Shown: positions 1-44,927 of the stretch, piece by piece | Layout of the letters: each line of letters starts with the position of its first letter | Position numbering within the stretch: the stretch's first letter is position 1 | Origin: a phage | Length of the DNA stretch: 44,927 nucleotides | Sequence record: PZ871095.1 | Reading direction: 5' to 3' (one strand) | Translations under genes and position numbers: made by a program | Notes under the pieces: generated by a model | The model's database searches: none | What the model was told of the DNA's origin: nothing | Seen by the model: the letters and a program-made list of their open reading frames with translations, nothing else

Positions 1-573
1 ATGCACAAAAGGGCTTATATCATGGCAGAAATCAAAGTTAAGGGCCGACGCGCCAAACTGGACGGACGAGTGGCAGTAACCCCGCGCCGTAAACCAGGCG
101 AGCAAACCGAGCATACCAATCTCGGACCTGAAATCGAGTACGGAAAGCGCCGTAAAGGCGGCAAATGTGGACGCCCTACTGACTACCGATCCGTTTACTG
201 CGACCAGCTTCGTCGCTATTTCGCCGACGCCGACGCCTGGCAGGTCAACTACTCCGATAAAGGCGCTGCGCAGGTAATCCCTCGCAACAAAATGCCAACC
301 TTCGGTCGATTTGCCGCGGAAATCGGCGTTGGCGTTGCTTGCCTGTATCGCTGGGCGCGTGCGCATGAGGAGTTTGCCGAGGCGATGGCGGACGCGATGG
401 AGTTGCAGAAAACTTTCCTGATGGAAGCTGGCGGCGTGACCATCGCGGCGGGCTTCGCGACCTTCCTGCTTAAAGCCAACCACGGAGTCCGCGACGATAT
501 CCCACTGGATGACGACGAAGATGATAACGGCGACGTCGTTGTCGAACCTACCGGAAAAGGCCAGGGCGAATAA
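1..573 (+). CDS. putative terminase small subunit
   Basis: 190-aa ORF immediately upstream of the large terminase, overlapping it by 1 nt (TAATG); basic N-terminus, HTH-like segment, acidic C-terminal tail. True start may be the ATG at 22 (MAEIKV). Confidence 0.5.
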   Translation: MHKRAYIMAEIKVKGRRAKLDGRVAVTPRRKPGEQTEHTNLGPEIEYGKRRKGGKCGRPTDYRSVYCDQLRRYFADADAWQVNYSDKGAAQVIPRNKMPTFGRFAAEIGVGVACLYRWARAHEEFAEAMADAMELQKTFLMEAGGVTIAAGFATFLLKANHGVRDDIPLDDDEDDNGDVVVEPTGKGQGE

Positions 574-1958
574 TGCGTAACTATGCGGCAGAACACCGCG
601 CACTGGAGCGCACGATCGCAAAGCGCAACCGACCACCACGCCCGACACGCGTTGCGCAGGCCGTCCGCCTGTACCAGCCTGATTGCCTACCGCACCAGGT
701 CGAACTACTGCGGGACACGAAGACTAAAATCCTCGGCCTGTGTTCCGGATTCGGCGGCGGCAAGTCATGGGTCGCCGCCCGTAAGGTAATCCAGCTTTTA
801 ACCCTGAACCCTGGTTATGACGGCATCGTGACCGAACCGACTATTCCACTCCTGGTTAAAATCATGTATCCGGAACTGGAGAAGGCATTCGACGAGGCTG
901 GCTTCCGGTGGAAGTTCAATAAGCAGGACAAGATCTATAACGTGCTGGTGAAAGGGAAATGGACCCGCGTTATCTGTGAATCAATGGAGAACTATACCCG
1001 CCTGATCGGGGTCAACGCCGCATGGATTGTCGCCGACGAGTTCGACACCACGAAACAAGACGTCGCAATGGCGGCATACCACAAATTGCTCGGTCGTCTG
1101 CGTGCGGGCTTCGTCCGCCAGTTTGTCATCGTGTCCACGCCGGAAGGCTACCGGGCGATGTATCAAATTTTCGAGGTGGAGAAGGGTAGCCAGAAGCGCC
1201 TGATCCGGGCGAAGACCACGGACAACCACCATTTACCGGCAGACTTTATCGACACGCTGCGCAGTCAGTACCCGACTAACCTGATTGATGCGTACCTGAA
1301 CGGCCTGTTTGTTAACCTTACGTCTGGCGCGGTGTACAAGATGTTCAACCGCGAGGAGAACGCCAGCACCGAAGAAGTGCAGCCGGACGACACGCTGATT
1401 ATCGGTATGGACTTTAACGTCACGAAAATGGCGGCGGTTGTGTATGTCAGACGGCAGCGCATCACCGAGAACAAGGAGTTCCGCGACGAGATCCACGCAG
1501 TGGATGAATTTGTGGACCTGTTTGACACCCCGGCTATGATTGAGGCGATCGAGGAGCGCTATCCGGAACATTGTGCCGCCGGTAGGGTCGTCGTTTACCC
1601 GGATAGCAGCGGCAAATCCCGCAAGACGGTCAACGCGTCGTCGTCCGATATCGCACAACTGGAAGACGCGGGCTTCGAGGTGGAATATGACAGCGTTAAC
1701 CCGCCAGTGAAAGACAGACTTATCGCGATGAATACGATGATGTGCAACTCGAAGGGCGTGCGCCAGTATTTTGTCAACCTGGATAAATGCCCTACACTAG
1801 CGAAATGTCTGGAGCAGCAGGTGTACGACCTGAAGAAAGGCGAACCGGATAAAACTGCCGGTGTGGACCACATGAATGACGCGGCGGGCTACCCGATTGC
1901 GCACTTGTTCCCTGTGATTCGTCCGATCGCCGTTGTTCCAACCGTAGACTTCTACTAA
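573..1958 (+). CDS. terminase large subunit
   Basis: 461 aa; Walker A-like GLCSGFGGGKS near the N-terminus; ATG start confirmed; sits directly before the portal gene. Confidence 0.9.
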   Translation: MRNYAAEHRALERTIAKRNRPPRPTRVAQAVRLYQPDCLPHQVELLRDTKTKILGLCSGFGGGKSWVAARKVIQLLTLNPGYDGIVTEPTIPLLVKIMYPELEKAFDEAGFRWKFNKQDKIYNVLVKGKWTRVICESMENYTRLIGVNAAWIVADEFDTTKQDVAMAAYHKLLGRLRAGFVRQFVIVSTPEGYRAMYQIFEVEKGSQKRLIRAKTTDNHHLPADFIDTLRSQYPTNLIDAYLNGLFVNLTSGAVYKMFNREENASTEEVQPDDTLIIGMDFNVTKMAAVVYVRRQRITENKEFRDEIHAVDEFVDLFDTPAMIEAIEERYPEHCAAGRVVVYPDSSGKSRKTVNASSSDIAQLEDAGFEVEYDSVNPPVKDRLIAMNTMMCNSKGVRQYFVNLDKCPTLAKCLEQQVYDLKKGEPDKTAGVDHMNDAAGYPIAHLFPVIRPIAVVPTVDFY

Positions 1959-1969
1959 GGAAACCGACC

Positions 1970-3490
1970 ATGACCGTTAACGTTGACAACCAGCACCCGC
2001 TCTATGCGCGCATCGCGCCAGAGTGGAAAATGATCCGTGACTGCGTAGCGGGGGAGCGCGCCGTGAAGGCGTGCGGCCCCTTGTACCTGCCACACCCAGC
2101 AAGCGGCGACACCTCCGACCCGAAATCTCGGGCACGCTATAAGGCATATAAGCAACGTGCTGTCTTCCTGAACGCCACCGCCCGCACACTGAATGCACTG
2201 TTAGGCGTCGCCTTCGCCAAACCGGTGAGTATGGACCTTTCCGGGGCAATGGCTGACCTGATCGAAGACGTAGACGGCAGCGGGATGCCCCTGGCACAAC
2301 TCCTGCGCGGCGCTATGTCGGAAGTGCTGCAATCAGGCCGTGCCGGGTTTATGGTCGACTACGACCGCCAGGCGCATTTTGACGAACTGGGTAACGTAGT
2401 ACCGCAGACCGCCGCTGAAATGGCAGCACACCGCCCGCTTATCCGCCTGTATACGGCTGAACAGATCATTAACTGGCGGCAGACCCACGGCGTCGACACG
2501 CTGATTGTGCTGAAGGAAACGGACGAAATCAGCACCGAAGACCCGGACGACTTCGCAAACCACGAAGTAACGATCTGGACCGAGCTTCGCATGATTGCAG
2601 GTAAGGCCCACGCCCGCCGCTGGTTTTACAACGCTGACACGTCCGAGGTGCAGATGGACTTGCCGCGAGGCTTCACCCGCACCGACCTTGTACCATTGGT
2701 GGATGCCTCCGGTAATGCGCTAACTCAACTGCCATTTTGCTGGTGTGGCGCGGTGGACAACAACGCGACACCGGACGCCGCACCGCTGGCGGATATTGCG
2801 TCCATCAACATTAAGCACTACAACGCCGAAGCGGACGTCGCCGAGATTGCGCACATCGTGGGGCAACCTACCCTCATTGCGACTGGTCTTACCCAATCAT
2901 GGGCGGACAAGAACCTGAAAGGCGGCATCGCGCTCGGGGCAACTAAGGGCGTTATCCTGGGCCAGAACATGGACGCCAAACTGCTTCAGGCGGAGGAGCG
3001 CAACTTGTCGGTTGCACTGTGTGAGCGCCGTGAATTGCAAATGGCTAAACTGGGCGCGGCCCTGGTCGAGAAGGGGACCGCACCTAAGACGGCAACCGAA
3101 GCGGCCTACGATGCGCAGACTGATAACAGTATCCTGTCACTGATTGCCGGTAACGTTGAGAAGGCTTTCAACCGTGCGCTGCAAATCGTCAAGCTGTTCA
3201 CGGGCGACACCGCAGATCAACGCGTAACGCTGAATAAGTTCTACACCGAAATCACGGTTGACGCACAGCTTATGACCGCAATGATGGCGGGTGTGCAGAC
3301 CGGTACGGTCCGTCTGGCGGACTTTATCAAGTGGATGATGGCCCAGGGCGTTATTGATGACTCGCAAACCGTCGAGCAGGTGGAAGACGAACTGCGAAAT
3401 CAGAATCCATTGCCTCAAATGTCCCCGGATGCGGTAGAATCGACCAAAGAAGCCCCGGACGAGGTAGCGGACAATGGCGAAGACAATTAA
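1970..3490 (+). CDS. portal protein
   Basis: 506 aa between terminase and head morphogenesis gene; acidic C-terminus; AAGGAAA ribosome-binding site before the ATG at 1970. Confidence 0.85.
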   Translation: MTVNVDNQHPLYARIAPEWKMIRDCVAGERAVKACGPLYLPHPASGDTSDPKSRARYKAYKQRAVFLNATARTLNALLGVAFAKPVSMDLSGAMADLIEDVDGSGMPLAQLLRGAMSEVLQSGRAGFMVDYDRQAHFDELGNVVPQTAAEMAAHRPLIRLYTAEQIINWRQTHGVDTLIVLKETDEISTEDPDDFANHEVTIWTELRMIAGKAHARRWFYNADTSEVQMDLPRGFTRTDLVPLVDASGNALTQLPFCWCGAVDNNATPDAAPLADIASINIKHYNAEADVAEIAHIVGQPTLIATGLTQSWADKNLKGGIALGATKGVILGQNMDAKLLQAEERNLSVALCERRELQMAKLGAALVEKGTAPKTATEAAYDAQTDNSILSLIAGNVEKAFNRALQIVKLFTGDTADQRVTLNKFYTEITVDAQLMTAMMAGVQTGTVRLADFIKWMMAQGVIDDSQTVEQVEDELRNQNPLPQMSPDAVESTKEAPDEVADNGEDN

Positions 3491-4577
3491 TCAATATATG
3501 GCGGATCGAATGATTCGCCGTCACATCTTCACCCAGCGCCTGAGTAATGACCAGGCGCGGATGGTGTTGGCTATGTGGGAGAAGTTCCGGCCCACGTTAC
3601 TGGGTAAGCTGACCGAGTTGCTTGATGGTAAAAAGTCCATGAGCAACAAGGCGCTTACCACCCTGTTAACGCAACTCGACAAGACCGTCAAAACGGAACT
3701 GCGCACCGAGTTTAAGGTGCTGGCTGAAAGCCTTCAGGAGTTCGCCGACACCGAGGCCGATTATCTCGCCGACACATTAACGGCAGCGATCCAGCCGGTG
3801 GTCGCCGTACCTGCGGTCGAGGTGGTTGGCGTAGTGACCGGCGCGCAGATCGCAGCAACGGCAATGAAAAACCCGTTCCTGGGCAATACCATGATGCAAT
3901 GGCCCGACTCACTTTCTGAGTGGACCAGGACGCAGATCGGTAATCAGGTGCGGGCGGGATTCATCCAGGGCAAGCCAACGATGGAAATTATCGCGGACGT
4001 GAGGCGCGCGCTAGGCGGTCGTAGTGCGCAAGCCATCTCAAGCGTTGTTAAGTCCGCAGTCAACCACTATGCGGCGACCGCCCGCGAACTAATGGTAAAA
4101 GCAAATGACGATATTCTCGAAGGTCGCCAATGGTTATCTACATTGGACACGCATACTTCTCCCATGTGCCAGCTACGCGATCGCCTGTTTTATCCGGTTG
4201 ATGTTACTCCCGACACCAAAGGAAAGCGCGGCGGGAAAGTGGTGGCTGGGTCACAATATGGCGCTGGTCCGGGCAAGTTGCATTATTGCTGCCGCTCGAC
4301 GGAGACGTGGAAAGTCAAAGGTATGGAAGATTGGCCCAGTGGTAAGCGTCCGGCACTGAAGGCCGACGCGGGCAGATTGCTGAGTGAGCAGGTCGACGCG
4401 CAGACGGATTTCTTCTCATGGGTACAGCGCCAGCCGCGCCATATCCTGGAGGAATTATATGGAGTGCAACGCGCCGACCAGATTATGCGCGGCGTGAAAG
4501 TGCCGAAGATGTTTACCGATTCTGGCGAACTGATGACTATCGCACAGCTTAAAAACCGGGGGTTATGGCGTGATTAA
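3474..4577 (+). CDS. head morphogenesis protein (Mu F / SPP1 gp7-like minor head protein)
   Basis: 367 aa overlapping the portal 3' end; conserved-looking WLSTLDTHTSPMCQ segment typical of this family; position after portal. Confidence 0.7.
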   Translation: MAKTINQYMADRMIRRHIFTQRLSNDQARMVLAMWEKFRPTLLGKLTELLDGKKSMSNKALTTLLTQLDKTVKTELRTEFKVLAESLQEFADTEADYLADTLTAAIQPVVAVPAVEVVGVVTGAQIAATAMKNPFLGNTMMQWPDSLSEWTRTQIGNQVRAGFIQGKPTMEIIADVRRALGGRSAQAISSVVKSAVNHYAATARELMVKANDDILEGRQWLSTLDTHTSPMCQLRDRLFYPVDVTPDTKGKRGGKVVAGSQYGAGPGKLHYCCRSTETWKVKGMEDWPSGKRPALKADAGRLLSEQVDAQTDFFSWVQRQPRHILEELYGVQRADQIMRGVKVPKMFTDSGELMTIAQLKNRGLWRD

Positions 4578-4899
4578 ATACGCAGCGATTGGGCTGGTTA
4601 TCGGTCTGGCGGTAGGATTCTGGCTAGGTGACTCCTATCGCGCTGGCGTAGTGGCGGAGGCGGCGCAAGAAGCGCAAGCCAAAGCCCAACGGCAGCAAAC
4701 TAAAGTAATCGAGCGCTCCGTGCAGGCAGAACAAGCCCGCGACGTGGAATACCGGACTATCACAAAAGAGGTTGTTAAATATGTTACGCGCCCTAACCGC
4801 CCTGATTGTAGTTTTGACGCTGAGCGCGTGCGGATCAAGCAGCGTGCCGTTGATGCCGCTAACGGAGTCGGCACTGCGACCGCCGTGCAAGTTCGATAA
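4570..4899 (+). CDS. Rz-like inner-membrane spanin (i-spanin)
   Basis: GTG start; N-terminal transmembrane segment AAIGLVIGLAVGFWLG followed by a charged coiled-coil-like region rich in A/Q/E/R; a lipoprotein ORF is embedded in the +1 frame. Confidence 0.6.
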   Translation: MIKYAAIGLVIGLAVGFWLGDSYRAGVVAEAAQEAQAKAQRQQTKVIERSVQAEQARDVEYRTITKEVVKYVTRPNRPDCSFDAERVRIKQRAVDAANGVGTATAVQVR

Positions 4900-5011
4900 C
4901 CCGTCTGCGGACCCCGACGAAGATTTGATGATTGACGTGAAAAATATGGAATGCGGGGCGAAGCTAAGGGCGCAGGTGCTCGAGTTGCAGCAAATAATTA
5001 AGGGGCCGTAA
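4781..5011 (+). CDS. Rz1-like outer-membrane lipoprotein spanin (o-spanin)
   Basis: Starts inside the i-spanin gene in another frame; lipoprotein signal MLRALTALIVVLTLSAC with lipobox LSAC; proline-rich mature part with extra Cys; AAAGAGG ribosome-binding site before ATG 4781. Confidence 0.65.
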   Translation: MLRALTALIVVLTLSACGSSSVPLMPLTESALRPPCKFDNPSADPDEDLMIDVKNMECGAKLRAQVLELQQIIKGP

Positions 5012-5025
5012 TGGCCCCTTTTTGT
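5001..5025. terminator. hairpin terminator between convergent genes (GGGGCC-gtaat-GGCCCC + TTTTTG)
   Basis: Perfect 6-bp GC stem followed by a T-run on the plus strand; lies between the plus-strand spanin stop and the minus-strand gene ending at 5025. Confidence 0.6.
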
Positions 5026-5789
5026 TAGCGCGGAATGCCGCAAATCTCGTTGAGTGTTTTCACATCCAGCGCCACTGCCGTGGATTTTGGCTTGTCCGGG
5101 TACGGGATGAATTGCTCGACTTCAGGCCATGCCTTAATCAGCTTCTTGTCAGTATTGTGCAGGTCCAGCACACCGGTAACGGTCAACTTGAATGCGTCAT
5201 ACTTCGCACGCAATTCGCGGCGGGCCTGGTCGTTACGGTCCAGGCGCTTACAGAAGTCATGGTCCGCAGGGTAATCTGCGCGACCGCGAGGGAGATATAT
5301 CGGCAGCGCTTTCCCGTCCTCGTCCACTTCGCACACTGACGCGAGCATAACTGTCTCGAACCCCGGAACGATATCGCCGAGATCAGGCGCGAGCTTATTC
5401 ATATATTTCTCTTCCCAGTATCCGCGATGTACGCGGTATCGGCGACCGTCACCGCTCAAGGACAAGGTGCGAACATTTCCGCCTGCGTTGATTTCGAAAG
5501 TGGCGTCGTAAACGCTGCCGATACCTTTCGGGCGGTCGGTGTTATAACTATATGTCGCCTTGTTGGTGTATACACAGACGCCGTACATCTGCGACTGGTC
5601 GTCGCGAATTGCCTTGATATGCTCGCGGAGCGCTGCGAACGTGCGAATGCCTTCCGGCATACAGTCCAGCGTTATTGCGTACGCCAGATCGCGTGAGTCC
5701 ATCATGATTTGTTTGGCTTCGGTTGCGATTTCGTGGTCGCGCAGGATGTTAGATAGGATCTGATTTTTAATGTCTTTTGTCAGTCTCAT
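5025..5789 (-). CDS. hypothetical protein (minus-strand gene inside the head module)
   Basis: 254-aa ORF with ATG start and GAGGA ribosome-binding site; opposite strand to the flanking structural genes; no motif recognised. Confidence 0.7.
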   Translation of the reverse strand: MRLTKDIKNQILSNILRDHEIATEAKQIMMDSRDLAYAITLDCMPEGIRTFAALREHIKAIRDDQSQMYGVCVYTNKATYSYNTDRPKGIGSVYDATFEINAGGNVRTLSLSGDGRRYRVHRGYWEEKYMNKLAPDLGDIVPGFETVMLASVCEVDEDGKALPIYLPRGRADYPADHDFCKRLDRNDQARRELRAKYDAFKLTVTGVLDLHNTDKKLIKAWPEVEQFIPYPDKPKSTAVALDVKTLNEICGIPR

Positions 5790-5828
5790 TTTTGTGTCCT
5801 CATTATTGGGGCTTTCGCCCCGATTGGT

Positions 5829-6143
5829 TTAGTTAAATTTGATGTTGCCGCCGGTTGAGGTTAAGCGAGCACATACAGATTCAACGGCATCGACGCACAT
5901 GAAATCGTTAAAGGCTTCGACCAGGGCGTTTATGAATGATGCCGGAACCAGGCCGCAAGCCGGATTATCGAATATCGCGGAGTTGATCGCCGCTTTTGCC
6001 GCTTCGGAAGCATTCATGCTCTGGCACAGATTCAGCGCTTCCGCGTTACGCATTGCGTGAAAGGTAAAGGTATTCGCTACGGTAGCTTTATTGAAACGGG
6101 CCATTGCGGCGTCTACTGGAGTTGCTACGGTCATGTTAGTCAT
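5829..6143 (-). CDS. hypothetical small Cys-containing protein (minus-strand gene)
   Basis: 104 aa from ATG (MTNMTVATP) with AAGGAAA ribosome-binding site; four Cys; co-oriented with 5025..5789. Confidence 0.6.
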   Translation of the reverse strand: MTNMTVATPVDAAMARFNKATVANTFTFHAMRNAEALNLCQSMNASEAAKAAINSAIFDNPACGLVPASFINALVEAFNDFMCVDAVESVCARLTSTGGNIKFN

Positions 6144-6178
6144 TTTGTTTTCCTTCATATCTCTGTTGGTGTGCAACC

Positions 6179-6208
6179 AATATAATGCAACCAACATACG
6201 CAATGCAA
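6179..6208 (-). promoter_or_regulatory. putative sigma70-type promoter for the minus-strand gene pair (TTGCAT-N18-TATATT)
   Basis: Minus-strand reading cgcTTGCATtgcgtatgTTGGTTGCATTATATTGGTTGCAC; contains two copies of the recurring TTGGTTGCA motif; about 30 nt upstream of the ATG at 6143. Confidence 0.4.
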
Positions 6209-6298
6209 GCGAATTTTGCGATTATTTTTATCGCTGATAATATTAGAAGCGTGAAGTCGAGCGGGTGGCCTGCTCTGCCACAATCCCAGGGGGATAGC

Positions 6299-7000
6299 AT
6301 GAAACTTACTAAAGCAGAATATGACGCGTTGCCGGAAGGTATGAAGGCGCTTTTTGTTGCCGATGGCGACGGGTATAAATCAACTTTCATGACCGCAGAA
6401 GAAGTACAGGCGGAAATCAAGGGTCTGAAAGACAACAACGCGAAGCTGGTGAGCGAGAAGAAAGCAGAAGCTGAACGCCGCGCCGAAGCTGAGCGCCTTG
6501 CGAAAGAGAAAGAGGAAGCCGCCGCGCGCAAAAATGGCGACCTCGAAGCGATCGACAAGTCCTGGAAAGATAAGTTTGCGAAACACGAAGCAGACACAGC
6601 GGGAAAAATCGAAGCCTACCGCAAGCAGATCCACGATCTAACCATCGGCAGCGCTGCCAAAGACCTGGCATCGAAGCTATTCGGTAAGAATGCCGGCATC
6701 ATGCAACGCCACGTAATGGACCGTCTGACGCTGGAAGACGGCGAAGACGGCAGCTTGAAAGTGCGTGTCTTGCAGGATGGCAAACCGTCCGCGCTGACTA
6801 TGGAAGAGTTAGAAAAAGAGTTCCGTAATAACGCCGATTTTGCATCCGTCCTGGCTGGCACGCCAGCCGGTGGCGCGCCTAGCAAACCGACGCAGGTTGT
6901 CGAAGATGTGAAGTCTAAAATTACGATGGGCCATAGCTTCGGTATCACCGATCTCACCAAACAGGCCGGTGAAATCATCGCTAAAATGGGTGACGAGTAA
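6299..7000 (+). CDS. putative scaffolding protein
   Basis: 233 aa immediately upstream of the major capsid gene; long charged K/E/A-rich helical-looking stretch; ATG 6299 with AGGGGGA ribosome-binding site. Confidence 0.65.
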   Translation: MKLTKAEYDALPEGMKALFVADGDGYKSTFMTAEEVQAEIKGLKDNNAKLVSEKKAEAERRAEAERLAKEKEEAAARKNGDLEAIDKSWKDKFAKHEADTAGKIEAYRKQIHDLTIGSAAKDLASKLFGKNAGIMQRHVMDRLTLEDGEDGSLKVRVLQDGKPSALTMEELEKEFRNNADFASVLAGTPAGGAPSKPTQVVEDVKSKITMGHSFGITDLTKQAGEIIAKMGDE

Positions 7001-7097
7001 GCAGATTGCCCGCGAAAGCGGGCAATTTTGCGAGCGCGTAAAACTAAGGTAACATTAATGCCACTGGGCGAATGCTCACAACTCAAAGGATTTCGAT

Positions 7098-8198
7098 ATG
7101 TCTTTAACAGTGTTCCAGCGTAAACTCGTTACCGCGGTTACGCAAATGATCCCCGACAACCTGAACGTATTCAACGCTGCCGCCAATGGCGCTGTTGTTC
7201 TCGGTACTGGTGAAGTGCTGAAGGATGTTATTGAGAAAATGTCCGTAGGCTTGATCGCCAACCTCGTTACCGACCGTAACGCCTACGCCCCTGTCGGCAC
7301 TCCGGCAACCGCGAAAGTGCTGGCGCGTATGCTGACCAACTCGGTTAACCTTTCCGCAAAAGTGGGTCCGGTAGCAATTACGAAGGCCATGATGGCTAAA
7401 ATCGAAACCAACGTTAACAGCGTTGCGGCTGAGATTGCGGCGCAGGCTACTCAAGCGATTATGCTGCACTACCTGAAAGCGGGTATCGGCGCAAGTAAAG
7501 CGGCGATCGAAAGCAACGCAGCGGCAAAATACACCCAACCGGCGCGCGTTGACGGCGTTGGCGGTCGTACCTTCCCGACCCTGGCAGACTTCCCGCTGGC
7601 GGCTTCTAAGTTCGGCGATCAGGCGTCTTTGATTAAGTCCTGGTTTATGGACGGCGTTACCTGGGCAAACTTCATTGCGTACCAGGCACTCCCTTCCGCT
7701 GAACAGGTATTCGCAATTGGCGATCTCCAGGTAATGGGCGATGGCCTGGGCCGTCGCTTCATTATCTCCGATGCCGCTGCCGATGCTATGGGTGCGGGCA
7801 ACATGCTGGGTCTGGTCCCTGGCGCGGTTGCAGTTACCACCAACGGCCTCGATATGCTGGCGCAGGAAAAAGGCGGTAACGAGAACATCGAGCGCTGGTG
7901 GCAGGGCGAGTTTGACTTCAACGTGGCTGTTAAAGGCTACCGTCTGAAGGCGTCCGCTCGTACCCCGATCGAAGGCGTTCGCTCGTTCAAACTGTCCGAC
8001 ATCACCACTTCCGCTAACTGGGAACTGGATCAGGGCCAGGTAGACAACGCACCGGCAACCGTTCAGGATGTTGGCGCTGTGGGTGATGGCGATACTAAAG
8101 GCCGTCGTAAGACCCAGGCAGCACAGGCAGTGCCGACCCGTCACATCAAGGAAACCGCAGGCGTACTGGTTAAGCTGACGGCGACTACCGCGTCTTAA
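7098..8198 (+). CDS. major capsid protein
   Basis: 366 aa after the scaffold; A/G/V-rich capsid-like composition; followed by a strong terminator; AAGGA ribosome-binding site. Confidence 0.85.
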   Translation: MSLTVFQRKLVTAVTQMIPDNLNVFNAAANGAVVLGTGEVLKDVIEKMSVGLIANLVTDRNAYAPVGTPATAKVLARMLTNSVNLSAKVGPVAITKAMMAKIETNVNSVAAEIAAQATQAIMLHYLKAGIGASKAAIESNAAAKYTQPARVDGVGGRTFPTLADFPLAASKFGDQASLIKSWFMDGVTWANFIAYQALPSAEQVFAIGDLQVMGDGLGRRFIISDAAADAMGAGNMLGLVPGAVAVTTNGLDMLAQEKGGNENIERWWQGEFDFNVAVKGYRLKASARTPIEGVRSFKLSDITTSANWELDQGQVDNAPATVQDVGAVGDGDTKGRRKTQAAQAVPTRHIKETAGVLVKLTATTAS

Positions 8199-8216
8199 CG
8201 GGCGCACATCCCAAAT

Positions 8217-8242
8217 GGGCGGGCTTATGCCCGCCTTTTTTA
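8217..8242 (+). terminator. rho-independent terminator (GGGCGGGC-ttat-GCCCGCC + TTTTTT)
   Basis: GC-rich stem-loop and T6 run immediately after the capsid gene stop. Confidence 0.7.
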
Positions 8243-8256
8243 TAGGAGTGAATCTA

Positions 8257-8757
8257 ATGTATGGCGACCCGCAAACCTTTGTCGATTATGCCGCTGCGCG
8301 AGGCGTTGAAGTCACGTTGGGCGATGCAACGCGACACCTTACCATCGTTAATGACTTCCTTAACGGCATCACCTGGATCGGCGAACAGGCGGACCAGACA
8401 GGAATAGACGCATGGCCCCGCATCAATTACCCATCGGACGGGAAGCCGGTGCGCGACACGCTAACCGAAATCGTGGCGGTAGTGCCTGTCGGGCAGATCG
8501 TAGATTTTGCATCAATCCCCATTGCCGTCGAGCAAGCAGCTTACAGGTTGGCGATGTTGGTGGCGGACGAGGTCGATATTTCTCCTGTTGGCAGTGGTAA
8601 GGAGACTATCCGCGAAACTGTCGGCCCGATCACGATGGAATATGACCCTGCGACGATTGGTAGCGGTGTCTCGTTCCCGTGGTGGGATGGCTTGCTGGGC
8701 CACTGGATTGACACAGACGGCAACGCAGCGGGTAATTTTGACGTATTCCGGGGGTGA
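8257..8757 (+). CDS. putative head-tail connector / head completion protein
   Basis: 166 aa from ATG 8257 with TAGGAG ribosome-binding site; first gene after the capsid terminator; function assigned by position and size. Confidence 0.5.
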   Translation: MYGDPQTFVDYAAARGVEVTLGDATRHLTIVNDFLNGITWIGEQADQTGIDAWPRINYPSDGKPVRDTLTEIVAVVPVGQIVDFASIPIAVEQAAYRLAMLVADEVDISPVGSGKETIRETVGPITMEYDPATIGSGVSFPWWDGLLGHWIDTDGNAAGNFDVFRG

Positions 8758-8855
8758 TATGAATCCTGCATTACTGGCGGCTATTTTAGCCGCAAATACT
8801 AAACGTCAACCGGAACCTGAACCAGAACCGGAACCACCGGTACAGGAGGATGAAA

Positions 8856-9209
8856 ATGGCGGGCTTTAATTACGCGGGCTTAAAGCGGAAAGTCAATCCG
8901 CTGATTAAAAAGTACGGCATGACGGCTACGGTGACGCGTCCTGGTACAGTCGACCGCGTAGACGGCGACGAAGTGGTCATCCCTCCGACCTCGTTTGACG
9001 TCATCGGACTTCGTGAGGAGTACAAGCCAAGCGAGATCGACGGGACGCGTATAGTTGCCGGAGATGTGAAGTTTTTGTGTCAGGCAGTAAAGCCGGTGCA
9101 GGTCGGGGATTTGATTAGCCTGAACGGCACGGACTACCGGGTCGTCAACCCTAACCCACTGCAACCGGCTGGCACTACCATGCTGTTTCAACTACAGCTA
9201 AGGGGCTAA
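8856..9209 (+). CDS. putative head-tail joining protein
   Basis: 117 aa; AGGAGG ribosome-binding site; position within the head-tail joining gene set. Confidence 0.5.
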   Translation: MAGFNYAGLKRKVNPLIKKYGMTATVTRPGTVDRVDGDEVVIPPTSFDVIGLREEYKPSEIDGTRIVAGDVKFLCQAVKPVQVGDLISLNGTDYRVVNPNPLQPAGTTMLFQLQLRG

Positions 9210-9210
9210 C

Positions 9211-9804
9211 GTGGCTGAAGTCTACTCGTTCGCCGCCACTATTGCTACGTGGGTGGATAAGACGAAGGAGAACAACGACAAGGCGGTGCGGGCGTACGGT
9301 ATGCAAATACTCGGACGCCTGATCGAGATCTCCCCAGTGGGCGACCCCCGCCGGTGGAAAATTAACAGGGCTTACGCGCTCGCCCGCCAGCACGCAAACA
9401 AGGTGAACGCCGCACAGCGTCGCAAGAATGGCGGCAAACTGAAGCGTGGACAGAAGAAGCACGCAAGTGTGCTGGTATCGTTCAAGACTAAAAACGGCAA
9501 TGTAACATTTCGCCAGCGTGGCTGGGCCGCGAAGAATTACACCGGCGGGCGCTTCCGGGGGAACTGGCAGGTGACATTTGATCGCCCGGCTGTCGGTGCT
9601 ATTGACCGCGTTGACAAGGCCGGAACGGCAACATTAGCCGCGGGGCGTGAAGTGCTGGCGCATTACGATTCGAGTGAATACGGGTCGATCTGGTTTACTA
9701 ACAACGTGCCATACGCGCAGCGCCTGGAGTATGGCTGGAGTAAACAAGCGCCCGCGGGGATTGTTCGCGTAGTAGCGGCAGAAATTAATTCGAAGGTGAA
9801 ATAA
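9211..9804 (+). CDS. putative tail component (HK97 gp10-like)
   Basis: 197 aa, GTG start with AAGGGG ribosome-binding site; basic central segment; position between joining proteins and major tail protein. Confidence 0.5.
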   Translation: MAEVYSFAATIATWVDKTKENNDKAVRAYGMQILGRLIEISPVGDPRRWKINRAYALARQHANKVNAAQRRKNGGKLKRGQKKHASVLVSFKTKNGNVTFRQRGWAAKNYTGGRFRGNWQVTFDRPAVGAIDRVDKAGTATLAAGREVLAHYDSSEYGSIWFTNNVPYAQRLEYGWSKQAPAGIVRVVAAEINSKVK

Positions 9805-10226
9805 TGAGCAATACCGCAATCCGCAAAGCGCTTAACAGCGTGGTAGAAGAGTTATCGGTAAGCCTGAGCACTAGCCAGCGCCCGATCCAGGTTAACTGGG
9901 AGAACGTGAGCGGCGACCACGCAAACGGCAGCGGTGTCTACCTGGAGCCGTACCTGCTACCGGCCCCGACCCAGTTTGTGGGCTTCCAGCAGAAGGGCCG
10001 GATCTATGCTGGCGTATATCAGGTTGCCGTAGTGTTTCCCGCGGGCACTGGTACACAGTATGCGAGCGAACTGGCGGACGCCATCGCGACGTCGGATAAA
10101 TGGCAGGCCGTAAGGATTTCCGGAGCGGCCTTCCAGCTTCAGGACTCGCCTTATACCAGTTCGGTGGTCGAGGACGTTGATCGCGCCCGCATCGTGGTTA
10201 CAGTACCCTACACCTGTTGCGCCTGA
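9804..10226 (+). CDS. putative tail terminator / tail completion protein
   Basis: 140 aa, ATG overlapping the previous stop (ATAATG); gene immediately before the major tail protein. Confidence 0.5.
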   Translation: MSNTAIRKALNSVVEELSVSLSTSQRPIQVNWENVSGDHANGSGVYLEPYLLPAPTQFVGFQQKGRIYAGVYQVAVVFPAGTGTQYASELADAIATSDKWQAVRISGAAFQLQDSPYTSSVVEDVDRARIVVTVPYTCCA

Positions 10227-10286
10227 TTTGGCGCAATTCTGCGCGTGCTGTATCATTAAACCGTATATCTAAACAGGAGCTTTATT

Positions 10287-11012
10287 ATGGGTTATCAACT
10301 TCCCAACGGGTCCAGCGTCCAGATCGGGTCCGTATTAGGCAGCGGCATCGCGGTTACGGCAGCTACCAACGCCGCCGCGTCGATCTCCGACCTTACGCAA
10401 GGTTGCGTAATCACCTGCGCGGCTTCGCATGGTCTGGTTGTTGGCGACGTTGTTATGTTCACTAAAACCCCGTGGGTCCGAGCGCTTAACCGCGCGTTCA
10501 TCGTGGGTAAAGTGGATGCTAACGACGTGACGCTGGCGCGCTTCGATACTCAAGACGTCACAAAATACCCTACCGGCGCTTTCGGCGTAGGCACGCCGGG
10601 CGAAGTGGTGAAGGTGTCGAGCTTTATCGACTTCCCGTTTATCACTAACGTTGCCGTGTCTGGTGGCGACCAGCAGACCACCACCTTCCAGCCGTTGCAG
10701 GTGAATACCGCGATCAGTCTGAACACCACGAAAAACCCGTTGGTACAGACTTACACCTTCACCCACGACGAAGAAGACCCGATCCGCCCAATCCTGGAAG
10801 ACCTGGACGACACACAGAAAACCACTGTGATTAAGTTCACTAACCCAGCGGCAGCAAGCGGCAAAGGTGAGATTCGTATTTACCCAGCTAAGGTATCTTT
10901 CCAGAAGATTCCGTCCGCTGAAGTAAACAACGTGGAAACGGTACAATCCACTCTGACCATGCAGTCTGATATGGTTATCTACCGTAAGGATCTGGTCGAG
11001 GCATTGTCTTGA
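10287..11012 (+). CDS. major tail protein
   Basis: 241 aa, strong AGGAG ribosome-binding site, followed by a strong terminator and then the chaperone/tape-measure genes (canonical order). Confidence 0.7.
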   Translation: MGYQLPNGSSVQIGSVLGSGIAVTAATNAAASISDLTQGCVITCAASHGLVVGDVVMFTKTPWVRALNRAFIVGKVDANDVTLARFDTQDVTKYPTGAFGVGTPGEVVKVSSFIDFPFITNVAVSGGDQQTTTFQPLQVNTAISLNTTKNPLVQTYTFTHDEEDPIRPILEDLDDTQKTTVIKFTNPAAASGKGEIRIYPAKVSFQKIPSAEVNNVETVQSTLTMQSDMVIYRKDLVEALS

Positions 11013-11043
11013 TTTGGTCGCTTAAATAGCGAGTGATAATATG

Positions 11044-11067
11044 GGGCCAGCACGGCCCCTTTTTTAT
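11044..11067 (+). terminator. rho-independent terminator (GGGGCC-agcac-GGCCCC + TTTTTTATT)
   Basis: Perfect GC stem and T-run directly after the major tail gene. Confidence 0.7.
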
Positions 11068-11081
11068 TGGAGAATACTACA

Positions 11082-11444
11082 ATGGCTAAAGCACCACTCT
11101 TCACACTTGACCCTAAGCCAACCTTTAAGCTGCCGATTGAGATCCCGCGCCCTGGTGAGAACGAACCAGGCAAGATGACGTTTACCGTACGCCACCGCCC
11201 GATCGACGAGTTTTCGCAGACCATGCAGGACACCGAACGCAAGCTGTCGGAATATGACGACAATGACCCGGACGGCTTTAACGTTATGGTCGAGGCCATC
11301 ATGCACGTCGCAGAAGGCTGGAATCTGCCGGACGAATTTAACGCGGAGAACGTCCGCCGCCTGGTGGTCAACTATCCACGCGCGTTCGGTGTGTTCCACA
11401 CGTCGTACTATCTCGAACTGATGGGGTTGCGTGAAAAAAACTAA
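11082..11444 (+). CDS. tail assembly chaperone (lambda G-like)
   Basis: 120 aa from ATG 11082 (GGAG ribosome-binding site); located between major tail and tape measure genes; ends with slippery heptamer A_AAA_AAC at 11435-11441. Confidence 0.75.
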   Translation: MAKAPLFTLDPKPTFKLPIEIPRPGENEPGKMTFTVRHRPIDEFSQTMQDTERKLSEYDDNDPDGFNVMVEAIMHVAEGWNLPDEFNAENVRRLVVNYPRAFGVFHTSYYLELMGLREKN

Positions 11445-11758
11445 TTGAGGCGGCGCGACGCTTTTATGGCCCGCCGCCACCCTCCGAAGATTTAGCTGCA
11501 AGTTTATGGGGCGCGGCCCCCGAAGATGTTTGTCCACCTGTTGCGCTGTGGCCCGACAACGCGAAGGTAGTCGCAGTCTTCACAGATTGCTCCACGCAAT
11601 GGCGCACCGGATTTGGTGGCGCATACGGCATCGACTACGGCGTGCTGGAGTGGTTATTTAAGATGCACGGTATCGAAAACGAACAGCGCGCGTTTAAAGA
11701 TATCAAGCTAATGGAACGAATAGCGCTTGATGAGATGGCGCAGCAGAACCCCGCATAA
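11082..11758 (+). CDS. tail assembly chaperone frameshift product (lambda GT-like, -1 shift near 11435-11441)
   Basis: The -1 frame is open for about 105 codons from the slippery site to a TAA at 11756-11758, with no independent start or ribosome-binding site; canonical position for programmed frameshifting. Confidence 0.6.
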
Positions 11759-11760
11759 TG

Positions 11761-12012
11761 AAGCGGGACGTCCCGCTTTGTCCCGCCCTGTAAAACCGCA
11801 TATCTAATCACTTTCATTGCATAAACTCAAAGCGGGACAGGCGGGACGTCCCGTTTTGTCCCGCCCATGAAATGTGCATACCTATTCTAATTTCGTGCAT
11901 AAAACAAGCGGGACAGAAAGCGGGACAGACAAGGGGCGGGACAAAGCGGGACAGCACCCCGTCCCCGCCAGTGCTGCCGCGGTTTTCAGCCGATCGGGAC
12001 AAGCGGGACAAA
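11761..12012. repeat. cluster of GCGGGACA octamer repeats (about 12-14 copies, direct and inverted)
   Basis: Direct reading: GCGGGAC(A/G) recurs at roughly 11-16 bp spacing, including two GCGGGACGTCCCG palindromic hairpins followed by T-runs; starts right after the chaperone extension stop. Confidence 0.85.
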
Positions 12013-12015
12013 GCC

Positions 12016-12064
12016 CAGTCTTTCAGACTAGACGGGGGTCAACGGCCCCCCTCGTCTGAGACTG
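12016..12064 (+). promoter_or_regulatory. conserved 49-nt bulged hairpin element (copy 1)
   Basis: CAGTCTttCAGACtaGACGGGGG-tcaacgg-CCCCCCTCGTCTGAGACTG folds into an interrupted stem of about 18 bp; near-identical copy at 39700-39749. Confidence 0.5.
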
Positions 12065-12132
12065 AATAAGGTTTGTTTGAAATTTGCTGATACAATGACA
12101 GTCGGCAACTGCATAAAAAAGGGGACTGCATA

Positions 12133-14775
12133 ATGGCAGATCAAGCGGCTGGCATCACGCTAAAGGCGGATGTTGCACAAATCAGAACGGCAAATACTGT
12201 GCTGGACTCCTTCGCACAGAAATCCGAGAACACAGAAAACAAGGTTAAGAAATTAAACGACACCCTCGGCAAATCCAAAAAGGTGACGAGTGACGCCGCG
12301 GGCGGAATGGAGAAGCTGGCGACTGAATCGCAGCGCGCCGCCGATGGCATGACGAAACAGGAGCGACTTGCCAACAGGTTAGGCATGTCGACAAAAAACC
12401 TGGGCTTTGCCTCGCGTAACGCCGCATTCCAGTTACAGGATATCGCAGTTACGCTTGAGATGGGGATGCCAGTACACCGCGTTATGCTTCAGCAGTTACC
12501 GCAGTTAACTGGGGCGTTCGGCGGACTGGGTAACACGCTGCGTTATGTTGCGGGATTCCTCGGCCCAGTAGGGATCGGCCTTGCCGCCGTAACGGCAACG
12601 TTAGGCGTGGGCGTGGCAATTACGTCCCGCGCAGAGAACCAGGTCGCCGCGCTTAACAAGACGCTGGCGCTTTCCGGCAACATTTCCGGCCTGACGGCAA
12701 ACCAGATCCTGGTGCTATCCGAGAACGCCGAGCGCATGGGCGGGTCGTTCCGCAAGACGCGTGACACAATCCAGGCGCTGGCGGCGGCGGGTGTGAAAGC
12801 GGGTGGTGACTTCGGCGCACTGGCGAAGGTAGTGAATGACTTCGCGAAGGTGTCCAGCCAGCCGATCGAGGATGTAGTCGCGGCGGTGGCGAAGCTATCT
12901 ACCGACCCGGTAGGTGGCTTGCGAGCATTGGCTGATAAGTATCACGTCGTAAACGAAGCGCAGATCCAGCAGGTGCAGTCGCTCGTTGATGCGGGTCGTG
13001 AGACAGACGCAGTTGCGTTGGCTAACAAAACAGCCGCTGCGTCGTTCACCAGCATGACCAATGAAATCAAGTCCAACATGGGTACGCTTGAGCGGTCGAT
13101 GAACGTCGTCACATCGGCAGCTAAATCTATGTGGGATGCAATCCTGGATGTGGGCCGCGCGCAGTCCTCGAATGAGTCAGAGATGAAAGCGCGTGAGTCA
13201 TTGCAGCGCATGACCACGGCTTATTATGCCGAGATGAAAGCGGTAAACGCTGCCGGTGGGGTAATGACTGAAGCGCAGAAAGCACGTATTAACATGCTTT
13301 ACAGCGAACTGGTCGCCCAGGAAAAAGTGGTGGCGTCGCTCACCCTGCGTAATCGTGCGGAGCGAGACAACGCCCGCGCCGCAGACGAATCCGCAAAGGC
13401 GAACGAGGAGGCCAACCGCACTGCCCGTGACCGCGCCGCGTTCGAGAAGGAATACGCCACCAACGCTAAGAAGCGCGCCGACGAGATCGCCCGCCTCAAT
13501 TTGCTGAATAAGCGCGGCGTGATTGACGAGAAAGAGCTTGCCGAGGCGGTGAAGCAGGTAAACGAGCGTTACAAAGACCCCGCCCCGAAGAAGGCCGCCG
13601 CTGTTCGAGTCGATGCCGGGCTGAAAATGCTGGAAGTCGCGCGAAGCGAATTAGCCCAGCTTCGTGAGTCTGGGAAGCAGATCGAAGCCAACGCATCGAC
13701 GCAGACCAGAACGCAACGCGCGCAAGCGGCCCTTAACAAGCTGATTGCCGACAACGAGCAGTTAATCGCTGCGAGCAAAGAAAGGGCGCTGACGGCAGCA
13801 GAGAAGCAGCAATTAGTCGAGTTCGGGCGCGTGAAGGAAGTACGCGAGCAGATCGTCGAAGAAGCCAAATTGCTGGACGCAAAAGAGAAGCAGGTCAAGG
13901 CGCACGCGCAGATCGACGCCTTCGTTAAGAACCAGAACGCCGAGCTAAAAGCCACCGCGGCGGGCTATGCGCTTTCCACTCGCGAAGCGGCAAACCTGCG
14001 CGAAGAATTGCAGCTAATTGACCGCCTGAAGCGGGTTGGCGCTAACGATACCGATATTGACAAGGCGGTGTCTAAGCTGCGAGAAGTGCAGGAAGCACAG
14101 ACCGGCGCTAACGCCTCGTTATGGGATGGATTCAGTCGCGGGCTTAAGGATAGCGTGGATGAAATGGGTAACGGATATACGCAGATGGCGTCGCTCACGA
14201 AATTTACATTCAGCGCTATGCAGGACACGATGAACGAGTTTTTCGAGACTGGTAAGCTGAACGCAAAGGATATGGTTAAGTCCATCCTGAGCGAATTAAT
14301 CAAGCTGGCTACCTCGCAGGCGTTCAAGTCCATCGTTAGCGCTTTCGGTGGTGACGGCGGCAAAAACGGATTGTTCGGCGCTATCTTCTCTGGCCTCACT
14401 AAGAATGCGGACGGCGGAGCGTACACAGGCGGCAATCTCGCGGCCTATTCGGGGAAAGTGGTAAGCCAGCCTACCTTTTTCAGTTATGGCGTCCAGGCGT
14501 TCGCTAAGGGCGCTGGGTTGATGGGTGAGGCTGGACCCGAGGCCATCATGCCACTGAAGCGCGGGCCGGACGGGAAACTGGGCGTTGCCGCGTCTGGCGC
14601 AGGCGGTGGTATGGTCGTGACGACTAACGTTTACACGGGGACCGGTAAGACGGACACCAGTGTTAGCGGGCCAGACCCACGTACCGCGCAGGCGTTCGGC
14701 AAGCAAATCACCGAGGCGGTGAAGTCCGAGATCGTGAAAGCGACTAAACCAGGTGGTGTACTTTACAAACGATGA
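12133..14775 (+). CDS. tail tape measure protein
   Basis: 880 aa, long helical A/K/E/Q-rich protein with a glycine-rich hydrophobic segment; directly follows the chaperone genes. Confidence 0.9.
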   Translation: MADQAAGITLKADVAQIRTANTVLDSFAQKSENTENKVKKLNDTLGKSKKVTSDAAGGMEKLATESQRAADGMTKQERLANRLGMSTKNLGFASRNAAFQLQDIAVTLEMGMPVHRVMLQQLPQLTGAFGGLGNTLRYVAGFLGPVGIGLAAVTATLGVGVAITSRAENQVAALNKTLALSGNISGLTANQILVLSENAERMGGSFRKTRDTIQALAAAGVKAGGDFGALAKVVNDFAKVSSQPIEDVVAAVAKLSTDPVGGLRALADKYHVVNEAQIQQVQSLVDAGRETDAVALANKTAAASFTSMTNEIKSNMGTLERSMNVVTSAAKSMWDAILDVGRAQSSNESEMKARESLQRMTTAYYAEMKAVNAAGGVMTEAQKARINMLYSELVAQEKVVASLTLRNRAERDNARAADESAKANEEANRTARDRAAFEKEYATNAKKRADEIARLNLLNKRGVIDEKELAEAVKQVNERYKDPAPKKAAAVRVDAGLKMLEVARSELAQLRESGKQIEANASTQTRTQRAQAALNKLIADNEQLIAASKERALTAAEKQQLVEFGRVKEVREQIVEEAKLLDAKEKQVKAHAQIDAFVKNQNAELKATAAGYALSTREAANLREELQLIDRLKRVGANDTDIDKAVSKLREVQEAQTGANASLWDGFSRGLKDSVDEMGNGYTQMASLTKFTFSAMQDTMNEFFETGKLNAKDMVKSILSELIKLATSQAFKSIVSAFGGDGGKNGLFGAIFSGLTKNADGGAYTGGNLAAYSGKVVSQPTFFSYGVQAFAKGAGLMGEAGPEAIMPLKRGPDGKLGVAASGAGGGMVVTTNVYTGTGKTDTSVSGPDPRTAQAFGKQITEAVKSEIVKATKPGGVLYKR

Positions 14776-14809
14776 TAAAATGGCCCTCACTACAACGTGG
14801 GGGCTTTTT

Positions 14810-15409
14810 ATGTCACAAGGTACAATCACACTAACGAAAGGAAGTAAGACCGTCACGGGCGCGGGAACGGCGTTCCTTAGCGAGATCGGGAAGGTACTCG
14901 TATTCGCCCGCATCGACGGCAACGACTACACCGGCAAAATTGCGGCATTCAACTCGAACACGGTCATTACGCTGAAAGATAACTGGGCTGGGCCAACGAA
15001 ATCCGGTGCGGCATATGAGCTAATCGAAGCACACGACCCGCGATCAAACGAATGGCCCTATTACTGGCACATGCAATTGCAGGGCGGTGGCGACGTGCAG
15101 TTAGCTTTCCGGTCCGAGGAATTGCAATTCGGTAATGGCTACGGGCAGAACATCGCGGACGGCCCGAACGCCGAAACTAAACAGTTCCCCGTGCAATTCA
15201 TAGGGCTGACTACTGACAAGTGGTGCAACCCTAAACTGGTTTACAACTTCCTTCGCGGGCACTTCGTCAAGCCGTTTGTCGTCACCGCGCCGGATGGCGA
15301 AACAGGTTTATTCGTGGTCGAGCGTTCGAGCTTGTCGTACACGGACAACGGACACCTCACGGCAACCGTATCCGCCACCCTTAAGACTGCTATTGGATTC
15401 GTAAGATGA
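14810..15409 (+). CDS. minor tail protein (lambda M-like C-terminal region with N-terminal extension)
   Basis: 199 aa after the tape measure; C-terminal segment resembles lambda gpM; N-terminal ~70 aa resemble the tail fiber N-terminus (22293..). Confidence 0.6.
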   Translation: MSQGTITLTKGSKTVTGAGTAFLSEIGKVLVFARIDGNDYTGKIAAFNSNTVITLKDNWAGPTKSGAAYELIEAHDPRSNEWPYYWHMQLQGGGDVQLAFRSEELQFGNGYGQNIADGPNAETKQFPVQFIGLTTDKWCNPKLVYNFLRGHFVKPFVVTAPDGETGLFVVERSSLSYTDNGHLTATVSATLKTAIGFVR

Positions 15410-16194
15410 ATAAACTTTATCGCGAGGCGACGCGCTTTGACCCATCGGGTCGCGTTCGCCTGATTCACATTGACGCGCAGGACGTGGAACCAGGCGACGG
15501 TGCGATCGGCGCGGGCCATCACTATTTCCACTACTGCTTTATTCCGCACACTGCCGAGGATATTGCTGCCGCCGGTGGTGACGAGGATAAGCTAAAACCT
15601 AAATCCATCTTCTTCGGCGGGCAGGAGTTCGAATTTTGGCCCTTCGATTTGTCCGGCCTTAACTTCTCCACATCGACGGCGGCAGAACCGCAACTAACAA
15701 TCGTCGATATTGGCGGCATAATAACCCGGCTGTCGCTGAACCACGACCAGCTACTTGGCGCGAAGGTTGAGATCATTGATACGTTCGCGAAGTTCCTGGA
15801 CAACGGGGCAGATCCAGACCCGACGCAGAAACGAGTTCAGGAGTATTACATCGACTCGCAGGTCGGGCGCAATCCGGGCAAGCAAATTACCTTCGCACTA
15901 TCCTCGCCTGCGGATATGGAAGGGCTGGTCGTTCCCCGTCGCCAAATCATGAATATGTGCGAGTGGGCGCTCAACGGGAAGTACGCCAGCGGGGACGGGT
16001 GCACCTGGAACCTTGCGAAGCCTGGTATAAAGTATTATGACGAGCGGGGTAATGAAGTCATTGCGATGAATATGGACCGATGTGGCGGCTGTTTGTCCGA
16101 CTGTTATCTTCGATTTGGGCAAGGGCTTGCGGACCCGAAAGCGGCGGTGCTGGACTTCGGCGGCTTTCCTGGGTCCAGATTAATTAAGGGGTAG
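15406..16194 (+). CDS. minor tail protein (lambda L-like)
   Basis: 262 aa, overlaps the previous stop; C-terminal Cys cluster (CEWA...CTWN...CGGCLSDC) as in gpL-type proteins. Confidence 0.7.
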   Translation: MNKLYREATRFDPSGRVRLIHIDAQDVEPGDGAIGAGHHYFHYCFIPHTAEDIAAAGGDEDKLKPKSIFFGGQEFEFWPFDLSGLNFSTSTAAEPQLTIVDIGGIITRLSLNHDQLLGAKVEIIDTFAKFLDNGADPDPTQKRVQEYYIDSQVGRNPGKQITFALSSPADMEGLVVPRRQIMNMCEWALNGKYASGDGCTWNLAKPGIKYYDERGNEVIAMNMDRCGGCLSDCYLRFGQGLADPKAAVLDFGGFPGSRLIKG

Positions 16195-16196
16195 CC

Positions 16197-16937
16197 ATGT
16201 TAACGAAAAAGGTTAAAAGCGATATCGCCGCGCACGTTGCGGCGTGTCTGCCGGAAGAAGCCTGCGGCCTGGTGGTCATGGTGGGTCGTAGGCAAGTGTT
16301 CGTCCCATGTCTGAACGTATTTGAAGACCCGACCGGCGTGCGCTCACGCAAAGACGCGTTTACTATTAGTGATATGGCCTGGATGGATGCCGAGGATATG
16401 GGCGACGTCGTGCGCGTAGTCCACTCGCATCCGGGCCAGCGCGAGCTTACCCCATCACTGGGAGACGTTAACGGATGCAACGGCAGCGGCGTAGTCTGGA
16501 CCATCACTAACGAATATGGCGACTTTATCGAGATCGACCCTGAAGACCCGCCGCTGGTAGGCCGCCGATTTGTTCTCGGAATTACAGATTGTTATGGCCT
16601 CGTCATGGACTGGCACAAAAAGCAGGGCGTAAACCTGCCAGACTTCCGCGTGCCGTATAACTGGTGGGAGACAGGCGAAAATCTGTATATGGATAACTGG
16701 TACGGCGCGGGCTTCAGGGAATGCGAGGAGAATACGCCGGGGGCGATGGTCATCATGCAGATTAGCGCGCCAGTGCCTAACCACGCTGGGATATTCCTTC
16801 CGGGCAACCAACTACTACACCATATCTACGGCAGTCTGTCGAGCGTAGTCCCCTTCCGGGCAGGATTTTTCCGCGACAATGTGGTTAAATGGGTCCGTCA
16901 TAAAGACCTACCGGGGAATATCACAGAATGGCAATGA
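16197..16937 (+). CDS. tail assembly protein (lambda K-like, MPN/JAB plus NlpC/P60-like)
   Basis: 246 aa; HSHPG metal-binding motif typical of MPN/JAB domains; position in the M-L-K-I-J order. Confidence 0.75.
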   Translation: MLTKKVKSDIAAHVAACLPEEACGLVVMVGRRQVFVPCLNVFEDPTGVRSRKDAFTISDMAWMDAEDMGDVVRVVHSHPGQRELTPSLGDVNGCNGSGVVWTITNEYGDFIEIDPEDPPLVGRRFVLGITDCYGLVMDWHKKQGVNLPDFRVPYNWWETGENLYMDNWYGAGFRECEENTPGAMVIMQISAPVPNHAGIFLPGNQLLHHIYGSLSSVVPFRAGFFRDNVVKWVRHKDLPGNITEWQ

Positions 16938-17545
16938 CAACGTTTAAATTGTACGGCGTTTTGGGACGTCGATTCGGTAAAGTTCATAAGCTGGACTGCT
17001 TCACTCCGGGCGAGGGTATTACCGGCCTGTGCGTGAAGTTACCCGGCTTACAGGACTTTCTAATGTCAGCCCACCTGGACAATATGATGTTCAAGGTGCG
17101 CAAAGGCGACCACACGATGACCGGCTATGATGAGCTGGGTGAGTTCCACGGCAACCGCGTCGTCACCATCGCGCCGGTTATGACGGGCGCAAAAAGAGGG
17201 TTGGGACAATTGCTGGCGGGTGTCGCGATCGTAGTGGCGTCGTTCTATACGGGCGGACTTGCTACTGCCGCTTTCGGGGCTTCGGCTGCAACCGCTGCCG
17301 CTATCGGGACGGCGACGTTTTCGTTCGGGATGTCGATGGCGCTGGGTGGCGTTATGCAATTGCTGTCGCCACAACCGAAAGGATTGCAGACAAGGCAGGA
17401 CGTGGATAACAAGGCGTCGTATGCGTTCGGCGGCCCCGTAAACACTACCGCGCAAGGCACGGCTCTTGGTGTATTATGGGGCGAGCGTGAGATCGGCGGC
17501 GCTATTATTTCAGCCGGAATCGTAACCGAGGACTTGAACGAATGA
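16928..17545 (+). CDS. tail assembly protein (lambda I-like)
   Basis: 205 aa overlapping the K-like gene; glycine/alanine-rich hydrophobic C-terminal half; precedes the J-like gene. Confidence 0.65.
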   Translation: MAMTTFKLYGVLGRRFGKVHKLDCFTPGEGITGLCVKLPGLQDFLMSAHLDNMMFKVRKGDHTMTGYDELGEFHGNRVVTIAPVMTGAKRGLGQLLAGVAIVVASFYTGGLATAAFGASAATAAAIGTATFSFGMSMALGGVMQLLSPQPKGLQTRQDVDNKASYAFGGPVNTTAQGTALGVLWGEREIGGAIISAGIVTEDLNE

Positions 17546-20500
17546 CGATTATCTACGACGTCACAGGGCATAAAGGCGGCGGCGGAAAACAGCACACCCC
17601 ACAGGAGACGCCAGATAGCCTGCATTCGCTGGCTAAAATCCGCATCTTGCTTGCGCTGGGGGAAGGGGAATTCGAAAGTATTACCAGCGCCAGCGAATTG
17701 CGGCAGCGTGTTTACCTGGATGGAACGCCGATCCAGAACGCTGACTTGTCCGAAAACTTCCCTGGCGCGCGTGTGGAGTTCCGCCCCGGCACACAGCACC
17801 AGGATGTGATCCACGGATTTTCAGCGGTGGAAAGTGAGCAATCTGTCGGCGTAAAACTGGAAAACGGTACGCCGTGGGTACGCCAGATTAACGATACCAG
17901 TCTGGACGCCGTTCGCATTCGCATCGGAATTCCGGCCCTGTACACTAACGAAGATAATGGCGACCTGGTTGGCGGACGCATTGACTATAAGATCGTTGTG
18001 TATACGGATAACGCCGACCCGCGTGAGTTCAGATTCTCCGCCGTTGGTAAAACAATGTCGCTGTATGAGCGCGACCACCGCATCGAATTACCGCCGAACG
18101 TGAATACCGGCTGGCGCGTGGAGGTGCACCGCATAACGGCAGACTCCACATCGGCGAAAGTGGTTAATGATATCCGGGTGCAGTCCATCACTGAGATTAT
18201 TGACGCCCGCCTGCGTTACCCGCTAACCGCGCTGTTGTTTGTGGAGTTCGACGCCAAAGCGTTCCAGAACATCCCGCGCGTGTCCATCAAGTGCAAAGGT
18301 CGCAAAGTTCTAATACCGAACAACTACGACCCGATCAATCATACCTATTCCGGGGACTGGGACGGCACGTTTAAACGCGCATGGACGGATAACCCTGCGT
18401 GGCACTGGTACGATATTTGTATTACTGAGCGCTTCGGCCTCGGTCGGCGTATCAAACCGCAAATGCTAAACCGATACGCGCTCTACCAGATTGCGCAGCG
18501 CTGCGATCAGTTGGTCAGCGACGGCAACGGTGGTCGAGAAATCCGCTTTAAGAATGATATGTACATTCAGTCACAGACGGATGCCTGGACCGTGCTTAAG
18601 GATTTAGCCGCCATCTTTGCCGGTATGACCTGGTGGGGCAACCAGATGTTGAATATCGTCAGTGACCAGCCGGTCGCAGCGGTATCGCACACCATCACCA
18701 ACGCCTCGGTCATTGATGGGCGATTCGACTACGCATCTGGCAGCCAGAAAACTCGCTATTCCACATTCGCGGTAGCATACGGCAACCCGAAGAACCACTA
18801 TGAAGACGCCATTGCTACGGGGCAGCGTGTCGAACTGGTACGCCGCCATAAGATCAACCGTCTTGATATAACGGCGATCGGCTGTACGCGCGAGTCAGAA
18901 GCGCAACGCCGCGGGCACTGGGCGCTAATCTCAAACCAGCTTGACCAGCAAGTTAGTTTTAAGGTTGGCATGGAGGGGTTATTCTTTATCCCCGGTAGCG
19001 TAGTCGCGATCGCAGATACTAATATTTCTGGCGGATTCGAGACTCGTGGCGGTCGCCTGTTGTCGGACCCCGGAACGCGTACCGTGCTGAACACGGACAG
19101 CGAAATCACGTTCCGCCCTGGCGATAAGTTCATGGTGCGCACCGATAGCGGTAATGTGGAGACTCGCGAGATCGCCAACGTCAACGGCAACAAGGTAACT
19201 CTAAAAACCGCACTGGATGCCGACCCGATTCCGGACCAGCCGTTTTGCGTTGATGGCGACGATATCCAGTTGCAGAAGTTCCGCATCACCGACCTGGAAT
19301 ATGACGACTCTACCAGCACTTTTTCAGTGCGCGGGATCGAGTACAACGATAGCAAATACGATGCCGTTGATAATGGCGCTCGTCTTGACCCAGGCATCTT
19401 TACGCAAGTGCCTGACGGCGTAATGAAGGGGCCGGAGTCCGTGACCATCACCCCGTCGCAGATTTCATCGCAAGGCCAGCTAATCACCAACGTGGATATT
19501 GTTTTCCCGCCGGTGAAGGATGCCGTTGTATATGAAATCCAGTGGCGGCGTACCAGCCTGCAGAATATGGAAATCCAGTGGGGTAACGACTGGGTGAACA
19601 TTCCCCGCACGGCATCGAACGGTGCGCACATCCCGAACGTGTTTTCCGGAAACTATCAGGCGCGCGTTCGCGCAATCGGTATGGGCGAAATTTCATCCCC
19701 GTGGGTGTCGTCTGCCATCACGCCGATCGAAGGTCGTCTCGGTGGGCTTAACGCGCCTATCATCACAAACGCTATTCCGGGCCTCCACCAAATTTTGTGG
19801 AAGTGGAACCACAACAACGCCGCGACGGATATCTCTTACACCGAGCTTGAAGTGCGCAAGCGGGGTGAAACGGAATGGAAGTTCTTGACCAACGTCCCAT
19901 ATCCGGGGTCGGACTATGCGCAAACGTCGCTGGAGTTCGGGATCTACCAGCAGTTGCGCGCCCGCGTAGCGGATAAAATCGGCAACCTGTCGGACTGGTC
20001 CGCCCCGTTTGAAGGCCAGGTGAGTGACAAAGTTGACGAGTACATGAAGGGGTTGGACGACGAGTTCTTGACTTCCGAGGACGGTAAACGCTTCCAGGAA
20101 GCGATCGACACCATGCCGCAAGGCATTTATGAAGCCATGCTCACAGACGCGCAGCAATTGTTTAACGCCCGCGCCGAGTACCAGGGGATTTACGCAGAAA
20201 TCAAGGTGGCGTATAACGTGGCTGCGGATGCCCACAAGGCGGTAGCGCAACTTGAGACGTTGATCGGCACGCGCCTTGACGATGCGGAAGCGGCGATCCA
20301 CACGTTGCAGACCGCGCAAAGCACGCACGAACAAGCGTTCGCCCAGTACCAACAAACTGTTGCCGCTAAGTTCGGGGAGCAGGAAGCTGCCATCCAGCAG
20401 GTACAAACGGCAACGGCAGACGTAGCGGGCGCGCTGGCGGAGTACAAGACCCAAGTAGCGGCGCAGTTCGGGCAGCAGTCCGCAGCTATCGAGCAGAAGA

Positions 20501-20961
20501 TGACGTCTTCGTTTAACCATACTGGCGGTAGTGCCACATACAGCCTTAAGGCTGGCGTGACGTATAACGGGACTTACTATGATGCCGGTATGCAGCTTTC
20601 AGTTGTGGCGGAAGGTGGCGCGGTTAAATCCCGCATCGCGTTCAAGGCGGACCAGTTCTACATCATGCACCCGTCGAATGGGTCGCTTTCGTCCGCGTTT
20701 ATCGTCGACGGCGGGCAGGTGTACATCGACACGGCGCGCATCAAGAACGCGTCCATCAACTTCGGGCAGATCACAGACACGCTGCAATCGAATAACTACG
20801 ACGGCAGCACGCGCGGATGGCGCTTAGGTAAGGATGGAACGTTTATTAACCTGGGGACCGGAAGCGGTGGTGGTACAAAGCTGACCAACACCAACTACAG
20901 CGTTAAAGACGCGAACGGTGTTTTACGCGTGCAAATTGGCGAGCTTACTGGTCGCTGGTAG
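17542..20961 (+). CDS. host specificity / central tail fiber protein (lambda J-like)
   Basis: 1139 aa, largest tail-tip ORF; ATG overlaps the I-like stop (GAATGA); A/Q-rich repeated helical segment near the C-terminus. Confidence 0.85.
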   Translation: MTIIYDVTGHKGGGGKQHTPQETPDSLHSLAKIRILLALGEGEFESITSASELRQRVYLDGTPIQNADLSENFPGARVEFRPGTQHQDVIHGFSAVESEQSVGVKLENGTPWVRQINDTSLDAVRIRIGIPALYTNEDNGDLVGGRIDYKIVVYTDNADPREFRFSAVGKTMSLYERDHRIELPPNVNTGWRVEVHRITADSTSAKVVNDIRVQSITEIIDARLRYPLTALLFVEFDAKAFQNIPRVSIKCKGRKVLIPNNYDPINHTYSGDWDGTFKRAWTDNPAWHWYDICITERFGLGRRIKPQMLNRYALYQIAQRCDQLVSDGNGGREIRFKNDMYIQSQTDAWTVLKDLAAIFAGMTWWGNQMLNIVSDQPVAAVSHTITNASVIDGRFDYASGSQKTRYSTFAVAYGNPKNHYEDAIATGQRVELVRRHKINRLDITAIGCTRESEAQRRGHWALISNQLDQQVSFKVGMEGLFFIPGSVVAIADTNISGGFETRGGRLLSDPGTRTVLNTDSEITFRPGDKFMVRTDSGNVETREIANVNGNKVTLKTALDADPIPDQPFCVDGDDIQLQKFRITDLEYDDSTSTFSVRGIEYNDSKYDAVDNGARLDPGIFTQVPDGVMKGPESVTITPSQISSQGQLITNVDIVFPPVKDAVVYEIQWRRTSLQNMEIQWGNDWVNIPRTASNGAHIPNVFSGNYQARVRAIGMGEISSPWVSSAITPIEGRLGGLNAPIITNAIPGLHQILWKWNHNNAATDISYTELEVRKRGETEWKFLTNVPYPGSDYAQTSLEFGIYQQLRARVADKIGNLSDWSAPFEGQVSDKVDEYMKGLDDEFLTSEDGKRFQEAIDTMPQGIYEAMLTDAQQLFNARAEYQGIYAEIKVAYNVAADAHKAVAQLETLIGTRLDDAEAAIHTLQTAQSTHEQAFAQYQQTVAAKFGEQEAAIQQVQTATADVAGALAEYKTQVAAQFGQQSAAIEQKMTSSFNHTGGSATYSLKAGVTYNGTYYDAGMQLSVVAEGGAVKSRIAFKADQFYIMHPSNGSLSSAFIVDGGQVYIDTARIKNASINFGQITDTLQSNNYDGSTRGWRLGKDGTFINLGTGSGGGTKLTNTNYSVKDANGVLRVQIGELTGRW

Positions 20962-20964
20962 TAT

Positions 20965-20986
20965 AGGGGCTTAGGCCCCTTTTTAA
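20965..20986 (+). terminator. rho-independent terminator (AGGGGC-tta-GCCCCT + TTTTT)
   Basis: Stem-loop with T-run directly after the J-like stop. Confidence 0.65.
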
Positions 20987-20997
20987 CGAGGTTATTT

Positions 20998-21300
20998 ATG
21001 GCATTCGGTATCGCAACGTGGGACGCGCAAGGACGCCCCAACAACTACGGCATTAAACCGGTAAGCGTGATCGGAAGGATTCATCTTGCGGAAGGACAAA
21101 AATCAGGCGCATGGTCATTCCCGGTACCGGCGGGGATGAAGGTCGGATATGTGGTCGCCCTGGATAAAGGCGCGGTCGGGCCGGGACGCAGAATAACCGC
21201 CAGCGGGAACACTATCACGGTTTCCGCGGCAAGTGCGGTAGGTGGCGGGGTTTACTCCGCATCTGAATGTGACGTTATTGTTTTTGTGGAGCGAGCATAA
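20998..21300 (+). CDS. hypothetical protein (tail-associated by position)
   Basis: 100 aa, ATG with GAGG ribosome-binding site, between the J-like gene and the fiber locus. Confidence 0.55.
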   Translation: MAFGIATWDAQGRPNNYGIKPVSVIGRIHLAEGQKSGAWSFPVPAGMKVGYVVALDKGAVGPGRRITASGNTITVSAASAVGGGVYSASECDVIVFVERA

Positions 21301-21974
21301 TGGCTAATTACGGCGCGCTGATTGACTTACCAAACGGCAACCCGTTTATCACGCCAGAATCGACGCCGTTTTGTCTATTCCGCCGTGTGGTTGTTGGGTC
21401 TTCGGCTAACGGCACTGCGCAGTCGGCGGCTGCCGATATTAATTTGGGGGGTGACTACCCTGCAATAGCGTTTGTGAAAACTACGCACACCGCCCAGCCG
21501 ACCGTCGTAGGGTCTTCTCGCGTTGGTAATGTGGTGAAGGTGAGCGCCAGCAATCCATTTGGGCAAGGATTCACGATGACAGCATACATCTTTGCCATAT
21601 TCCCACAGACCCTTCCGCGGTGGGGCTTCGCTATTTGGGATAAGACGGGGAGGCTAGTGCTGACGAACGAGAGCCGGGTACTAAGCGATTTAGTTACCGT
21701 CGGATCGCCAGGCGCTAACGGGGGAATTAACATTGACCAGACGCTAAACGGCAGCTACGCCGTCGCTCCGGGCATATTGGGGTCTACGCTGATCCGGTTT
21801 TTTGTGCAGGGCCAGCCACAGGTAATATCGGTAACGGCGTACACGGGGGCCAGATTTGATGGGTCGCGAACGCGTATATCGGCAGCGTCGTCGGGGAACG
21901 CCACGGGGGATGTGGTGGGGTATACTAACAACGGCAACGCGATTATGGCGATTAACACTGCCAATTATGATTGA
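21300..21974 (+). CDS. hypothetical protein (tail-associated by position)
   Basis: 224 aa, ATG overlapping the upstream stop (TAATG); Gly/Ser/Thr/Asn-rich, fiber-like composition. Confidence 0.6.
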   Translation: MANYGALIDLPNGNPFITPESTPFCLFRRVVVGSSANGTAQSAAADINLGGDYPAIAFVKTTHTAQPTVVGSSRVGNVVKVSASNPFGQGFTMTAYIFAIFPQTLPRWGFAIWDKTGRLVLTNESRVLSDLVTVGSPGANGGINIDQTLNGSYAVAPGILGSTLIRFFVQGQPQVISVTAYTGARFDGSRTRISAASSGNATGDVVGYTNNGNAIMAINTANYD

Positions 21975-21977
21975 AGA

Positions 21978-22000
21978 AGGCCCCGAAAGGGGCCTATTTG
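21978..22000. terminator. hairpin terminator between convergent genes (AGGCCCC-gaaa-GGGGCCT)
   Basis: 7-bp GC stem between the plus-strand gene ending 21974 and the minus-strand gene ending 21994; T-runs are weak on both strands. Confidence 0.5.
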
Positions 22001-22212
22001 CAGGTTGTGCTTTTGAAATGGTCAACTGACACATACTGGAAGTTAAACGGGTATCCCGCCCTGAGCATTTTGTGGCCGCTAAAATCCGCGACCCCAAACA
22101 CGGGGACTGAGTAATCCATGCCGCTATTCTGGTACGTCGCGTCGCAGACTTTAGCTGGCATGTTGGCACAACCGGACAAAAGAACTGCACAAATCATAAT
22201 TAAAGTTTTCAT
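21994..22212 (-). CDS. small outer-membrane lipoprotein (Cor-like superinfection-exclusion candidate)
   Basis: 72 aa from ATG 22212 (AGGGGATGA ribosome-binding site); lipoprotein signal MKTLIMICAVLLSGC with lipobox LLSGC; sole minus-strand gene among tail genes. Confidence 0.55.
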   Translation of the reverse strand: MKTLIMICAVLLSGCANMPAKVCDATYQNSGMDYSVPVFGVADFSGHKMLRAGYPFNFQYVSVDHFKSTTCK

Positions 22213-22292
22213 GGTATCATCCCCTATATTTGGTTGAGTTTTAGTATTACACCGCTCAACCAGGATTGCAACCAATTTATGAGGATTTAGCT

Positions 22293-24047
22293 ATGGCGGC
22301 GGGTACTCTATCCGTAACGAATAACAGCAAGGCGGTTGTTGGGGTTGGCACGACGTTTACCGCGCTGAAGGCTGGCGACTTCCTGTCGCTGGTAGTGGGG
22401 CAAGTCCCTTACACTGTCGCTATTGCATCCGTAGAAAGTGACACCGCGCTTACGCTGGTGCTGCCGTTCGATGGCCCAACGGCAACCGGCCTCGCATGGG
22501 ATAGCGTGGCGCGCGATACAATGTCGCTTGCGACTATGGGCGTAACCGTCCAGGCGCAGAAAGCATTGCGCTTGCTGATTGCAGATGAGAACAACTGGCG
22601 CGCAATCTTCGGCGACGATGAAGAAATCACAGTGACGTTACCTAACGGGCAGGTTATGCAGGGCATGTCATGGGGCTATCTGTCACAGTTGATGAAACAG
22701 ATCGACCCCGTTGAGATGCGCAACCTGCAACAACAAGCCGCCGCATCTGAAGCAGCCGCGCAAGGATTTCGTAACGAGGCTGAAGGATTTCGAGACGGCG
22801 CGCAAGGATACCGCAACGAGGCGCTCCAATTCCGCACCGACTGCGAAGGGCTGAAGAACGAAACGACAAACCTTCGCAACGATGCGCTCCAATTCCGCAC
22901 CGACTGCGAAGGGCTGAAGAACGAAACGACAAACCTTCGCAACGATGCTAACACAGCTAAGACTGGCGCGGAGACGGCACGCGATCAGGCGCAGAACATC
23001 GCCGACGGTATGGACCCTGGACAGTATATGCAGAAATCTGCAAACCTGAGCGATGTAGTGGATAAGGCGCAAGGCCGCGCGAATATGGGTCTTGGCACTA
23101 CAGATGCCGTGGAGTTTGGTGGGGCCACCCTCAATGGTCACACCCGCATCAATGGCTCGTTGCTGTTGGGGCGTAACCAGTGGGATGGGTCTAGCTGGGG
23201 GAGCTACGGACTACAATCGTCATTCGTCATCATGTCGCCGGATGGAGACTCCGAGCCGGGATTTTACATCAGGCCGCTATCGGGTGCGCCTGGGTACGCA
23301 ACGTCGTTCACCTATAATCTCGCGATTAATCTTTTCAGCACCAGTGCTCGCATCAAGGCGGTTAACTTCTCATCCAGCACTACGACTATGGGATATAACG
23401 AGATGTGGTCACGTGCATGTTTCCAGGGGCAGCCATACGAGGCCCAGGCGGGGGTTGAGAACTACCAATCGCTTGTCGCAGGTACTTGCGGTACGGTATC
23501 ACACGGATTTTACGGTGGCGTTGCGTTCGGCATGATGACTGCTGGCGGGGATGGGTGGCCTGTCGGTCAGATCTCGATCGGCACGCAGGACAGAGCCGCT
23601 GATGGCACTATCGGATTACAAATGCACTTCCGTTTCCATTCATCCGGTAACATTACGTATACGGGGCCGGCGGGGTCGGGGTCATTCCAGCAAATCCCGG
23701 CATCTGACCGCAACATTAAGCATGATATTAAAGACGATAAATCCAGCACAGCATACGATAACATTAGAGCCATTCGATTCCGTAATTTCGTATTTAATGA
23801 TGACGAGCAGGAGCGTATTCGTCGCGGGGTTATCGCACAGGAGCTTGAAGAAATCGACCCGCTTTATGTTAAGCACCGCGAATACCACAACATGGAGCTT
23901 AACGGGCCGAAGATTACTCGACTGGAGCTTGACACGACGCCGCTGTTACTGGACACAATGCGAGCGTTGCAGGATACGATTAAGCAGGTGGAGGAGTTGA
24001 AGGCCGAGATCGCAGCTATGAAACAGGTGGAGGAGTTGAAGAAATAA
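22293..24047 (+). CDS. tail fiber protein with C-terminal intramolecular chaperone (S74 peptidase-like) domain
   Basis: 584 aa from ATG 22293 (GAGGA ribosome-binding site); SDRNIKHDIKD... segment characteristic of autoproteolytic fiber chaperone domains; internal exact tandem repeat. Confidence 0.8.
   Translation: MAAGTLSVTNNSKAVVGVGTTFTALKAGDFLSLVVGQVPYTVAIASVESDTALTLVLPFDGPTATGLAWDSVARDTMSLATMGVTVQAQKALRLLIADENNWRAIFGDDEEITVTLPNGQVMQGMSWGYLSQLMKQIDPVEMRNLQQQAAASEAAAQGFRNEAEGFRDGAQGYRNEALQFRTDCEGLKNETTNLRNDALQFRTDCEGLKNETTNLRNDANTAKTGAETARDQAQNIADGMDPGQYMQKSANLSDVVDKAQGRANMGLGTTDAVEFGGATLNGHTRINGSLLLGRNQWDGSSWGSYGLQSSFVIMSPDGDSEPGFYIRPLSGAPGYATSFTYNLAINLFSTSARIKAVNFSSSTTTMGYNEMWSRACFQGQPYEAQAGVENYQSLVAGTCGTVSHGFYGGVAFGMMTAGGDGWPVGQISIGTQDRAADGTIGLQMHFRFHSSGNITYTGPAGSGSFQQIPASDRNIKHDIKDDKSSTAYDNIRAIRFRNFVFNDDEQERIRRGVIAQELEEIDPLYVKHREYHNMELNGPKITRLELDTTPLLLDTMRALQDTIKQVEELKAEIAAMKQVEELKK
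22821..22946. repeat. exact 63-bp tandem duplication (2 copies) inside the tail fiber gene
   Basis: gcgctccaattccgcaccgactgcgaagggctgaagaacgaaacgacaaaccttcgcaacgat appears twice back to back, encoding ALQFRTDCEGLKNETTNLRND twice. Confidence 0.9.
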
Positions 24048-24053
24048 TGAGAA

Positions 24054-24076
24054 GGGGCCATACGGCCCCTTTTTTA
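24054..24076. terminator. hairpin terminator between convergent genes (GGGGCC-atac-GGCCCC + TTTTTT)
   Basis: Perfect GC stem with T6 on the plus strand; the rightward fiber gene and the leftward early block converge here. Confidence 0.65.
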
Positions 24077-24649
24077 GTTTGAGTTTTCCCAGTCCATTTT
24101 GCGCCGCACCAGCGGGCTTTCGTAATACTCCTTTCCCTCCACTTCCACCAAAGGCCAGTCATTAACAATCACGTATGGCTCCGCGATATCCTCGATCACG
24201 CCGTGCGCACTATGTTGCCCGAAATCTACGCTAACCAGGATAACACCGGCAACGCGACGGGTAAGATACTCGCGAGCGCAACGCGCCTCTACCAGTCCGC
24301 GACGGATGCCGCTGGTGGCCTTAACTTCGTAGGTCCATACGGCATCGATCACATGCTCACGGAAGTCTGGCCCGGACTTCACCTTGCGCTTGCCGACCAT
24401 GATAATATCGCCGCGGTCAATGGTGTTGGCGCTAAACAGGCCGGTACGCATTAGCAAACCTTGCGGGATACAGCTACGCCCGCCCGCCTGCCCTTCGAGG
24501 TACATGCCTGCAAACATTTCGCCCAGCACACCGACGAGTCTGCTTTGCTTGCACGCGTCGGACTTTAGGCGCCACTGGTCAAACTCGATGCTTGCGATCA
24601 TTGCCGCCAGGTGGAATTGTTTACCGGATATTTCATATTCGCCGTACAT
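24074..24649 (-). CDS. hypothetical protein, possible PD-(D/E)xK-type nuclease
   Basis: 191 aa, ATG with AAGGAGG ribosome-binding site; D...EVK arrangement (IDAVWTYEVKAT) compatible with a restriction-endonuclease-like fold; weak call. Confidence 0.5.
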   Translation of the reverse strand: MYGEYEISGKQFHLAAMIASIEFDQWRLKSDACKQSRLVGVLGEMFAGMYLEGQAGGRSCIPQGLLMRTGLFSANTIDRGDIIMVGKRKVKSGPDFREHVIDAVWTYEVKATSGIRRGLVEARCAREYLTRRVAGVILVSVDFGQHSAHGVIEDIAEPYVIVNDWPLVEVEGKEYYESPLVRRKMDWENSN

Positions 24650-24691
24650 CGTGTGGTCCTCCTTGATGCGGGCCGAAGCCCGCGATTAGAA

Positions 24692-25246
24692 TTATTTCAG
24701 TGCGCCAGTCACCAGTGTTTTTTCCATGTTGCGGAAGTCTTCCGGCGTCATGAGGATTTTGGACCCGTCTTCGCCAGTTAGAACGACCATAGGCTGGACG
24801 TCTTGATCTGCAATGCCGAAATTGGCGGCTTTGACAGTCTTTCCGAACGAGGCCACAGTCTCCTCGGCAACGCGCATCGCACTGTTATACGCATTAATCT
24901 CGCCATCAAGACGCACGGACAGACCTTTGAGGCTTTCAAACTGTTCTGCCGTTGTATCGACCTGAATCTCGTCATGCACGGTCATGTAAGACTCGCCCAG
25001 CAATGCGGCATACGCTACCAGGTCGACGATATTGTCTTCCTGGTGCTTACGGTGCTGGCGCACCAGCTTCAGGCAAATCAGGAAGGTCCAGGCTTCTTGC
25101 TCGGTTAGGTCGCGACCGGTAAGAGCGTTAAACACGGCGGCGATTTGTTTAGCGCTGCGTTCTTCTTTCGCGTTGTCATAGCCGTTTGCTTTCCCGCGCT
25201 GCTCCATAGTGGTGGCGGCGTTTTTGCAGTATTCGTATGCTTTCAC
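24692..25246 (-). CDS. hypothetical protein
   Basis: 184 aa ORF with GTG start in the leftward block; no motif recognised. Confidence 0.5.
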   Translation of the reverse strand: MKAYEYCKNAATTMEQRGKANGYDNAKEERSAKQIAAVFNALTGRDLTEQEAWTFLICLKLVRQHRKHQEDNIVDLVAYAALLGESYMTVHDEIQVDTTAEQFESLKGLSVRLDGEINAYNSAMRVAEETVASFGKTVKAANFGIADQDVQPMVVLTGEDGSKILMTPEDFRNMEKTLVTGALK

Positions 25247-25309
25247 AGTATTACCCTTTTTAGTGAGGGGGCTGTATTGCCCCGACGAGTTAACTATAAT
25301 GCAACCAAC

Positions 25310-25780
25310 CTATTGGTTGCAAGTGAATTTTGCAACGTTTATTGCGTAAATTTTCGGAACCAAATCACCACACGCCCGACGAATTGCCGCGATGTTCTTC
25401 TCGCAATCTTCAATGATGACCAGTTCCGACACGTCTGCGTAGCAGACCATTTTGAATACAGCGCACGCCTTAAACTCTGGCGGCGGGGTGTCGTCCAGCA
25501 TGTGGCGCATAAACAACCGGCCGTTCGGGAAGACCTCCAATTGCTCGGCGGTGGTGTCCCAACATTCTCGCTGCCGGTTGGTCAGATACGCGATCTCGAA
25601 GCCTTGCTCTTTATACATGCGCAGTAGCGGCAGCATATCCATGTTAAGGTCTTCGCGGACATGCGCCTTGTGCCACTTCGCCCAAAAGGTGGATTTAGTT
25701 TTTATGCCCGGCACCAAGTCGGCACGCGCATCACTTGAACCGTTAATAACGCCATCCAAATCGCAAATCAGTAATTTCAT
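25310..25780 (-). CDS. HAD-superfamily hydrolase (putative nucleotidase/phosphatase)
   Basis: 156 aa; N-terminal LLICDLDGVI matches HAD motif I (DxDG); ATG start. Confidence 0.65.
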   Translation of the reverse strand: MKLLICDLDGVINGSSDARADLVPGIKTKSTFWAKWHKAHVREDLNMDMLPLLRMYKEQGFEIAYLTNRQRECWDTTAEQLEVFPNGRLFMRHMLDDTPPPEFKACAVFKMVCYADVSELVIIEDCEKNIAAIRRACGDLVPKIYAINVAKFTCNQ

Positions 25781-26001
25781 TTTAAACTCTCAATAAGGGT
25801 CTGTCGGGCGCTTCGCGCAGTAAAGGAGTTGCACACGAAATGGCAACGCTGAGTCATGACAAGCCAACCGGTGAGGTCAAGGCCCATGATGCGTCCGGGG
25901 CGAGACGCGCGCACCACATGATTGCGCCGCGGGTCAATGCAGAAGTCTTTTTGCATATGGTCTACAACCGCGGGGTCGCGGTCAACGATTAAGATATTCA
26001 A
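25777..26001 (-). CDS. small hypothetical protein
   Basis: 74-aa ORF filling the gap between the HAD and Dam genes; TTG start preceded by AAGGAG; stop overlaps the HAD ATG (ATGA). Confidence 0.35.
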   Translation of the reverse strand: MNILIVDRDPAVVDHMQKDFCIDPRRNHVVRASRPGRIMGLDLTGWLVMTQRCHFVCNSFTARSARQTLIESLK

Positions 26002-26467
26002 GGAGTTCTCCTTCGCTCATTATTTCAATTTGTGCGCTGCCGATGGGTGGCGCTTCGTCAAAGATTATCAGTTGCTGGCACTTATTATTGCTAGGCCCGA
26101 CTTCACCGGTTACAGCGTGTATAAATCTAATCCGCCAGTCCAGAAGAATTATCAGGTTTGCAGTCTTCCGGGCCAGCTTCGCCCACTTCGTCGACGTGTC
26201 CTGATTCAGTAGCATGACAGTACGGCGTCCGTGCGCTGCGCACTCGACCCACGGCAGCGGATCGGAATACGGCGGATTGCACCACTTCCACCCTTTCAAC
26301 TCGGACCAGTCCACATCAAGCGCGCTGTGTTCCGCCGTGAAGTAACGCGGGAGCAGGTGGTTTGCATCGCTTGCCGCCATATCGTAACGGAATCGGTATT
26401 TCCGACGAAGCGGTTTAAATAAAGCTGGCGGCGTGCGCCAGCCATCCTTCTGCTCACTCTTCTGCAT
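25982..26467 (-). CDS. DNA N6-adenine methyltransferase (phage Dam-type)
   Basis: 161 aa with catalytic NPPY motif (WCNPPYS) typical of N6-adenine methyltransferases; ATG start. Confidence 0.8.
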   Translation of the reverse strand: MQKSEQKDGWRTPPALFKPLRRKYRFRYDMAASDANHLLPRYFTAEHSALDVDWSELKGWKWCNPPYSDPLPWVECAAHGRRTVMLLNQDTSTKWAKLARKTANLIILLDWRIRFIHAVTGEVGPSNNKCQQLIIFDEAPPIGSAQIEIMSEGELLEYLNR

Positions 26468-26912
26468 GATCTGGATCTATCGCATACAAGGCAATTTTCT
26501 CACCACTGTTTAGAACGCGTTGCAGGCGCTTTGCTCCATCGTCGCTGAGCCGTCGGCAATCGGAGTAGTAGCTACCGTTTTTGCGCCACGCCATAAGCAC
26601 CAGGTCTTTACGGTCGATCTTCGTTGTGCGACCTTTTGGGCGCACGTACTCCTCGGCACGTTTGCAATGCTCGCGCAAACCTTCGGCAGTGATGCGGTTT
26701 AGTGCAACGCTGGTTGTGTATCCGGTGCGCTGCATAATCCCCATCAATTCGAAAAGCAGTTCGAAGCGCTCCTCTAATTCCTTGCGCATCTTCTCCTCGC
26801 CTTCATAGCTTGCCAGGTAGGTATCCGCCAGCGCGTTCGCCCGTTCGGCTTGCTCTCGGGCTTCGAGGCATTGCGCGGCCCAGTAATTTTTCTCTTCTTG
26901 TAAAATTTTCAT
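26454..26912 (-). CDS. hypothetical protein
   Basis: 152 aa, ATG start, overlaps the Dam start; charged helical N-terminus, basic C-terminal half. Confidence 0.55.
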   Translation of the reverse strand: MKILQEEKNYWAAQCLEAREQAERANALADTYLASYEGEEKMRKELEERFELLFELMGIMQRTGYTTSVALNRITAEGLREHCKRAEEYVRPKGRTTKIDRKDLVLMAWRKNGSYYSDCRRLSDDGAKRLQRVLNSGEKIALYAIDPDHAEE

Positions 26913-26959
26913 CGTGTTGTCTCCAGGTATTAAAAAGGGCGTCCAAACCGGACACCCTC

Positions 26960-26988
26960 AATATAATGCAACCAATCTAATTATGCAA
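26960..26988 (-). promoter_or_regulatory. putative sigma70-type promoter (TTGCAT-N17-TATATT) with TTGGTTGCA motif
   Basis: Minus-strand reading aTTGGTTGCATaattagaTTGGTTGCATTATATTgaggg, about 45 nt upstream of the ATG at 26912. Confidence 0.4.
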
Positions 26989-26993
26989 CCAAT

Positions 26994-27317
26994 TTACGAA
27001 TAAAAATTTGGGTCGCGTGCAACGTCTACCAGATACAGATTGCTGATTCGGTTGCCGTAGTGGCCTGGTGTTCGCTGGCGGCACACAACGGCGTAGCCTG
27101 GAGGAATTGTATTGCCGGTCGCGATAATCCACGCCACGCGTGCGCCCGATAGCGTTTTGCCGTTGCATTCGATGCGCGTGCCGCCATCGGCAGTGTTGAG
27201 GTTGCCAATTTTGCAGCCGGTGGACTTCAGACGAATGACGCCGGTTTTGCTGTCGTAGGAGAATAACTGGTTAGTCATTGCAACCGAAAAATCAATGGCT
27301 TCGAATGTAGTATTCAT
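26994..27317 (-). CDS. HNH-like endonuclease-family protein (possibly degenerate)
   Basis: 107 aa; C-terminal PGHYGNRISNLYLVDVARDPN resembles the HNH core (H...N...N), but the first conserved His region looks substituted. Confidence 0.4.
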   Translation of the reverse strand: MNTTFEAIDFSVAMTNQLFSYDSKTGVIRLKSTGCKIGNLNTADGGTRIECNGKTLSGARVAWIIATGNTIPPGYAVVCRQRTPGHYGNRISNLYLVDVARDPNFYS

Positions 27318-28009
27318 TTTAAATTTTCCTCATTGACCGCTATCGCGAAGCCGCGCGGGGTGAGCGACCGGATTAATTTTGTGCGGGCTGATTTGCCTCC
27401 GAGGCGACTATACTGCTTCGAGTACCCTTTTTCAACGAAAACAGGTTTCTTCTCTGGCATACGGAAGCCGTTACCGGTCCATAAGCAGGTCAGCTTCGGA
27501 TATGAATCGCGGGCGTTGATGTATTCCGGGAAGAGCGGGTGTACGTCATCCTCCGGCAGATATCCCCCATACTCCCACGGGTCGAATGAGTGGTCCGGCT
27601 TACGCCACTGGGTGGAAAGCACACTGCGCGGATTCTCAATCATATATGGCACTTCGAAGAAGTCACCCAGGTAAGCGGCGATCTTCGCGGTGCGCACCGC
27701 CTTAAGCTGAAAGGCTGGGTCTTTTGCACGCTTGCGCGGGAAAGCTGGCGCACCGCTCACTGCCAGATCCGTGCACGGAGGAAACGCATAGATGATATCT
27801 GGCGTACCGAAATCGCCATTCATCGCACGGTCTACAAAGTCCAGATCGATAAACTCATTGCGATAGCGGATTCCGCGACCATAAATCCGGTAGTCAAGGT
27901 AAGACCCGTGATCGGCTTCGGAGTAGTTGAAGCAATAACACTTATGCCCCATCTCGGCAGCACGCTCAATCATCAAACCGCTGCCGTCAAACAATGACCA
28001 GATTATCAT
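27314..28009 (-). CDS. compact C5-cytosine methyltransferase-like protein
   Basis: 231 aa with motif I-like LFDGSG, motif IV-like FPPCTDLAVSG (catalytic PC) and motif VI-like ENP; far shorter than typical C5 methyltransferases; coupled to neighbours by ATGA overlaps. Confidence 0.55.
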   Translation of the reverse strand: MIIWSLFDGSGLMIERAAEMGHKCYCFNYSEADHGSYLDYRIYGRGIRYRNEFIDLDFVDRAMNGDFGTPDIIYAFPPCTDLAVSGAPAFPRKRAKDPAFQLKAVRTAKIAAYLGDFFEVPYMIENPRSVLSTQWRKPDHSFDPWEYGGYLPEDDVHPLFPEYINARDSYPKLTCLWTGNGFRMPEKKPVFVEKGYSKQYSRLGGKSARTKLIRSLTPRGFAIAVNEENLK

Positions 28010-29430
28010 TTGCGCGCCTTTTTAGCTTTCATGTATTCCATCAAGTCGTCCTGTATATCTCGCTTACTGTCGCGACGCTCGGCGACCAATTCGTCCAATG
28101 TCCCGCGAGCCTGGATAATGTAGACGAATACCGGTCGAGGGTGTCCGGCCTGCATCTGGCGAACCGGCCCGATACGTTCAACGATCTGCGAAAAGTGCTC
28201 AAAGTTCCAGGTATCGGAGAATATTGCCAGGTGATGTCCGCCGTCCTGCAAGTTAAGGCCGTGGCCCGCCGATGCCGGGTGTGCAAACATGATGGGGATC
28301 TCGCCCCTGTTCCACGCTTCCATATCCTTATTGCCCTGCTTACCTTTACCCAACGCAACGCCGTGCGGAAATTTCTTCTTAAGACGTGCCAGGTCATGCT
28401 TATACTGATACGCAACGAGCAACGGCGCGCCGTTCAACTCCTCCACGATACTTTCCAGTGCGTCCAGCTTCGCGTCGTGAATCTTCACCCACTCGTCGGT
28501 CCGTTCGCCGTCTTCGTCCACCTTATACACAGCGCCGGAAGCAAGCTGAAGGCACTTAATTGTCTTCGATGCCGCGTTCGCCGCTTCCACTGTTCCGCTT
28601 TCCAGTTCGGCAAATAGCTCGCTTTCAAACTGGTCGTAGATCTTGCGGGCTTTCTTCGGCAGGTCCACAACAACCGGCGTATAGATTGGCTTGTCGCATC
28701 CGAAGTATTCAGCCGCGTCAACGGTTAGTGATACGTCAGACAGGCGTTGTTGTATTTCTTTCTCGGAGTTCTTTAGCGGGGCGTGCTGCATCGTGAAGCT
28801 GCCAGGCTTAACAGGCTTGCTAATGAACCAGCGATCGGTGAATGCCTTATAGCTACTGCCGAGGCGTTCGCCACCGTCGACAAACCACGTCTGACCCCAT
28901 AAGTCTTTTAGCCCGTTTGGCGCTGGTGTGCCGGTAAGGTTAATCCAGCGCTTGACGTGTTTATGTGCAATCGCTGCCAGTGCGCGGGCGCGCTTGCTCC
29001 CCTGCTTGCTACGATAGCCTTTCAGCTTAGTCGATTCATCGGCAACAACGACCGTAAAGGGCCACGCATCGCCGTAATAGTCGACCAGCCACTCAACCAC
29101 ATCGTAGTTAACACAAACCACGTTAGCGTCGCTCTCAAGCGCCGCAATACGGTCCTTCTCCGGCCCGGTGCCGTCTACGACCAGCAGGGATGAGAATCGC
29201 CATTTCTCCTGTTCCGGGGGCCATGTACCCGACGCAACACGCAGCGGGGCCAGCACCAGTACGCGGTCCTCATGATGGGACAGGACGCCAGTCTGGAACA
29301 TTTTATTCAGCGCCCACATTGTCGCGCCGGTTTTACCCGACCCCATTGTCGCCCAGATATTACATCGCTTATGCTTGAGGATGAACGCGGTTATCAACTT
29401 CTGATATTCGCGGCGTCGGAATCGTGCCAT
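28006..29430 (-). CDS. SNF2/DEAD-like superfamily 2 helicase
   Basis: Walker A GSGKTG, DExx-like VVADEST and conserved helicase C-terminal motifs; start placed at ATG 29430 (MARFRRREYQ) rather than the upstream alternative at 29520. Confidence 0.85.
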   Translation of the reverse strand: MARFRRREYQKLITAFILKHKRCNIWATMGSGKTGATMWALNKMFQTGVLSHHEDRVLVLAPLRVASGTWPPEQEKWRFSSLLVVDGTGPEKDRIAALESDANVVCVNYDVVEWLVDYYGDAWPFTVVVADESTKLKGYRSKQGSKRARALAAIAHKHVKRWINLTGTPAPNGLKDLWGQTWFVDGGERLGSSYKAFTDRWFISKPVKPGSFTMQHAPLKNSEKEIQQRLSDVSLTVDAAEYFGCDKPIYTPVVVDLPKKARKIYDQFESELFAELESGTVEAANAASKTIKCLQLASGAVYKVDEDGERTDEWVKIHDAKLDALESIVEELNGAPLLVAYQYKHDLARLKKKFPHGVALGKGKQGNKDMEAWNRGEIPIMFAHPASAGHGLNLQDGGHHLAIFSDTWNFEHFSQIVERIGPVRQMQAGHPRPVFVYIIQARGTLDELVAERRDSKRDIQDDLMEYMKAKKARK

Positions 29431-29434
29431 TTCT

Positions 29435-29653
29435 TTATTCCGCCTTTTTCCAGACTTCGGTTTCACTGTTCCAGTTCCTTTTTGTAGCGTCGTAGTTGGT
29501 GGCGTGTCCGATGTGCACACCGGTAGCCCGGAAGCTCTTAAATTTTTGCCAGCACACCGTCAACGGCAGCGGATCATTCATGCCCGCGATAAACCATACG
29601 CGATCGCCCGGTTTACATTCGCCCAGCTTGGTTAGTCGGTAATGTTCTTTCAT
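29435..29653 (-). CDS. small hypothetical protein
   Basis: 72 aa from ATG 29653 preceded by GGGAGA; stop lies 5 nt upstream of the helicase start. Confidence 0.4.
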   Translation of the reverse strand: MKEHYRLTKLGECKPGDRVWFIAGMNDPLPLTVCWQKFKSFRATGVHIGHATNYDATKRNWNSETEVWKKAE

Positions 29654-29665
29654 CGTCATGTCTCC

Positions 29666-29689
29666 CAAAAATGGCGGGACAAGCCCGCC
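29666..29689 (-). terminator. rho-independent terminator on the minus strand (GGCGGG-cttgt-CCCGCC + TTTTT)
   Basis: Stem-loop followed by a T-run when read on the minus strand, directly after the zinc-ribbon gene; the stem includes a GCGGGACA copy. Confidence 0.6.
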
Positions 29690-29696
29690 GTATTAA

Positions 29697-29870
29697 TTAT
29701 TTTTGTTTTGCACGGTAGCGGCGCTGCCGTTCGCGCTCTTTCTTATTGCGGCACGATTTGCACTCTGCCCGGTGCCCGTCTGGACTGCGCGCAGTCTTAC
29801 CGGTGTATTTGTGGAACTGGGATAGCGGCTTGACACAGCCGCAATTACTACAACGTTTTTCTTCAATCAT
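29697..29870 (-). CDS. small zinc-ribbon protein
   Basis: 57 aa from ATG 29870; two CxxC pairs (CSNCGC ... CKSC) and a basic C-terminus. Confidence 0.5.
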   Translation of the reverse strand: MIEEKRCSNCGCVKPLSQFHKYTGKTARSPDGHRAECKSCRNKKERERQRRYRAKQK

Positions 29871-29910
29871 CTCTAAAATCCTCGATATGGCTAACCGGCA
29901 CACTATACCG

Positions 29911-30189
29911 CTATGCGACCAATTCAGCAACCAATAAATCGCAGTCGGATATGTTGTCGATAACGCGAACGTCAGCACCGCGGCGGGCCATCCGTTCATG
30001 TTCGCGTACCTGGTGCGGCTTCGGTTTTCCACCGGGGCGCTTCACTTCGACGAACACTATTTTGCCGTTGATGATAATAATCAGGTCGGGCGCACCTGCG
30101 CGCCCCTCCCATGCCAGTTTTCGGCAGAATCCGCCGACCTCTTTCACCCGTTTCATCAGGTGACTTTGAATCTTGCCTTCTGGTGTCAT
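29911..30189 (-). CDS. VRR-NUC domain nuclease
   Basis: 92 aa with PDLIII...VFVEVK arrangement (PD-(D/E)xK core) typical of VRR-NUC proteins. Confidence 0.7.
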   Translation of the reverse strand: MTPEGKIQSHLMKRVKEVGGFCRKLAWEGRAGAPDLIIIINGKIVFVEVKRPGGKPKPHQVREHERMARRGADVRVIDNISDCDLLVAELVA

Positions 30190-30377
30190 TTGGTCTGCAA
30201 CTCCACGTTACGCAGACGAAGGTCTACCGGTATGTCCGATCGCCCGGTTAGCGCCAGCGCCAGGTTTTCAGGCGTGACGAGTGCCGTAATGGTCTTGCCA
30301 CGTTCCAGTCTAATGACGATTCGAATCTCGTCATCGTCCGCCGCGCCAGCGCGCATAATGCTCATTTCTGCTTTCAT
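30186..30377 (-). CDS. small hypothetical protein
   Basis: 63 aa, ATG with AGGAAG ribosome-binding site, between the polymerase and VRR-NUC genes. Confidence 0.45.
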   Translation of the reverse strand: MKAEMSIMRAGAADDDEIRIVIRLERGKTITALVTPENLALALTGRSDIPVDLRLRNVELQTK

Positions 30378-30381
30378 AATC

Positions 30382-32673
30382 TTACTTCCTGTACCTGTAC
30401 ATAATGTCGCCTTCTGCGGCGAGTGGGAAGCCTTTCGCCCAAACTGGCAGGTCGCACATCAGCGCGCATAGCTCCTCGGTCGTGTAGTCGTCAGTATCCG
30501 GCACTTCTGTGATCAATTCGTCGTGTACTGACAGGACGATTTCATAGCCCGCGGCTTCAACGCCGGGCATGGACCATGCGAGAATATCGCGACACAACGC
30601 CTGTACGATGTTCTCCGTAAGTTTGCCGCCGTAGGTATACTGGAATCCCCACTGGCGCGTCGTCTGATTCTCGCCCTGATATTTAATGTGTGTGCTGGTG
30701 CGCTTCTTGCCGGTGTCTTCATCAATCTCGGTAGTGACAGACAGCGCGATGCCGGGGTAGCTCATGATGCGCCCCGACGGCAACTCAATTTTCAACCACC
30801 ACCCCGCGGCGTCCGGGTCGTCGCGCTCCTCGTCGAAGGTTGGGTCGTGCTTCGCCTTCGTGCGCACAATCTTGAGCGCTTTTCTACCGTCCGGGCGAAC
30901 GTTCGCGCCAGCCCAGTATGCTTTACCCGGATTGCGGATTGCACACAACACCGCGTCCTCAAGCTCGGCCCAAAAGGCTACCGTCTTCGGGTGAGCCTCA
31001 CGCCACATGCGTTTGATCGCGTCACAGGTAAGCCATACGTTTTTCGGCAGTATGTATGTTGGGCGCTCGTCCTTCTTGCCCGGCTTCGGCGGGCGCTTCG
31101 CTTCGTTAATGCGAGCGTACTCATAACCACGTTTCGCCGCCGCCCAAATGTGGTCCGGGAACGTGCCTTTCATCACGTCCGCCATAGTGTAAAGGTCGAG
31201 TCCCAGGTTTTTAGCGAACTGCAAGAACGCCGCGACGCCGCCACCATAGCCCAGTCCCAATTCGCACGCCTTACCAATCTGGCGTAAGTCCTTGCGGTTG
31301 GCTTTAATGTAATCCGGGTCAAGGCCGAACATCTTACCGGCAGTCTCACAATAGATATCGCGACCGGCCTTAAACACCATTAGCGCGGTTTTCTCGCCAG
31401 CAATCCAGGCAAGGCCGCGCCCTTCCACGTTGGAGTAGTCCGCTACGACAAACTTCTTGCCCTTCGCCGGAATAATGCACCCGCGAACGGTCGAGGCCGT
31501 TAGCTTCGATATGTCATACGCCCAGTGTGCGGTCCCGCGTAACAGGGAGTTGATGCCGTTGGTGAGCATGTGCGACCGGACCCAAAACGAGACGTCGCTT
31601 TCACCCTCGCGGCGTTTAATCTTCCCTTCGTGGTCGTCGCTGTACTCGCCACGCGCCAGGTTTTGAGGTTGAAAGCCTTTACCGGCCCAGCGTAGCGTGC
31701 GCTTTGCCCCACCATACTGAAGACAACCACGGCGGCGACCATCGGCAGACAGGCCATTGACGAGCGGATTGTATTTAGTAGATGCGGTTGATGACGCACC
31801 GAGGCGCATTTCGATCAGCGCTTTGCCCTCGTCCGGGAAGTCCGGGTCTTCCAGTAGGTCGTTTAGCGTGGATTTCTGCGCGTTGTGGATTGTGAACGCC
31901 GGGGCGATATCACGCAGGATTGGCAGGAAGTCATTGCCTGTCAGTTTACCGCCAAATCGCTCCCAGGCTTCCTCCTTCAATTCTTCCTTATGCGCCTGCA
32001 CCGCTTTGATCGCGGCGTTCGCCAGGTCAACGTCCACATAGAAGCCGCGGTCGTTGATCAACTGGTCGATAAGCAGGATTTCATCTTCCTTCGGAGTATT
32101 ACCCCAGTCCGGTATGCGCCAGTAGACCTCACGCATCGCGATAATATCCAGCGCGGCATATCGCAGAAATTTGGCCCATTCTTCAGGGTGAGTCTCGCGA
32201 GTGTAGCGGCGGATTTTGTAAGTCTTAGGGGTCGGCTTACAGAATCGTTTGATCAGCGCCTTGCCTGCCTTATCCTTCGCGTGCTCTGCGTCAACGCCCA
32301 GCACCTGGCACTGCATATCGAGGCTACCGGGCAGCGCGTGGCGAAAGGCCATAATCATGGTGTCTTCGATCTGGCTTACCGGCAGGTCAATACCCCACTT
32401 CTCGCGAATAACCAGGCGGTCAAACAGTAGGCCGTTAGCCATCACGATTTTTGCTTTCTTGCGGGATACATGGCGGAGCGCTTTGCGCAGTTCACGCGGC
32501 ATTGTGGGGGATTCAGTGCAATCCCATGTCTGCACGCGGCCCTCGTCGATGGCGTATGTGCAAATCATAATCTCGGTGGTTGGGTGCTCTGCGTAGGCGT
32601 ACGCCCCTACTTTCTTCAGGTCCACCCCGCTAAATGTCTCGGTATCGAGAAACAGGCGTTCGAAGTCTTTCAT
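30382..32673 (-). CDS. DNA polymerase I-like (family A) with N-terminal 3'-5' exonuclease region
   Basis: 763 aa; exonuclease-like N-terminus (LFLDTETFSG), motif A-like ADYSNVEGR and motif C SVHDELITEV characteristic of family A polymerases. Confidence 0.9.
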   Translation of the reverse strand: MKDFERLFLDTETFSGVDLKKVGAYAYAEHPTTEIMICTYAIDEGRVQTWDCTESPTMPRELRKALRHVSRKKAKIVMANGLLFDRLVIREKWGIDLPVSQIEDTMIMAFRHALPGSLDMQCQVLGVDAEHAKDKAGKALIKRFCKPTPKTYKIRRYTRETHPEEWAKFLRYAALDIIAMREVYWRIPDWGNTPKEDEILLIDQLINDRGFYVDVDLANAAIKAVQAHKEELKEEAWERFGGKLTGNDFLPILRDIAPAFTIHNAQKSTLNDLLEDPDFPDEGKALIEMRLGASSTASTKYNPLVNGLSADGRRRGCLQYGGAKRTLRWAGKGFQPQNLARGEYSDDHEGKIKRREGESDVSFWVRSHMLTNGINSLLRGTAHWAYDISKLTASTVRGCIIPAKGKKFVVADYSNVEGRGLAWIAGEKTALMVFKAGRDIYCETAGKMFGLDPDYIKANRKDLRQIGKACELGLGYGGGVAAFLQFAKNLGLDLYTMADVMKGTFPDHIWAAAKRGYEYARINEAKRPPKPGKKDERPTYILPKNVWLTCDAIKRMWREAHPKTVAFWAELEDAVLCAIRNPGKAYWAGANVRPDGRKALKIVRTKAKHDPTFDEERDDPDAAGWWLKIELPSGRIMSYPGIALSVTTEIDEDTGKKRTSTHIKYQGENQTTRQWGFQYTYGGKLTENIVQALCRDILAWSMPGVEAAGYEIVLSVHDELITEVPDTDDYTTEELCALMCDLPVWAKGFPLAAEGDIMYRYRK

Positions 32674-32840
32674 TGCTTTATCCTCACTACGGCGTCAGCG
32701 CTGCCGATCATGGAGAAGATGCCGTCGGTCAGGGCAATCTCTTCGCCATTGTTGCGAATCTCGGCAACTGTGAAATATTCCCCCAGTAGCTTGGACCATA
32801 CTTGCATTCCGACTTTTACTTCGCTGGCTTTAATACGCAT
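32670..32840 (-). CDS. small hypothetical protein
   Basis: 56-aa ORF (MRIKASEVKVGMQVW...) whose TGA overlaps the polymerase ATG (ATGA); not in the supplied track because it is under 60 aa. Confidence 0.4.
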   Translation of the reverse strand: MRIKASEVKVGMQVWSKLLGEYFTVAEIRNNGEEIALTDGIFSMIGSADAVVRIKQ

Positions 32841-32855
32841 TTTTCATTGTCCTAT

Positions 32856-32880
32856 TAAAAAGCCCGCATTAAGCGGGCTT
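32856..32880 (-). terminator. rho-independent terminator on the minus strand (AGCCCGC-ttaat-GCGGGCT + TTTTT)
   Basis: Stem-loop plus T-run in minus-strand orientation immediately downstream of the SSB-like gene. Confidence 0.65.
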
Positions 32881-32898
32881 GAATAGTGGGATTTGCCC

Positions 32899-33683
32899 TT
32901 AACGGCGGCGACGTTTACGTGGTGCTTCGTCTTCGTCGTCTTCGTCCTCATCTTCGTCATCGCGGGACTTGCGGCGTTTGCGAGGTTTTTCATCTTCCTC
33001 ATCATCGTCGTCATCGCGGCGCTTGGACTTTTTGGACTTGCGCGGCTTGTCATCTTCATCATCGTCATCACGACGTTTTGACTTCTTAGCCTTGCGCGGT
33101 GCTTCGTCTTCGTCGTCGTTGTCCAGGTCTTCATCGGAGCAAGAAGACCCGCCACCGCCGAAGGCTTCACCGTCATCACGGAAGCGTAAACCCAGCAAGC
33201 CAGCACCGAGTCCCTTGCCGTTGGTGTTGTTCCACGCCCAAATATCAAGTGACACGTTGCAATAACAACCGGAGTAGATCTCCTGGCCTTCAATCTCGTC
33301 GCCGTCGATGGTCAGACCTTGTTCAGTCTGCTTCTCGCCGAGTGACGTTTGAATGATTGGCTGTTTGAACGATTTAGCGTTGATGTACAACATGCCTTCG
33401 AATTCTTCGGTTACTTCGTCGCGCTCGTCACCGTCGCGAACTGCGCATTCCTTAGAATCCTGGGCGTAGTGGCGGTCCATCCACTTATCGGCATTCTTCT
33501 CGGATTTCAGCTTATCGGTGAGCACTGCGCGCGCTGCCGCTTCCACTTTGTCCACCTGCGGATCTTCTTTATCCAGAAGAATCACGGCACGGTATGCCGG
33601 TTTTTGTCCATCCTGTTTAGGGGTATCACGTTCCCAAATTTTCAGGAAGCATACGCGCACATTTTTCAGGTTGACTTTAGCCA
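32899..33683 (-). CDS. SSB-like protein (DUF2815 family) with repetitive charged C-terminal tail
   Basis: N-terminus MAKVNLKNVRV typical of DUF2815; start placed at ATG 33683 after GAGGA; C-terminus carries three repeats of an acidic run followed by PRK(A/S)KKSKRR. Confidence 0.7.
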
Positions 33684-33995
33684 TTTTCCAATTCCTCATT
33701 TTCACATGTATCGGGGTTATTGTGAGCCACCCCGTCCGGCTTGGTTGCTAATCTACTTGGTTGCGCCTGAGCGGTCAAGCATTTTCATTAAAAAGATTTC
33801 TGGTAACGTAGTCGGTAGCGTTCTCGATCCAGCTTAATGGCGGGCGGTCGATATTCTTCGCCACCCAATCGGCGGCAGCTTCGCTATAACCGTCATCCAG
33901 CCAGCGGGTCGGATGCCGAATCATCCACGCCATGCACACAATGCAGGATAAAGCCCAGCGCGCCGATAACAAACATCAATAATATTGCGAATACT

Positions 33996-35426
33996 TTATT
34001 CATTGCTTAAGTCCTCGTCAGTAGCTACAGACCACGCAGGGCGCGGGTCATCGATGGGTGCTAATACCGGTTTAGCTGGTGCGCGCGTGATTTTATCACA
34101 CAATTTCGCCCACACTTTCGGCTTCTCGTCCTTCAATACCTTCTCGGCGTCGGTAGGACTGAGTAATGTTTCTTTGTACATAACATCGCGCTTGATCCGG
34201 GCCTTCGTGAAGATTTCAATCACTTCGCTTTCGTCCGCCCACTTGCGGATCCCTTCCTTACCGGCAACCATTTTGAGGCCCAGAGATTCGCCATCACCCG
34301 CCATTACGGCCTTGAATACTGCGGACTCGATAGCCTTGATGTGCTGGCGCATTGCGTCCAGACCTTCATATGCCTTGCGCAGTTCTGCTGCGGTCATAGC
34401 GCCGGGGGCCGCTTCTTTCTTACCACGCTTCGCACGTCGTGCCGCTTTCCGGGCTTCGCGGGCCATATTGCGGTCATGATTGGCGCATTCTTCCTCTGTC
34501 GCAATACTCACGTCGTCGCCCAGGTCTTCGTCTGTTGCCGTTGGTGGGGTCATCGTGTCGATTGCGGCCTTAGCGCGGGCGCTACACTGATCCGCAAATC
34601 TGCACCACTGACACGCATCAACGCTCGGTCGGAAGTCGGCACGGGTGAGTCCCTTTTTGCCGCGGGCGTACGCTTCCAGGGCGGCGATAGCACGCTTGGA
34701 CGCAAACTTCGCGAATATCTCCAGGGCTTCTACCGAAATATCCCACTCCGACGCCCCGCCGCAATACGGCTGGAAGATAACCAGGCGCACGGTCGTGATG
34801 TCGTACATGGATTGCAGCTTGCGCAGCAGGCCGAGCGCATACAGCATAAGCTGTTTGTTTTCTTTCGCCTCGACCTTATGCCGCCCCGTCTTCAGGTCGC
34901 CAACAATCAGCATGTACGTCCCGTCGGTCTTTTTCATGACCATGACCATATCGGCAGTACCGAACGTTTTAATCCTGTTGCCGTCGATCTCGTAGCCTGA
35001 GTGAAGGACGCGGGTCAGATCGGCGCGCATCTCAAGCTGGACAAACTCCGCCACTTCGAGGAGTGGTCGCCAGTGGTCGATGTACGCGTCGCACTGTTTC
35101 ACCATGTCGTCGTTGACCAGTACGCCGCCTTTCGGTGCTTTCGGGTGCGCCTTTACTGGCCCCTTGCCTTCGTTCTCGACGTAACACCCTTTATACGTCT
35201 TTGCGGATATCAGCTTCTCACCGGCGATAATGCGGTTTAGCACCACCTCAGATACGGTGTGCATACTCGTACCGTTAATCGCGGCTTGCCCGGATTCGTT
35301 CGGGATATCTTTTTCCACCACCAGGGCGGCGGGACACCCCATCCATTTTTTAGCACCGGATGGGCCGAGTAATGAGTGTTCCGTATTGCTACCGGATTGC
35401 GTTTTACGTTTTGGTTTAATCGCCAT
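33996..35426 (-). CDS. PD-(D/E)xK Cas4-like nuclease (DUF2800 family)
   Basis: 476 aa; N-terminal SLLGPSGAKKWMGCPA signature and CQWCRFADQC cysteine cluster typical of DUF2800/Cas4-like phage nucleases; adjacent to the DUF2815 gene. Confidence 0.75.
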   Translation of the reverse strand: MAIKPKRKTQSGSNTEHSLLGPSGAKKWMGCPAALVVEKDIPNESGQAAINGTSMHTVSEVVLNRIIAGEKLISAKTYKGCYVENEGKGPVKAHPKAPKGGVLVNDDMVKQCDAYIDHWRPLLEVAEFVQLEMRADLTRVLHSGYEIDGNRIKTFGTADMVMVMKKTDGTYMLIVGDLKTGRHKVEAKENKQLMLYALGLLRKLQSMYDITTVRLVIFQPYCGGASEWDISVEALEIFAKFASKRAIAALEAYARGKKGLTRADFRPSVDACQWCRFADQCSARAKAAIDTMTPPTATDEDLGDDVSIATEEECANHDRNMAREARKAARRAKRGKKEAAPGAMTAAELRKAYEGLDAMRQHIKAIESAVFKAVMAGDGESLGLKMVAGKEGIRKWADESEVIEIFTKARIKRDVMYKETLLSPTDAEKVLKDEKPKVWAKLCDKITRAPAKPVLAPIDDPRPAWSVATDEDLSNE

Positions 35427-35614
35427 TATTCCACCCTTGAAAACTGAGCAATGTAATAATCATGTTCAACATTGGCCCGCTTAGCGGCATTGTTCATGGT
35501 AGCCGCCAGTCCTCGGGCTTGCATCCAGCAGCAATTCCAGTTTTGATTCATAACAATTTCCGGTTGCTCGTCGCCGGTAATACGGCAACGAAATAAAACA
35601 AAGAATATAGCCAT
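35426..35614 (-). CDS. small hypothetical protein
   Basis: 62-aa ORF with ATG start, upstream of the nuclease gene in the same operon. Confidence 0.4.
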   Translation of the reverse strand: MAIFFVLFRCRITGDEQPEIVMNQNWNCCWMQARGLAATMNNAAKRANVEHDYYIAQFSRVE

Positions 35615-35866
35615 TTATTTTGTCTCCCAGCGGTCAATTGTTTTTGCTTCGGATGCAACTGCGAAGCGAACATATTCCAGATTGGAATCCGCCCAAATAT
35701 AAAAGTCGGGGTTAGTAAAGGTGGTGCGCTTAATTTGCGCGGGGGTAGTGCGGCGTTTATCAATTACGGCAACGCGTGACTGAAAGCTGCCGATGCGCTC
35801 GAATAGCCAATAGTACGGGCGCTGGTCGCGGGAATCCACCGCCTCGATTAGCGTGAAGCGTGCCAT
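35615..35866 (-). CDS. hypothetical protein
   Basis: 83 aa, ATG with GAGGA ribosome-binding site. Confidence 0.5.
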   Translation of the reverse strand: MARFTLIEAVDSRDQRPYYWLFERIGSFQSRVAVIDKRRTTPAQIKRTTFTNPDFYIWADSNLEYVRFAVASEAKTIDRWETK

Positions 35867-35914
35867 TGTCTCGTCCTCTAAAAATAGGCCCGCAGATTAG
35901 CGGGCCGGATAATA

Positions 35915-36427
35915 TTAGTCTTCCAGTTCGAAATAGGTTTCTACAATTTCTTTCAGATCTTTGTGGAAGTCTTCTACGTCGTCATCTTCCAGTTTTGCGA
36001 TTGATTTGATCTCGAACGCTTCCAGCAGGTCGTCAAATTCGTCGTTGGCATCGTCGTCATCACCACCGGCGATAATCGCGGCATACTGTTTGATTTCGTC
36101 GCGCATCTCTGCCAGCGGGTCGGCATCTTTCTTGCCTTTGCCTTTCGCCGGAGCTTTTTTGGTTTTCGCCGGTTTTTCGTCTTCGGCTTCTTCATCGTCG
36201 TCATCTTCTACGACTTCTTTTTTGGCCTTACCTTTAGCCGGTGCTTTTTTGGTTTTCGCCGGTGCTTCGTCTTCAGCGTCGTCATCTTCTACGACTTCTT
36301 TTTTCGCCTTAGATGGCTTTTTATCTTCCTGCTTACCAACGGCAGCGCCAACGGTTTCATAATGCTTAGCGATGGTTTCCAGTGCTACTACGCCGCGTGT
36401 AATCAGGTTTACGATTTGTTCAAACAT
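35915..36427 (-). CDS. acidic repeat-containing early protein
   Basis: 170 aa; first gene after the leftward promoter; about 50 D/E residues, internal imperfect tandem repeat (KKEVVEDDD..EDE.PAKTKKAPAKGK twice), very acidic C-terminus. Confidence 0.6.
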   Translation of the reverse strand: MFEQIVNLITRGVVALETIAKHYETVGAAVGKQEDKKPSKAKKEVVEDDDAEDEAPAKTKKAPAKGKAKKEVVEDDDDEEAEDEKPAKTKKAPAKGKGKKDADPLAEMRDEIKQYAAIIAGGDDDDANDEFDDLLEAFEIKSIAKLEDDDVEDFHKDLKEIVETYFELED

Positions 36428-36625
36428 GTTTTATATCTCCGATTGGTTAAGTTTAGGTGTCGACCATTAACCTCGTCGGTGGCCTTAACATATTGCCAGG
36501 TTACGCGTTCTCCCTTTCGGGTAGTGGACCTGGTTATATAATCACGGTTGGGAATCCTGACACTTCGATCCGGCCCCTGCGTTGCCCCTCTCCAGTTTGC
36601 GTCCTGCATCCTGTCGACGAGGTGC

Positions 36626-36654
36626 ATATTAGATTGGTTGCAGAAGGGAGTCAA
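36626..36654 (-). promoter_or_regulatory. putative leftward early promoter (TTGACT-N17-TAATAT)
   Basis: Minus-strand reading TTGACTcccttctgcaaccaatcTAATAT; near-consensus sigma70 hexamers with 17-nt spacer containing GCAACCAA; heads the leftward gene block. Confidence 0.5.
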
Positions 36655-36663
36655 CAACTAATT

Positions 36664-36698
36664 TAAAAAAAAGCGCCGAAGCAAAATGCGACGGCGCT
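36664..36698 (-). terminator. rho-independent terminator on the minus strand (AGCGCCG stem, T9 run)
   Basis: Minus-strand AGCGCCG-tcgcattttgctt-CGGCGCT followed by TTTTTTTTT, just upstream of the early leftward promoter in the divergent control region. Confidence 0.6.
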
Positions 36699-36827
36699 AA
36701 CCAATAAGAGACAATGAGACGGGGGTATTATTACACGCGTGCGCGCCCGTTTCAATATCCAAAGGATTTGACACCGTGCCGTTTTGGGTGTAGTTTCGTT
36801 GGTCATTAACCAACTGAGGGCAGAGCA

Positions 36828-37157
36828 ATGAATGTAAACGACGCAATCGAAATGTTAACGAAGACTGTTTGCAGTGAGACAAGCCGGTCATGGGCATACA
36901 CCGATGCCGTGGGGGCTGTGTTATTTGAAATCGAACGACTGCGGCTTACCGAAAAAGAATTGCGCGCCAGGCTGGAACTACTCAACGGTACAGCAGCAAG
37001 CAAGCTGCAAAAGCACAATGAAGAAATGGAAGAATACAAAAAGCAGGTTATCCGTTTGCGCGACGAAGGGAAATCATGGGCGATGATTGCCGAGTTGACC
37101 GGAATTAATCAGAGCACAGTGCGCTCCTGGGTACGCAATAATAAAACTTCTAAGTAA
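36828..37157 (+). CDS. putative HTH DNA-binding regulator
   Basis: 109 aa; C-terminal KSWAMIAELTGINQSTVRSWV resembles a helix-turn-helix; first rightward gene of the divergent control region; GAGGG ribosome-binding site. Confidence 0.6.
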   Translation: MNVNDAIEMLTKTVCSETSRSWAYTDAVGAVLFEIERLRLTEKELRARLELLNGTAASKLQKHNEEMEEYKKQVIRLRDEGKSWAMIAELTGINQSTVRSWVRNNKTSK

Positions 37158-37167
37158 GGCCACGGCA

Positions 37168-39432
37168 ATGAGCTTAATTAAATTCGCTGTAACACGACCC
37201 GCTAAAAAAGGCGAAAAAGCCAGGGCGGAAAACTTCCAGATGACCACCGATGAGTTTTTCGAATTTATCAATGACGCGAAAGAAATATCCTCGGTGCATA
37301 TCAACAAGACGGAAGATAAAGCCGAGTATGCGCGCCGCAAGCGTAAGGCCGATGGCATCGTGGCGTATACCAGTGACGGATTGCGTCGTAAGACCAGTGC
37401 GGTGGACCGCTCGATCCTGTTCTTTGATATTGACCGCACCGACACCCGCACCCTGCGCCGCTGCCGTAAGGCGTTCATCGACGCGGGTCTGGAACACGTA
37501 TTTCACACCACCACCGGCGACCGCCACCCGCTGAAGGGTGGCACGCGTTGCGCCCGTTTCCTGGTGCTCACTGACAAGCCTGTACCGGCTGAAGACCTGG
37601 GCCGCGTCCAGTATGCACTATTACACCAACTGGGCCTGTCAGATGTGGACTTCGACGATTGCACGAAAGACACAAACCGCCTTATGTACCTGCCTCACCA
37701 GCAATCGGTTGTTAAGTGTCACTACGGCAAACGCGCCCGCGTCCGTCGTCTGCTTCGCCTGGCTGATAAGCTGGGAGTGGAGAAAGAGGAAGTACGCCGC
37801 GAACTAACCCAGGGCGATGACGGCGTGGCGGACGGTATTCTGGATTGGTGCTTCCAGGCAGGATTCGAACCGCTGTCGTCCGGTCGTGGTTATGAAGTGC
37901 CGTGCCCTAACGAACACCTGCACAGCGGCGAAGGGTCCACCGCTATCATGGTTAAGGATGGCGAGATCCGTTTCAAGTGTATGCACACCGGCAACGAGTG
38001 TTGCTCGGAACTGAACAGACACCAGCACCTGGCGCTACGTCTTATCGGGATCCCGGACCACCTGAACGTCGAACCGCACAACATGTCACGTAAGCAAATC
38101 GCCGCCATCCTCCCAGGACTGGACGACGAGGAAGTGGAATCGTGCTATGAACATATCGTTGATGCGGTCGGAGACGGCGACGAGTACGGCGGATGTACTG
38201 ACGCTGACCTGGATAACGAACCGGTCGCACTGTTCAGTAAGCACGACCCGATCATAGAAGGCCTGGTCAACTTCAAATCGACCTGGTATATGGCTGGCGA
38301 GTCGAACATCGGTAAATCGTTCTACGTGCTGGGTCAAATGGGTGCGGTTGCCGCGGGGATTCCGTTCGGGGGTGCGAAGGTCGTCCAGTCCCATTGCTTC
38401 TATTTCGACGCGGAAGGTGGCGAAGCCTCCAACCAGCGTAAGGAAGCATTGCAGATCAAATATGAGCACGACCTCGACAAGCTGCACATTATCGATCTGC
38501 AATCACGCGGCTGGGATATCACCAGCAAATCCGGCTTGCGTGAAGTTATCAGCTTTATCAACCGCACCGCTAACGGCGAACCGGTTGGTCTGGTGGCGTT
38601 CGACTCCCTCAACCAGACTGTTGCGTTGCGGTCCGCCGATGCTAAACCGTTCGACGAGAACAACGCCAGCGATATGGGTGAAGTGGTCAAAGCGCTGAAG
38701 GCCATTGCGGAAAATACCGGCGGCAGTGCGGGCGTCATCCACCACCCGGCGAAAGGCGCAAACGGCAGCAGATCCCCCCGCGGGTCCGGCGCACTGCATG
38801 GCGCTGTCGATTCCGCGTTCTTCCTGGAGCAACCGGACGACAACCAGCCAGGTCAATTGAACCTGTATCACGAAAAGGCACGTAACGGCATCAAGCAAGC
38901 GCCGCGCGGCTTCGTCCTGCTCAAGTGCAAGGTTAAGGTGGATCTCCGCAAGTCCGAGGCGTTCGAAGCCCACCAGTCCACCAGCACCGGGCCGGACTTC
39001 GGTGATGTAGTTGCAGGTTGGGACGTCAAGCCGATTGCATCCACGCCACGCGACGAGACTCTTTACCTCGTACCGGTCGCCCTAGCACCGTTCGCCATCG
39101 AACAGGCGAAGGCCTCGGGCAAGGCCGCAGTTAAGGAAGAGAACTCCGCAGGACCGCGCAACGAAAAAGAGAAAGTGCTTTATGCGGCACTGGAAAAACT
39201 GATGGAAGATAACCCGGACCATACCGGATTCAGTAAATCGGCAATTGTCCGCCAGGCTGGACTGGCGAAAGGTGGCACATCGACGAAGGCAATCGACGAT
39301 ATGGTCGAGCGCGGAGTGTTAGGTTTTTATACAGACCCGCACACCAGGGCCATCTATGGGTCGTCTAATATCGTCATAAAAACGAAGATACCCATCACGC
39401 TTTCGGCGACCGATGACGACCTGAAAGATTAA
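37168..39432 (+). CDS. DNA primase/helicase (primase-like N-terminus plus P-loop ATPase)
   Basis: 754 aa; Walker A GESNIGKS and Walker B-like LVAFDSLNQ in the C-terminal half; Cys/His cluster in the middle; replication-module context. Confidence 0.75.
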   Translation: MSLIKFAVTRPAKKGEKARAENFQMTTDEFFEFINDAKEISSVHINKTEDKAEYARRKRKADGIVAYTSDGLRRKTSAVDRSILFFDIDRTDTRTLRRCRKAFIDAGLEHVFHTTTGDRHPLKGGTRCARFLVLTDKPVPAEDLGRVQYALLHQLGLSDVDFDDCTKDTNRLMYLPHQQSVVKCHYGKRARVRRLLRLADKLGVEKEEVRRELTQGDDGVADGILDWCFQAGFEPLSSGRGYEVPCPNEHLHSGEGSTAIMVKDGEIRFKCMHTGNECCSELNRHQHLALRLIGIPDHLNVEPHNMSRKQIAAILPGLDDEEVESCYEHIVDAVGDGDEYGGCTDADLDNEPVALFSKHDPIIEGLVNFKSTWYMAGESNIGKSFYVLGQMGAVAAGIPFGGAKVVQSHCFYFDAEGGEASNQRKEALQIKYEHDLDKLHIIDLQSRGWDITSKSGLREVISFINRTANGEPVGLVAFDSLNQTVALRSADAKPFDENNASDMGEVVKALKAIAENTGGSAGVIHHPAKGANGSRSPRGSGALHGAVDSAFFLEQPDDNQPGQLNLYHEKARNGIKQAPRGFVLLKCKVKVDLRKSEAFEAHQSTSTGPDFGDVVAGWDVKPIASTPRDETLYLVPVALAPFAIEQAKASGKAAVKEENSAGPRNEKEKVLYAALEKLMEDNPDHTGFSKSAIVRQAGLAKGGTSTKAIDDMVERGVLGFYTDPHTRAIYGSSNIVIKTKIPITLSATDDDLKD

Positions 39433-39507
39433 ATTTTGCGCGCGTTGGTTGCCGATATGGGAATTCCCATATCGCTAAAAGATTAAATTTTGCGCGCATT
39501 GGTTGCC
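39424..39507. repeat. two 30-bp direct repeats flanking a perfect 20-bp palindrome
   Basis: AAAGATTAAATTTTGCGCGC(G/A)TTGGTTGCC at 39424-39453 and 39478-39507; palindrome GATATGGGAATTCCCATATC at 39454-39473; first repeat includes the primase stop codon. Confidence 0.8.
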
Positions 39508-39591
39508 ATTTTGGGTGTTTTTATCATGTCGTATTGGTTGCCGTGTTGTGTAGCTATAATGAATAGTTATGCAATAAAACTGCATAAAGTA

Positions 39592-39697
39592 AGCGGGACA
39601 GAAAGCGGGACAAACAAGGGGCGGGACAAAGCGGGACAGCACCCCCGTCCCGCCCCGGATGGCGCGGCCCGGAGAGGAGCGGGACAGGCGGGACAAA
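39592..39697. repeat. cluster of GCGGGACA octamer repeats (about 7 copies), second locus
   Basis: aagcgggacagaaagcgggacaaacaaggggcgggacaaagcgggacagc...gagcgggacaggcgggacaa; highly similar to 11901-12012. Confidence 0.85.
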
Positions 39698-39699
39698 CC

Positions 39700-39749
39700 C
39701 CAGTCTTTCAGACTAGACGGGGGTCAATGGCCCCCCTCGTCTGAGACTG
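39700..39749 (+). promoter_or_regulatory. conserved 49-nt bulged hairpin element (copy 2)
   Basis: Same sequence as 12016-12064 except one loop base (tcaatgg versus tcaacgg). Confidence 0.5.
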
Positions 39750-39909
39750 CATAAAATCCGGGGATTGCAAAATACACGGCAGCATGATGCGAAGTGCGGT
39801 CGTTGACGAACTAGGCAACCAATGCGAGTTGTATTATGCGGAGTGAAAAATGCGGTTTGCAGTCACAGCGGATAGCGATCAACTTTTTCATGCGCGTGAT
39901 TAATATTGG

Positions 39910-39938
39910 TTGCACACCCCCAGGCGTCCTGCTATATT
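39910..39938 (+). promoter_or_regulatory. putative sigma70-type promoter (TTGCAC-N17-TATATT) flanked by two TATTGGTTGCACACC repeats
   Basis: -35 and -10 hexamers with 17-nt spacer about 30 nt upstream of the ATG at 39967; the -35 lies within one TTGGTTGCA copy and the second copy follows the -10. Confidence 0.4.
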
Positions 39939-39966
39939 GGTTGCACACCAACATGAGGACTGAACA

Positions 39967-40293
39967 ATGAAAGCGATTATCTGGAATTACGCAATGGCAA
40001 TGGCTGCGGCACAAGAAGCGGAGGAGTTCGTCGGTGAGGGAGCGGAAGCGGTCGAAAGACTATCGGCAGCGTGGTCCGTTGTTCGCGTCACGCAGCAGGC
40101 CATCGCCTGCATGCTGGAGCGCCGCTTCGACACGATGGCAGAGATCCAGCCACTGGCGAACGCTATCCAGGACTACGCGCTGGCATTTGCCCGAGAGCGC
40201 CTGGCGTATCGCTTCGGTATCGGCGAGACGGCAGTGACAAACGTCGCCCGGATTAAAGCCCAGCGCGAACTATTCGCCCAGCTTGCGAAATAA
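39967..40293 (+). CDS. hypothetical protein
   Basis: 108 aa, ATG with GAGGA ribosome-binding site. Confidence 0.55.
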   Translation: MKAIIWNYAMAMAAAQEAEEFVGEGAEAVERLSAAWSVVRVTQQAIACMLERRFDTMAEIQPLANAIQDYALAFARERLAYRFGIGETAVTNVARIKAQRELFAQLAK

Positions 40294-40302
40294 GGGGCCA
40301 AA

Positions 40303-40572
40303 ATGAGCCGCAGACGAGCGAAACAGCTTTCGTGGCATATTCCACTGCATTGCATACGAATATGGGCTAAGAATGCGAATGAGGGCGATTCTGTGTACTG
40401 GTGCTATCGCGATGACGTTAAGCCACTGACGCAGACTCGTTACTTGCACCAGTTCGCAGCACAACACGATTTCAGGGTGCGGACTTCCTTGCAATCAATG
40501 GGGATCCGTATTACATTACGCCGGAAGCCCGCCATTGAGAGGGTAGGCAAACACTGGAGACGGAGCAAATGA
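40303..40572 (+). CDS. hypothetical basic protein
   Basis: 89 aa, ATG with AAGGGG ribosome-binding site; Arg/Lys-rich. Confidence 0.5.
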   Translation: MSRRRAKQLSWHIPLHCIRIWAKNANEGDSVYWCYRDDVKPLTQTRYLHQFAAQHDFRVRTSLQSMGIRITLRRKPAIERVGKHWRRSK

Positions 40573-40721
40573 CGCCAATGCAAAGAGCACTAATGGCGGG
40601 ATTCTCGCAGAAGTTTATTTCAGTAGACGCCTGCATAGCTGATTATGAGACGGACGGCATCGCTACGGTATGCGATGGCGACTATAAGACTGTTGACGAG
40701 ATTGAGGAGACTGAGCAATGA
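40569..40721 (+). CDS. small hypothetical acidic protein
   Basis: 50-aa ORF linking two genes by ATGA-type overlaps; GGAG before the ATG; not in the supplied track (under 60 aa). Confidence 0.35.
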   Translation: MTPMQRALMAGFSQKFISVDACIADYETDGIATVCDGDYKTVDEIEETEQ

Positions 40722-41242
40722 GATTACTATTCCGCCGCAAATCAGACGGGCGCATACTGAAGCCGATCCAGACCCTGGATTCCTACGTCCGCTTGCACCA
40801 CGCGGCAAGCGATCGGGTATTCCGCGCATCGAAGGGCACATTGCCGCAGTTCTTCGAAGTCCTCACACACGATATTGAGCGCGGCGATGTGTTGCGTGAT
40901 ATTCGCGACGGGCAATTGTGGGTCGTGGAGCACACCTCCCAGCACGGCTTGCGGTTTAAGTCCGGCATCTGGTTGAAGGGTATGACGTACTTCGGGCTAA
41001 TCCACTACGAGCGCGTGGGGCGCAAGTACAGACTTCGCGACCACCAGCCGCATGAGCGCGCTACTTACGACGCGACCCAGGTGCAATCTAAAATTCGCCA
41101 GGCCACGCGTGAGATAGTCAATCGCTTTGACGCCGTGACGAATGCACAGCGCCATGCGCAGGAATACGGTGTGGGATTCATCCGGGTAGAACGAGACGGC
41201 AGCATGAAGGCCATCGACCCGCGCTCGGTGATTCTGAAATGA
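40718..41242 (+). CDS. hypothetical protein
   Basis: 174 aa, ATG overlapping the upstream stop. Confidence 0.55.
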   Translation: MRLLFRRKSDGRILKPIQTLDSYVRLHHAASDRVFRASKGTLPQFFEVLTHDIERGDVLRDIRDGQLWVVEHTSQHGLRFKSGIWLKGMTYFGLIHYERVGRKYRLRDHQPHERATYDATQVQSKIRQATREIVNRFDAVTNAQRHAQEYGVGFIRVERDGSMKAIDPRSVILK

Positions 41243-41385
41243 GTGCGACTATCCGTGATATGCTGATGCGCAACCGCTTTGAGATCGGCGGTCGGGTGTT
41301 TCGCAATTACTTCGTGGCGCGTGCCTGGGCGCGCCATATTGGCAAACCAGAGGGGGCAATTCGATGCTATACGTCTTCGCGGTAG
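41239..41385 (+). CDS. small hypothetical protein
   Basis: 48-aa ORF with ATGA overlap to the upstream stop. Confidence 0.3.
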   Translation: MSATIRDMLMRNRFEIGGRVFRNYFVARAWARHIGKPEGAIRCYTSSR

Positions 41386-41449
41386 TATGTGGCGGTAGTC
41401 TGGCGGCCCTGGTGCTGTTGGCGTCGGTTATTAGTATGGTTAAATACCT

Positions 41450-41749
41450 ATGGGGCAGATTATGATTCATGATGTGATTTATTGGTTTGGTTTGATCTGC
41501 GGGCTATGCCTGCTTACCGCGGTGCTGTTGGGCATCCTGATGTTCGTCGTATGGCCTGCAGTGGAAGCCGCCAGTATTACCCGCATGACGTTCGAGGTAT
41601 ACAAGCGCCGAGGGATCACGGAGCACCCGACCAGGTTGCGCATGTGGTGGCTGTGGTATCGGGATATGATAGGCGGGCGAACATTCGAGGCCGTCCGGTC
41701 GAGTGGATGGGAGTGGAAAGGCGTCGGCAAGTGGTCCATTTTCGATTAA
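41450..41749 (+). CDS. small membrane protein
   Basis: 99 aa (alternative ATG at 41462); N-terminal hydrophobic segment WFGLICGLCLLTAVLLGILMFVVW; a 33-aa hydrophobic ORF (41364..41465) lies just upstream. Confidence 0.5.
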   Translation: MGQIMIHDVIYWFGLICGLCLLTAVLLGILMFVVWPAVEAASITRMTFEVYKRRGITEHPTRLRMWWLWYRDMIGGRTFEAVRSSGWEWKGVGKWSIFD

Positions 41750-41801
41750 TTATGCAAGCGTGATATAGTCCTAGTGAGATAAAACTTACTGGGACTTTTT
41801 T

Positions 41802-42092
41802 ATGGATAAGCTAAACGAGTGGTTATTCGCCCTTGCGTGTCTGGCTGGCGGCTTCGTAGGCGCACGCATTCACGGCGAGGCCACGAAAGGGCCGCTAAAC
41901 TTCGTTTTATATATCGTAGTTGGCTTCCTGTGTGCCATATTTGGCGCACCGGCTATCGCTGAGTGGGCTGGTTTATCTGGCGAGCGCACTGTCGCCGGTT
42001 TGGGCTTCGTAACTGCAATCTTCTGGATGCCAATAGCCGCCCGGATCAGGGAGACTATTGAGTCGTTCCGACTTCCGGGGGGCGTAAAATGA
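41802..42092 (+). CDS. putative holin
   Basis: 96 aa with two to three predicted transmembrane segments and a charged C-terminus; immediately upstream of the endolysin gene. Confidence 0.6.
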   Translation: MDKLNEWLFALACLAGGFVGARIHGEATKGPLNFVLYIVVGFLCAIFGAPAIAEWAGLSGERTVAGLGFVTAIFWMPIAARIRETIESFRLPGGVK

Positions 42093-42334
42093 TTATCTCC
42101 GTCCTGTTGTTTGTTATCATAGGGGCTTCGTCCCTGTTTAACGTGTATGCGCCGTCCGTTCAGGATGGCTTCTTCGGTCGGGTGTTATATCTGCTAACAG
42201 CAATGACCTGTATTGTCGGGCTGTTGCAAACGGGAGACGTATCTGACGCCACCTGGACCGCGTTAATCTGGCTGTTTGCATTGCGCACGCTGCGTAATGC
42301 TGTTTTGAATGGGGTAAAGCATGCGATTCAGTGA
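42089..42334 (+). CDS. small membrane protein (second holin / antiholin candidate)
   Basis: 81 aa with two hydrophobic segments, overlapping the holin stop and the endolysin start. Confidence 0.5.
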   Translation: MIISVLLFVIIGASSLFNVYAPSVQDGFFGRVLYLLTAMTCIVGLLQTGDVSDATWTALIWLFALRTLRNAVLNGVKHAIQ

Positions 42335-42812
42335 CAACGGTCTAAGATTTACGGCGGCATGGGAGCAATTCAGCCCAGTGCCGTATTTCGCGACTAAGAA
42401 AGAGCAGGCCCGCGGCCTGTATACCTGGGGCTATGGTCACACCGGCACTAATCCGCCGCGGAGCATTACCCGTGCGGAAGCACTGGAGCTACTCAAGCGC
42501 GACGTGGCGTATGCAGAGGACTGGGTGAACAAATACGCACATCCGAGCATTACTCAGGCGCAATTCGACGCGCTGGTGGACCTGGTTATCAATGCTGGTC
42601 CAGGTCCGATCATGCCGGACGACGTCGCGGGTGATTTCGACGATGCGATCCGCCTGGGTGACTGGGCGAAGGTACGAGCTACTCTGCCGCAGTTCCGCAA
42701 GCAAGGCGGGGAAGTGCTTAAGGGTCTGGTACGTCGAGCAATCGGCAGGCAGGCGCTATTCGATGGAAAGCAGTGGGACGTTGCCGAGAAGATCGGACGT
42801 AACGCAGCATAA
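42321..42812 (+). CDS. endolysin (lysozyme, T4/lambda-type glycoside hydrolase)
   Basis: 163 aa with a LYTWGYGHTG segment matching the conserved lysozyme core; lysis-cassette context. Confidence 0.85.
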   Translation: MRFSDNGLRFTAAWEQFSPVPYFATKKEQARGLYTWGYGHTGTNPPRSITRAEALELLKRDVAYAEDWVNKYAHPSITQAQFDALVDLVINAGPGPIMPDDVAGDFDDAIRLGDWAKVRATLPQFRKQGGEVLKGLVRRAIGRQALFDGKQWDVAEKIGRNAA

Positions 42813-42828
42813 TACGGGGTAACACAGT

Positions 42829-43242
42829 ATGTTAAGAAGTATTCTTGATCATAACGCCGACGCGATTGCCGCGCTGGCTAAAACAGAAGACCCAGGCGCT
42901 CGCGCTATCATCGCGGACACTATCAGCCATGCGGGGGTCTTCGACGCGAAGTTACCCAGTCCGCCGGAAAGTAAGCCGGTGACGAGTGCGACCGTAACTA
43001 TCGCACCGGAATCCGCCGCAGTTGGTGCGAAGGCCACCGCTTCGGTTGCGGTCCAGCCATCCGACGCGACTAACAAGGCCGGGAAGTGGGTGTCGTCGAA
43101 TCCTGCCTGCGCGGCAATAGATCAGACTACCGGCGAAATCACAGCCCAAACGGCAGGTAGCGCCCACATCTTTTGGGTGGCCTCCGATGGTAGCGGGGTG
43201 ATAGCGTCCGCCATCTTCACCGTAACGGGAGCAGAAGAATAA
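42829..43242 (+). CDS. Ig-like (Big_2-type) domain protein
   Basis: 137 aa; C-terminal ~80 aa look like a bacterial Ig-like domain (alternating hydrophobic beta pattern, GEITAQTAGSAHIFWVASDGSG); followed by a terminator. Confidence 0.5.
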   Translation: MLRSILDHNADAIAALAKTEDPGARAIIADTISHAGVFDAKLPSPPESKPVTSATVTIAPESAAVGAKATASVAVQPSDATNKAGKWVSSNPACAAIDQTTGEITAQTAGSAHIFWVASDGSGVIASAIFTVTGAEE

Positions 43243-43248
43243 AACCAT

Positions 43249-43276
43249 AAGCCCGGATAATTCCGGGCTTTTTATT
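43249..43276 (+). terminator. rho-independent terminator (GCCCGGA-taat-TCCGGGC + TTTTTATT)
   Basis: Perfect 7-bp stem with T-run immediately after the stop at 43242. Confidence 0.7.
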
Positions 43277-43327
43277 GCTTGACTCGCAACCAACACAGGG
43301 GCCATACTGCAACCAATCAACTGGAGG

Positions 43328-43408
43328 AGTAATCAAGATGGCACGTAAAGATATTTGGGTATTAGCGATCTGGACCACCGCGGCTTTTATCGGCATGGTT
43401 ATTTGCGA
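43328..43408 (+). CDS. very small hydrophobic peptide (26 aa)
   Basis: ATG preceded by strong GGAGGAG ribosome-binding site; MARKDIWVLAIWTTAAFIGMVICELI; not in the supplied track. Confidence 0.3.
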
Positions 43409-43479
43409 ATTGATATAGCCCGCCGCCATACGGACCGTGGTATATTGTCCACGGTCCACTAATCAGGAATTAATTAAAT

Positions 43480-44622
43480 ATGCACCCGCAAACTAAAATT
43501 ACCGATGAGCAATTGATCGCAGAAATTCAGGCCGGAACTACGGTTAAAGAGATTGCGAAGAAGTACGGCATTGCACTTCGAAATGTCTACATGCGCAAAG
43601 CCCGCCTGTCAAAAAAGGGGATTGGTCACGGTAATGATGCCGTAATCCGCAAGCGCGTTGCCGATGGCTTTGGGGTTAAGCGCGTATCGGCCCTGGTGCG
43701 CGGCAATGGCGAAGAGGTCATGTCGTGGGTCATCACTGAGCAGGACAAAGAGCGCCAACTCGAAGCCATGCGCGCTGTTGTCGAGGGTATGAACAGCGAA
43801 ATCACACCGGCAGCGCCAGTAAAAGCCCCGCCAGTACCGATCCAGGCGCTCGACTTGCTCAACCTGTACACCGTGTCAGACTTCCACCTGGGCATGTTGG
43901 CATGGGGCGAGGAGACTGGCGAAGACTGGGATATGGCGATCGCCGAAGACCTGTTCTACCGCTGGTTTGTCGAAGCCTTCGCACGCGCCCCGGACGCAGG
44001 CACTGCCGTAATTAATATCCTCGGTGATATGGCCCACTTTGATAGCCTCGATGCTGTCACTCCGGCAAGTGGTCACATACTGGACGCTGACACCCGCTAC
44101 CAGAAACTGGTCCGATACATGATTCGCATGGTGCGCAACGTAGTCGAACTGGCGCTGCAAAAACACCACAAAGTCAAACTGCTAATCGTCCAGGGAAATC
44201 ATGACGAATCGGGTATGATTTGGCTGGCTGAGATGTTCAATACTCTGTACGAGAACGAGCCGCGCGTCGATGTAGATACGTCACCGGACGTATACAAGAT
44301 GGTGCAGCACGGTAAGACCACGCTGTTTTTCCACCACGGGCACAAAGCGCGATTCGATGCTATCGAGCCGGTTATGATTTCTAAATTCAGACAGGCTTTC
44401 GGGTCCAGTGAGTACAGCTACGCGCACGTAGGCCACTTGCACCACCAGAAGATTGTAGAATCCCGCAACATGATTGTTGAACAGCACCGGACGCTCGCAG
44501 CGAAAGACGCCTACGCCAGCCGTGGTGGTTGGATGTCCGGTCGCAGCGCCAACGTCATTACCTACAGCGCCAACTACGGCGAAGTAGCGCGCTTAACCAT
44601 TAGCCCGGAAATGTTGAAATGA
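43480..44622 (+). CDS. HTH-domain / calcineurin-like metallophosphoesterase fusion protein
   Basis: 380 aa; N-terminal HTH-like TVKEIAKKYGIALRNVY; phosphoesterase motifs DFHLG (DxH), ILGDMAH (GDxxH), VQGNHDE (GNHD/E), FFHHGH and AHVGHLHH. Confidence 0.7.
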   Translation: MHPQTKITDEQLIAEIQAGTTVKEIAKKYGIALRNVYMRKARLSKKGIGHGNDAVIRKRVADGFGVKRVSALVRGNGEEVMSWVITEQDKERQLEAMRAVVEGMNSEITPAAPVKAPPVPIQALDLLNLYTVSDFHLGMLAWGEETGEDWDMAIAEDLFYRWFVEAFARAPDAGTAVINILGDMAHFDSLDAVTPASGHILDADTRYQKLVRYMIRMVRNVVELALQKHHKVKLLIVQGNHDESGMIWLAEMFNTLYENEPRVDVDTSPDVYKMVQHGKTTLFFHHGHKARFDAIEPVMISKFRQAFGSSEYSYAHVGHLHHQKIVESRNMIVEQHRTLAAKDAYASRGGWMSGRSANVITYSANYGEVARLTISPEMLK

Positions 44623-44831
44623 TTAGACAAGTATTCATGAGCACGCAGGCCGATCGCCTGAAAGAACTACGCAAACAACTCGAAGGCTTGCGCCGATTCG
44701 AACGAACGGCAGCGGCGGTAGGCATGTCTATCAGCGAACGGATCGAGATACTATCGCAAATACGCTACACAGAAGGCGCGATAAGAGAAGTACAAAGCAT
44801 GTTAACCCGATACTACGGGCGTGACGTTTAA
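44619..44831 (+). CDS. hypothetical protein
   Basis: 70 aa, ATG overlapping the upstream stop (ATGA); helical charged sequence; followed by a T-run. Confidence 0.5.
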   Translation: MIRQVFMSTQADRLKELRKQLEGLRRFERTAAAVGMSISERIEILSQIRYTEGAIREVQSMLTRYYGRDV

Positions 44832-44927
44832 CCCTCCCAGCCTGCCGATTTGGTGGGCTTTTTTGTGCCTGTTATAATCCCAATTAGATGGCAGGGCCGT
44901 CTCCTATGTTGCCGATGGTCGGCGCAT

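Follow-up and report, generated by a model that had tools for sequence, protein, structure and literature searches.

The Cor proteins of phages T1, phi80, N15, HK022 and mEp167, covered by the family models NF047972 and PHROG 1119, share a lipobox, two further cysteines and a RAGYPF motif, and the phages that carry them use FhuA as receptor. In T1, cor is inverted relative to the tail genes, with a terminator in between; in temperate phages, it lies on the strand of the tail tip gene J and is a moron expressed from the prophage. Phage T5 encodes Llp (8A60, chain B), another small lipoprotein targeting FhuA, in which a disulfide between Cys11 and Cys58 (PMC9586334) ties the ends of the mature protein together. 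The llp gene sits beside the receptor-binding module, next to oad (the pb5 gene), and is transcribed from back-to-back promoters, divergently from the structural genes. Van den Berg et al. found that Llp binds the periplasmic face and the plug of FhuA and folds EL7/EL8 over the phage-binding site, and they proposed that Cor works in the same way (PMC9586334). Rtp45/SE-Oeko, from small siphoviruses that target LptD (9RPS), occupies the same slot downstream of J, including in other Dhillonviruses, and is likewise a small periplasm-facing lipoprotein that alters the outer loops of its receptor, but its mature sequence is unrelated, its disulfide is a different one and its target is LptDE.

The gene studied here lies in sequence record PZ871095.1. 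The whole stretch of DNA that we analysed (44,927 nt), hereafter the window, is the nearly complete genome of a Dhillonvirus, an HK578/SO1-like small siphovirus and virulent coliphage. Judged by its sequence, the product of this gene is a Cor-family lipoprotein, of which the family, the position and the phage genus were all known already; since Cor is annotated in many database records and treated in the literature, the finding itself is not new. The reading that we favour, with a probability of about 0.9, is that it acts as a Cor-family blocker of FhuA. It shares the lipobox, the two cysteines and the RAGYPF motif with the Cor proteins mentioned above, but lacks the three-residue ‘KQxP’ insertion of lambdoid Cor. 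Like cor of T1 and unlike that of the temperate phages, the gene runs opposite to the tail genes, and the group to which its carrier belongs is treated as virulent in the literature. The same gene, with the same neighbours and the same hairpin, is present in phages GeorgBuechner (Bas16; bas16_0027, 100% identity) and Gluttony (gp59, 96%), from which we see no difference of substance.

Genomic setting of cor

Over the first 25 kb of the window, 110 phage records match along at least 80% of the length with 90-95% identity, the best match being vB_EcoD_Over9000 (93.7%); identity to Bas16 is 92.4% overall. The tail block around cor contains the following features:

17542..20961, plus strand: gene for a J-like tail tip protein, the upstream neighbour of the cassette (product 98.2% identical to Bas16 J and 34-38% to J of T1, phi80 and N15).
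20998..21300, plus strand: 100-aa gene of the FhuA-type receptor cassette, homologue of phi80 gp22, N15 gp22 and T1 ST32 (PHROG 557).
21300..21974, plus strand: 224-aa gene of the FhuA-type receptor cassette, homologue of phi80 gp23, N15 gp23 and T1 ST31 (PHROG 425, E 8.7e-70), convergent with cor.
21978..21995, both strands: hairpin AGGCCCC-GAAA-GGGGCCT, G+C-rich and with a stem of 7 bp, located where the 224-aa gene and cor converge.
21994..22212, minus strand: cor, encoding 72 aa and ending in a TAG stop (open reading frame list, PHROG 1119, NF047972 and dN/dS).
22293..24047, plus strand: lateral tail fiber gene (PHROG 1980, E 6.5e-138; tail fiber in the annotation of relatives), divergent from cor.

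The order J, 100-aa gene, 224-aa gene and cor is that of T1, phi80 and N15, whose two companion proteins are 52-73% identical to those of the window. The 100-aa protein shows 70% identity to its homologue in phi80, 73% in N15, 54% in T1 and 100% in Bas16, and the corresponding values for the 224-aa protein are 57%, 64%, 52% and 99.1%. The original prediction had placed cor between the tail-tip and tail-fiber genes. This holds on the tail fiber side, where the 5′ end of cor faces an 80-nt intergenic region common to the divergent fiber gene, but on the other side the receptor-binding cassette of 100-aa and 224-aa genes separates cor from the tail-tip gene. The further statement that cor is the only minus-strand gene of the tail region agrees with the annotation of Gluttony and Bas16, in which it is the sole gene of opposite polarity from the first tail gene through the lateral tail fiber. 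Another lone opposite-strand gene, encoding 254 aa (5025..5789, minus strand), is found in the head-morphogenesis block and has bas16_0007, a ‘hypothetical protein’, as its counterpart.

Next to cor, the lateral tail fiber gene has no DNA match to Bas16 over its distal two-thirds (22790-23980), and any relative covers only 58-75% of the region 21000-24100. Both reflect the usual swapping of a variable tail-fiber tip. Past this gene follow replication and early genes on the minus strand. The 184-aa product of 24692-25246 (minus strand) matches PHROG 9871, a family of unknown function, and has weaker hits to families that carry the label ‘phosphofructokinase’ (PHROG 474, E 1e-19), which seems unlikely because the protein is so small.

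The hairpin lies 4 nt past the stop codon of the 224-aa gene, with a stem that overlaps the cor stop codon, TAG. Its folding energy is -16 to -18 kcal/mol, with z scores of -3.3 and -4.1 on the two strands against shuffled controls, and all seven pairs are kept in the eight relatives compared (8/8), in which the loop occurs in three versions. One pair switches from G-C to A-U (A-T) together with a TAG/TAA change of the cor stop codon; as window and Bas16 are identical at the hairpin, this counts as a single compensatory event and as modest evidence. The hairpin predicted to bracket the gene between convergent genes is thus real and conserved, although it flanks the 3′ end of cor only. The consensus promoter and terminator scan did not list this hairpin, which fails the U-tract rule of the scan and has weak flanking U tracts. 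T1 has an annotated terminator in the corresponding place, between its cor and ST31, and the hairpin of the window is probably a two-way terminator.

Family assignment and lipoprotein signal

The gene had been predicted to be Cor-like, and this is borne out by two family models, by full-length alignment and by its position in the cassette. PHROG 1119, ‘Cor superinfection exclusion protein’, matches the full length of the protein (residues 1-72) with an E value of 1.5e-27, and the NCBIfam equivalog NF047972, ‘phage exclusion lipoprotein Cor’, scores 58.4 bits over residues 2-71, above its curated cutoff of 31, so that the comparison with Cor family profiles that had been proposed as a check turned out positive. 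In BLASTP, identity to Cor is 40-49% for T1 (49%), phi80 (40%) and N15 (42%), compared with which the protein of the window is 3-6 residues shorter, and 31% for SSU5. A full-length alignment with Cor of T1, phi80 and N15 shows the lipobox cysteine, two more invariant cysteines and the RAGYPF motif in common. The Bas16 gene is identical to cor of the window in both DNA and protein, and the Gluttony homologue (gp59, YP_009291476.1) bears the RefSeq name ‘Cor superinfection exclusion protein’. A Pfam scan of the protein returned no family at E <= 1, but Pfam contains no Cor model at all, so this null result is not evidence against the assignment.

The extent of the family depended on the method of search: a word-indexed search for homologues first gave just 6 close relatives, and only a profile built from six divergent Cor proteins brought the number to 209 homologues with E <= 0.001, many of them named ‘phage exclusion lipoprotein Cor’ by NCBI. 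Two records labelled as Campylobacter phages, MG065648.1 (‘Campylobacter phage A144’) and MG065640.1 (‘A14b’), contain a Dhillonvirus-type and a T1-type cor, with 89% and 53% identity, respectively. They are probably coliphage sequences that were mislabelled or carried along in Campylobacter phage preparations.

The complete product of cor is MKTLIMICAVLLSGCANMPAKVCDATYQNSGMDYSVPVFGVADFSGHKMLRAGYPFNFQYVSVDHFKSTTCK. Its N-terminus, MKTLIMICAVLLSGC, has a lysine at position 2, a hydrophobic core at residues 3-12 (mean Kyte-Doolittle value 3.0) and a lipobox (L12-S13-G14-C15) followed by alanine, which confirms the 72-aa minus-strand reading frame (21994..22212) with a clear lipoprotein signal that had been described. 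The relevant parts of the gene are:

22171..22212, minus strand: signal peptide, residues 1-14, MKTLIMICAVLLSG, with a predicted signal peptidase II cut before Cys15 (hydrophobic core and regular-expression match to the lipobox).
22168..22179, minus strand: lipobox L-S-G-C, with Cys15 (22168..22170) as predicted acylated N-terminus, invariant in 63 homologues.
22144..22146, minus strand: codon of Cys23, the first of two invariant cysteines in the mature protein (invariant in both alignments).
22000..22002, minus strand: codon of Cys71, the second invariant cysteine (invariant in both alignments).

The annotation of phi80 cor presents the same signal-peptide layout. At the predicted cleavage junction, where MKTLIMICAVLLSG is followed by CA, a regular-expression and hydropathy check finds a residue other than Asp, namely Ala, at position +2. 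Under the established +2 sorting rule for lipoproteins, this alanine predicts Lol-dependent sorting to the outer membrane. The mature domain comprises 58 residues. C15, C23, G53 and C71 do not vary across 63 diverse homologues; at A52, P55 and F56 of the RAGYPF motif, conservation is at least 90%. Cys23 and Cys71 probably form a disulfide.

The receptor module

Between positions 20883 and 22259, the window differs from Bas16 by 7 mismatches in 1377 nt (99.5% DNA identity), with dense mismatches on either side. This pattern points to one recently shared block that extends from the end of J through both companion genes and the hairpin to cor and its -10 region. By its sequence, the block looks like a recently exchanged receptor module, and it fits the reported horizontal exchange of receptor loci. 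The terminal receptor of Bas16 is FhuA, as established by experiment (PMC8594841 supplement). According to Maffei et al., small siphoviruses exchange the locus downstream of J as a module that exists in alleles for FhuA, BtuB, YncD, LptD and LamB, and their terminal receptor can be predicted from the allele present; for Bas15, Bas16 and Bas17, FhuA is listed (PMC8594841). The Dhillonviruses JLBYU37 and JLBYU60, whose Cor proteins are 92% and 88% identical to that of the window, depend on FhuA by experiment (PMC10373560). A 2026 paper lists Cor together with both companion genes in ten BASEL Drexlerviridae/Dhillonvirus phages, all of them FhuA users (PMC13164509). From the likeness to Bas16, JLBYU37 and JLBYU60, the terminal receptor of the carrier phage is predicted to be FhuA, and the Cor cassette would allow this prediction to be made from sequence alone.

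Since the module downstream of J is swapped among alleles for different receptors, and since BtuB-using phages also carry Cor-like proteins (PMC13164509), the lipoprotein might instead block another outer-membrane receptor, for example BtuB or LptD. We consider this very improbable: the companions belong to the FhuA-type allele, with 52-73% identity to those of T1, phi80 and N15, the cassette as a whole shares 99.5% identity with its counterpart in the FhuA-using Bas16, and the LptD-type Rtp45 (9RPS, 9rps_D) matches our protein over the signal peptide only (query positions 3-24, E 1.1), with no similarity beyond it.

An equally slim chance can be given to a three-part membrane exclusion system made of Cor and the 100-aa and 224-aa proteins. 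Cloned cor of phi80 or mEp167 reportedly confers exclusion on its own (Uc-Mass, 2004), which counts against a need for partners. [quoted passage not shown] However, both companions lack signal peptides and hydrophobic segments, their best hydropathy over 19 residues being 1.18 and 1.23, respectively, and their membrane names look like legacy errors. Both are encoded in the late tail operon, on the strand opposite to cor. The literature regards the locus as the FhuA receptor-binding module, and two comparative studies assign it to the receptor-binding protein and accessory proteins (PMC8594841; 10.64898/2026.04.02.716166).

Coding evidence and start site

In pairwise comparisons among eight Dhillonviruses, the dN/dS of cor is 0.04-0.2, with dS reaching 0.5-1.05, and the cor frame is the only one of the six that is free of stop codons in all eight. 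cor is a genuine gene under purifying selection and not a chance reading frame. A spurious frame or a pseudogene, antisense within an intergenic spacer, might be suspected from the length of only 72 aa, from the lack of a Pfam model and from the mere label ‘hypothetical protein’ of the identical Bas16 gene, but this reading is already refuted by the substitution pattern, with low dN/dS while synonymous sites are near saturation; the sole frame open in eight relatives, the 209 homologues at E <= 0.001 and the conservation of both the ATG and the ribosome-binding site speak against it as well. The latter site is located as follows:

22217..22224, minus strand: ribosome-binding site GGGGATGA, 4 nt before the ATG; relatives keep GG(G/A)GATGA.

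A longer reading of 93 aa, starting from a TTG at 22275 as in the annotation of ZCEC12, was rejected: it would bury the signal peptide, and it is further disfavoured by the conserved ribosome-binding site at the ATG and by Cor of T1, phi80, N15 and SSU5, which begin at a methionine equivalent to this ATG. An overlapping minus-strand frame of 148 aa (21744..22190) was also discarded, as the same frame contains stop codons in the relatives.

A lysis-related outer-membrane lipoprotein, that is an Rz1-type o-spanin, would share the small size and the lipobox and could invoke a weak match to the Rz-like spanin family PHROG 456 (E 0.088, residues 3-21 only), but we give it virtually no weight, since this match is confined to the signal peptide, the mature part shows no richness in proline, a partner i-spanin gene is missing, the genome of Bas16 (92% identical) has its annotated i- and o-spanin at another place, and the full-length Cor match is better by 26 orders of magnitude.

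Predicted fold and comparison with Llp

An AlphaFold2 model of Cor, built from the alignment of 63 sequences, is an all-beta small barrel with a mean pLDDT of 82 and values above 90 for residues 21-70. In a structure search of the PDB, T5 Llp bound to FhuA (8a60_B) aligned with the lowest rmsd (2.8 A over 51 columns) and at the highest identity (24%), and its TMq and TMt (0.50 and 0.57) were the highest among the leading hits; its Foldseek E value of 0.077 ties it with unrelated Tudor/SH3-like barrels. The predicted model appears closest in shape to T5 Llp (8A60), although not significantly so. In BFVD, T5-type receptor-blocking lipoproteins, one of which is named ‘receptor-blocking protein’, occupy ranks 2, 3 and 6, below the family of Cor itself. 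The spacing of the two cysteines, at residues 9 and 57 of the mature protein, mirrors that of the Cys11-Cys58 disulfide of Llp. Both proteins have a cysteine pair near the mature ends, and the predicted beta-barrel resembles that of Llp at the non-significant level just given.

The sequences offer a different picture depending on whether the signal peptide is included. A search of PDB sequences with Cor as a single query found nothing, whereas the Cor family profile retrieved Llp with an E value of 6.6e-4, covering residues 1-43, and hhalign of Cor against Llp, with the signal peptide included, gave a probability of 91%. With an HMM of the mature part only, Llp scored 2.9 bits, and 61 of 2000 shuffles were as good. 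The sequence link between Cor and Llp rests largely on the signal peptide and, because the homology is not significant without it, we leave the protein out of the Llp family. The gene neighbourhood differs too: pb5, the receptor-binding partner of T5 Llp, has no homologue in the window, where the place of a pb5-type gene next to the lipoprotein gene is taken by gp22/gp23-type genes.

Proposed function and mechanism

From the family membership, the export and lipidation signals, the purifying selection, the linkage to the cassette and the predicted fold described above, we infer the function of the protein by homology with Cor of phi80, N15, mEp167 and T1. It would be an outer-membrane lipoprotein facing the periplasm, as predicted from its signal sequence, whose 58-residue mature domain, a small beta-barrel with a probable Cys23-Cys71 clamp, would bind FhuA, the terminal receptor of the phage itself. 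This TonB-dependent transporter would thereby become unusable for adsorption. The route is most likely the one solved for T5 Llp, in which case Cor would bind the periplasmic face and the plug of FhuA and the extracellular loops would fold over the phage-binding site. By analogy, we lean towards this Llp-like reverse allostery, with less confidence than towards FhuA blocking as such. An AF3 model of KanT1 Cor with FhuA, docked on the periplasmic side with an ipTM of 0.84 (PMC13164509), is consistent with this route; according to a recent preprint, the mechanism of Cor is not yet elucidated (10.64898/2026.03.26.714494). Our search of the literature found no exclusion or adsorption assay for any Dhillonvirus Cor, and no structure of a Cor-FhuA complex is known. 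Cor-mediated exclusion is also said to involve other outer-membrane proteins (Arguijo-Hernandez et al., 2018), and a simple one-to-one, Llp-like lock on FhuA may for this reason be incomplete.

Such a blocker would exclude other FhuA-dependent phages during infection and would spare the progeny wasteful adsorption to the debris of lysed cells. Infected cells, or cells expressing cor, would become resistant to T1, T5, phi80 and other FhuA-dependent phages, a property relevant to the design of phage cocktails and to the engineering of receptor specificity; for the rest, the identification matters little beyond correct annotation.

Candidate promoter, orientation and expression

Upstream of cor, inspection by eye reveals one putative promoter:

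22243..22271, minus strand: candidate sigma-70 promoter, with TTGCAA (22271..22266), a 17-nt spacer and TGT-AATACT (-10 at 22248..22243).

Its TTGCA, extended TG and AATACT elements are invariant in eight relatives, and the start site of cor transcription is predicted to lie near 22236. The consensus scan reported no promoter for cor, the candidate matching 4/6 positions in each hexamer (8/12), below threshold, and with this weak match it remains a candidate. Given these 8 of 12 positions and the failure of the hairpin under the U-tract rule, both elements were judged by conservation instead. In phi80 and N15, cor lies on the strand of J, and phi80 cor has its own annotated promoter. With a candidate promoter of its own and the shared two-way terminator hairpin, cor of the window can presumably be expressed independently of the tail genes.

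The inverted repeat GGTTGAG-N16-CTCAACC (22232..22261), unique in the window and unexpected by chance, was considered as an operator over the cor -10. We do not claim it as such, because one of its arms is broken, with no compensation, in six of seven relatives. A promoter-like sequence on the opposite strand, CGGACA-16-CATAAT (9/12; 22173-22200, plus strand), lies antisense inside the signal-peptide codons of cor and is directed at the tail fiber gene, for which it could serve as a promoter overlapping the start of cor; at this site, conservation is inseparable from coding constraint.

Lastly, the inverted orientation of cor in virulent phages could conceivably serve as a timing switch. A separate idea is that the receptor-binding genes, cor and the cor promoter travel together as one recently exchanged unit, which the island of 99.5% identity to Bas16 would then mean. 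We hold this reading to be rather unlikely. In the timing scenario, cor would fire early from its own promoter (22271..22243), and late tail transcription reaching the shared hairpin would then shut it down, through convergent interference or through promoter overlap, the candidate tail-fiber promoter (22173..22200) lying antisense within cor. If this were true, the blocking of receptors and the synthesis of tail fibers would never coincide.

Follow-up and report, generated by a model that had tools for sequence, protein, structure and literature searches.

In published descriptions, the lateral tail fibres of Dhillonvirus bind the O-antigen, which serves as a facultative first receptor (PMC11990801, PMC8594841), and the BASEL papers assign attachment to their conserved N-terminus (PMC8594841). 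In T7 gp17, a related tail fibre, the proximal section is a triple-helical coiled coil (PMC13485008). In the heptads of the gp17 rod (for example, ALQFRNE AETFRNQ AEGFKNE), position 1 is occupied by a small residue, position 4 by Phe/Trp, and position 5 by Arg/Lys. The fibre described here shows the same pattern, and in both proteins the rod follows an N-terminal domain for tail attachment and precedes a distal part that binds the receptor. Unlike gp17, the present fibre possesses an N-terminal domain of the siphovirus side-fibre type and a C-terminal Peptidase_S74 chaperone, which was not aligned to gp17 in the search. We know of no report of heptad-number polymorphism in gp17, and our literature search for heptad or tandem duplications in phage fibres found nothing specific. 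The window, that is, the whole stretch of 44,927 nucleotides of phage DNA analysed here (PZ871095.1), belongs to an E. coli phage of the Dhillonvirus type and contains its lateral tail fibre gene. It is likely that the part of this gene encoding an alpha-helical coiled-coil rod carries a real tandem duplication of recent evolutionary origin, which adds three heptads (21 residues) in frame (Table 1).

Over its first 20 kb, the window shows 95% identity to Dhillonvirus EC115. The fibre gene is placed downstream of the gpJ-like gene and a cor-type gene, and this order is common to BMA1, PS2, and Gluttony, in all of which cor is annotated. The gene order, the phrog_1980 match, the C-terminal Peptidase_S74 domain, and the annotation of Dhillonvirus homologues as lateral tail fibres support the original prediction that the repeat lies in a tail fiber gene. 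The true start is most likely ATG at 22293 and not TTG at 22266, the start of the program-made open reading frame: a GAGG sequence is located 10 nt upstream of this ATG, and annotated relatives of the fibre begin with MAAGTLSV. The gene matched 144 phage records, and the N-terminal domain is conserved across Dhillonvirus: approximately 130 of the records align only over positions 1 to ~531 of the query, with 85–90% nucleotide identity. Residues 1–72 matched PDB 23gd_B, annotated as "Distal tail protein gp20", with an E of 2e-5 and gave a weak match to the F2-pyocin side fiber. The distal part of the fibre is variable, and the boundary between the conserved and variable parts is found within the second or third heptad. 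At the C-terminal end, the PF13884 match (E 2.9e-11; 43.9 bits, cut-off 22) is accompanied by an alignment of residues 447–577 with residues 935–1073 of the T5 L-shaped tail fibre (PDB 8hqz; E 1.6e-13).

Table 1. Positions of the fibre gene, its neighbours, and the repeat elements in the window
Feature	Position	Strand	Remarks and basis
gpJ-like central tail fibre / tip attachment protein	17542..20961	+	Pfam FNIII-A_GpJ, Phage-tail_3, Phage_Tail_Tip
Cor-like superinfection-exclusion gene	21994..22212	-	Directly upstream of the fibre gene; phrog_1119, E 1.5e-27
Lateral tail fibre gene, 584 aa	22293..24047	+	phrog_1980 tail fiber, E 6.5e-138, residues 1-584
Conserved N-terminal domain	22293..22706	+	Residues 1-138; presumed virion-attachment part
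Predicted single uninterrupted alpha-helix, coiled-coil rod	22707..23009	+	Residues 139-239; AF2 monomer; T7 gp17 alignment
Degenerate 21-nt (one-heptad) DNA periodicity	22757..22824	+	Upstream of the units; Tandem Repeats Finder 3.2 copies, 68% matches; repeat search
Twelve consecutive heptads	22758..23009	+	Residues 156-239; heptad table
11-nt direct repeat CGCAACGAGGC	22812..22822	+	Left bracket of the array; repeat search
63-bp unit, copy 1	22821..22883	+	Residues 177-197; exact match to copy 2
11-nt direct repeat CGCAACGATGC	22875..22885	+	Across the duplication junction; repeat search
63-bp unit, copy 2	22884..22946	+	Residues 198-218; exact match to copy 1
11-nt direct repeat CGCAACGATGC	22938..22948	+	Right bracket of the array; repeat search
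Peptidase_S74 intramolecular-chaperone domain	23730..23897	+	Residues 480-535; then C-terminal helix; Pfam PF13884

The exact 63-bp tandem duplication that had been predicted was borne out. The two units are in frame and 100% identical, and each of them is translated as ALQFRTDCEGLKNETTNLRND. Tandem Repeats Finder reported an array at 22812–22948 (period 63, 2.2 copies, 98% matches, score 267), which is its top-scoring array in the whole window; an exact 63-nt tandem repeat is expected by chance in 45 kb at a frequency of about 45000 x 4^-63, or ~5e-34. The array is longer than the two units because the 11-nt motif CGCAACGA(G/T)GC recurs, at 22812, 22875, and 22938. The degenerate copies of the repeat that were also predicted nearby are evident in the 21-nt periodicity of the DNA and in the run of heptads in the protein. 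No promoter-like sites were found in the repeat, and the terminator-like matches near it are weak, confined to the minus strand at 22736–22757, and within the shuffle expectation in their regional total; a regulatory role of the repeat was therefore rejected. The minus-strand open reading frames over the repeat were also rejected, as by-products of the repeat that lack independent support.

The units are located in a segment predicted to form the rod. In the AF2 model, which is a monomer, the helix spans residues 139–239 with a mean pLDDT of 61–87 in ten-residue blocks over 141–240, and outside this helix and the C-terminal domain the model is too weak for a fold search (mean pLDDT 54 for the whole protein). 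The heptads read AQGFRNE, AEGFRDG, AQGYRNE, ALQFRTD, CEGLKNE, and TTNLRND (heptads 1–6), followed by ALQFRTD, CEGLKNE, TTNLRND, ANTAKTG, AETARDQ, and AQNIADG (heptads 7–12). Across the twelve heptads, position 1 is AAAACTACTAAA, position 4 is FFYFLLFLLAAI, and position 5 is RRRRKRRKRKRA; that is, position 1 is a small residue (A/C/T), position 4 is aromatic or aliphatic (F/Y/L/A/I), and position 5 is Arg/Lys, which agrees with the heptad-like character noticed originally. A phmmer search aligned residues 143–305 with residues 155–311 of T7 gp17 (PDB 7boz; E 1.4e-5). The homology and the heptad pattern suggest that the rod is a trimeric coiled coil, and the predicted continuous helix and the homology to the gp17 rod make plausible the idea, raised in the original prediction, that the duplication could alter the length of the fibre shaft.

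Comparison with relatives revealed both one- and two-copy alleles. Two copies are present in the window, in the isolate phage BMA1 (PQ178821), and in a protein from an E. coli assembly (EEY4030958.1), and the duplication junction is visible in the metagenome scaffold L006. One copy is present in the isolate phage PS2 and in five metagenome contigs (L005, L008, and L009–L011), the last three of which encode single-copy proteins of 563 aa. Alignment of PS2 with the window shows a clean 63-bp gap with 100% identical flanks, and one copy is likewise missing as a clean 63-bp gap from L005, L007, and L008. Thus, the repeat number varies among related isolates: fibres ~99% identical to that of the window possess 6, 10, or 12 heptads. 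The contig L007 reaches 10 heptads via a separate 21-bp duplication between AAGGATTTCG repeats. The P0122 protein differs from that of the window by only 5 residues, yet it has 6 heptads (P0121 and P0122 are alleles known from protein sequence only). A three-copy allele was found in none of the databases searched, including the top protein matches and the members of their 90% clusters. The unit was searched for in IMG/VR viral contigs (as an exact 46-nt core and as a degenerate back-translated pattern), in GTDB genome contigs, and in complete E. coli genomes and PLSDB plasmids with no match, so that these collections show no resident prophage or plasmid carrying it; a search of metagenome contigs gave one match, the single copy in L005.

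The 63-bp difference is probably the result of a duplication. The one-copy alleles L005 and L008 and the two-copy allele of the window do not differ at any of 322 nt across 22651–23035, whereas 43–45 of 358 nt differ in the N-terminal region and the remainder of the gene is up to 12–15% different between one- and two-copy alleles. The proposal of a recent duplication or copy-number variation is thus substantiated at the level of variation between isolates. One copy is probably the ancestral state, because the more diverged middle segments (PS2 and L009–L011; 10–14 differences) are all single-copy. This direction, duplication and not deletion from a two-copy ancestor, is a judgement of parsimony based on few sequences of a mosaic gene. 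The opposite order of events, in which the window retains the older state and the single-copy alleles arose by repeated deletions between perfect 63-bp repeats, is less probable but remains the most credible of the alternatives. Every deletion of this kind yields an identical product and is expected to occur more readily than a duplication at a microhomology of 10/11 nt; moreover, two copies are found against different flanking sequences (window/L006 versus BMA1), and the longer rod, with 116 residues between its anchors, is the mode of the family. However, the copies have not diverged from each other in any two-copy allele, the single-copy state of the most diverged middle segments points the other way, and in a mosaic gene a two-copy segment can cross backgrounds by recombination without being old.

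The single-copy allele already possesses two imperfect 11-nt direct repeats of the form CGCAACGA(G/T)GC lying exactly 63 nt apart, which are the likely substrate for slippage; their presence is due to the degenerate 21-nt periodicity of the DNA. The two-copy allele would result from slippage during replication, or from unequal recombination, between these two repeats, and the observed junction (...CGCAACGAT/GCGCTCC..., where the slash marks the breakpoint) would place the crossover in the 2-nt GC after the mismatch. Once formed, two perfect 63-nt copies could lose or gain a copy by the same processes. Core positions 1 and 4 of the heptads would keep their register because 63 nt corresponds to 3 x 7 codons, and the trimeric rod would therefore simply lengthen, from ~80 to ~101 helical residues. 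At ~1.5 Angstrom per residue, the gain would be ~3 nm, and the distal O-antigen-binding part would be displaced further from the tail by this distance.

The duplication in the window is one case of a family-wide polymorphism in which the length of the rod changes only by whole heptads. The spacing between the anchors NLQQQ and NLxD[VLI] is 81, 88, 95, 102, 109, or 116 residues in all 59 homologues possessing both anchors. Seven other homologues carry exact tandem duplications of 7 or 14 residues of their own, and Bas84 carries an exact 42-bp duplication, giving eight other family members in total. All of the observed length alleles remain in frame. Not all indels of the region are multiples of a heptad, as PS2 lacks 5 residues at the N-terminal edge of the helix.

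It is doubtful that these gains and losses represent adaptive tuning, in which changes in heptad number are selected and contingency-like repeat DNA supplies several lengths for crossing O-antigen or capsule of varied thickness. The occurrence of three lengths at ~99% identity means that indels outpace substitutions; the sample of L006 contained two different rearrangement junctions and defeated the assembler; and the shortest alleles, with a spacing of 81 residues, gained heptads twice and independently towards the family mode. Work on T7 also suggests a contribution of the coiled-coil section to searching of the surface (PMC13485008). Nevertheless, purifying selection on the register combined with the 21-nt periodicity would be just as likely to produce the strict ladder, with length itself being neutral, and two copies of a 63-bp unit mutate far less readily than the short repeats of classical contingency tracts. 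A similarly speculative extension is that the heptad region serves as an evolvable molecular ruler, whose 21-nt-periodic DNA makes whole-heptad changes frequent enough to maintain several lengths in natural phage populations. The ruler would extend from 6 to 14 heptads, a span of ~12 nm, from which selection would pick the best reach through the O-antigen or capsule of the local host. If true, this would be a length-based host adaptation separate from swaps of receptor-binding domains.

It is very improbable that the differences in copy number are assembly artefacts without biological polymorphism, spurious in the window or collapsed in the relatives. The scaffold L006 does contain a gap of 100 N exactly in the repeat, and most of the single-copy sequences were assembled from short metagenomic reads, a procedure in which tandem repeats can collapse. 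Still, an artefact in the window is unlikely because BMA1 and EEY4030958.1, two further independent records, share the two-copy state and L006 shows the junction. The single copy is found in an isolate genome, that of PS2, as well as in contigs whose k141 names (L008, L009, and L011) suggest, if taken at face value, a final k-mer of 141 nt, which exceeds the 126-nt array. Furthermore, collapse cannot give the 21-bp gain of L007. P0122 and the left edge of L006 show a deletion junction, GCAGCCGCGC/TCCAAT, that has only 4 nt of homology and hence must exist in the reads. The six length classes of the family also occur in diverged sequences. Finally, repeats in tail fibre genes are usual targets of diversity-generating retroelements, but that the pair consists of such an element's template and its variable repeat, or acts as a switch for phase variation, is scarcely credible, given that the copies are tandem and identical without adenine-specific mismatches and lie in the structural rod and not in the C-terminal binding domain, that no reverse transcriptase is annotated in the 7.7–7.8 kb neighbourhoods of BMA1 and PS2, and that a change in the number of 63-nt (21-codon) units keeps the frame in a repeat without a promoter-like site.

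The duplication is real but a fairly ordinary fibre-length polymorphism; it adds one more case to a type of event already known and reveals no new mechanism. Its value lies in a natural allelic series of 6, 9, 10, or 12 heptads with nearly identical attachment and receptor-binding parts, which could be used to ask whether rod length in the side fibre influences adsorption to smooth E. coli, which bear the O-antigen. A rod that tolerates only whole-heptad changes also gives a rule of practical use in designing chimeric fibres at the conserved/variable junction, because this junction falls within the second or third heptad. For assembly and annotation, the repeat marks a spot at which short-read assemblies are broken or may be collapsed.

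Several known fibres resemble the present one in part. The C-terminal Peptidase_S74 intramolecular chaperone is shared with T5 pb1 and endosialidase-type fibres, and T5 pb1 and the Dhillonvirus lateral fibres have the same proposed role, to bind the O-antigen reversibly ahead of porin binding by the central fibre (PMC11990801). T5 pb1 is much longer (~1,400 residues according to PMC4690869; 1,076 residues in the matched PDB chain), and the duplication described here is located in the helical rod and not in a chaperone or binding domain. This location also distinguishes it, as a duplication of a predicted structural coiled-coil spacer, from the duplications of T4 gp37. Those host-range duplications are said to have been described in 1996 by Tetart, Repoila, Monod and Krisch in J Mol Biol 258:726, a study listed in PMC3157838; they are reportedly in-frame tandem duplications of a small segment, which arise when short conserved motifs recombine and which the assembled fibre tolerates, and, being in the distal adhesin domain, they are said to widen the host range directly. 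Changes of shaft length by whole repeats occur among natural variants of two systems from other virus groups whose shafts are built of a short structural repeat, the pseudo-repeats of the adenovirus fibre shaft and the collagen-like repeats in host-specificity proteins of lactic-acid-bacteria phages. The adenovirus shaft is a beta-spiral and the repeats of the lactic-acid-bacteria phages form a collagen triple helix, whereas the rod of the present fibre is predicted to be an alpha-helical coiled coil.

The window is essentially a complete Dhillonvirus genome: its first 20 kb is matched by 163 records, 118 of them over at least 80% of its length, and shares 95% identity with Escherichia phage EC115. 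The ORF carrying the duplication is the lateral tail fibre gene, the product of which matches phrog_1980 (E 6.5e-138). The homologues in phages BMA1, PS2, Bas84, and Gluttony are annotated as tail fibre or tail tip proteins and begin with MAAGTLSV, which led us to place the true start at ATG 22293 (GAGG is located 10 nt upstream), giving a protein of 584 residues. Residues 1–72 (22293–22508) resemble PDB 23gd_B, "Distal tail protein gp20" (E 2e-5), and weakly match the F2-pyocin (F-pyocin) side fiber 25ve_A, pointing to a putative side-fibre attachment module that is shared widely. According to the BASEL papers (PMC8594841, PMC11990801), Dhillonvirus lateral fibres bind O-antigen as a facultative first receptor, and the fibre locus is hypervariable except for the N-terminus. 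The matches of most Dhillonvirus genes cease at query position ~531 (window ~22796), and therefore the conserved/variable boundary of the gene lies within the second or third heptad. The helix in the table below has ten-residue block means of pLDDT of 61–87 over residues 141–240 in the monomer model, which is otherwise poor (mean 54).

Neighbouring genes, fibre segments, and repeat alleles (U, upstream heptad triple; R, 63-bp unit; D, downstream heptad triple; L005–L011, metagenome contigs or scaffolds with fibre homologues)
Feature	Position or size	Remarks
gpJ-like central fibre gene	17542–20961	5' of the lateral fibre gene
cor-like exclusion gene	21994–22212, minus strand	5' of the lateral fibre gene
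Conserved N-terminal domain	residues 1–138	
One unbroken predicted helix	residues 139–239	monomer model
Variable middle part	between helix 139–239 and C-terminal domain	
Peptidase_S74 intramolecular-chaperone domain	C-terminus	Pfam 43.9 bits; T5 pb1 alignment E 1.6e-13
Allele U-R-D	9 heptads	PS2, L005, L008–L011
Allele U-R-R-D	12 heptads	window, BMA1, EEY4030958.1
Allele U+1-R-D	10 heptads	L007
Allele R-D	6 heptads	P0122
Allele probably R-R-D	9 heptads if the 100-N gap has zero length	L006

The original prediction of an exact 63-bp tandem duplication in a tail fibre gene, close to degenerate heptad-like copies, was borne out. The 63-nt strings at 22821–22883 and 22884–22946 are identical, and each translates to ALQFRTDCEGLKNETTNLRND when read in frame with the long ORF of the plus strand. 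Tandem Repeats Finder reports 22812–22948 (period 63, 2.2 copies) as the top-scoring array of the window and a degenerate 21-nt period directly upstream of the units (22757–22824). In 45 kb, an exact tandem copy of 63 nt has a chance expectation of ~5e-34, and the copy cannot be attributed to chance. Residues 156–239 form twelve heptads with A/C/T at position 1, F/Y/L/A/I at position 4, and R/K at position 5. The unit corresponds to exactly three heptads (residues 177–197 and 198–218), and the duplication therefore keeps the heptad register; we infer that it makes the predicted rod 21 residues longer, or ~3 nm at 1.5 Å per residue. Fibre residues 143–305 align to residues 155–311 of T7 gp17 (E 1.4e-5), the proximal section of which has been described as a triple-helical coiled coil (PMC13485008). 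Cys184 (22842–22844) and Cys205 (22905–22907) occupy position 1 of the heptad CEGLKNE, presumed to be a core position; the duplication adds the second cysteine layer, and three cysteines would meet per layer in a trimer.

Length changes by whole heptads extend across the family. In all 59 database homologues possessing both anchors, NLQQQ and NLxD[VLI], the distance between them is 81, 88, 95, 102, 109, or 116 residues (mode 116; window 102). These values imply at least five independent length changes, all multiples of seven, for which the probability would be (1/7)^5, or ~6e-5, if five changes were unconstrained. Seven further homologues have exact tandem duplications of their own, of 7 or 14 residues. 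Only one indel observed in this region departs from multiples of seven residues: a 15-bp deletion in PS2 (L002 ~3470; window 22737–22751), which removes five residues (AASEA) at the N-terminal helix edge, preceding the regular heptads. The changes in heptad number may be either adaptive or neutral.

Among 50,697 phage records, the unit is present only in two isolates: BMA1, from Ecuador, shares the window's pair of identical copies, and PS2 has one copy, with a clean 63-bp gap relative to the window and both flanks identical. Searches for the unit in complete E. coli genomes, plasmids, GTDB genomes, and IMG/VR gave no hit. Database fibre proteins display further alleles, and the contigs behind them (L005 and L007–L011) are from different samples. 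P0002, P0003, and P0004 (563 residues each) have a single copy, P0001 (570 residues) has one copy and an additional heptad, AEGFRNE, EEY4030958.1 (584 residues) has two copies, and P0122 (542 residues) is without the three upstream heptads. L006 (MUNK18-1 scaffold_193), the closest relative across much of the fibre gene, contains a 100-N gap (2704–2803) exactly inside the repeat, and the two flanks of this gap abut perfectly. Its left edge, GCAGCCGCGC|TCCAAT, is a deletion junction also found in P0122, and its right side is the duplication junction; zero-length closure gives an in-frame 563-residue fibre that lacks the upstream triple and has two copies of the unit. In another Dhillonvirus fibre, that of Bas84 (L003), the diverged heptad region (from locus position 1456) holds TDQIKSDTQAIKDQ twice, an exact tandem duplication of 42 bp (two heptads) that is independent of the one in the window. 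Assembly artefact is unlikely to explain the copy-number differences fully: two copies occur in three independent records, single copies occur in one isolate and in contigs whose k141_ names are taken to indicate a k-mer exceeding the array in length, and repeat collapse cannot yield a 21-bp gain or a deletion junction with 4-nt homology. The copies are identical and in tandem and the unit is in frame, which excludes both a DGR target and a phase switch. A search for regulatory signals in the repeat found none.

Sliding comparisons showed that the fibre gene is a mosaic. The one-copy contigs L005 and L008 and the two-copy window differ at 0 of 322 aligned nucleotides across 22651–23035, but at 43–45 of 358 in the N-terminal region. 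L007, the repeat architecture of which is different, departs from the window at 4 of the 358 N-terminal nucleotides, and P0122 differs from the window protein by only five residues, yet has six fewer heptads. These near-identical alleles with unlike heptad architecture show that rearrangements of the heptad region outpaced substitutions in this clade. Because the middle segments that have diverged further (PS2 and L009–L011; 10–14 differences) are all single-copy, the ancestral allele probably had one copy, and the duplication is probably derived, as judged from few sequences. The 63-bp duplication is genuine, and the original interpretation, that it is recent and that copy number might vary, is correct.

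The 11-nt motif CGCAACGA(G/T)GC is located at 22812, 22875, and 22938. In the single-copy allele, two of these motifs, 63 nt apart, flank the unit, and the duplication junction is CGCAACGAT|GCGC, which would put the exchange in the GC just after the single mismatch of the motif. The 21-bp gain of L007 lies between AAGGATTTCG repeats spaced 21 nt, the 63-bp loss of P0122 lies between GCGC tetranucleotides spaced 63 nt, and the Bas84 duplication lies in similarly periodic DNA; we infer that these events follow the same logic as the 63-bp duplication. Misalignment naturally gives whole-heptad changes because the DNA itself is 21-nt periodic, and other changes would be purged by selection for the coiled-coil register.

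Some additional features were observed elsewhere in the genome. A module swap adjoins the fibre gene (window 20998–21974; L006 959–1924; L007 928–1893; L008 1731–2696; L003 1–722). Between gpJ and cor, the window, BMA1, PS2, and Gluttony have two plus-strand ORFs (phrog_557 and phrog_425), and the closest relatives of the fibre and Bas84 instead have a minus-strand protein of 321 residues, which is PF20051/DUF6453 in L006–L008, L010, and L011 and has no annotation beyond "membrane protein" in Bas84. Ten sites in the window match the motif AAGCGGGACAG with one mismatch or fewer (0.8 expected). Nine of the 10 sites are in two apparently intergenic stretches that look like iterons or operator arrays (11760–12011 and 39591–39687), the former of which holds a 78-bp tandem repeat (11763–11916) and 12-bp repeats. 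Tandem repeats of 54 and 90 bp with TCG/TCA/CTT-rich units (32925–33119 and 36126–36299) probably encode low-complexity protein repeats, acidic or basic, on the minus strand.

The main value of the finding is a set of natural, near-isogenic fibres ranging from 6 to 12 heptads, together with the strict whole-heptad rule. The rod of the fibre is related to the coiled coil of T7 gp17, and its C-terminus to the T5 pb1-type chaperone domains. T4 gp37 offers a classical precedent for fibre-gene duplications that are in frame and arise through short conserved motifs, reportedly described by Tetart et al. in 1996 (cited in PMC3157838), and variation of the repeat number in fibre shafts is known in other viruses too. 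The duplication exemplifies a type of event that is already known and represents no new mechanism.

Follow-up and report, generated by a model that had tools for sequence, protein, structure and literature searches.

A short asymmetric box in predicted promoters of a Dhillonvirus and related phages is a candidate operator

Introduction

The C1 immunity repressor of the temperate phage P1 recognizes asymmetric 17-bp operators that are dispersed over the genome and overlap promoters. The stoperators bound by gp71 of mycobacteriophage L5 are 13-bp asymmetric sites, present in about 30 copies per genome in one orientation, at which elongation is blocked in the lysogen. The MotA box of phage T4 is a 9-bp asymmetric sequence at position -30, in one orientation, and its use needs both MotA and AsiA. 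The DnaA box is an asymmetric 9-mer found at the origin and in promoters, where binding represses.

We analyzed a box that shares features with each of these sites. It is found in a 44,927-nucleotide stretch of phage DNA (PZ871095.1; "the window" is this whole stretch) from a Dhillonvirus, an HK578-like virulent siphophage of E. coli. As with the P1 C1 operators, the boxes are asymmetric and many scattered copies overlap promoters, an arrangement in which one protein serves a multi-promoter regulon. Unlike the P1 operators, they are in a virulent phage and are only ~10 bp long, and no repressor or lysogeny genes are annotated in relatives. Like the L5 stoperators, they are short, asymmetric, perfectly conserved sites, ~20-30 in number, in short intergenic regions; unlike the stoperators, they occur in both orientations and inside promoter cores. 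The window has the short site and the many intergenic copies of the P1 C1 and L5 type (20 copies, 17 of them intergenic), with no immunity or lysogeny module annotated in relatives and with mixed orientations in both directions of transcription.

The resemblance to T4 MotA boxes is that, in a virulent phage, a 9-bp asymmetric box replaces a poor -35 at many promoters used by the host polymerase. The boxes differ from those of T4 in lying from -39 to +3 and in both senses; scans of ~40 window proteins with Pfam or PHROGs gave no MotA- or AsiA-like domain. Like DnaA boxes, they form arrays of asymmetric 9-mers with variable spacing and orientation by a replication-type region and also lie singly over promoters. 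The sequences are unrelated (TTGGTTGCA shares three of the eight specified positions of TTATNCACA), and the region beside the helicase-primase gene is a putative origin at most. Finally, as with the lambda Cro and CI operators, boxes overlap divergent early promoters by a small helix-turn-helix (HTH) gene, and we propose a lytic turn-down of early genes. Lambda's operators are dyad-symmetric, few, and local, and they co-vary with the regulator. In contrast, the box is asymmetric, dispersed, and constant even where the neighboring HTH protein has been replaced by a non-homologous one.

Literature searches for the motif and for promoters and transcriptomes of Dhillonvirus, HK578, and eiAU gave neither an account of the motif nor transcription-start or time-course mapping for these phages. 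The promoters described below are predictions.

Results

The box is an asymmetric 8-mer concentrated in intergenic DNA

The initial annotation had reported a 9-mer that occurred at least 15 times, always between genes. The exact 9-mer, TTGGTTGCA, is present 11 times in the window (0.55 expected; at most 2 in shuffled sequences), at 6172, 6186, 22267, 25300, 25313, 26967, 26984, 36634, 39906, 39937, and 43308. The motif is therefore far above chance at the places listed, but the exact count is lower. Six other listed sites (29926, 33741, 33757, 39445, 39499, and 43285) carry the core of the box and differ at the ninth base, and copies at 39534 and 39814 had been omitted. We found that the conserved unit is an asymmetric 8-mer core, (A)TTGGTTGC(a/c/g), preceded preferentially by A and followed by a variable ninth base. 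There are 20 copies in the window. Information is confined to ~10 bp with none beyond, and the flanks are without symmetry.

Seventeen of the 20 core copies are intergenic. Intergenic DNA makes up 8.6% of the window, and the density there is 60-fold in excess (binomial P = 7e-16). Two further copies (25313 and 29927) lie in the last codons of one gene and, at the same time, inside the promoter of the next gene. Only one copy is truly internal to a gene, and the description of all copies as intergenic comes close to being correct:

16804..16811, minus strand: gene-internal copy, reads TTGGTTGCC.

This copy is probably a chance or coding coincidence and outside the system.

Boxes are embedded in promoter cores in both orientations

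We found that all clustered copies lie within -39 to +3 of sigma-70-like promoters. The predicted promoters and promoter-like sites are as follows.

6165..6208, minus strand: promoter P6180, TTGCAT-18-TATATT; boxes at 6187-6194 (-22..-15) and 6173-6180 (-8..-1, extended to TTGGTTGCACACCAAC).
22243..22275, minus strand: promoter P22270, -35 TTGCAA and extended -10 TGtAATACT; single box at 22268-22275 (-39..-32); the target is a leftward cor-like small gene.
25293..25322, minus strand: promoter P25310, -35 TTGCAA (25317-25322), 18-bp spacer, -10 TATAGT (25293-25298); boxes at 25301-25308 (sense, -22..-15) and 25313-25320 (antisense, overlapping the -35).
26960..26992, minus strand: promoter P26980, TTGCAT-17-TATATT, with a hairpin and T-run directly after; boxes at 26985-26992 (-39..-32) and 26968-26975 (-22..-15).
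29902..29934, minus strand: promoter P29925, TTGCTG-17-TATAGT, with a 57-aa zinc-finger gene directly downstream; boxes at 29927-29934 (-39..-32) and, degenerate (TTGGTCGC), at 29915-29922 (-27..-20).
33741..33778, minus strand: promoter P33750, TTGACC-17-TAGATT, with the SSB gene downstream; two antisense boxes at 33757-33764 (-21..-14) and 33741-33748 (-5..+3).
36626..36654, minus strand: promoter P36640L, the leftward promoter of a divergent control region, TTGACT-17-TAATAT; one antisense box, 36634-36641 (-22..-15), filling the spacer.
39445..39560, plus strand: promoter-like P39540; its third box (39534) is followed by TATAAT at 39555-39560.
39906..39952, plus strand: promoter P39920, the first at the physical genome end, TTGCAC-17-TATATT; boxes at 39906-39913 (-39..-32) and 39937-39944 (-8..-1, extended to TTGGTTGCACACCAAC).
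43279..43316, plus strand: promoter P43300, rightward and just past a terminator, TTGACT-18-CATACT; two antisense boxes at 43286-43293 (-29..-22) and 43309-43316 (-6..+2).
36768..36813, plus strand: promoter of a 109-aa HTH gene, TTGACA-17-TAGTTT, without an exact box, followed by the invariant near-palindrome TTGGTCATTAACCAA.
11014..11042, plus strand: promoter-like site in the tail module, with a degenerate TTGGTCGC at the -35 and a conserved extended -10, TGaTAATAT.

Promoter and paired copies fall at -39..-32, -34..-14, or -8..+3, and the hexamer spacers are 15-18 bp. Boxes were found upstream of leftward early genes and also of rightward genes, as first described. P6180 drives a leftward small gene and the Nmad5 gene within the structural module. 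Box-free promoter-like sites, most with an extended -10, are conserved before structural genes; examples are those at 6235, 11034, 41761, and 44870. A generic promoter scan of the window gave no overall excess (15 found, compared to 14 in shuffled sequences).

The initial annotation had called 25300-25321 a perfect 22-bp palindrome. It is not: two inverted 9-bp arms surround CCTA, which is not self-complementary and includes the stop codon of the upstream gene. This pair, in P25310, is conserved in relatives, and it is the only inverted pair (25301/25313) among ~11 clusters. The other pairs are mostly direct repeats, with start-to-start distances of 12, 14, 16, 17, 23, 31, 35, and 54 bp (9 bp in one relative), and we found no dyad of constant spacing. 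The suggestion of an operator for a dimeric regulator is thus only partly borne out. An operator is the better reading of the boxes, but an asymmetric box that occurs mostly in direct repeats, with one inverted pair, gives no support for a dimer.

We also considered that the element might act as RNA or DNA secondary structure, in terminator hairpins or 5' stabilizers. For the inverted pair at 25300-25321, the folding energy is -9.8 kcal/mol (z = -5.5) and a consensus scan marks the pair as terminator-like, and TTGGT-N5-ACCAA stems follow three promoters. These small stems are weak (-3 kcal/mol), however, and the clusters other than the inverted pair have single or directly repeated boxes without a pairing partner. 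Antisense copies would give a different RNA, and an Rfam covariance-model search of the whole window at the gathering score gave no matches. We consider a structural role very improbable.

Boxes do not behave as a plain promoter element

A reading as an extended promoter consensus had also been put forward, and part of it stands. The box supplies the -35 (TTGCA) in five or six promoters, and part of its conservation could therefore reflect promoter function. The reported arrangement in which TTGGTTGCAT lies directly against a TATA(T/G)T -10 and another copy gives a TTGCA -35 was found at 26980, 25310, and 6180. The box could accordingly be a phage-specific element read by host RNA polymerase alone, that is, an extended -35 (TTGG plus TTGCA) and an initiation-region element that make strong promoters. 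In P22270, P26980, P29925, and P39920, TTGCA is at exactly -35..-31, 17-18 bp from a good -10, and the antisense box of P25310 gives TTGCAA as a -35 with an 18-bp spacer. The ninth base is A at the predicted +1 in P6180 and P39920. The box is also kept across phages of several enterobacterial hosts with the same polymerase.

We found that orientation and position do not fit this reading. Four of ten promoters have antisense boxes, so the single orientation of a sigma-70 core element is lacking, and the fixed distance of 16-18 bp to the -10 was found only for the copies at -39..-32. Three of these four promoters (P33750, P36640L, and P43300) are conserved and have an independent -35, TTGAC(A/C/T), with the antisense boxes in the spacer or at the start site and without a usable -10 on their own strand. 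A pure promoter consensus fails because of these three promoters. In addition, the spacer copies at -22..-15 fall where polymerase makes few base-specific contacts, the copies at 39445, 39499, and 39815 near a repeat/hairpin region have no convincing hexamer partners, and TTGCAT and TTGCAC match TTGACA at only three of six positions. Recognition by host polymerase alone is, in our judgment, quite improbable.

The registers recur, with four copies at exactly -39..-32, and an activator could suit this equally well. In such a scheme, an early phage factor would switch on a "middle" regulon in the manner of MotA, with the promoter of the HTH gene as the sole true early promoter. Consistent with this, the four promoters have the box at this position in the same sense together with a weak -35 (TTGCAT, TTGCAC, or TTGCTG), and among the promoters without an exact box, the HTH gene has the one closest to consensus. 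An activator needs fixed geometry, though, and boxes of either orientation occur, some of them in the spacer and some at the start site. The promoters with antisense boxes already have a near-consensus -35 and a good -10, P39920 at the entering genome end also has boxes, and the lack of MotA- and AsiA-like domains in the ~40 proteins scanned counts against a MotA-like scheme as well. We regard activation as rather improbable.

Our results are most consistent with operator boxes. The two orientations and the variable spacings of 12-54 bp favor these over a polymerase element or a dyad operator, and ~20 copies inside promoter cores, unchanged across genera, indicate a regulator site rather than a plain promoter consensus.

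The box is conserved within and beyond Dhillonvirus

Each of seven Dhillonvirus genomes contains 18-23 copies of the box. In alignments of orthologous regions, 87% of the columns in boxes are invariant, compared to 54% in neighboring sequence (P = 6e-17), and the 8-mer is unchanged in relatives, in contrast to the drifting spacers and -10 hexamers next to it. Identical boxes, embedded in promoters in the same way, are present in the divergent relatives L007, L009, L011, and L013 and in phages eiAU-183 and 37P2. In L007, L009, and L011, the P36640L locus has two abutting boxes, and an exact antisense box is found at the position of the HTH-gene promoter. The Edwardsiella phage eiAU-183 has 23 copies (2 expected) and the Klebsiella phage 37P2 has 13 (1.4 expected). 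One box of eiAU-183 is in the promoter of the scaffold gene, and a restriction of boxes to non-structural genes is therefore not general. A scan of viral contigs for box pairs gave scattered, chance-like hits among the matches listed.

In the Salmonella phage Shemara, the box is nearly absent. Three copies remain beside the helicase-primase gene and all read TTGGCTGC; two of the three are recognizably syntenic with box positions (the syntenic anchors for variants were the sites before GAATAGTTATGCA and before ACACCAACA-GAGG). In contrast, the Salmonella Dhillonvirus Kenya-K19 retains TTGGTTGC.

No phage RNA polymerase is annotated in the relatives, and none is reported for eiAU (PMC3025963). 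The annotations of three relatives list neither an integrase nor a repressor.

These comparisons bear on whether the phages have co-opted, as the binder, a protein of their hosts that is conserved in Enterobacterales. The hosts of box-bearing phages are all Enterobacterales, and the 8-mer does not differ between phages that share only 31-67% identity in their replication proteins and have non-homologous local HTH regulators. We know of no E. coli regulator with a consensus that matches the box. Those of DnaA, IHF, NtrC, CytR (GTTGCATT), PutA (GTTGCA), and PdhR (ATTGGT-N3-ACCAAT) match it only partially and leave the invariant TTGG plus TTGC unexplained. A search of bacterial genomes for inverted pairs of boxes gave chance-like matches in scattered taxa, with no Enterobacterales among the 80 matches listed. 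The difference between the two Salmonella phages at syntenic sites (TTGGCTGC in Shemara, TTGGTTGC in Kenya-K19) also argues against a host protein and favors one encoded by the phage. We find a host binder doubtful, and the binder is probably phage-encoded and conserved across genera.

A box cluster adjoins the helicase-primase gene and the genome end

Boxes are also clustered by the helicase-primase gene:

39445, 39499, and 39534, plus strand: three TTGGTTGCC boxes directly 3' of the helicase-primase gene.
39815..39822, minus strand: single TTGGTTGCC box beyond the repeat/hairpin region.

P39540 reads into a GAATAGTTATGCA box, GCGGGACA repeats, and a 48-bp hairpin. The lone box is ~50 bp before the position that matches the left genome end of phage WF5505, and the cluster adjoins the terminal-repeat boundary. 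The box recurs most persistently in a cluster at or past the 3' end of the helicase-primase gene, with 4 copies here and ~10 in eiAU-183. Phage Tsm2 has 4 copies inside the end of the gene, and the variant copies of Shemara are at this cluster.

Such persistence at the terminal-repeat boundary might indicate that the boxes serve primarily in replication or genome-end processing, as sites for an initiator or a terminase accessory, and that the promoter copies are secondary. However, 15 of the 19 non-coding copies are in dispersed promoters far from the cluster. The lineage-specific repeats GCGGGACA, GGTGCCA, GGGGGAGA, and TTGCGAGT track the C-terminal domain of the helicase-primase and hence look like the true iterons. 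The box does not change with this domain: it is constant while the domain is only 31-61% identical, and box-bearing phages do not conserve the domain any better than Shemara does. We rejected the C-terminal domain as the binder, since it tracks the lineage-specific repeats instead. In eiAU-183, as an exception, the box is the only arrayed word at this location. We give a primary role in replication or end processing little chance of being correct.

Candidate binding proteins

Two genes of the window were considered as sources of the binding protein:

36828..37157, plus strand: 109-aa protein; it has a long helix and, at the C terminus, an HTH of the Hin/sigma-4 type.
29697..29870, minus strand: 57-aa protein with a Cys4 zinc finger and a basic C-terminal helix.

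The 109-aa protein, the first candidate, is the only clear HTH protein found in the early region of the window. Its gene adjoins divergent promoters and its C-terminal 60 amino acids are invariant. We downgraded it because box-bearing phages outside the Dhillonvirus lineage (eiAU-183 and 37P2) have no homologue. A distant homologue, P0025, was recovered by exact-protein look-up; searches of viral and metagenome contigs for it found nothing. At the same locus, eiAU-183, 37P2, Tsm2, and Shemara encode HTH proteins of the Cro/CI type that are 32-39% identical and differ in their recognition helices, and these were rejected too. The box is unchanged where such non-homologous proteins replace the 109-aa protein, and the co-variation of operator and regulator is thus not seen. 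Gp54 of eiAU, which has a Hin-like HTH, was discarded as well: it is not significantly related to the 109-aa protein, and the small proteins of 37P2 include no analogue that we could find. Co-occurrence of the box with the Nmad5 protein breaks down in 37P2, which lacks Nmad5.

The 57-aa protein is conserved in every genus examined that carries the box. Shemara, in which the box is nearly absent, encodes it as well. No Pfam family matched it at E <= 0.05. It does not have the features of an Ogr/Delta zinc-finger activator: there was no match to Pfam Ogr_Delta, and the boxes are neither at -55 nor dyads. Fold searches with both candidates gave generic HTH or zinc-ribbon matches and no informative match, and a PDB sequence search was uninformative. 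By inference, the 57-aa protein is weakly indicated as the best remaining phage-encoded candidate.

Discussion

The boxes occur non-randomly, are embedded in promoters in both orientations, and are conserved across genera. Based on these results we think it moderately likely that they are operator-type sites of one sequence-specific protein, placed in sigma-70-type promoter cores, and that their most likely effect is to down-regulate non-structural genes. Protein binding and repression, like the identity of the binder, are what we infer from these patterns.

Each ~10-bp box would act as an independent asymmetric unit, with one or two per promoter. Since the boxes overlap either the -35 hexamer, the start site, or the spacer adjoining the -10, a bound protein would be expected to exclude RNA polymerase. 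The predicted targets are the early genes of the terminal repeat, the leftward DNA-metabolism operon, accessory genes in the structural module, and the genes downstream of P43300, past the lysis cluster. The most likely outcome would be a coordinated and timed shut-off, or a dampening, of the box promoters in lytic growth. Down-regulation would spare the box-free promoter-like sites before the structural genes, which mostly have an extended -10. The same protein probably also acts at the repeat/hairpin cluster beside the helicase-primase gene and the genome end.

A broader proposal, which we offer tentatively and think unlikely to hold, is that the boxes form a regulon common to at least three groups of virulent siphophages, namely Dhillonvirus, Eiauvirus, and part of Guernseyvirinae. 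Its reader would be a very small phage protein, with the 57-aa Cys4 zinc-finger protein and its basic helix as the candidate, and would represent a new family of phage transcription factors. This one protein would serve as a mark on the repeat/hairpin region at the genome end and would also turn off every early and middle promoter. Such a dual role, the marking of a region combined with promoter shut-off, would be similar to that of DnaA or SV40 T antigen.

Dhillonviruses are common coliphages that belong to the BASEL collection and serve in studies of defense systems and therapy. For these phages the boxes predict about ten promoters, their co-regulation, and the probable escapers, and they could serve as a practical mark for promoter annotation in more than 160 deposited genomes. 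The boxes also predict one factor that recognizes a 10-bp word fixed across genera. The box and its factor might provide a compact orthogonal operator/regulator pair, and identification of the factor would account for the timing of gene expression across a whole group of siphophages.

Genome organization and the terminal repeat

An 8-kb query from the window (24000-32000) matched 166 phage records; in 144 of them the match spans 80% or more of the query (~90-94% identity). With few exceptions, the records belong to Escherichia, Shigella, Salmonella or Sodalis phages in the genus Dhillonvirus (HK578-like virulent siphophages). The annotations of the relatives include no RNA polymerase. In related Edwardsiella phages, the host enzyme is needed for transcription and no phage transcription factor was recognised (PMC3025963).

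Layout of the window
Window start: small-terminase gene
After window start, rightward: packaging, head and tail genes
24074-36427, leftward: DNA-metabolism operon
36428-36827: divergent control region
Beyond the control region, rightward: gene for a 109-aa helix-turn-helix (HTH) protein, helicase-primase gene, 534-bp non-coding region, small genes, lysis genes and a few more

Positions 1-2026 and 45057-47082 of the relative WF5505 are identical and form a 2,026-bp direct terminal repeat. Its left end corresponds to window ~39871, ~35-40 bp upstream of the first box (see below) of P39920 (predicted promoters are named by window position). The terminally repeated region thus comprises the small genes between 39967 and ~41900, which are probably the first to be expressed.

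An 8-bp box is concentrated between genes

We found that the 9-mer TTGGTTGCA occurs 11 times over both strands of the window (expectation 0.55, maximum 2, in dinucleotide-preserving shuffles). The sites listed in the initial annotation were all recovered with at most one mismatch, but only these 11 are exact; the rest have another ninth base. What is conserved is the 8-mer TTGGTTGC (the box), present in 20 copies, and recast in this way the observation is real and stronger than first stated. Flanking information, assessed over 147 distinct contexts of the site in ten genomes, was confined to an A preceding the box (74%) and, weakly, a/c/g following it; there was no information past ~10 bp and no symmetry around the box.

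The copies had been described as all intergenic. By our own gene map, 17 of the 20 lie in intergenic DNA, which makes up 8.6% of the window (60-fold density excess; binomial P = 7e-16). Two "coding" copies are in the final codons of one gene, within the promoter of the next, and only the copy at 16804 is truly gene-internal. The reported perfect 22-bp palindrome is two inverted boxes flanking CCTA, a centre that lacks self-complementarity and includes a stop codon. Where boxes are paired, they are nearly always directly repeated, their starts lying 12, 14, 16, 17, 23, 31, 35 or 54 bp apart (9 bp in the divergent relative L007).

A different word, GTTGCCG, occurs 45 times across the window, and the 8-mer GTTGCCGT 23 times versus 2.1 expected (e.g., 3090, 6328, 6356, 39448, 39537). 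These copies are almost all genic and occur in either orientation, the sense ones mostly in frame 0; in eiAU-183, Shemara and L013 the same words also rank at the top. The excess could reflect a bias in codons or dipeptides, or else a word with a function.

Boxes lie within the predicted polymerase footprint

Clusters were placed on the best sigma-70-type hexamer pair, with the start assumed to be 7 nt past the -10. All clustered copies were within -39 to +3 of the predicted start. Antisense boxes are found in three promoters with a TTGAC(A/C/T) -35 of their own: P36640L (the leftward promoter of the divergent control region), P33750 and P43300.

Box positions relative to the predicted start
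Sense, -39..-32, TTGCA acting as -35: P22270, P26980, P29925, P39920
Sense, -22..-15, abutting -10: P6180, P25310, P26980
Sense, -8..-1, overlapping the -10 end, ninth base = +1: P6180, P39920
Antisense, over -35: P25310
P36640L, TTGACT-17-TAATAT: antisense, -22..-15
P33750, TTGACC-17-TAGATT: antisense, -21..-14 and -5..+3
P43300, TTGACT-18-CATACT: antisense, -29..-22 and -6..+2

The antisense boxes have no usable -10 downstream on their own strand and therefore cannot be -35 elements of opposite promoters. An independent consensus scan reported the same hexamer pairs for P36640L, P33750, P43300, P25310 and P39920; its total count was not above that of shuffles, so the box promoters stay predictions.

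Directly downstream of P43300 is a 26-codon ORF (43338-43418, MARKDIWVLAIWTTAAFIGMVICELI) with a good ribosome-binding site, probably encoding a small membrane peptide. The divergent control region has two further conserved elements: GACAATGAGAC (36710-36720), upstream of the HTH-gene promoter, and the invariant near-palindrome TTGGTCATTAACCAA (36799-36813), just past the -10 of that promoter. The latter has the form TTGGT-N5-ACCAA(C), as does TTGGTTGCACACCAAC at P6180 and P39920, and a ribosome-binding site follows each of the three.

Promoters with and without the box

Within the terminal repeat, the box is found in the first promoter, P39920. In the DNA-metabolism operon it marks the leftward early promoter and three internal ones. 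It also occurs in the promoters of the two accessory units that run leftward within the structural module (a small gene plus Nmad5; cor), in the promoter following the lysis cluster and in the promoter-like P39540, which reads into the repeat/hairpin region. Downstream of the P39540 -10 is GAATAGTTATGCA (39561-39573), which is conserved in L013 and Shemara and altered in L009; it is similar to a DnaA box, from which it differs at one or two positions.

The exact box is absent from conserved promoter-like sites preceding structural genes, most of which have an extended -10.

Extended -10 sites without an exact box
44870: TGtTATAAT, box-free
6235 and 11034: TGaTAATAT; degenerate box at 11034
41761: TGaTATAGT, box-free

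Conserved box-free sites of the TGnTATAAT type precede the terminase, scaffold and holin genes (44855-44878, 6235-6243 and 41761-41769) and are candidate late promoters. At 26925-26965, 11037-11075 and 41764-41800, a terminator-like hairpin and T-run come immediately after a -10-like hexamer, and a start from the hexamer would fall in the 5' arm of the stem. Upstream read-through would terminate at such sites; locally initiated transcripts would not.

The box is conserved within and beyond Dhillonvirus

Seven complete Dhillonvirus genomes contain 18-23 copies each. In alignments of eleven orthologous regions from up to six genomes, the boxes are invariant and the sequence between and around them drifts (e.g., the P39920 spacer and the stretch separating the two P26980 boxes). 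The -10 hexamers drift as well (TATATT/TAGATT and TAGATT/TAAATT/TACATT). Invariant columns make up 87% of the box versus 54% of other columns in the same alignments (P = 6e-17). The P6180 boxes are retained although the downstream gene differs among genomes.

The box is still a top over-represented word in phages whose helicase-primase is only 45-49% identical. There are 23 copies in Edwardsiella phage eiAU-183 (2 expected), ~10 of them arrayed past the helicase-primase gene; 13 in Klebsiella phage 37P2 (1.4 expected; promoter consensus aaTGTTGGTTGCAATAT); and 12 in Serratia phage Tsm2 (1.7 expected). The same box arrangements recur in eiAU-183 (42946/42934, 18148/18116, 36600), 37P2 (732, 7086, 23540) and Tsm2 (209). 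In some relatives the box lies within the 3' end of the helicase-primase gene (Tsm2, L175 9373-9494, four copies; L007 12522; L174 11233), where TTG GTT GC(n) encodes a conserved ...ELVA... C-terminus.

Strict conservation relative to the promoter hexamers, occurrence in both orientations and variable positions within the polymerase footprint point to a site for a sequence-specific protein rather than for RNA polymerase. Of the two initial readings, extended promoter consensus or operator for a dimeric regulator, operator is the better one; the site is asymmetric, and a dimer on a palindrome is not required.

Candidate binding proteins

A host factor could in principle read the box. Salmonella phage Shemara (Cornellvirus) contains only one TTGGTTGC; all three copies beside its helicase-primase gene are TTGGCTGC, two of them syntenic (before GAATAGTTATGCA, and in the promoter before ACACCAACA-GAGG). 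The Salmonella Dhillonvirus Kenya-K19 retains TTGGTTGC. This comparison makes a host factor less likely than a binder encoded by the phages themselves, with orthologues in the different genera.

The 109-aa protein (36828-37157, + strand) has the one clear sequence-specific DNA-binding domain among ~40 window proteins scanned, matching HTH_23, Sigma70_r4_2 and HTH_28 at residues 65-105. Its model is a long helix plus a C-terminal three-helix HTH (pLDDT 85), and fold searches gave only local resolvase, GerE or sigma-4-type matches. The PHROGs label of the family, "transposase", is probably wrong. The family is limited to Dhillonvirus-like phages; across relatives, the C-terminal 60 residues hardly vary, and the N-terminal 45 are hypervariable and sometimes replaced. 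The box is kept in divergent relatives that have this protein (L007, L009, L011 and L013, the L013 homologue being ~44% identical), and in the first three an exact box lies between the gene's own promoter and start codon. It is disfavoured as the binder because hmmsearch and a pattern scan found no homologue in the box-bearing eiAU-183, 37P2 and Tsm2. At the same locus these phages encode Cro/CI-type HTH proteins, likewise disfavoured since they are 32-39% identical with differing recognition helices. If its regulator were exchanged for a non-homologous protein, a regulon of ~20 fixed sites would be unlikely to persist; both kinds of HTH protein are therefore poor candidates.

The helicase-primase C-terminal domain (31-61% identity) appears to track lineage-specific repeat words beside the gene, which, from this apparent covariation, look like its iterons.

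Lineage repeat words
Window and L007: GCGGGACA
L009 and L013: GGTGCCA
Shemara: GGGGGAGA
37P2: TTGCGAGT

The window has two GCGGGACA arrays, one between the tail-chaperone and tape-measure genes (11779-12064) and one past the helicase-primase gene, adjoining the terminal-repeat boundary (39593-39749). The same 48-bp hairpin, AGTCTTTCAGACTAGACGGGGGTCAA(C/T)GGCCCCCCTCGTCTGAGACTG, follows each.

The only small, well-conserved protein of plausible nucleic-acid-binding build is a 57-aa Cys4 zinc finger with a basic helix (29697-29870, - strand), 62-67% identical in L013, eiAU-183 and 37P2 and ~47-60% in Shemara and Tsm2. It has no Pfam family, and neither Pfam nor fold search gave anything specific. 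In Dhillonvirus and 37P2 a two-box promoter, located where the VRR-NUC gene ends, immediately precedes the zinc-finger gene; eiAU-183 has one gene (gp21) in between. The ORF is unannotated in eiAU-183 (L173 17631-17786), and one record names the protein "kilA anti-repressor". With low confidence, we rank it first among phage-encoded candidates.

Possible function and related systems

The boxed promoters have adequate hexamers of their own, which makes occlusion the simplest mechanism: a protein on the box would block polymerase, giving negative control. The four copies at -39..-32 may instead serve an activator.

In logic, the boxes come nearest to the operators of P1 C1 and the stoperators of L5, both dispersed and asymmetric, and to T4 MotA boxes and DnaA boxes. 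They lack defining features of each. Unlike the phages of the first two systems, this phage is virulent, and no immunity repressor is annotated in three annotated relatives; no MotA or AsiA homologue was found among ~40 window proteins scanned; and the DnaA box is unrelated in sequence. The boxes here are fixed in neither orientation nor position. Within the literature that could be searched, neither the box word nor any promoter or regulator of these phages was mentioned, which does not prove absence. The boxes are best filed as a new case of a dispersed operator regulon of a phage, and they amount to a clean cis-regulatory code shared across genera, in a group of phages that is widely used yet unstudied.

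Follow-up and report, generated by a model that had tools for sequence, protein, structure and literature searches.

A short cytosine-C5 methyltransferase in the conserved replication region of a Dhillonvirus coliphage

The window analysed here, a phage sequence of 44,927 nucleotides (PZ871095.1), encodes a 231-aa protein which, by its fold, motifs, homology and sequence conservation, is an unusually short but genuine member of the cytosine-C5 methyltransferases. Its gene stands beside those of an SNF2-type helicase and an HNH-like protein and close to that of a small Dam-like enzyme. The original prediction of two DNA methyltransferase genes is supported. The phage is an ordinary Dhillonvirus coliphage; the region belongs to its conserved DNA-replication genes and is not a broad anti-restriction module. 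The cluster is already known: over 150 sequenced Dhillonvirus genomes carry it as a standard, annotated feature, and finding it again is of little importance. The question that it raises concerns the way in which such a small C5 methyltransferase recognises DNA, and the target that it recognises.

Gene layout and conservation of the region

The helicase, C5-like, HNH-like and Dam-like genes of the original prediction are all present on the minus strand where it had placed them. The features of the region are as follows.

28006-29430, minus strand: SNF2-family (SF2) helicase/ATPase; the ATG at 29430 gives 474 aa, and the mechanical ORF reaches a GTG at 29520
27314-28009, minus strand: short Dcm-like cytosine-C5 methyltransferase, 231 aa
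26994-27317, minus strand: HNH_3 / I-HmuI-like protein, 107 aa, with an apparently degenerate active-site region
26913-26993, minus strand: non-coding intergenic region, 81 nt
26454-26912, minus strand: ORF of unknown function, 152 aa
25982-26467, minus strand: small phage-type N6-adenine methyltransferase of the PF05869 'Dam' family, 161 aa

The two methyltransferases had been described as flanking the HNH-like ORF. Both genes are there, but the 152-aa ORF lies between the HNH-like gene and Dam; this ORF had been missed in the first reading of the sequence. Likewise, the claim that all the genes are translationally coupled holds only in part. The SNF2 stop and the C5 start, and the C5 stop and the HNH-like start, overlap as ATGA, and only these three genes are joined in this way. 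The 81-nt intergenic region breaks the translational coupling before the 152-aa/Dam pair. Within that pair the 152-aa ORF and Dam overlap by 14 nt, and Dam overlaps the next ORF, of 74 aa, by 20 nt. The 81-nt gap carries two copies of the motif TTGGTTGCAT(T/A)AT, an exact one at 26962-26975 and one with 2 mismatches at 26979-26992, and the motif has 5 occurrences against 0.25 expected. The gap also contains a hairpin of 10 bp at about 26935-26959, which is the centroid structure at -17.6 kcal/mol and has a U-run after it, and a GGAG that precedes the ATG of the 152-aa gene. Judged by these sequence features, the gap is probably a promoter/operator and/or a terminator. In many relatives an extra 243-bp gene stands just downstream of it, before the 152-aa gene.

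The whole window is a genome of a Dhillonvirus (HK578-like) E. coli phage, collinear in gene order with Oekolampad and SECphi18. The 3.7-kb stretch of the cluster is found in ~150 GenBank phages at 90-95% identity, where the genes are annotated as helicase, C5 methylase, HNH and Dam. The arrangement of the cluster is not due to chance; 160 phage records keep it with a nucleotide identity of 80-95%, and 150 of them match over at least 80% of the query.

The short cytosine methyltransferase and its relatives

The 231-aa protein carries the signature motifs of a C5 methyltransferase. Motif I, the FxGxG element of S-adenosylmethionine (SAM) binding, reads F7-D-G9-S10-G11, and F7, G9, S10 and G11 are invariant in 40 relatives. 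Motif IV is P77-P78-C79, with C79 as the catalytic cysteine, motif VI is E125-N126-P127, a variant ENP in place of ENV, and K172 corresponds to a motif VIII-like lysine. Among 80 relatives, down to 32% identity, C79, E125 and P127 are invariant and F76, P77, N126, R136 and K172 are at least 90% conserved. The protein also has the C5-methyltransferase fold, its structural matches being Rossmann-type C5 methyltransferases.

The original prediction that the usual target-recognition region is lacking holds up well. We found no sizeable target-recognition domain between motifs VIII and IX; according to the structural model, only ~40 residues (180-218) separate the strand at 174-179 from the C-terminal helix at 219-229, leaving a rudimentary recognition region on a C5 fold. 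In M.HhaI this domain comprises ~85 aa or more.

Sequence profiles place the protein at the edge of detection. It has no Pfam match at E<=0.1, none to PF00145 even at E<=1, and no NCBIfam match, whereas 24 of 40 family members give weak PF00145 matches (best 1.3e-6). Profile searches against PDB sequences returned nothing significant, with M.HaeIII at E 0.65-1; the family profile aligns in register with M.HaeIII over motifs I-IV, PPC with PPC, although at E=1 this alignment is not significant. The match to PHROG 757, in contrast, spans residues 1-229 at E=2e-82. This short Dcm family occurs in 1512 phage records and comprises 2886 clusters at 90% identity and 1983 at 50%, nearly all members being 210-260 aa long. 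Its members lie in many unrelated genomes, including Vequintavirinae, T4-like phages and 9NA. The odd-looking protein is a member of a very common phage family (present in ~3% of phage records), one protein of which has been studied by experiment.

That protein is the Dcm of phage K42, the product of a 711-bp gene which triggers the retron Ec86/Eco1 (Wang et al., bioRxiv 10.1101/2023.08.16.553469). In this work, 5-methylcytosine (5mC) in the msDNA, measured by LC-MS, was raised with wild-type K42 Dcm and not with a C82A/E128A/K175A/K176A mutant, and triggering required a CCTGG motif in the Ec86 msDNA. K42 is 95% identical to KarlJaspers (Bas06), whose Dcm matches the window protein over residues 2-231 (BLASTP, 54% identity, E=1e-86) with C82 at C79, E128 at E125 and K175 at K172. 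Thus the two proteins belong to the same family, at 231 aa in the window and 236 aa in K42, and share the catalytic cysteine, the glutamate and the first lysine, whereas the second mutated lysine, K176, is Leu173 in the window protein. Both are encoded by orphan genes in small E. coli siphoviruses. However, K42 and KarlJaspers belong to Drexlerviridae and have other neighbour genes, and the window phage is a Dhillonvirus.

The original prediction had left room for a different nucleotide-modifying enzyme. This is contradicted by the lack of any Pfam match at E<=0.1 and by the 5-methylcytosine that the 54%-identical homologue makes in vivo, in dependence on the equivalent Cys and Glu. Thymidylate synthase and dCMP hydroxymethylase, the families proposed for comparison, were rejected: neither gave a Pfam match at E<=0.1, and the fold matches that were listed include neither of them, the fold being that of C5 methyltransferases. 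It is very improbable that the protein uses its C5 fold to install a non-methyl group (carboxymethyl from Cx-SAM, for example) or that its substrate is anything but double-stranded DNA. The LC-MS product of the homologue was 5mC (10.1101/2023.08.16.553469), accessory hypermodification genes are absent from the cluster, and relatives are cut efficiently by several restriction systems.

Compared with the classical enzymes of PF00145 (E. coli Dcm, M.HhaI, M.HaeIII), the window protein has the same catalytic fold and motifs I, IV and VI, and by analogy it presumably shares the CCWGG target of host Dcm. It is, however, ~100 to 240 residues shorter, has ENP where these enzymes have ENV at motif VI, and lies below Pfam detection. 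We recognised no vsr partner gene beside it. The catalytic domains of DNMT3A and DNMT3B resemble it in fold at an identity of only 13-16%; these are eukaryotic oligomers with regulatory domains and a CpG target, and the resemblance does not imply common specificity or direct descent.

Neighbouring genes

The helicase exceeds the Pfam PF00176 (SNF2-rel_dom) cut-off of 24.9 with 40.8 bits, shows fainter similarity to DEAD, Helicase_C and ResIII, and matches PHROG 62 'DNA helicase' at E=4.6e-157. The motifs GSGKT, DEST, LTGTP and GHGLNLQ are readable in its translation, and the ATPase domain and helicase motifs place it in the SNF2 family. It lies within a leftward replication/recombination block together with DNA polymerase I, a VRR-NUC protein, SSB and a PD-(D/E)XK nuclease. 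It is probably a replication/recombination protein that merely shares an operon with the methyltransferases.

The Dam-like protein scores 122.1 bits against Pfam PF05869 (cut-off 28.1), has NPPY at residues 64-67 and matches PHROG 111 at E=1.5e-54; with NCBIfam TIGR01712 it reaches 85 bits, below the equivalog cut-off of 97.05. Non-specific adenine methylation by this protein seems unlikely, because EcoRI and EcoRV strongly restrict the close relative Oekolampad.

The HNH-like gene, which appears degenerate, is genus-specific and holds a fixed position. Its product matches PHROG 99 'HNH endonuclease' at E=2e-16, while Pfam HNH_3 gives 13.2 bits, below the cut-off of 24.8, with only profile positions 5-21 aligned. 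The HNH_3 consensus is 'vdH..gd..dN...NL'; at this site the protein reads VVCRQRTPGHYGNRISNL and its eiAU homologue TVRCIDGGIGHYAQRWTNL. It has one conserved histidine, H86, away from the usual position, and its AlphaFold2 model (pLDDT 44.5) is unusable. Only 5 clusters match it in 5.8 billion proteins. At an identity of at least 80%, 158 Dhillonvirus records carry the gene, which adjoins the Dcm gene in every row listed, and homologues of ~40% identity occur in 4 Edwardsiella phage records. A mobile homing endonuclease would have a sporadic distribution, which this gene, fixed in the 158 records, does not have. The protein is probably a domesticated derivative that no longer homes, and the common label 'homing endonuclease' on this 107-aa gene is weakly supported.

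The common label 'DNA ligase' on the 152-aa gene is unsupported. The ORF matches PHROG 10530 'DNA ligase' at E=3.5e-93 and has no Pfam or NCBIfam match. It falls in 214 clusters, of which the 120 listed are all at least 79% identical, 151-154 aa long and without a Pfam domain. No relative was found in the PDB, the best matches being coiled-coil noise. One record labels the ORF 'Possible DNA ligase but no evidence'.

A similar module occurs in the Edwardsiella phage eiAU-183, where an SNF2 helicase, an HNH-like homologue (~40%) and a PF05869 Dam (45%) are adjacent on one strand. The gene order differs, and the C5 methyltransferase there, a PF00145 member of 330 aa, does not resemble the short Dcm significantly. 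The HNH-like protein thus adjoins non-homologous C5 methyltransferases in Dhillonvirus and in eiAU-like phages.

Proposed role of the methyltransferases

We consider it probable that the region is the distal part of a leftward early/replication gene block carrying two orphan methyltransferases without a partner restriction enzyme, that these give narrow protection, and that the protection comes at a cost. The 231-aa protein would be an active minimal C5 methyltransferase of the short Dcm family, with the activity of the window copy extrapolated from one homologue. Its FxGxG pocket would bind S-adenosylmethionine as the methyl source, and a flipped-out cytosine would then be attacked at C6 by Cys79 of PPC and protonated at N3 by Glu125 of ENP. 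DNA may be read by a basic, conserved segment of ~40 residues, LGGKSxxTKxIRSLTPRG, replacing a full target-recognition domain. The most likely product would be 5-methylcytosine at Dcm-type CCWGG sites. This presumed specificity comes from indirect evidence in one preprint, in which the msDNA site was mutated (10.1101/2023.08.16.553469). The 161-aa protein would act as a PF05869-type N6-adenine methyltransferase (NPPY), with GATC as a putative target. Expressed during replication, both enzymes would methylate progeny DNA independently of host Dam and Dcm. The benefit would be protection against enzymes blocked by these marks, for example of the EcoRII type, and in dcm- hosts. The cost would be that Dcm is itself sensed by the retron Ec86/Eco1, and we predict that the window phage is sensed by this retron.

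The anti-restriction module of the original prediction was overstated: the SNF2 gene belongs to the replication block, the HNH-like gene appears degenerate and is fixed in the genus, and Oekolampad (Bas18) is strongly restricted by the systems tested, ~10^4-fold by EcoRI and below detection by EcoRV, EcoCFT_II and EcoPI. Such strong restriction of relatives, by EcoRI, EcoRV and type III systems, means that the region is not a broad anti-restriction module. Taken with the other points, the restriction of Oekolampad indicates that any protection would be only narrow, against enzymes blocked by particular methylated sites. In the BASEL study, the presence of methyltransferase genes was not tied in any simple way to resistance against restriction. 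The genome itself holds 152 CCWGG sites, which is no avoidance: base composition predicts 114 and a maximal-order Markov model 162. For GATC there are 162 sites, with 172 and 210 expected, and this was also counted as no avoidance.

Alternatively, the methyltransferases may serve the phage's own DNA transactions and not anti-restriction. Fully methylated fast-replicating DNA would avoid MutH nicking at hemimethylated GATC, or the marks could act in replication or packaging as with P1 Dam. This is possible but on the whole unlikely. The genes are embedded in a replication/recombination operon, the usual hosts are already dam+ dcm+, and both the heavy restriction of relatives by the tested systems and the missing pattern in the BASEL study speak for such a role. 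However, the BASEL systems (EcoRI, EcoRV, type I, type III) are not blockable by GATC or CCWGG methylation, and therefore their results are no test of an anti-restriction role. The non-homologous C5 enzyme in the equivalent module of eiAU-183 points to selection for cytosine methylation itself, and this is compatible with both readings. It is very doubtful that the SNF2 helicase, the short Dcm and the HNH-like protein form one machine, in which a methyltransferase devoid of a recognition domain would depend on the helicase or the HNH-like DNA binder for delivery or targeting, by analogy with SNF2-methyltransferase fusions such as DNMT5. K42 Dcm on its own, produced from a plasmid, suffices to methylate DNA and to trigger the retron (10.1101/2023.08.16.553469). 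In addition, the proteins beside the KarlJaspers Dcm are unrelated to the HNH-like protein and SNF2 helicase of the window, and the short Dcm family occurs in many unrelated contexts.

Within the preferred reading of two orphan methyltransferases, the target of the short Dcm deserves attention. The host in the K42 work was dcm+ MG1655, and its msDNA 5mC was low without the phage enzyme (10.1101/2023.08.16.553469); therefore the phage enzyme and host Dcm may not share the same target or prefer the same substrate. We suggest, tentatively and as a rather unlikely extension, that it reads DNA unlike host Dcm, either at a relaxed or shifted target or by preferring hairpin or replicating DNA, and further that the HNH-like protein is a functional partner of phage cytosine methylation, such as a mismatch nickase resembling Vsr or a DNA binder linked to 5mC. 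A different reading of DNA would explain why, in a dcm+ host, the msDNA has little 5mC before expression of the phage enzyme. The partnership is suggested because the HNH-like gene is fixed, coupled, and placed beside non-homologous C5 methyltransferases in the two phage groups.

Gene order and the repeated motif

The 3.7-kb region is matched by 160 phage records, 150 of them with coverage of at least 80% and mostly with 90–95% nucleotide identity. Nearly all come from Escherichia or Shigella phages in the genus Dhillonvirus, which comprises small HK578-like siphoviruses; among them are Gluttony, welsh, Oekolampad/Bas18, EK99P-1, SECphi18 and Sodalis phage SO-1. At 44.9 kb and 54.7% GC, the window aligns collinearly with Oekolampad's complete genome, which makes it in essence an entire Dhillonvirus genome. 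Existing annotation in the matching records names a helicase, a C5 cytosine methylase, an HNH endonuclease and a Dam methyltransferase. The gene cluster is thus known from earlier annotation, and a homologue of its oddest component has already been characterised.

Genes of the cluster (coordinates, strand, product)
28006-29430, minus, SNF2-type helicase, 474 aa (PF00176, 40.8 bits against a cut-off of 24.9)
27314-28009, minus, C5-like protein (short Dcm), 231 aa
26994-27317, minus, HNH-like protein, 107 aa
26454-26912, minus, ORF passed over in the original prediction, 152 aa
25982-26467, minus, Dam-like methyltransferase, 161 aa (PF05869, 122 bits against 28.1; NPPY at residues 64-67)
25777-26001, minus, ORF between Dam, whose stop it overlaps, and a HAD phosphatase, 74 aa

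The original prediction, that two methyltransferase-type genes flank an HNH-like ORF and are all translationally coupled to the helicase, was essentially right as an observation, with two inaccuracies. Coupling holds for the SNF2, C5-like and HNH-like genes, where both gene pairs overlap by ATGA, and for the 152-aa gene and Dam, which overlap by 14 nt; Dam and the 74-aa ORF overlap by 20 nt. The HNH-like and 152-aa genes, however, are split by an 81-nt non-coding gap (26913-26993), leaving two coupled blocks. The gap holds two copies of TTGGTTGCAT(T/A)AT and a putative 10-bp hairpin followed by a U-run; the hairpin was not listed by the scan. A hand-read candidate promoter in the gap, TTGCAT-17-TATATT, fell short of the promoter scan's criteria and is kept as putative.

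Copies of the motif TTGGTTGCATTATA from a motif search of the window (coordinates, strand, match)
6181-6194, minus, exact
25295-25308, minus, exact
26962-26975, minus, exact
26979-26992, minus, two mismatches
43303-43316, minus, two mismatches

These five matches, every one of them minus-strand, compare with 0.25 expected in the genome. The motif probably serves the leftward genes as a phage promoter or operator element. The copy at 25295 lies within a promoter-like site, TTGCAA-18-TATAGT, and an inverted repeat. In Oekolampad, an extra hypothetical gene of 243 bp (bas18_0034, positions 4012-4254 of the comparison sequence L001) sits between the HNH-like and 152-aa genes, just downstream of the 81-nt gap. 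Many other relatives carry it too, judging from their two-piece alignments, while neither the window nor SECphi18 has it. This makes the site next to the repeated motif and the hairpin an indel hotspot.

The short cytosine methyltransferase

Profile searches with the 231-aa protein gave no Pfam or NCBIfam match, and PHROG 757, 'DNA methyltransferase', matches it with E=2e-82. The short-Dcm family comprises 2886 clusters at 90% identity and 1983 at 50% identity (E<=1e-3), and its members are carried by 1512 phage records spread over Dhillonvirus, Drexlerviridae, Vequintavirinae, T4-like, 9NA-like, Klebsiella and other phages. Lengths are uniform, nearly all 210–260 aa. The predicted C5 motifs were borne out as FDGSG (I), PPC (IV) and ENP (VI). 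In an alignment of 80 sequences with identity down to 32%, C79, E125 and P127 are invariant, with conservation of at least 90% for F76, P77, N126, R136, K172, R214 and S215.

Searches of PDB chain sequences with the protein and two family profiles returned nothing significant, the best matches being M.HaeIII (E 0.65–1), DNMT2 (1.1) and short-chain dehydrogenase noise. Its homology to C5 methyltransferases is therefore set by the fold and by weak PF00145 matches of its relatives. The fold matches include a DNA C5-carboxymethyltransferase (12.6), a prophage C5 methyltransferase (12.3), M.HhaI (11.5) and M.HaeIII (11.1), with DNMT1, DNMT2, M.MpeI and DNMT5 lower in the list. The proposed lack of a target-recognition region holds up in substance: the model leaves only residues ~180–218 between the last core strand (174–179) and the C-terminal helix (219–229), and this segment bears a strongly conserved basic motif, LGGKSxxTKxIRSLTPRG. 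BFVD includes very large uncultured-phage proteins that have the short-Dcm fold as a single domain (21–27% identity, TM ~0.63), namely A0A6J5SE15 (1397 aa, annotated 'Helicase/UvrB, N-terminal') and A0A6J5NPY6 (1126 aa).

The experimental anchor is the Dcm of K42, a phage with 95% identity to KarlJaspers/Bas06. K42 mutants isolated by Wang et al. (bioRxiv 10.1101/2023.08.16.553469) escape the retron Ec86/Eco1, and every escape mutation disrupts a 711-bp 'dcm' gene or may disrupt its expression. In the same study, K42 Dcm was toxic only with the retron present, and LC-MS detected increased 5mC in msDNA for the wild-type enzyme and no such increase for the C82A/E128A/K175A/K176A mutant. Defence was lost when a CCTGG motif in the msDNA stem was mutated, and 34 of the 35 sequenced Ec86-sensitive phages encode a Dcm of this kind. 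A later paper cites the methyltransferase activity of K42 Dcm as established. The 711-bp Dcm gene of KarlJaspers encodes a product 54% identical to the 231-aa protein over its full length (E=1e-86); the counterparts of C82, E128, K175 and K176 are C79, E125, K172 and Leu173, respectively. These data, together with the full-length identity, place the 231-aa protein, as judged by homology, in a family whose cytosine-C5 methyltransferase activity has been demonstrated. The experiments used a dcm+ host, MG1655, yet msDNA 5mC was low without the phage enzyme (bioRxiv 10.1101/2023.08.16.553469). Phage and host Dcm may therefore differ in their site, in the form of the substrate or just in dose. Any target specificity given to the phage enzyme is putative.

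Avoidance of the host-type sites was not found in the window. CCWGG occurs 152 times, where base composition predicts 114 and a maximal-order Markov model 162; for GATC the count is 162 and the predictions are 172 and 210, respectively. Relative to dinucleotide shuffles, CCWGG appeared two-fold in excess (152 against 71), a surplus that disappeared under the maximal-order Markov model (162). This excess is a higher-order composition effect of E. coli-like oligonucleotide usage and is not site-specific, and the CCWGG count is used here solely as evidence of no avoidance. Oekolampad and KarlJaspers show the same behaviour of both counts. The deamination products of methylated CCWGG, CTWGG and CCWAG, are strongly depleted over the whole window (19 against 49 by the Markov model and 188 by base composition), with 3 CCAAG and 9 CTTGG sites against 22 expected of each. 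E. coli shows a similar depletion, ascribed to very-short-patch repair.

Proposed methylation of progeny DNA and rival readings

The best-supported reading, which we hold with good confidence, is that two orphan methyltransferases are embedded at the end of a replication operon and methylate progeny DNA. Together they would methylate it independently of host Dam and Dcm. Protection from this methylation, if any, would be narrow, and Dcm would carry a known liability, being sensed by the retron Ec86/Eco1. The original interpretation of a DNA-modification or anti-restriction module was partly right, in that two methyltransferases are present and the recognition domain is in substance missing. 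The SNF2 helicase shares its leftward block with DNA polymerase I, a VRR-NUC protein, SSB and a PD-(D/E)XK nuclease, and is most simply a replication/recombination protein. A role of the methyltransferases in the phage's own DNA metabolism, not in anti-restriction, is possible but clearly the less likely account, and both roles can coexist. Chemistry other than methylation by the 231-aa protein is very improbable.

That the helicase, the methyltransferase and the HNH-like protein form one machine is doubtful. The ATGA coupling of their genes and the phage proteins of 1100–1400 aa with the short-Dcm fold, one annotated as a helicase, hint at it, as does synteny with Edwardsiella phage eiAU-183. 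There (L004, the eiAU-183 comparison sequence, 852-4382), an SNF2 helicase is followed in turn by the HNH-like homologue, a PF00145 methyltransferase of 330 aa and a PF05869 Dam 45% identical to that of the window. Against a machine, K42 Dcm works alone, and the genes adjoining KarlJaspers Dcm, compared with the window's HNH-like protein and SNF2 helicase, are not homologous to them. The 330-aa enzyme was considered as a long version of the short Dcm and shows no significant similarity to it. The cytosine methyltransferase has thus been exchanged (a non-orthologous replacement), with the functional set conserved across two phage groups.

The HNH-like, Dam-like and neighbouring proteins

The 107-aa protein matches PHROG 99, 'HNH endonuclease' (2e-16), and lies under the Pfam HNH_3 threshold (13.2 bits against 24.8). 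It reads VVCRQRTPGHYGNRISNL where the HNH_3 consensus, 'dH...N...NL', has its catalytic residues. Its AlphaFold2 model, from a 6-sequence alignment, is unreliable at a pLDDT of 44.5. The protein forms only 5 clusters in 5.8 billion proteins, its sole relative outside Dhillonvirus being that of eiAU-183. Its gene occurs in 158 Dhillonvirus records, beside that for Dcm in all rows listed, and this fixed position is unlike the behaviour of a mobile homing endonuclease.

The Dam-like protein is a clear PF05869 member, scoring 85 bits for TIGR01712, under the equivalog cut-off of 97. By analogy with Oekolampad, non-specific adenine methylation by this protein is unlikely, because that phage is strongly restricted by EcoRI (plating at ~5e-5) and by EcoRV, EcoCFT_II and EcoPI (below detection). 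Kinship with the non-specific adenine methyltransferase Hia5 was considered and dropped; Hia5 is a 281-aa relative of EcoDam/DpnM. PDB sequence searches with the 107-aa, 152-aa and Dam proteins gave no match.

The 152-aa ORF is Dhillonvirus-specific among the hits seen, and its N-terminal half is coiled-coil-like. Profile and sequence searches revealed neither a ligase domain nor any other, and no relative in the PDB. Nothing supports the label 'DNA ligase' that several RefSeq/GenBank records and PHROG 10530 give this gene, which looks like a propagated mis-annotation.

The 74-aa ORF is a homologue of Ksap1 of SECphi18 (81% identity, 14 differences in 74 residues), a small protein that activates the KpAvs2 defence (PMC11564622). 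The escaping SECphi6 variant was also reported with 14 differences (PMC11564622). Since the two share this count, the window phage may or may not be sensed by KpAvs2 through its homologue. Further downstream lie a HAD-type phosphatase (25310-25780, minus), under the Pfam cut-off, and a DUF6378 protein (24692-25246, minus; E=1.2e-9), which the SECphi18 annotation calls 'nucleotide modification associated'.

Follow-up and report, generated by a model that had tools for sequence, protein, structure and literature searches.

The replisome of phage T7 is organised by electrostatic contacts of disordered charged tails (PMC5686142). The acidic tails of gp2.5 and gp4 engage basic docking sites on T7 DNA polymerase, and in phage lambda the C-terminal domain of Red-beta and Orf/NinB are three-helix modules that bind an exonuclease and the SSB tail. 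Other small acidic phage proteins have been described as inhibitors of host enzymes, and first-expressed acidic proteins of phages are often host-directed. Ocr (T7 gp0.3) is a compact helical dimer mimicking bent B-DNA, ArdA has a three-domain elongated fold, and anti-restriction genes are usually patchy in their distribution. Lambda Gam and T7 gp5.9 are small acidic early proteins as well, and their genes sit upstream of exonuclease genes in their genomes.

The stretch of phage DNA analysed here, hereafter the window (44,927 nucleotides, sequence record PZ871095.1), encodes a small protein that resembles Ocr and ArdA in being the product of a first early gene with a high Asp/Glu density, and resembles Gam and gp5.9 in being a small acidic early protein encoded upstream of a phage exonuclease. 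An earlier note on this DNA had suggested a DNA mimic that blocks restriction or other host nucleic-acid enzymes, an idea which rested on position and composition only and which, as regards anti-restriction, our analysis leaves unsupported. We find that the acidic protein is a conserved, previously uncharacterised and highly expressed member of a broader family tied to a common replication module.

Genomic context of the acidic gene

Judged from its sequence, the window is a Dhillonvirus, an E. coli siphophage. About 136 full-length matches to the 1.1-kb region around the acidic gene, at 93-96% identity, come from E. coli Dhillonvirus phages, among them vB_Eco_Lzu_P3, PNS1, SECphi4 and GeorgBuechner. 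In this region, 93-96% identity to E. coli Dhillonviruses is also seen in two records titled 'Campylobacter phage A144' and 'Acinetobacter phage NJ01'; their host labels are probably wrong, or the records contaminated. Among isolated phages, 155 records carry the acidic protein, which equals the number with a Dhillonvirus-level SSB and therefore marks it as a Dhillonvirus core gene.

On the minus strand, the acidic ORF is followed by two small ORFs of 83 and 62 aa, which separate it from the DUF2800 / PD-(D/E)XK nuclease gene (33996..35426, minus strand, assigned by profile match and synteny), then by a 65-aa ORF, the SSB gene, a 56-aa ORF between SSB and PolA (32670..32840, minus strand, PHROG 10102) and the family A DNA polymerase gene PolA, the last large gene of the module (30382..32673, minus strand). 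Divergently transcribed are a sigma-region-4-like HTH gene and a gene for a 754-aa primase-helicase. The 109-aa HTH protein (36828..37157, plus strand; sigma-70 region 4 / homeodomain-like) is labelled 'transposase' (PHROG 9366, EE09) or 'DNA recombination nuclease inhibitor gamma' (UDS3lw) in database records. Both labels look wrong, and a transcription regulator is more likely.

The same arrangement, with the primase-helicase gene diverging from the acidic gene and the latter followed by DUF2800, SSB and PolA, was found in 10 of 11 diverged metagenomic or viral loci, the contig of the eleventh ending ahead of the downstream genes. Identities across these eleven loci were 36-43% for the acidic protein, 43% for the primase-helicase and 60-66% for PolA. 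Moreover, the order is present in Jerseyvirus PVP-SE2 (ORF_18), Kagunavirus fFiEco03 (gp48), Hafnia phage TS33 and FSL SP-031, and Kosakonia phage Kc259 has a weak version of it. Local irregularities were seen in some of these loci. At L017 (14128..17247), about 880 nt of inserted sequence, probably encoding a homing endonuclease or an intein, interrupt the PolA match; that at L025 (10985..13179) lies in two overlapping out-of-frame pieces, probably owing to a frameshift or sequencing error; and in PVP-SE2 an HNH gene separates the acidic-family gene from DUF2800, and the helicase carries an intein.

Architecture of the acidic protein

The acidic gene (35915..36427, minus strand, ATG start) encodes 170 aa and belongs to PHROG 3127, with a full-length profile match (E 8.2e-53, residues 1-170 on profile positions 1-178); phrog_18196 is a weak direct match (E 2e-4). 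With 51 Asp and Glu against 29 Lys and Arg, the protein has a net charge of -22 and a pI of 4.46, and nearly all of the net negative charge is held by residues 101-170, in agreement with the earlier description of a strongly net-negative protein with a very acidic C-terminus.

An alignment of 120 homologues and AlphaFold2 models together gave a three-part layout, predicted as a single helix followed by a disordered stretch of about 70 residues and then by a three-helix bundle of 65 aa. The N-terminal amphipathic helix (aa 2-27; 36347..36424, minus strand), delimited by the homologue alignment and the AlphaFold2 model, follows across the acidic family the consensus M-L/F-E-K/Q-..-L-.-.-R-.-V-.-A-.-E-.-I-A. 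Only positions 3, 4, 10, 11 and 17 are polar and the remainder are mostly hydrophobic; most of the non-polar positions are hydrophobic in more than 90% of 42 distinct sequences. Such a pattern would be typical of helices buried inside an oligomer or in the groove of a partner. The linker (aa 28-100; 36128..36346, minus strand) consists of alternating acidic and basic blocks, is predicted to be disordered (pLDDT <50, with gaps in the alignment) and is roughly net-neutral in the window protein. The acidic C-terminal three-helix bundle (aa 101-170; 35918..36127, minus strand) has a domain model with a pLDDT of 85.7 and a net charge of about -21, or about -0.3 per residue.

The best-conserved stretch of the C-terminal domain is D-E-F-D-D-L-L at residues 129-135 (window 35980..36040, minus strand), which resembles the canonical SSB-tail core D-[DE]-F-D-D-[IL] of related phages. 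This likeness could be due to chance in an acidic sequence, or the head could be imitating an SSB tail. An EF-hand-like metal site was considered in GDDDDANDEFDD and rejected on inspection, as the spacing is wrong and the residues look like helix caps and core.

Within the linker lies an imperfect tandem repeat (36126..36299, minus strand), for which Tandem Repeats Finder reported a 90-bp period, 1.9 copies, 80% matches and a score of 236. The earlier note had described an imperfect repeat of about 84 bp; the repeat is there, while its units are really 81 and 90 bp long, and the figure of about 84 bp arose as the mean of the two. At the protein level the units have 27 and 30 aa (KKEVVEDDDAEDEAPAKTKKAPAKGKA / KKEVVEDDDDEEAEDEKPAKTKKAPAKGKG).

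The length of the linker is hypervariable. Homologues of the acidic protein in Dhillonvirus phages have between 115 and 179 aa, the most frequent lengths being near 142 aa (one repeat unit) and near 167 aa (two units), and homologues of 115 and 122 aa have no repeat unit at all, the 122-aa one being encoded on a 44.8-kb contig; repeat copy number in viable phages runs from 0 to about 3. Both ends of the protein, in contrast to the linker, are strongly constrained, and the C-terminal domain is nearly invariant within Dhillonvirus. Since the linker is so variable and some homologues lack a unit, the repeat is best read as a slippage-prone spacer. In addition, the earlier note had given dispensability of the repeat for infection as one half of the outcome that would speak against its proposal, and nature supplies this half: as repeat-less homologues occur in complete phage contigs, the repeat itself is dispensable. 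We also considered that the repeat DNA might serve as replication-origin iterons, as in the lambda O gene, and rejected this on the copy number of 0 to about 3 in viable phages; the protein sequences of diverged homologues, which have no such repeat unit, count against it as well.

Across the acidic family, the C-terminal domain has a net charge of -4 to -21 (mean -13) and is acidic in every member, whereas the linker ranges from -10 to +5 with a fraction of charged residues of 0.43. An exhaustive search of 1.84 billion cluster representatives with a profile HMM of the C-terminal domain retrieved only 40 proteins; the complete members among them mostly have 108-212 aa, nearly all are three-part, and three have a duplicated C-terminal domain.

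Promoter, leader and terminator

Upstream of the acidic gene lies a sigma-70-like promoter, TTGACT-17-TAATAT (36626..36654, minus strand), directly preceded by a T8/A-rich, UP-element-like tract and followed by a leader of about 190 nt. The site matches the consensus at 9/12 positions, so that its earlier designation as a near-consensus early promoter was generous, while a promoter-like site does exist and the acidic gene is, as had been claimed, the first gene behind it, at the head of the leftward replication operon. A consensus scan found no enrichment of such sites in the region (4 found vs 6.4 expected), and the -35 box and the position of this one are kept in the diverged relative L023. 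A Shine-Dalgarno sequence, GGAG (36437..36440, minus strand), was read directly 9 nt before the ATG. Right after the stop codon comes a strong intrinsic terminator (35879..35906, minus strand) with 7 G-C pairs and a T-run at 35906..35887, and a hairpin occupies this position in 12 of 14 diverged relatives, with differing sequences. Bounded by a promoter-like site and a terminator, the acidic gene therefore comes close to being a unit of its own, and probably a highly expressed one; its transcripts probably read through in part into the replication genes. The placement of the terminator directly 3' of the gene fits high, separate expression.

A structured leader RNA or riboswitch in the 5' UTR of about 190 nt was considered and rejected, as the leader has no significant fold (z 0.35) and no match in Rfam. 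The leader region (36409..36657, minus strand) is open in one frame (MQDANWRG...NRRY), and some records (EE09_56, Opt212) fuse this frame to the acidic protein, giving 231-239 aa. We rejected this N-terminally extended ORF: in the window the upstream frame is not in phase with the gene, all diverged homologues start with M-F/L-E, and the leader of L023 is much shorter, so that the extension looks like an annotation artefact.

Further upstream, a strong hairpin with a T8 run, AGCGCCG...CGGCGCT (36665..36698, minus strand; -16.3 kcal/mol, z -3.3), abuts the -35 box of the acidic gene's promoter. About 20 nt beyond it lies a better promoter-like site, TTGAAA-17-TG-AATAAT (10/12; 36727..36755, minus strand). 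The upstream promoter and hairpin could give rise to an RNA about 55 nt long, serve as an insulator for the operon or provide a T-rich UP element. L023 likewise has a hairpin and T13 just before its TTGACG box.

Expression in infected cells

In cells infected with phage EE09, mass spectrometry detected only four phage proteins, including CDS56 and CDS61, and CDS56 was not among the 24 proteins of EE09 cell-free lysates (PMC10673088). The homologue of the acidic protein is EE09_56, whose annotation includes the spurious upstream extension, and EE09_61 is the SSB. As both are among the four proteins detected in infected cells, the acidic protein is made in large amounts together with the SSB, and such abundance of both fits a stoichiometric role. 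The label 'prohead core protein' in the UDS3lw annotation was rejected, since the EE09 homologue is absent from the lysate and virion list and present in infected cells. Our literature search found no essentiality or transcriptome data on these phages.

The SSB and its charged tail

The SSB gene (32899..33684, minus strand) encodes a gp2.5/Enc34-type protein (PF10991 Enc34_ssDNA-bd, E 3e-31; PHROG 112), the OB-fold profile covering residues 10-200. Its start is the ATG at 33684, with a GTG at 33705 as alternative; the earlier note had recognised the gene correctly and placed its end one nucleotide off, at 33683. A promoter-like sequence, TTGACC-17-TAGATT (33750..33778, minus strand), is seen just upstream. 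The published mutations by which SECphi4/6/18 escape Retron-Eco8 lie in the coding sequence of the SSB or in its promoter (bioRxiv 10.1101/2022.08.27.505566).

SSBs of this type characteristically have a short, purely acidic tail with a hydrophobic or aromatic end. The window SSB has none; its C-terminal tail (32902..33150, minus strand, 83 aa) is built of acidic-then-basic units and ends in APRKRRRR. By eye there are about four units, each with an acidic run, then [A/K]-P-R-K and then a basic run, and Tandem Repeats Finder gave a 54-bp period with 2.3 copies (32994..33119). The acidic-then-basic pattern noted earlier is thus present, although three repeats had been counted where we see four.

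A related charged pattern in the linker of the acidic protein and in the SSB tail had also been suggested, and is borne out by local alignment. The score of 122 was reached by 0/1000 shuffles in each of two controls, which gave 64.6+-7.4 for residue shuffles and 81.6+-10 for charge-run shuffles. The two segments share the direction acid, x-Pro, basic: over ten lineages, the orientation from acid through Pro to basic against its reverse was counted 18 vs 2 times in SSB tails and 11 vs 3 times in linkers. At the DNA level the similarity is weak (4/500 codon shuffles reach it), and a recent gene conversion between linker and SSB tail was for this reason rejected. Lineage-specific matching of each linker to its own SSB tail was rejected too; the own tail ranked 1-2 in 6 of 11 usable lineages and 5-10 in the other five.

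Association with basic-block SSB tails

We collected 80 viral loci with this SSB type and scored the acidic protein at E < 1e-3. Long SSB tails with Arg/Lys blocks were present in 26/80 loci, and wherever the locus held enough upstream sequence to be assessed (24 loci), the acidic protein was found 2-3 kb upstream of the SSB (24/24). L088, with a basic-block SSB tail and a different gene order, does not have the acidic protein. The canonical short acidic tail with a hydrophobic end, e.g. DDFDDISEGADASDLV, was found in 53/80 loci, and from these the acidic protein is absent, bar one weak non-acidic relative (L107). Kc259, a distant phage, the SSB of which is 31% identical, repeats the combination of an acidic C-terminal domain with a Lys-rich SSB tail ending KKKAAPKKKAPARK. 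As most of the loci belong to one clade, this co-distribution stands for no more than one or two evolutionary events and is no statistical proof.

In phages with canonical tails, the gene directly upstream of DUF2800 encodes a protein of 108-160 aa in which a linker rich in Ala and Pro joins an N-terminal helix to a C-terminal helical domain, the last 60 aa having a net charge of -4 to +1. These pre-DUF2800 proteins belong to a web of PHROGs without known function (18562, 408, 32389, 18196 and others). The window protein shares their location, being encoded on the same strand upstream of DUF2800 together with a PF10991 SSB and PolA, and the C-terminal domains of acidic and neutral members (A4 vs A7) are homologous (hhalign probability 93.8%, E 1.8e-7, 57 columns). 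A protein such as that of Bordetella phage BMP-1 (L031, 6566-7039) has the position, the three-part layout and the homologous C-terminal domain of the window protein; it differs from it, like its relatives, in being near neutral, in having an Ala/Pro linker and in accompanying a classical SSB tail, whereas in the window protein the head is acidic and the linker charged and repeat-bearing. From the homology of the C-terminal domain it follows that the window protein is an acidified, charge-patterned form of a general module component, and acidification of the pre-DUF2800 protein coincides with the gain of basic blocks by the SSB tail.

A different combination was observed in Marinobacter phage PS6 (L033, 8121..8795). 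There the product of the first operon gene has 224 aa, with an N-terminal helix followed by a linker that is hyper-acidic and a C-terminal helical domain that is basic, and the SSB tail is hyper-acidic. The PS6 protein has no HMM match to the acidic family, and with its SSB it may form an analogous pair with opposite charges.

Possible roles of the acidic protein

Our preferred reading, which we put forward tentatively as possible rather than probable, is that the acidic protein is an abundant adaptor that binds electrostatically the tail of the phage's own SSB; we infer its binding partner, its oligomeric state and any phenotype. The protein would be a non-enzymatic, three-part member of the replication/recombination module, in which the very hydrophobic N-terminal helix may oligomerise it or anchor it to a partner, the disordered linker may act as a spacer of adjustable length, and the tandem repeat would be a slippage-prone part of this spacer and not a functional unit in itself. 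The acidic three-helix head would bind the Arg/Lys blocks of the SSB tail, and this contact may couple SSB-coated DNA to the nuclease or the replisome. For the adaptor speak the core-gene status and the invariant gene order, the constrained ends with a linker of varying length, the homologous neutral C-terminal domains ahead of DUF2800, the co-occurrence with basic-block SSB tails, the acid-Pro-basic motif common to linker and tail, and the joint detection with the SSB in infected cells. Against it stand L088, with its basic-block tail and no acidic protein, the inconsistency of own-tail matching across lineages, the descent of most of the co-distribution from one clade, the lack of profile similarity to the Red-beta C-terminal domain, and the frequent targeting of the host by first-expressed acidic proteins of other phages. 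Perhaps, in a wider scenario which we regard as unlikely although conceivable, the two proteins have co-evolved by charge reversal: the SSB of Dhillonvirus and Guernseyvirinae would have exchanged its canonical acidic tail for Arg/Lys-terminated acid/basic repeats, and the pre-nuclease protein would have turned acidic and acquired a charged linker to match, giving an electrostatic hub, possibly multivalent or condensate-like, for replication and recombination. Going further, the blocky linker and the SSB tail might co-assemble into a condensate scaffold that concentrates SSB, nuclease and polymerase into a replication focus. Both segments are predicted or expected to be disordered and carry alternating blocks of the same polarity, both proteins are abundant, the N-terminal helix would confer multivalency if it is oligomeric, and some homologues duplicate the C-terminal domain; yet natural homologues of 115 and 122 aa have almost no linker and the related proteins of other phages have uncharged Ala/Pro linkers, which makes a scaffold improbable.

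Alternatively, the tethered acidic head could be a decoy directed at the host, mimicking nucleic acid and blocking type I restriction, RecBCD (as Gam and gp5.9 do), or nucleoid proteins such as HU or H-NS. This is rather unlikely in our view, although several observations speak for it. The gene comes first after a promoter-like site and has its own terminator, its product is abundant in infected cells, the charge density of the head is high in the window and the head acidic throughout the family, and the position upstream of an exonuclease gene recalls gam and T7 gene 5.9; moreover, cohesive ends are predicted for the close relative EE09, and the examined regions of related phages contain no gene annotated as a RecBCD inhibitor. 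Homologous non-acidic proteins at the same position in other phages, in turn, cannot be DNA mimics, and core-gene behaviour with strict synteny to the nuclease, SSB and polymerase genes is not what the patchy distribution of anti-restriction genes would lead one to expect. Neither sequence nor fold of the acidic protein matched Ocr, ArdA, Gam, other solved mimics or any Pfam or PDB family, and none of the Pfam profiles, including Ocr (PF08684), scored above threshold for it or for 29 homologues. Structure prediction, which the earlier note had proposed as a check for DNA-mimic charge patterning, yields a largely disordered protein with a three-helix bundle and not a compact DNA-shaped body. 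Furthermore, the BASEL study (PMC8594841) describes Dhillonvirus phages as sensitive to type I and type II restriction-modification compared with Queuovirinae, and at least the two BASEL members that we checked, TheodorHerzl and GeorgBuechner, both carry the acidic gene. These are the grounds on which anti-restriction is unsupported, and inhibition of type I restriction specifically appears very improbable. A further possibility, to which we give little likelihood, is that of a regulatory or otherwise unrelated early protein, modulating for example host RNA polymerase or the divergent HTH/primase operon, its position being historical. The gene is nearly a separate unit between promoter and terminator, the sigma-region-4-like HTH gene is divergently adjacent, and weak, non-significant fold matches include parts of RNA polymerase; the protein has, on the other side, no DNA-binding or RNA polymerase-binding domain, its synteny persists where various HTH proteins take the place of the divergent regulator, and high abundance suits a stoichiometric role better than a regulatory one.

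Two other proteins related to phage defence were compared and set aside. Ksap1, the Avs2 trigger of Dhillonviruses, is a 74-aa protein encoded between methyltransferase and phosphatase genes (PMC11564622), and Anti-Tmn, the product of the accessory gene ORF35 in phage SMS22, has a beta-sheet domain (PMC11846954).

Significance and comparison with known systems

The module of DUF2800, gp2.5-type SSB and PolA is widespread in siphophages, including Dhillonvirus, Jerseyvirus and Kagunavirus. Phages of these three groups are used in therapy and biocontrol, and the SSB and polymerase of the module trigger the defence systems Retron-Eco8 and Borvo, with Hachiman and ShosTA responding more broadly to replication and SSB genes. 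No phage annotation assigns a function to the small protein encoded ahead of the module, which here is nonetheless among the most abundant phage proteins in infected cells. If its pairing with the rewired SSB tail is true, it would be a new accessory component of a common phage replisome, and a natural example of a compensatory charge swap between a disordered tail and its receptor. The case also calls for caution, as composition alone is insufficient to label acidic early proteins as DNA mimics, and it allows database labels such as 'prohead core protein' to be corrected.

Compared with the host-directed proteins, the acidic protein differs from Ocr and ArdA in having no match to either, neither the compact helical dimer of the former (PF08684) nor the profile or elongated three-domain fold of the latter (PF07275), and in being core and syntenic, not patchy, in restriction-sensitive phages. 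From lambda Gam and T7 gp5.9 it differs in that no similarity of sequence or fold was detected and in having neutral homologues. Likeness to the three-helix modules of lambda is one of analogy, not of family membership: there is no homology to the three-helix SSB-tail binders, no profile similarity between the Red-beta C-terminal domain and the acidic C-terminal domain (hhalign probability 0.1%), and the fold match of the latter to the Red-beta domain or Orf is no better than to designed helical bundles. With T7 the window shares the gp2.5 structural type of its SSB. The T7 tail, which is part of the SSB, is purely acidic and has an aromatic end, whereas here the SSB tail consists of alternating blocks ending RKRRRR and the acidic element is a separate protein, with which it would interact. 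The proposed adaptor would then do the job of the acidic SSB tails of T7 and lambda and of the small three-helix SSB-tail binders, with the charges reversed.

Follow-up and report, generated by a model that had tools for sequence, protein, structure and literature searches.

The window analysed here, the whole 44,927-nt stretch of sequence record PZ871095.1, derives from a member of the genus Dhillonvirus, the HK578-like virulent siphophages of E. coli. The rightward set of long open reading frames begins at 36828, reaches the end of the window and resumes at position 1 to finish at about 24047; the leftward set occupies 36427 down to 24074. This split makes 36428–36827 the sole divergent intergenic region of the window. 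Its left neighbour is a gene for a 170-amino-acid acidic protein, to which no function was assigned; on the right lie genes for a 109-amino-acid helix-turn-helix (HTH) protein and then a 754-amino-acid helicase-primase. The genes of the leftward operon are those of DNA metabolism, not late genes, and the operon also holds an internal terminator at 35906..35887. No gene was found in a search for tRNA and tmRNA. The 901 bases around the locus match 176 phage records, the best of them at 96%. A local minimum of GC skew at about 36.5–36.7 kb is uninformative as a marker of the replication origin because the direction of transcription switches at the same place. Dhillonviruses, among them HK578 and Bas15-17, are now standard test phages in studies of defence systems. 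In HK578, mutants that escape the OLD defence map to replication-initiation functions in this region, and a deletion in the gp45-gp46 promoter region alters the interaction of the phage with OLD (bioRxiv 10.64898/2026.07.10.737580).

The features recognised in and around the intergenic region are listed below from left to right, minus-strand features being written in their direction of reading.

36450..36431, minus strand: translation-initiation region of the acidic-protein gene, UUAACCAAUCGGAGAUAU (inverted repeat I1), complementary to the predicted short RNA at −17.2 kcal/mol
36619..36456, minus strand: structured leader RNA of ~160 nt, beginning where transcription from the leftward promoter is predicted to start
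36654..36626, minus strand: leftward early promoter, TTGACT-17-TAATAT, conserved among relatives and annotated in HK578
36634..36641, plus strand: copy of the motif TTGGTTGC in the spacer of the leftward promoter, a candidate operator half-site
36672..36655, minus strand: A/T tract (T8 + AAATTAG + TTG), spanning about −54 to −37 relative to the leftward promoter
36672..36665, minus strand: run of eight T residues (T8), the first of which can close the stem of the hairpin
36698..36672, minus strand: terminator hairpin AGCGCCG-uc-GCA-uuu-UGC-uu-CGGCGCU, with a 7-bp G+C-rich stem, a 2x2 internal loop and a 3-bp apical stem
36720..36699, minus strand: 22-nt single-stranded body of the predicted RNA, a candidate seed; invariant, and unpaired in the centroid fold
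36720..36665, minus strand: predicted non-coding RNA of ~56 nt, 5'-GUCUCAUUGUCUCUUAUUGGUU-hairpin-U8, deduced from the positions of promoter and terminator
36735..36727, minus strand: extended −10 element TGtAATAAT, 17 nt from the −35 hexamer; invariant in 22 distinct relatives
36755..36750, minus strand: −35 hexamer TTGAAA of a 10/12 sigma-70 site; invariant in 22 distinct relatives
36768..36796, plus strand: rightward promoter, TTGACA-17-TAGTTT, which drives the HTH–helicase-primase operon and is annotated in HK578
36799..36813, neither strand in particular: palindrome TTGGT-N5-ACCAA, a candidate operator, covering the site at which transcription from the rightward promoter is predicted to start
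36806..36832, plus strand: translation-initiation region of the HTH gene, with complementarity to the predicted short RNA (predicted −19.1 kcal/mol)

The initial annotation had placed three elements between the acidic-protein and HTH genes, namely a promoter, a hairpin followed by a T-run and a second, early promoter, and all three are present on the minus strand in that order. The first had been given as TTGAAA-N16-TAATAA at 36715-36742. This promoter exists, and its coordinates have to be moved, having been set about 13 nt too far to the left. The TAATAA hexamer with a 16-nt spacer (36733..36728) belongs to the same site, which reads better as AATAAT (36732..36727) with a 17-nt spacer and a TG dinucleotide (36735..36734), so that TTGAAA-17-TGtAATAAT spans 36755..36727. 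The predicted short-RNA promoter thus has the features that define the extended −10 class of sigma-70 promoters, a TGn motif joined to the −10 hexamer and a −35 hexamer at 17 +/- 1 bp. It is one of two sigma-70 matches of at least 10/12 in the 45-kb window and the only one of these with the TG extension (0.23 expected window-wide); promoter-like sites of at least 9/12 are not enriched in the region, three having been found against 1.8 expected. A single metagenome copy carries the −35 variant TTGAAT. The relative L013 has a 2-bp deletion in the spacer and hence a poor −35 spacing, and the promoter there would have to lean on the extended −10 element. The palindrome CACGCGTG in the promoter spacer was considered as a repeated operator and was not enriched. 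Three pattern-predicted promoters, the short-RNA promoter among them, are annotated here in the RefSeq record of HK578, and the terminator is annotated in the records of WF5505 and CS16; among the records and literature searched, none joins promoter and terminator into an RNA gene.

The hairpin had been reported with a run of nine T residues (36664-36698). The hairpin itself was recovered, and the run counts eight. With a G+C-rich stem-loop followed directly by U8, 36698..36665 has the make-up of an intrinsic (Rho-independent) terminator, and it is unidirectional, the plus strand being without a T-run after the stem. A consensus terminator scan, which was limited to loops of at most 8 nt, missed it solely for its larger loop. 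The predicted folding energy is −16.3 kcal/mol (z = −3.2; 1 of 200 shuffled sequences folds as well). The length of the T-run is 8–12 in the 22 relatives and 8–14 when metagenome copies are included, and never below eight. Pairing of the stem is kept across four haplotypes (40 of 40 cells paired, 100%), with two compensatory double changes (G-C to U-A and G-C to C-G) and one change of A-U to G-U, which is located in the apical stem. Since a G-U pair in the RNA of the minus strand corresponds to a C-A mismatch on the plus strand, the constraint acts on the minus-strand RNA rather than on the DNA duplex. A single clade, comprising the four haplotypes, accounts for all of these changes, which so amount to a single evolutionary event or lineage; in a shuffle control, the observed covariation values were reached in 33 of 500 shuffles and are thus exceptional only to a modest degree.

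From the position of the −10 hexamer alone, the predicted RNA would start at about 36720. Its conservation was assessed in 22 distinct relatives collected through protein and BLAST searches, and in further metagenome copies. All 22 positions of the body are invariant in the 22 relatives, save for a 1-nt deletion in one clade, while the six nucleotides just upstream of it (36721-36726), around the predicted start, vary freely. Because hexamers, body and T-run are invariant while adjacent positions vary, and because the stem covaries, selection is indicated on the unit made up of promoter, RNA and terminator. These sequence elements, their conservation and the covariation of the stem are direct observations, and, judged from the sequence comparison, the phenomenon is real and under selection. 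The suggestion of the initial annotation that the promoter and terminator might yield a very short RNA is thereby given support, which comes from the invariant −35 and extended −10 elements, the 22-nt body, a T-run of at least eight and the compensatory and strand-specific changes of the stem.

Rfam searches returned nothing at the gathering score over the whole window; at E <= 10, only chance-level, terminator-shaped matches (E = 0.2-3) were obtained in 36380-36880. A search with an exact 17-mer taken from the body gave 20 matches in IMG/VR and 85 in metagenomes, and those that carry the hairpin lie in Dhillonvirus-type contexts only, the rest being chance matches. A literature search found no Dhillonvirus transcriptome; in the RNA-seq papers that mention Dhillonvirus, it was other phages or uninfected cells that had been sequenced.

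The near-consensus early promoter reported at 36626-36654 was confirmed as described. In most relatives its −35 hexamer is TTGACA, and its −10 hexamer varies among TAATAT, TATTAT and TATCAT, with T1, A2 and T6 always kept, which is the pattern expected of working promoters. The T-run of the terminator and the −35 hexamer of this promoter are separated by 10 bp (36655-36664), a stretch that is invariant in the relatives. The earlier proposal that the terminator insulates the early promoter fits this geometry and is compatible with the production of a short RNA, since a terminator whose T-run ends 10 bp before the −35 hexamer would shield the leftward promoter from being run over. The same sequence may have a further role. 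Relative to the leftward promoter, T8 covers about −54 to −47 and AAATTAG the positions from −46 to −40, and we infer, from the published E. coli consensus, that the tract is UP-element-like; compared with that consensus (about −40 to −60, T-tract distal and A-tract proximal), the match in the proximal subsite is partial.

On the other side of the short-RNA promoter, the rightward promoter has conserved hexamers and a spacer that varies among relatives, with a predicted start at about 36803. Its −35 hexamer (36768-36773) and that of the short-RNA promoter are 12 bp apart, and the predicted starts are about 83 bp apart. RNA polymerase covers about −55 to +20 of a promoter, so that at these distances the two footprints must overlap, and competition between the promoters is probable. 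Perfect TTGGT-N5-ACCAA palindromes occur three times in the window (6166, 36799 and 39937), each just past a −10-like hexamer. The motif TTGGTTGC is present in 20 exact copies, mostly at promoter-like sites, against about 1.4 expected in the window. TTGGTT / AACCAA, a motif with strong enrichment over the window, lies at 36443, 36634, 36698 and 36807.

The short RNA is complementary to the translation-initiation regions of both flanking genes. Among 4431 sense-strand windows, the predicted duplex with the HTH mRNA segment UUAACCAACUGAGGGCAGAGCAAUGAA (−19.1 kcal/mol) falls in the top 0.3%, and that with the acidic-gene segment (−17.2 kcal/mol) in the top 1.8%. Against 1000 composition-matched shuffles of the short RNA, pairing with the HTH region gave p = 0.005-0.015 for four alleles (0.010 for that of the window), and pairing with the acidic-gene region p = 0.002-0.003 for the two main-type alleles (0.002 for that of the window) and 0.048 for the L013 clade. 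Where a longer HTH variant is present, the 5' region is unrelated in sequence; there the values were p = 0.078 for HK578 and p = 0.022 for CHD5UKE2, in which a perfect 10-nt match to the short RNA extends over the AUG. Only part of each region would pair (7+6+7 or 8+7 bp), at a distance of about 100 and 270 nt from the RNA. On the plus strand, the complement of the body resembles a duplicate of the HTH initiation region (TAACCAA-TAA-GAGACA-ATGAG), and the two target regions have UUAACCAA in common, which within the window is found at these two initiation regions only. In a window-wide target scan the best non-self duplex reached −24 kcal/mol and shuffled seeds −23 to −30 kcal/mol, so that energy alone singles out no target. 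Compensatory changes between the short RNA and the target regions were sought and none was found. Moreover, the conservation of the body and the shared UUAACCAA could partly reflect a DNA-binding protein, since UUGGUUA matches the recurring TTGGTT / AACCAA motif. Pairing with one or both of the flanking genes, as predicted from this complementarity, is possible without being the expected outcome. That the ~56-nt RNA is a dedicated trans-acting riboregulator, which pairs with the Shine-Dalgarno and start-codon regions of the first genes of both divergent early operons, is put forward tentatively and may well prove wrong.

The interpretation that we consider the most likely, with somewhat better than even confidence, is that 36665-36755 is a self-contained, genus-conserved gene for a non-coding RNA of ~56 nt. 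The unit would be best described as a genus-specific short phage regulatory RNA with built-in insulator and promoter-competition roles. In this scheme, unmodified host RNA polymerase would read the near-consensus extended −10 sigma-70 promoter TTGAAA-17-TGtAATAAT, start near 36720, copy the invariant 22-nt single-stranded segment GUCUCAUUGUCUCUUAUUGGUU and stop at the G+C-rich hairpin and at least eight U residues, giving a transcript of about 56 nt. The terminator would halt transcripts 10 bp ahead of the leftward −35 hexamer, thus sparing that promoter, which its T-tract and AAATTAG would also supply with an UP-like A/T tract. The back-to-back short-RNA and rightward promoters would compete for polymerase, and the likeliest role of the RNA itself would be to pair with the ribosome-binding regions of the HTH and acidic-protein genes and so damp their translation. 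In this scheme the start and end of transcription, the insulation of the leftward promoter, the competition between promoters and the pairing with targets are all deduced from the sequence.

The geometry would also be explained by a promoter that acts as a decoy, competing with the rightward promoter for polymerase and thereby fixing how strongly the HTH–helicase-primase operon is expressed, and a terminator that serves as insulator and source of the A/T tract, the RNA itself being a functionless by-product. The overlap of the polymerase footprints (−35 hexamers 12 bp apart, starts about 83 bp apart), the rank of the short-RNA promoter as the best sigma-70 match in the window and the invariant 10-bp stretch before the leftward −35 hexamer all agree with this explanation, and the effect of the HK578 gp45-gp46 promoter-region deletion on the OLD interaction shows that expression from the region matters. 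A by-product, however, need not keep its sequence, yet the body is invariant at 22 of 22 positions next to neighbours that vary, and it is complementary to both flanking initiation regions above composition-matched chance. The decoy covers the geometry but not the invariant body, and is regarded as unlikely, though less so than the explanations that follow. The body could also be constrained as DNA, if the locus consisted of protein-binding sites (operators or iterons, possibly a replication origin), the inverted repeat acted as DNA and the resemblance to a promoter and terminator were incidental. The enriched TTGGTT / AACCAA motifs, four of which lie at or near the locus, and the perfect palindromes at three promoters point in this direction, as do the adjoining helicase-primase gene, the local GC-skew minimum and the mapping of HK578 OLD escape mutants to replication-initiation functions here. 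Against this, the motif accounts for just 7 of the 22 invariant positions of the body, and a GC-skew switch is expected anyway where the direction of transcription changes. Nor would binding sites in DNA explain that the A-U to G-U change of the apical stem preserves pairing solely in the minus-strand RNA, that at least eight T residues are kept directly after the stem despite length slippage, or that the −35 and extended −10 elements are invariant at the correct spacing. This explanation is considered improbable.

Slightly less probable still is a regulated attenuator, in which the short-RNA promoter would be a second, upstream promoter of the leftward operon and the terminator would be passed with the help of a phage factor, in the manner of lambda PR'-tR', Q and 6S RNA. 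A strong terminator does lie within about 56 nt of a strong, constitutive-looking promoter, both precede the operon in its own orientation, and the operon holds the further internal terminator at 35906..35887. What makes an attenuator unlikely is that a conserved promoter belonging to the operon itself follows directly after the terminator and that no TAnnnT −10-like pause element is visible in the first 25 transcribed nucleotides; the downstream genes, moreover, belong to DNA metabolism and are not late genes. As to a coding function, a 47-codon minus-strand open reading frame (36806..36663) is present in the window, and some records annotate it as a hypothetical protein; phage CHD5UKE2 is among those in which its equivalent is annotated. 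It was rejected as a gene: indels put the relatives in three frames after about residue 16-27, with lengths of 7 to 71 amino acids, and it would start within the 5' region of the HTH gene, which runs in the opposite direction. A plus-strand frame of 31 amino acids (36714-36809) spans the same two indels. The chance that the 47-codon frame encodes a real small protein is negligible, and the predicted short RNA, located between two divergent promoters, overlaps no conserved gene.

If the short non-coding RNA is accepted as the preferred reading, its closest known analogue would be the OOP RNA of phage lambda, a 77-nt transcript from pO that down-regulates a neighbouring regulatory gene by base-pairing, and whose promoter matters for replication control (PMC12197685). 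Both would be short phage RNAs made from a host-type promoter that leads straight into an intrinsic terminator beside replication genes. OOP RNA, however, is cis-antisense and overlaps the 3' end of cII, whereas the short RNA is wholly intergenic; lambda is temperate and the Dhillonviruses are virulent, and there is neither sequence similarity nor an Rfam match. The RNA at 36665-36720 overlaps no gene or leader on the opposite strand and so is not of the cis-antisense (OOP or sar) type; since it overlaps no conserved gene, any target pairing would be imperfect and in trans. In phage P22, the small sar RNA acts by blocking ribosome binding at the start of a regulatory gene (PMC12197685). A similar target is predicted for the short RNA, but sar is encoded on the opposite strand and is perfectly complementary to its target, whereas here the complementarity is only partial.

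In its layout the predicted RNA resembles DicF, IsrK, Pas and similar trans-acting sRNAs of enterobacteria and prophages: it would be transcribed from a promoter of its own, and its conserved C/U-rich 5' segment, which is single-stranded, is followed by a terminator hairpin that ends in a long U tail. Hfq-associated sRNAs typically have this architecture. As regards binding to an RNA chaperone (Hfq or ProQ), the long U tail and a U-rich stretch before the hairpin are suggestive. In contrast to DicF, IsrK and Pas, the RNA would be made by a virulent phage, and its candidate targets are the phage's own neighbouring genes. The lambda PR'-tR' unit (6S RNA, Q) likewise has a strong promoter directly into a terminator upstream of an operon; it differs in that here a separate conserved promoter follows the terminator, a pause element is lacking and the downstream genes are not late. 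Small RNAs of virulent Pseudomonas phages have been mapped by ONT-cappable-seq and are reported to be short intergenic non-coding transcripts with a defined start site and terminator, as the present RNA is predicted to be (PMC10914365). Those RNAs were discovered by experiment and this one is predicted; the hosts differ and there is no homology.

The RNA, if real, would be made from the best sigma-70 match of the window, inside a replication-operon control region tied to OLD sensitivity. To our knowledge, the regulatory RNAs of virulent coliphages beyond T4 are almost unexplored. Escape mutations and engineered deletions in the 90-bp module would have to be interpreted differently if it combines overlapping promoters with an RNA gene and a terminator-insulator, and the module could be used as a compact natural promoter, terminator and insulator part. 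Should the pairing with both initiation regions be true, the best host-type promoter match of the window would set the amounts of replication-initiation and early proteins at the RNA level, and a virulent siphophage would possess a trans-acting anti-initiation RNA, with promoter competition and insulation built into the same 90-bp module. The wider region lends itself as a well-defined test bed, in which 400 bp hold three promoters, a palindrome that resembles an operator and a leader RNA that is structured and mobile.

This leader RNA, which the leftward promoter would feed, may be the most novel object of the region and deserves a study of its own. No Rfam match was obtained with the copy of the window or with that of phage Arya, and no copy was found in E. 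coli genomes; of three matches to the leader in genome collections, two were chance. An extra helix, pairing a CCGUGA block with P6, was dropped when no single register held across sequence types. The leader is present in one copy in each of 172 phage records from several unrelated genera, carriers including Dhillonvirus, Warwickvirus, Changchunvirus, Murrayvirus, Arya, MQ-4, IME279 and others, and is absent from some Dhillonviruses. It always starts a few nucleotides past a −10 hexamer, ahead of unrelated genes, and it contains two CAGGAU motifs. Covariation in its helices is rich: one 6-bp stem occurs in nine versions and a second stem in four, and two further helices show matched changes.

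The transcript predicted for the leftward early promoter begins with a structured leader RNA of about 160 nt, the 5' end of which coincides with the predicted +1.

36456-36619, minus strand: structured leader RNA

Copies are present in sequences from other phages and contigs (L129, 1383-1624; L130, 1428-1661; L131, 1440-1640; L132-L140; and L142), and the helices show strong covariation, one 6-bp helix being found in nine versions and another helix in four. GGGGC/GCCACC in some copies is matched by GGAGC/GCUACC in others, and the leader carries two copies of the motif CAGGAU.

A single copy of the leader was found in each of 172 phage records from unrelated genera, with a 52-nt core that is 86-94% identical; the carriers include Warwickvirus, Changchunvirus, Murrayvirus, Arya, MQ-4, IME279 and others, while some Dhillonviruses are without it. 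In every case a -10 hexamer lies just 5' of the leader start, and the genes downstream are unrelated among the carriers. No match to the leader was found in Rfam, and a search of E. coli genomes returned zero copies. The leader looks like part of a promoter-leader module that is exchanged horizontally. A full copy is also present in contig QFQS01000013.1 (L142), which at 42.8 kb is of phage-like size and is labelled as a Cereibacter sphaeroides MAG; the contig probably comes from a phage and ended up in a bacterial MAG through binning. In phage Sponge (L020) the leader is longer at its 5' end by approximately 27 nucleotides, which repeat AACCAATCTATC and GCAAACTGGAGAG; this extra segment is a local duplication at the promoter/leader junction.

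Two types of operator-like sequence recur in the window. The 8-mer TTGGTTGC occurs at 20 exact sites in the window against approximately 1.4 expected, in nearly all cases at promoter-like intergenic positions and commonly in pairs (e.g. 6173, 6187, 25301/25313, 26968/26985, 33741/33757, 36634, 39445/39499/39534, 39906/39937 and 43286/43309). One copy falls between the -35 and -10 hexamers of the leftward early promoter, and the 8-mer is probably a half-site for a phage transcription regulator. The second type is the perfect palindrome TTGGT-N5-ACCAA, of which there are three.

6166-6180: palindrome
36799-36813: palindrome, overlapping the predicted +1 of the HTH/helicase-primase promoter
39937-39951: palindrome

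All three have a -10-like hexamer immediately 5' and a start codon 15-25 nt 3'. The palindrome is a candidate operator, possibly serving the autoregulation of the 109-aa HTH protein.

Further features lie on either side of the control region.

35887-35906, minus strand: strong terminator-like hairpin, seven G-C pairs followed by TATTTTT
35915-36427, minus strand: acidic-protein gene
36828-37157, plus strand: gene for the 109-aa HTH protein

The acidic protein matched no Pfam family, its sole family match being PHROG 3127. Its gene contains a direct repeat of about 81 bp (near 36197-36214 and 36278-36295), which encodes KKEVVEDDD...KTKKAPAKGK twice and is annotated as a repeat_region in the record of phage welsh. 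The hairpin lies directly 3' of this gene and has been annotated in the WF5505 record as well. Since it falls inside the leftward operon, the downstream genes require either read-through or promoters of their own.

In public records the 109-aa protein is named transposase, resolvase or 'recombination nuclease inhibitor Gam', labels which look like annotation drift; its only domain matches are to short HTH domains (HTH_23, Sigma70_r4_2 and HTH_28) in the C-terminal third. HK578 and CHD5UKE2 encode a longer variant of 142-149 aa, in which both the N-terminus and the 5' region differ.
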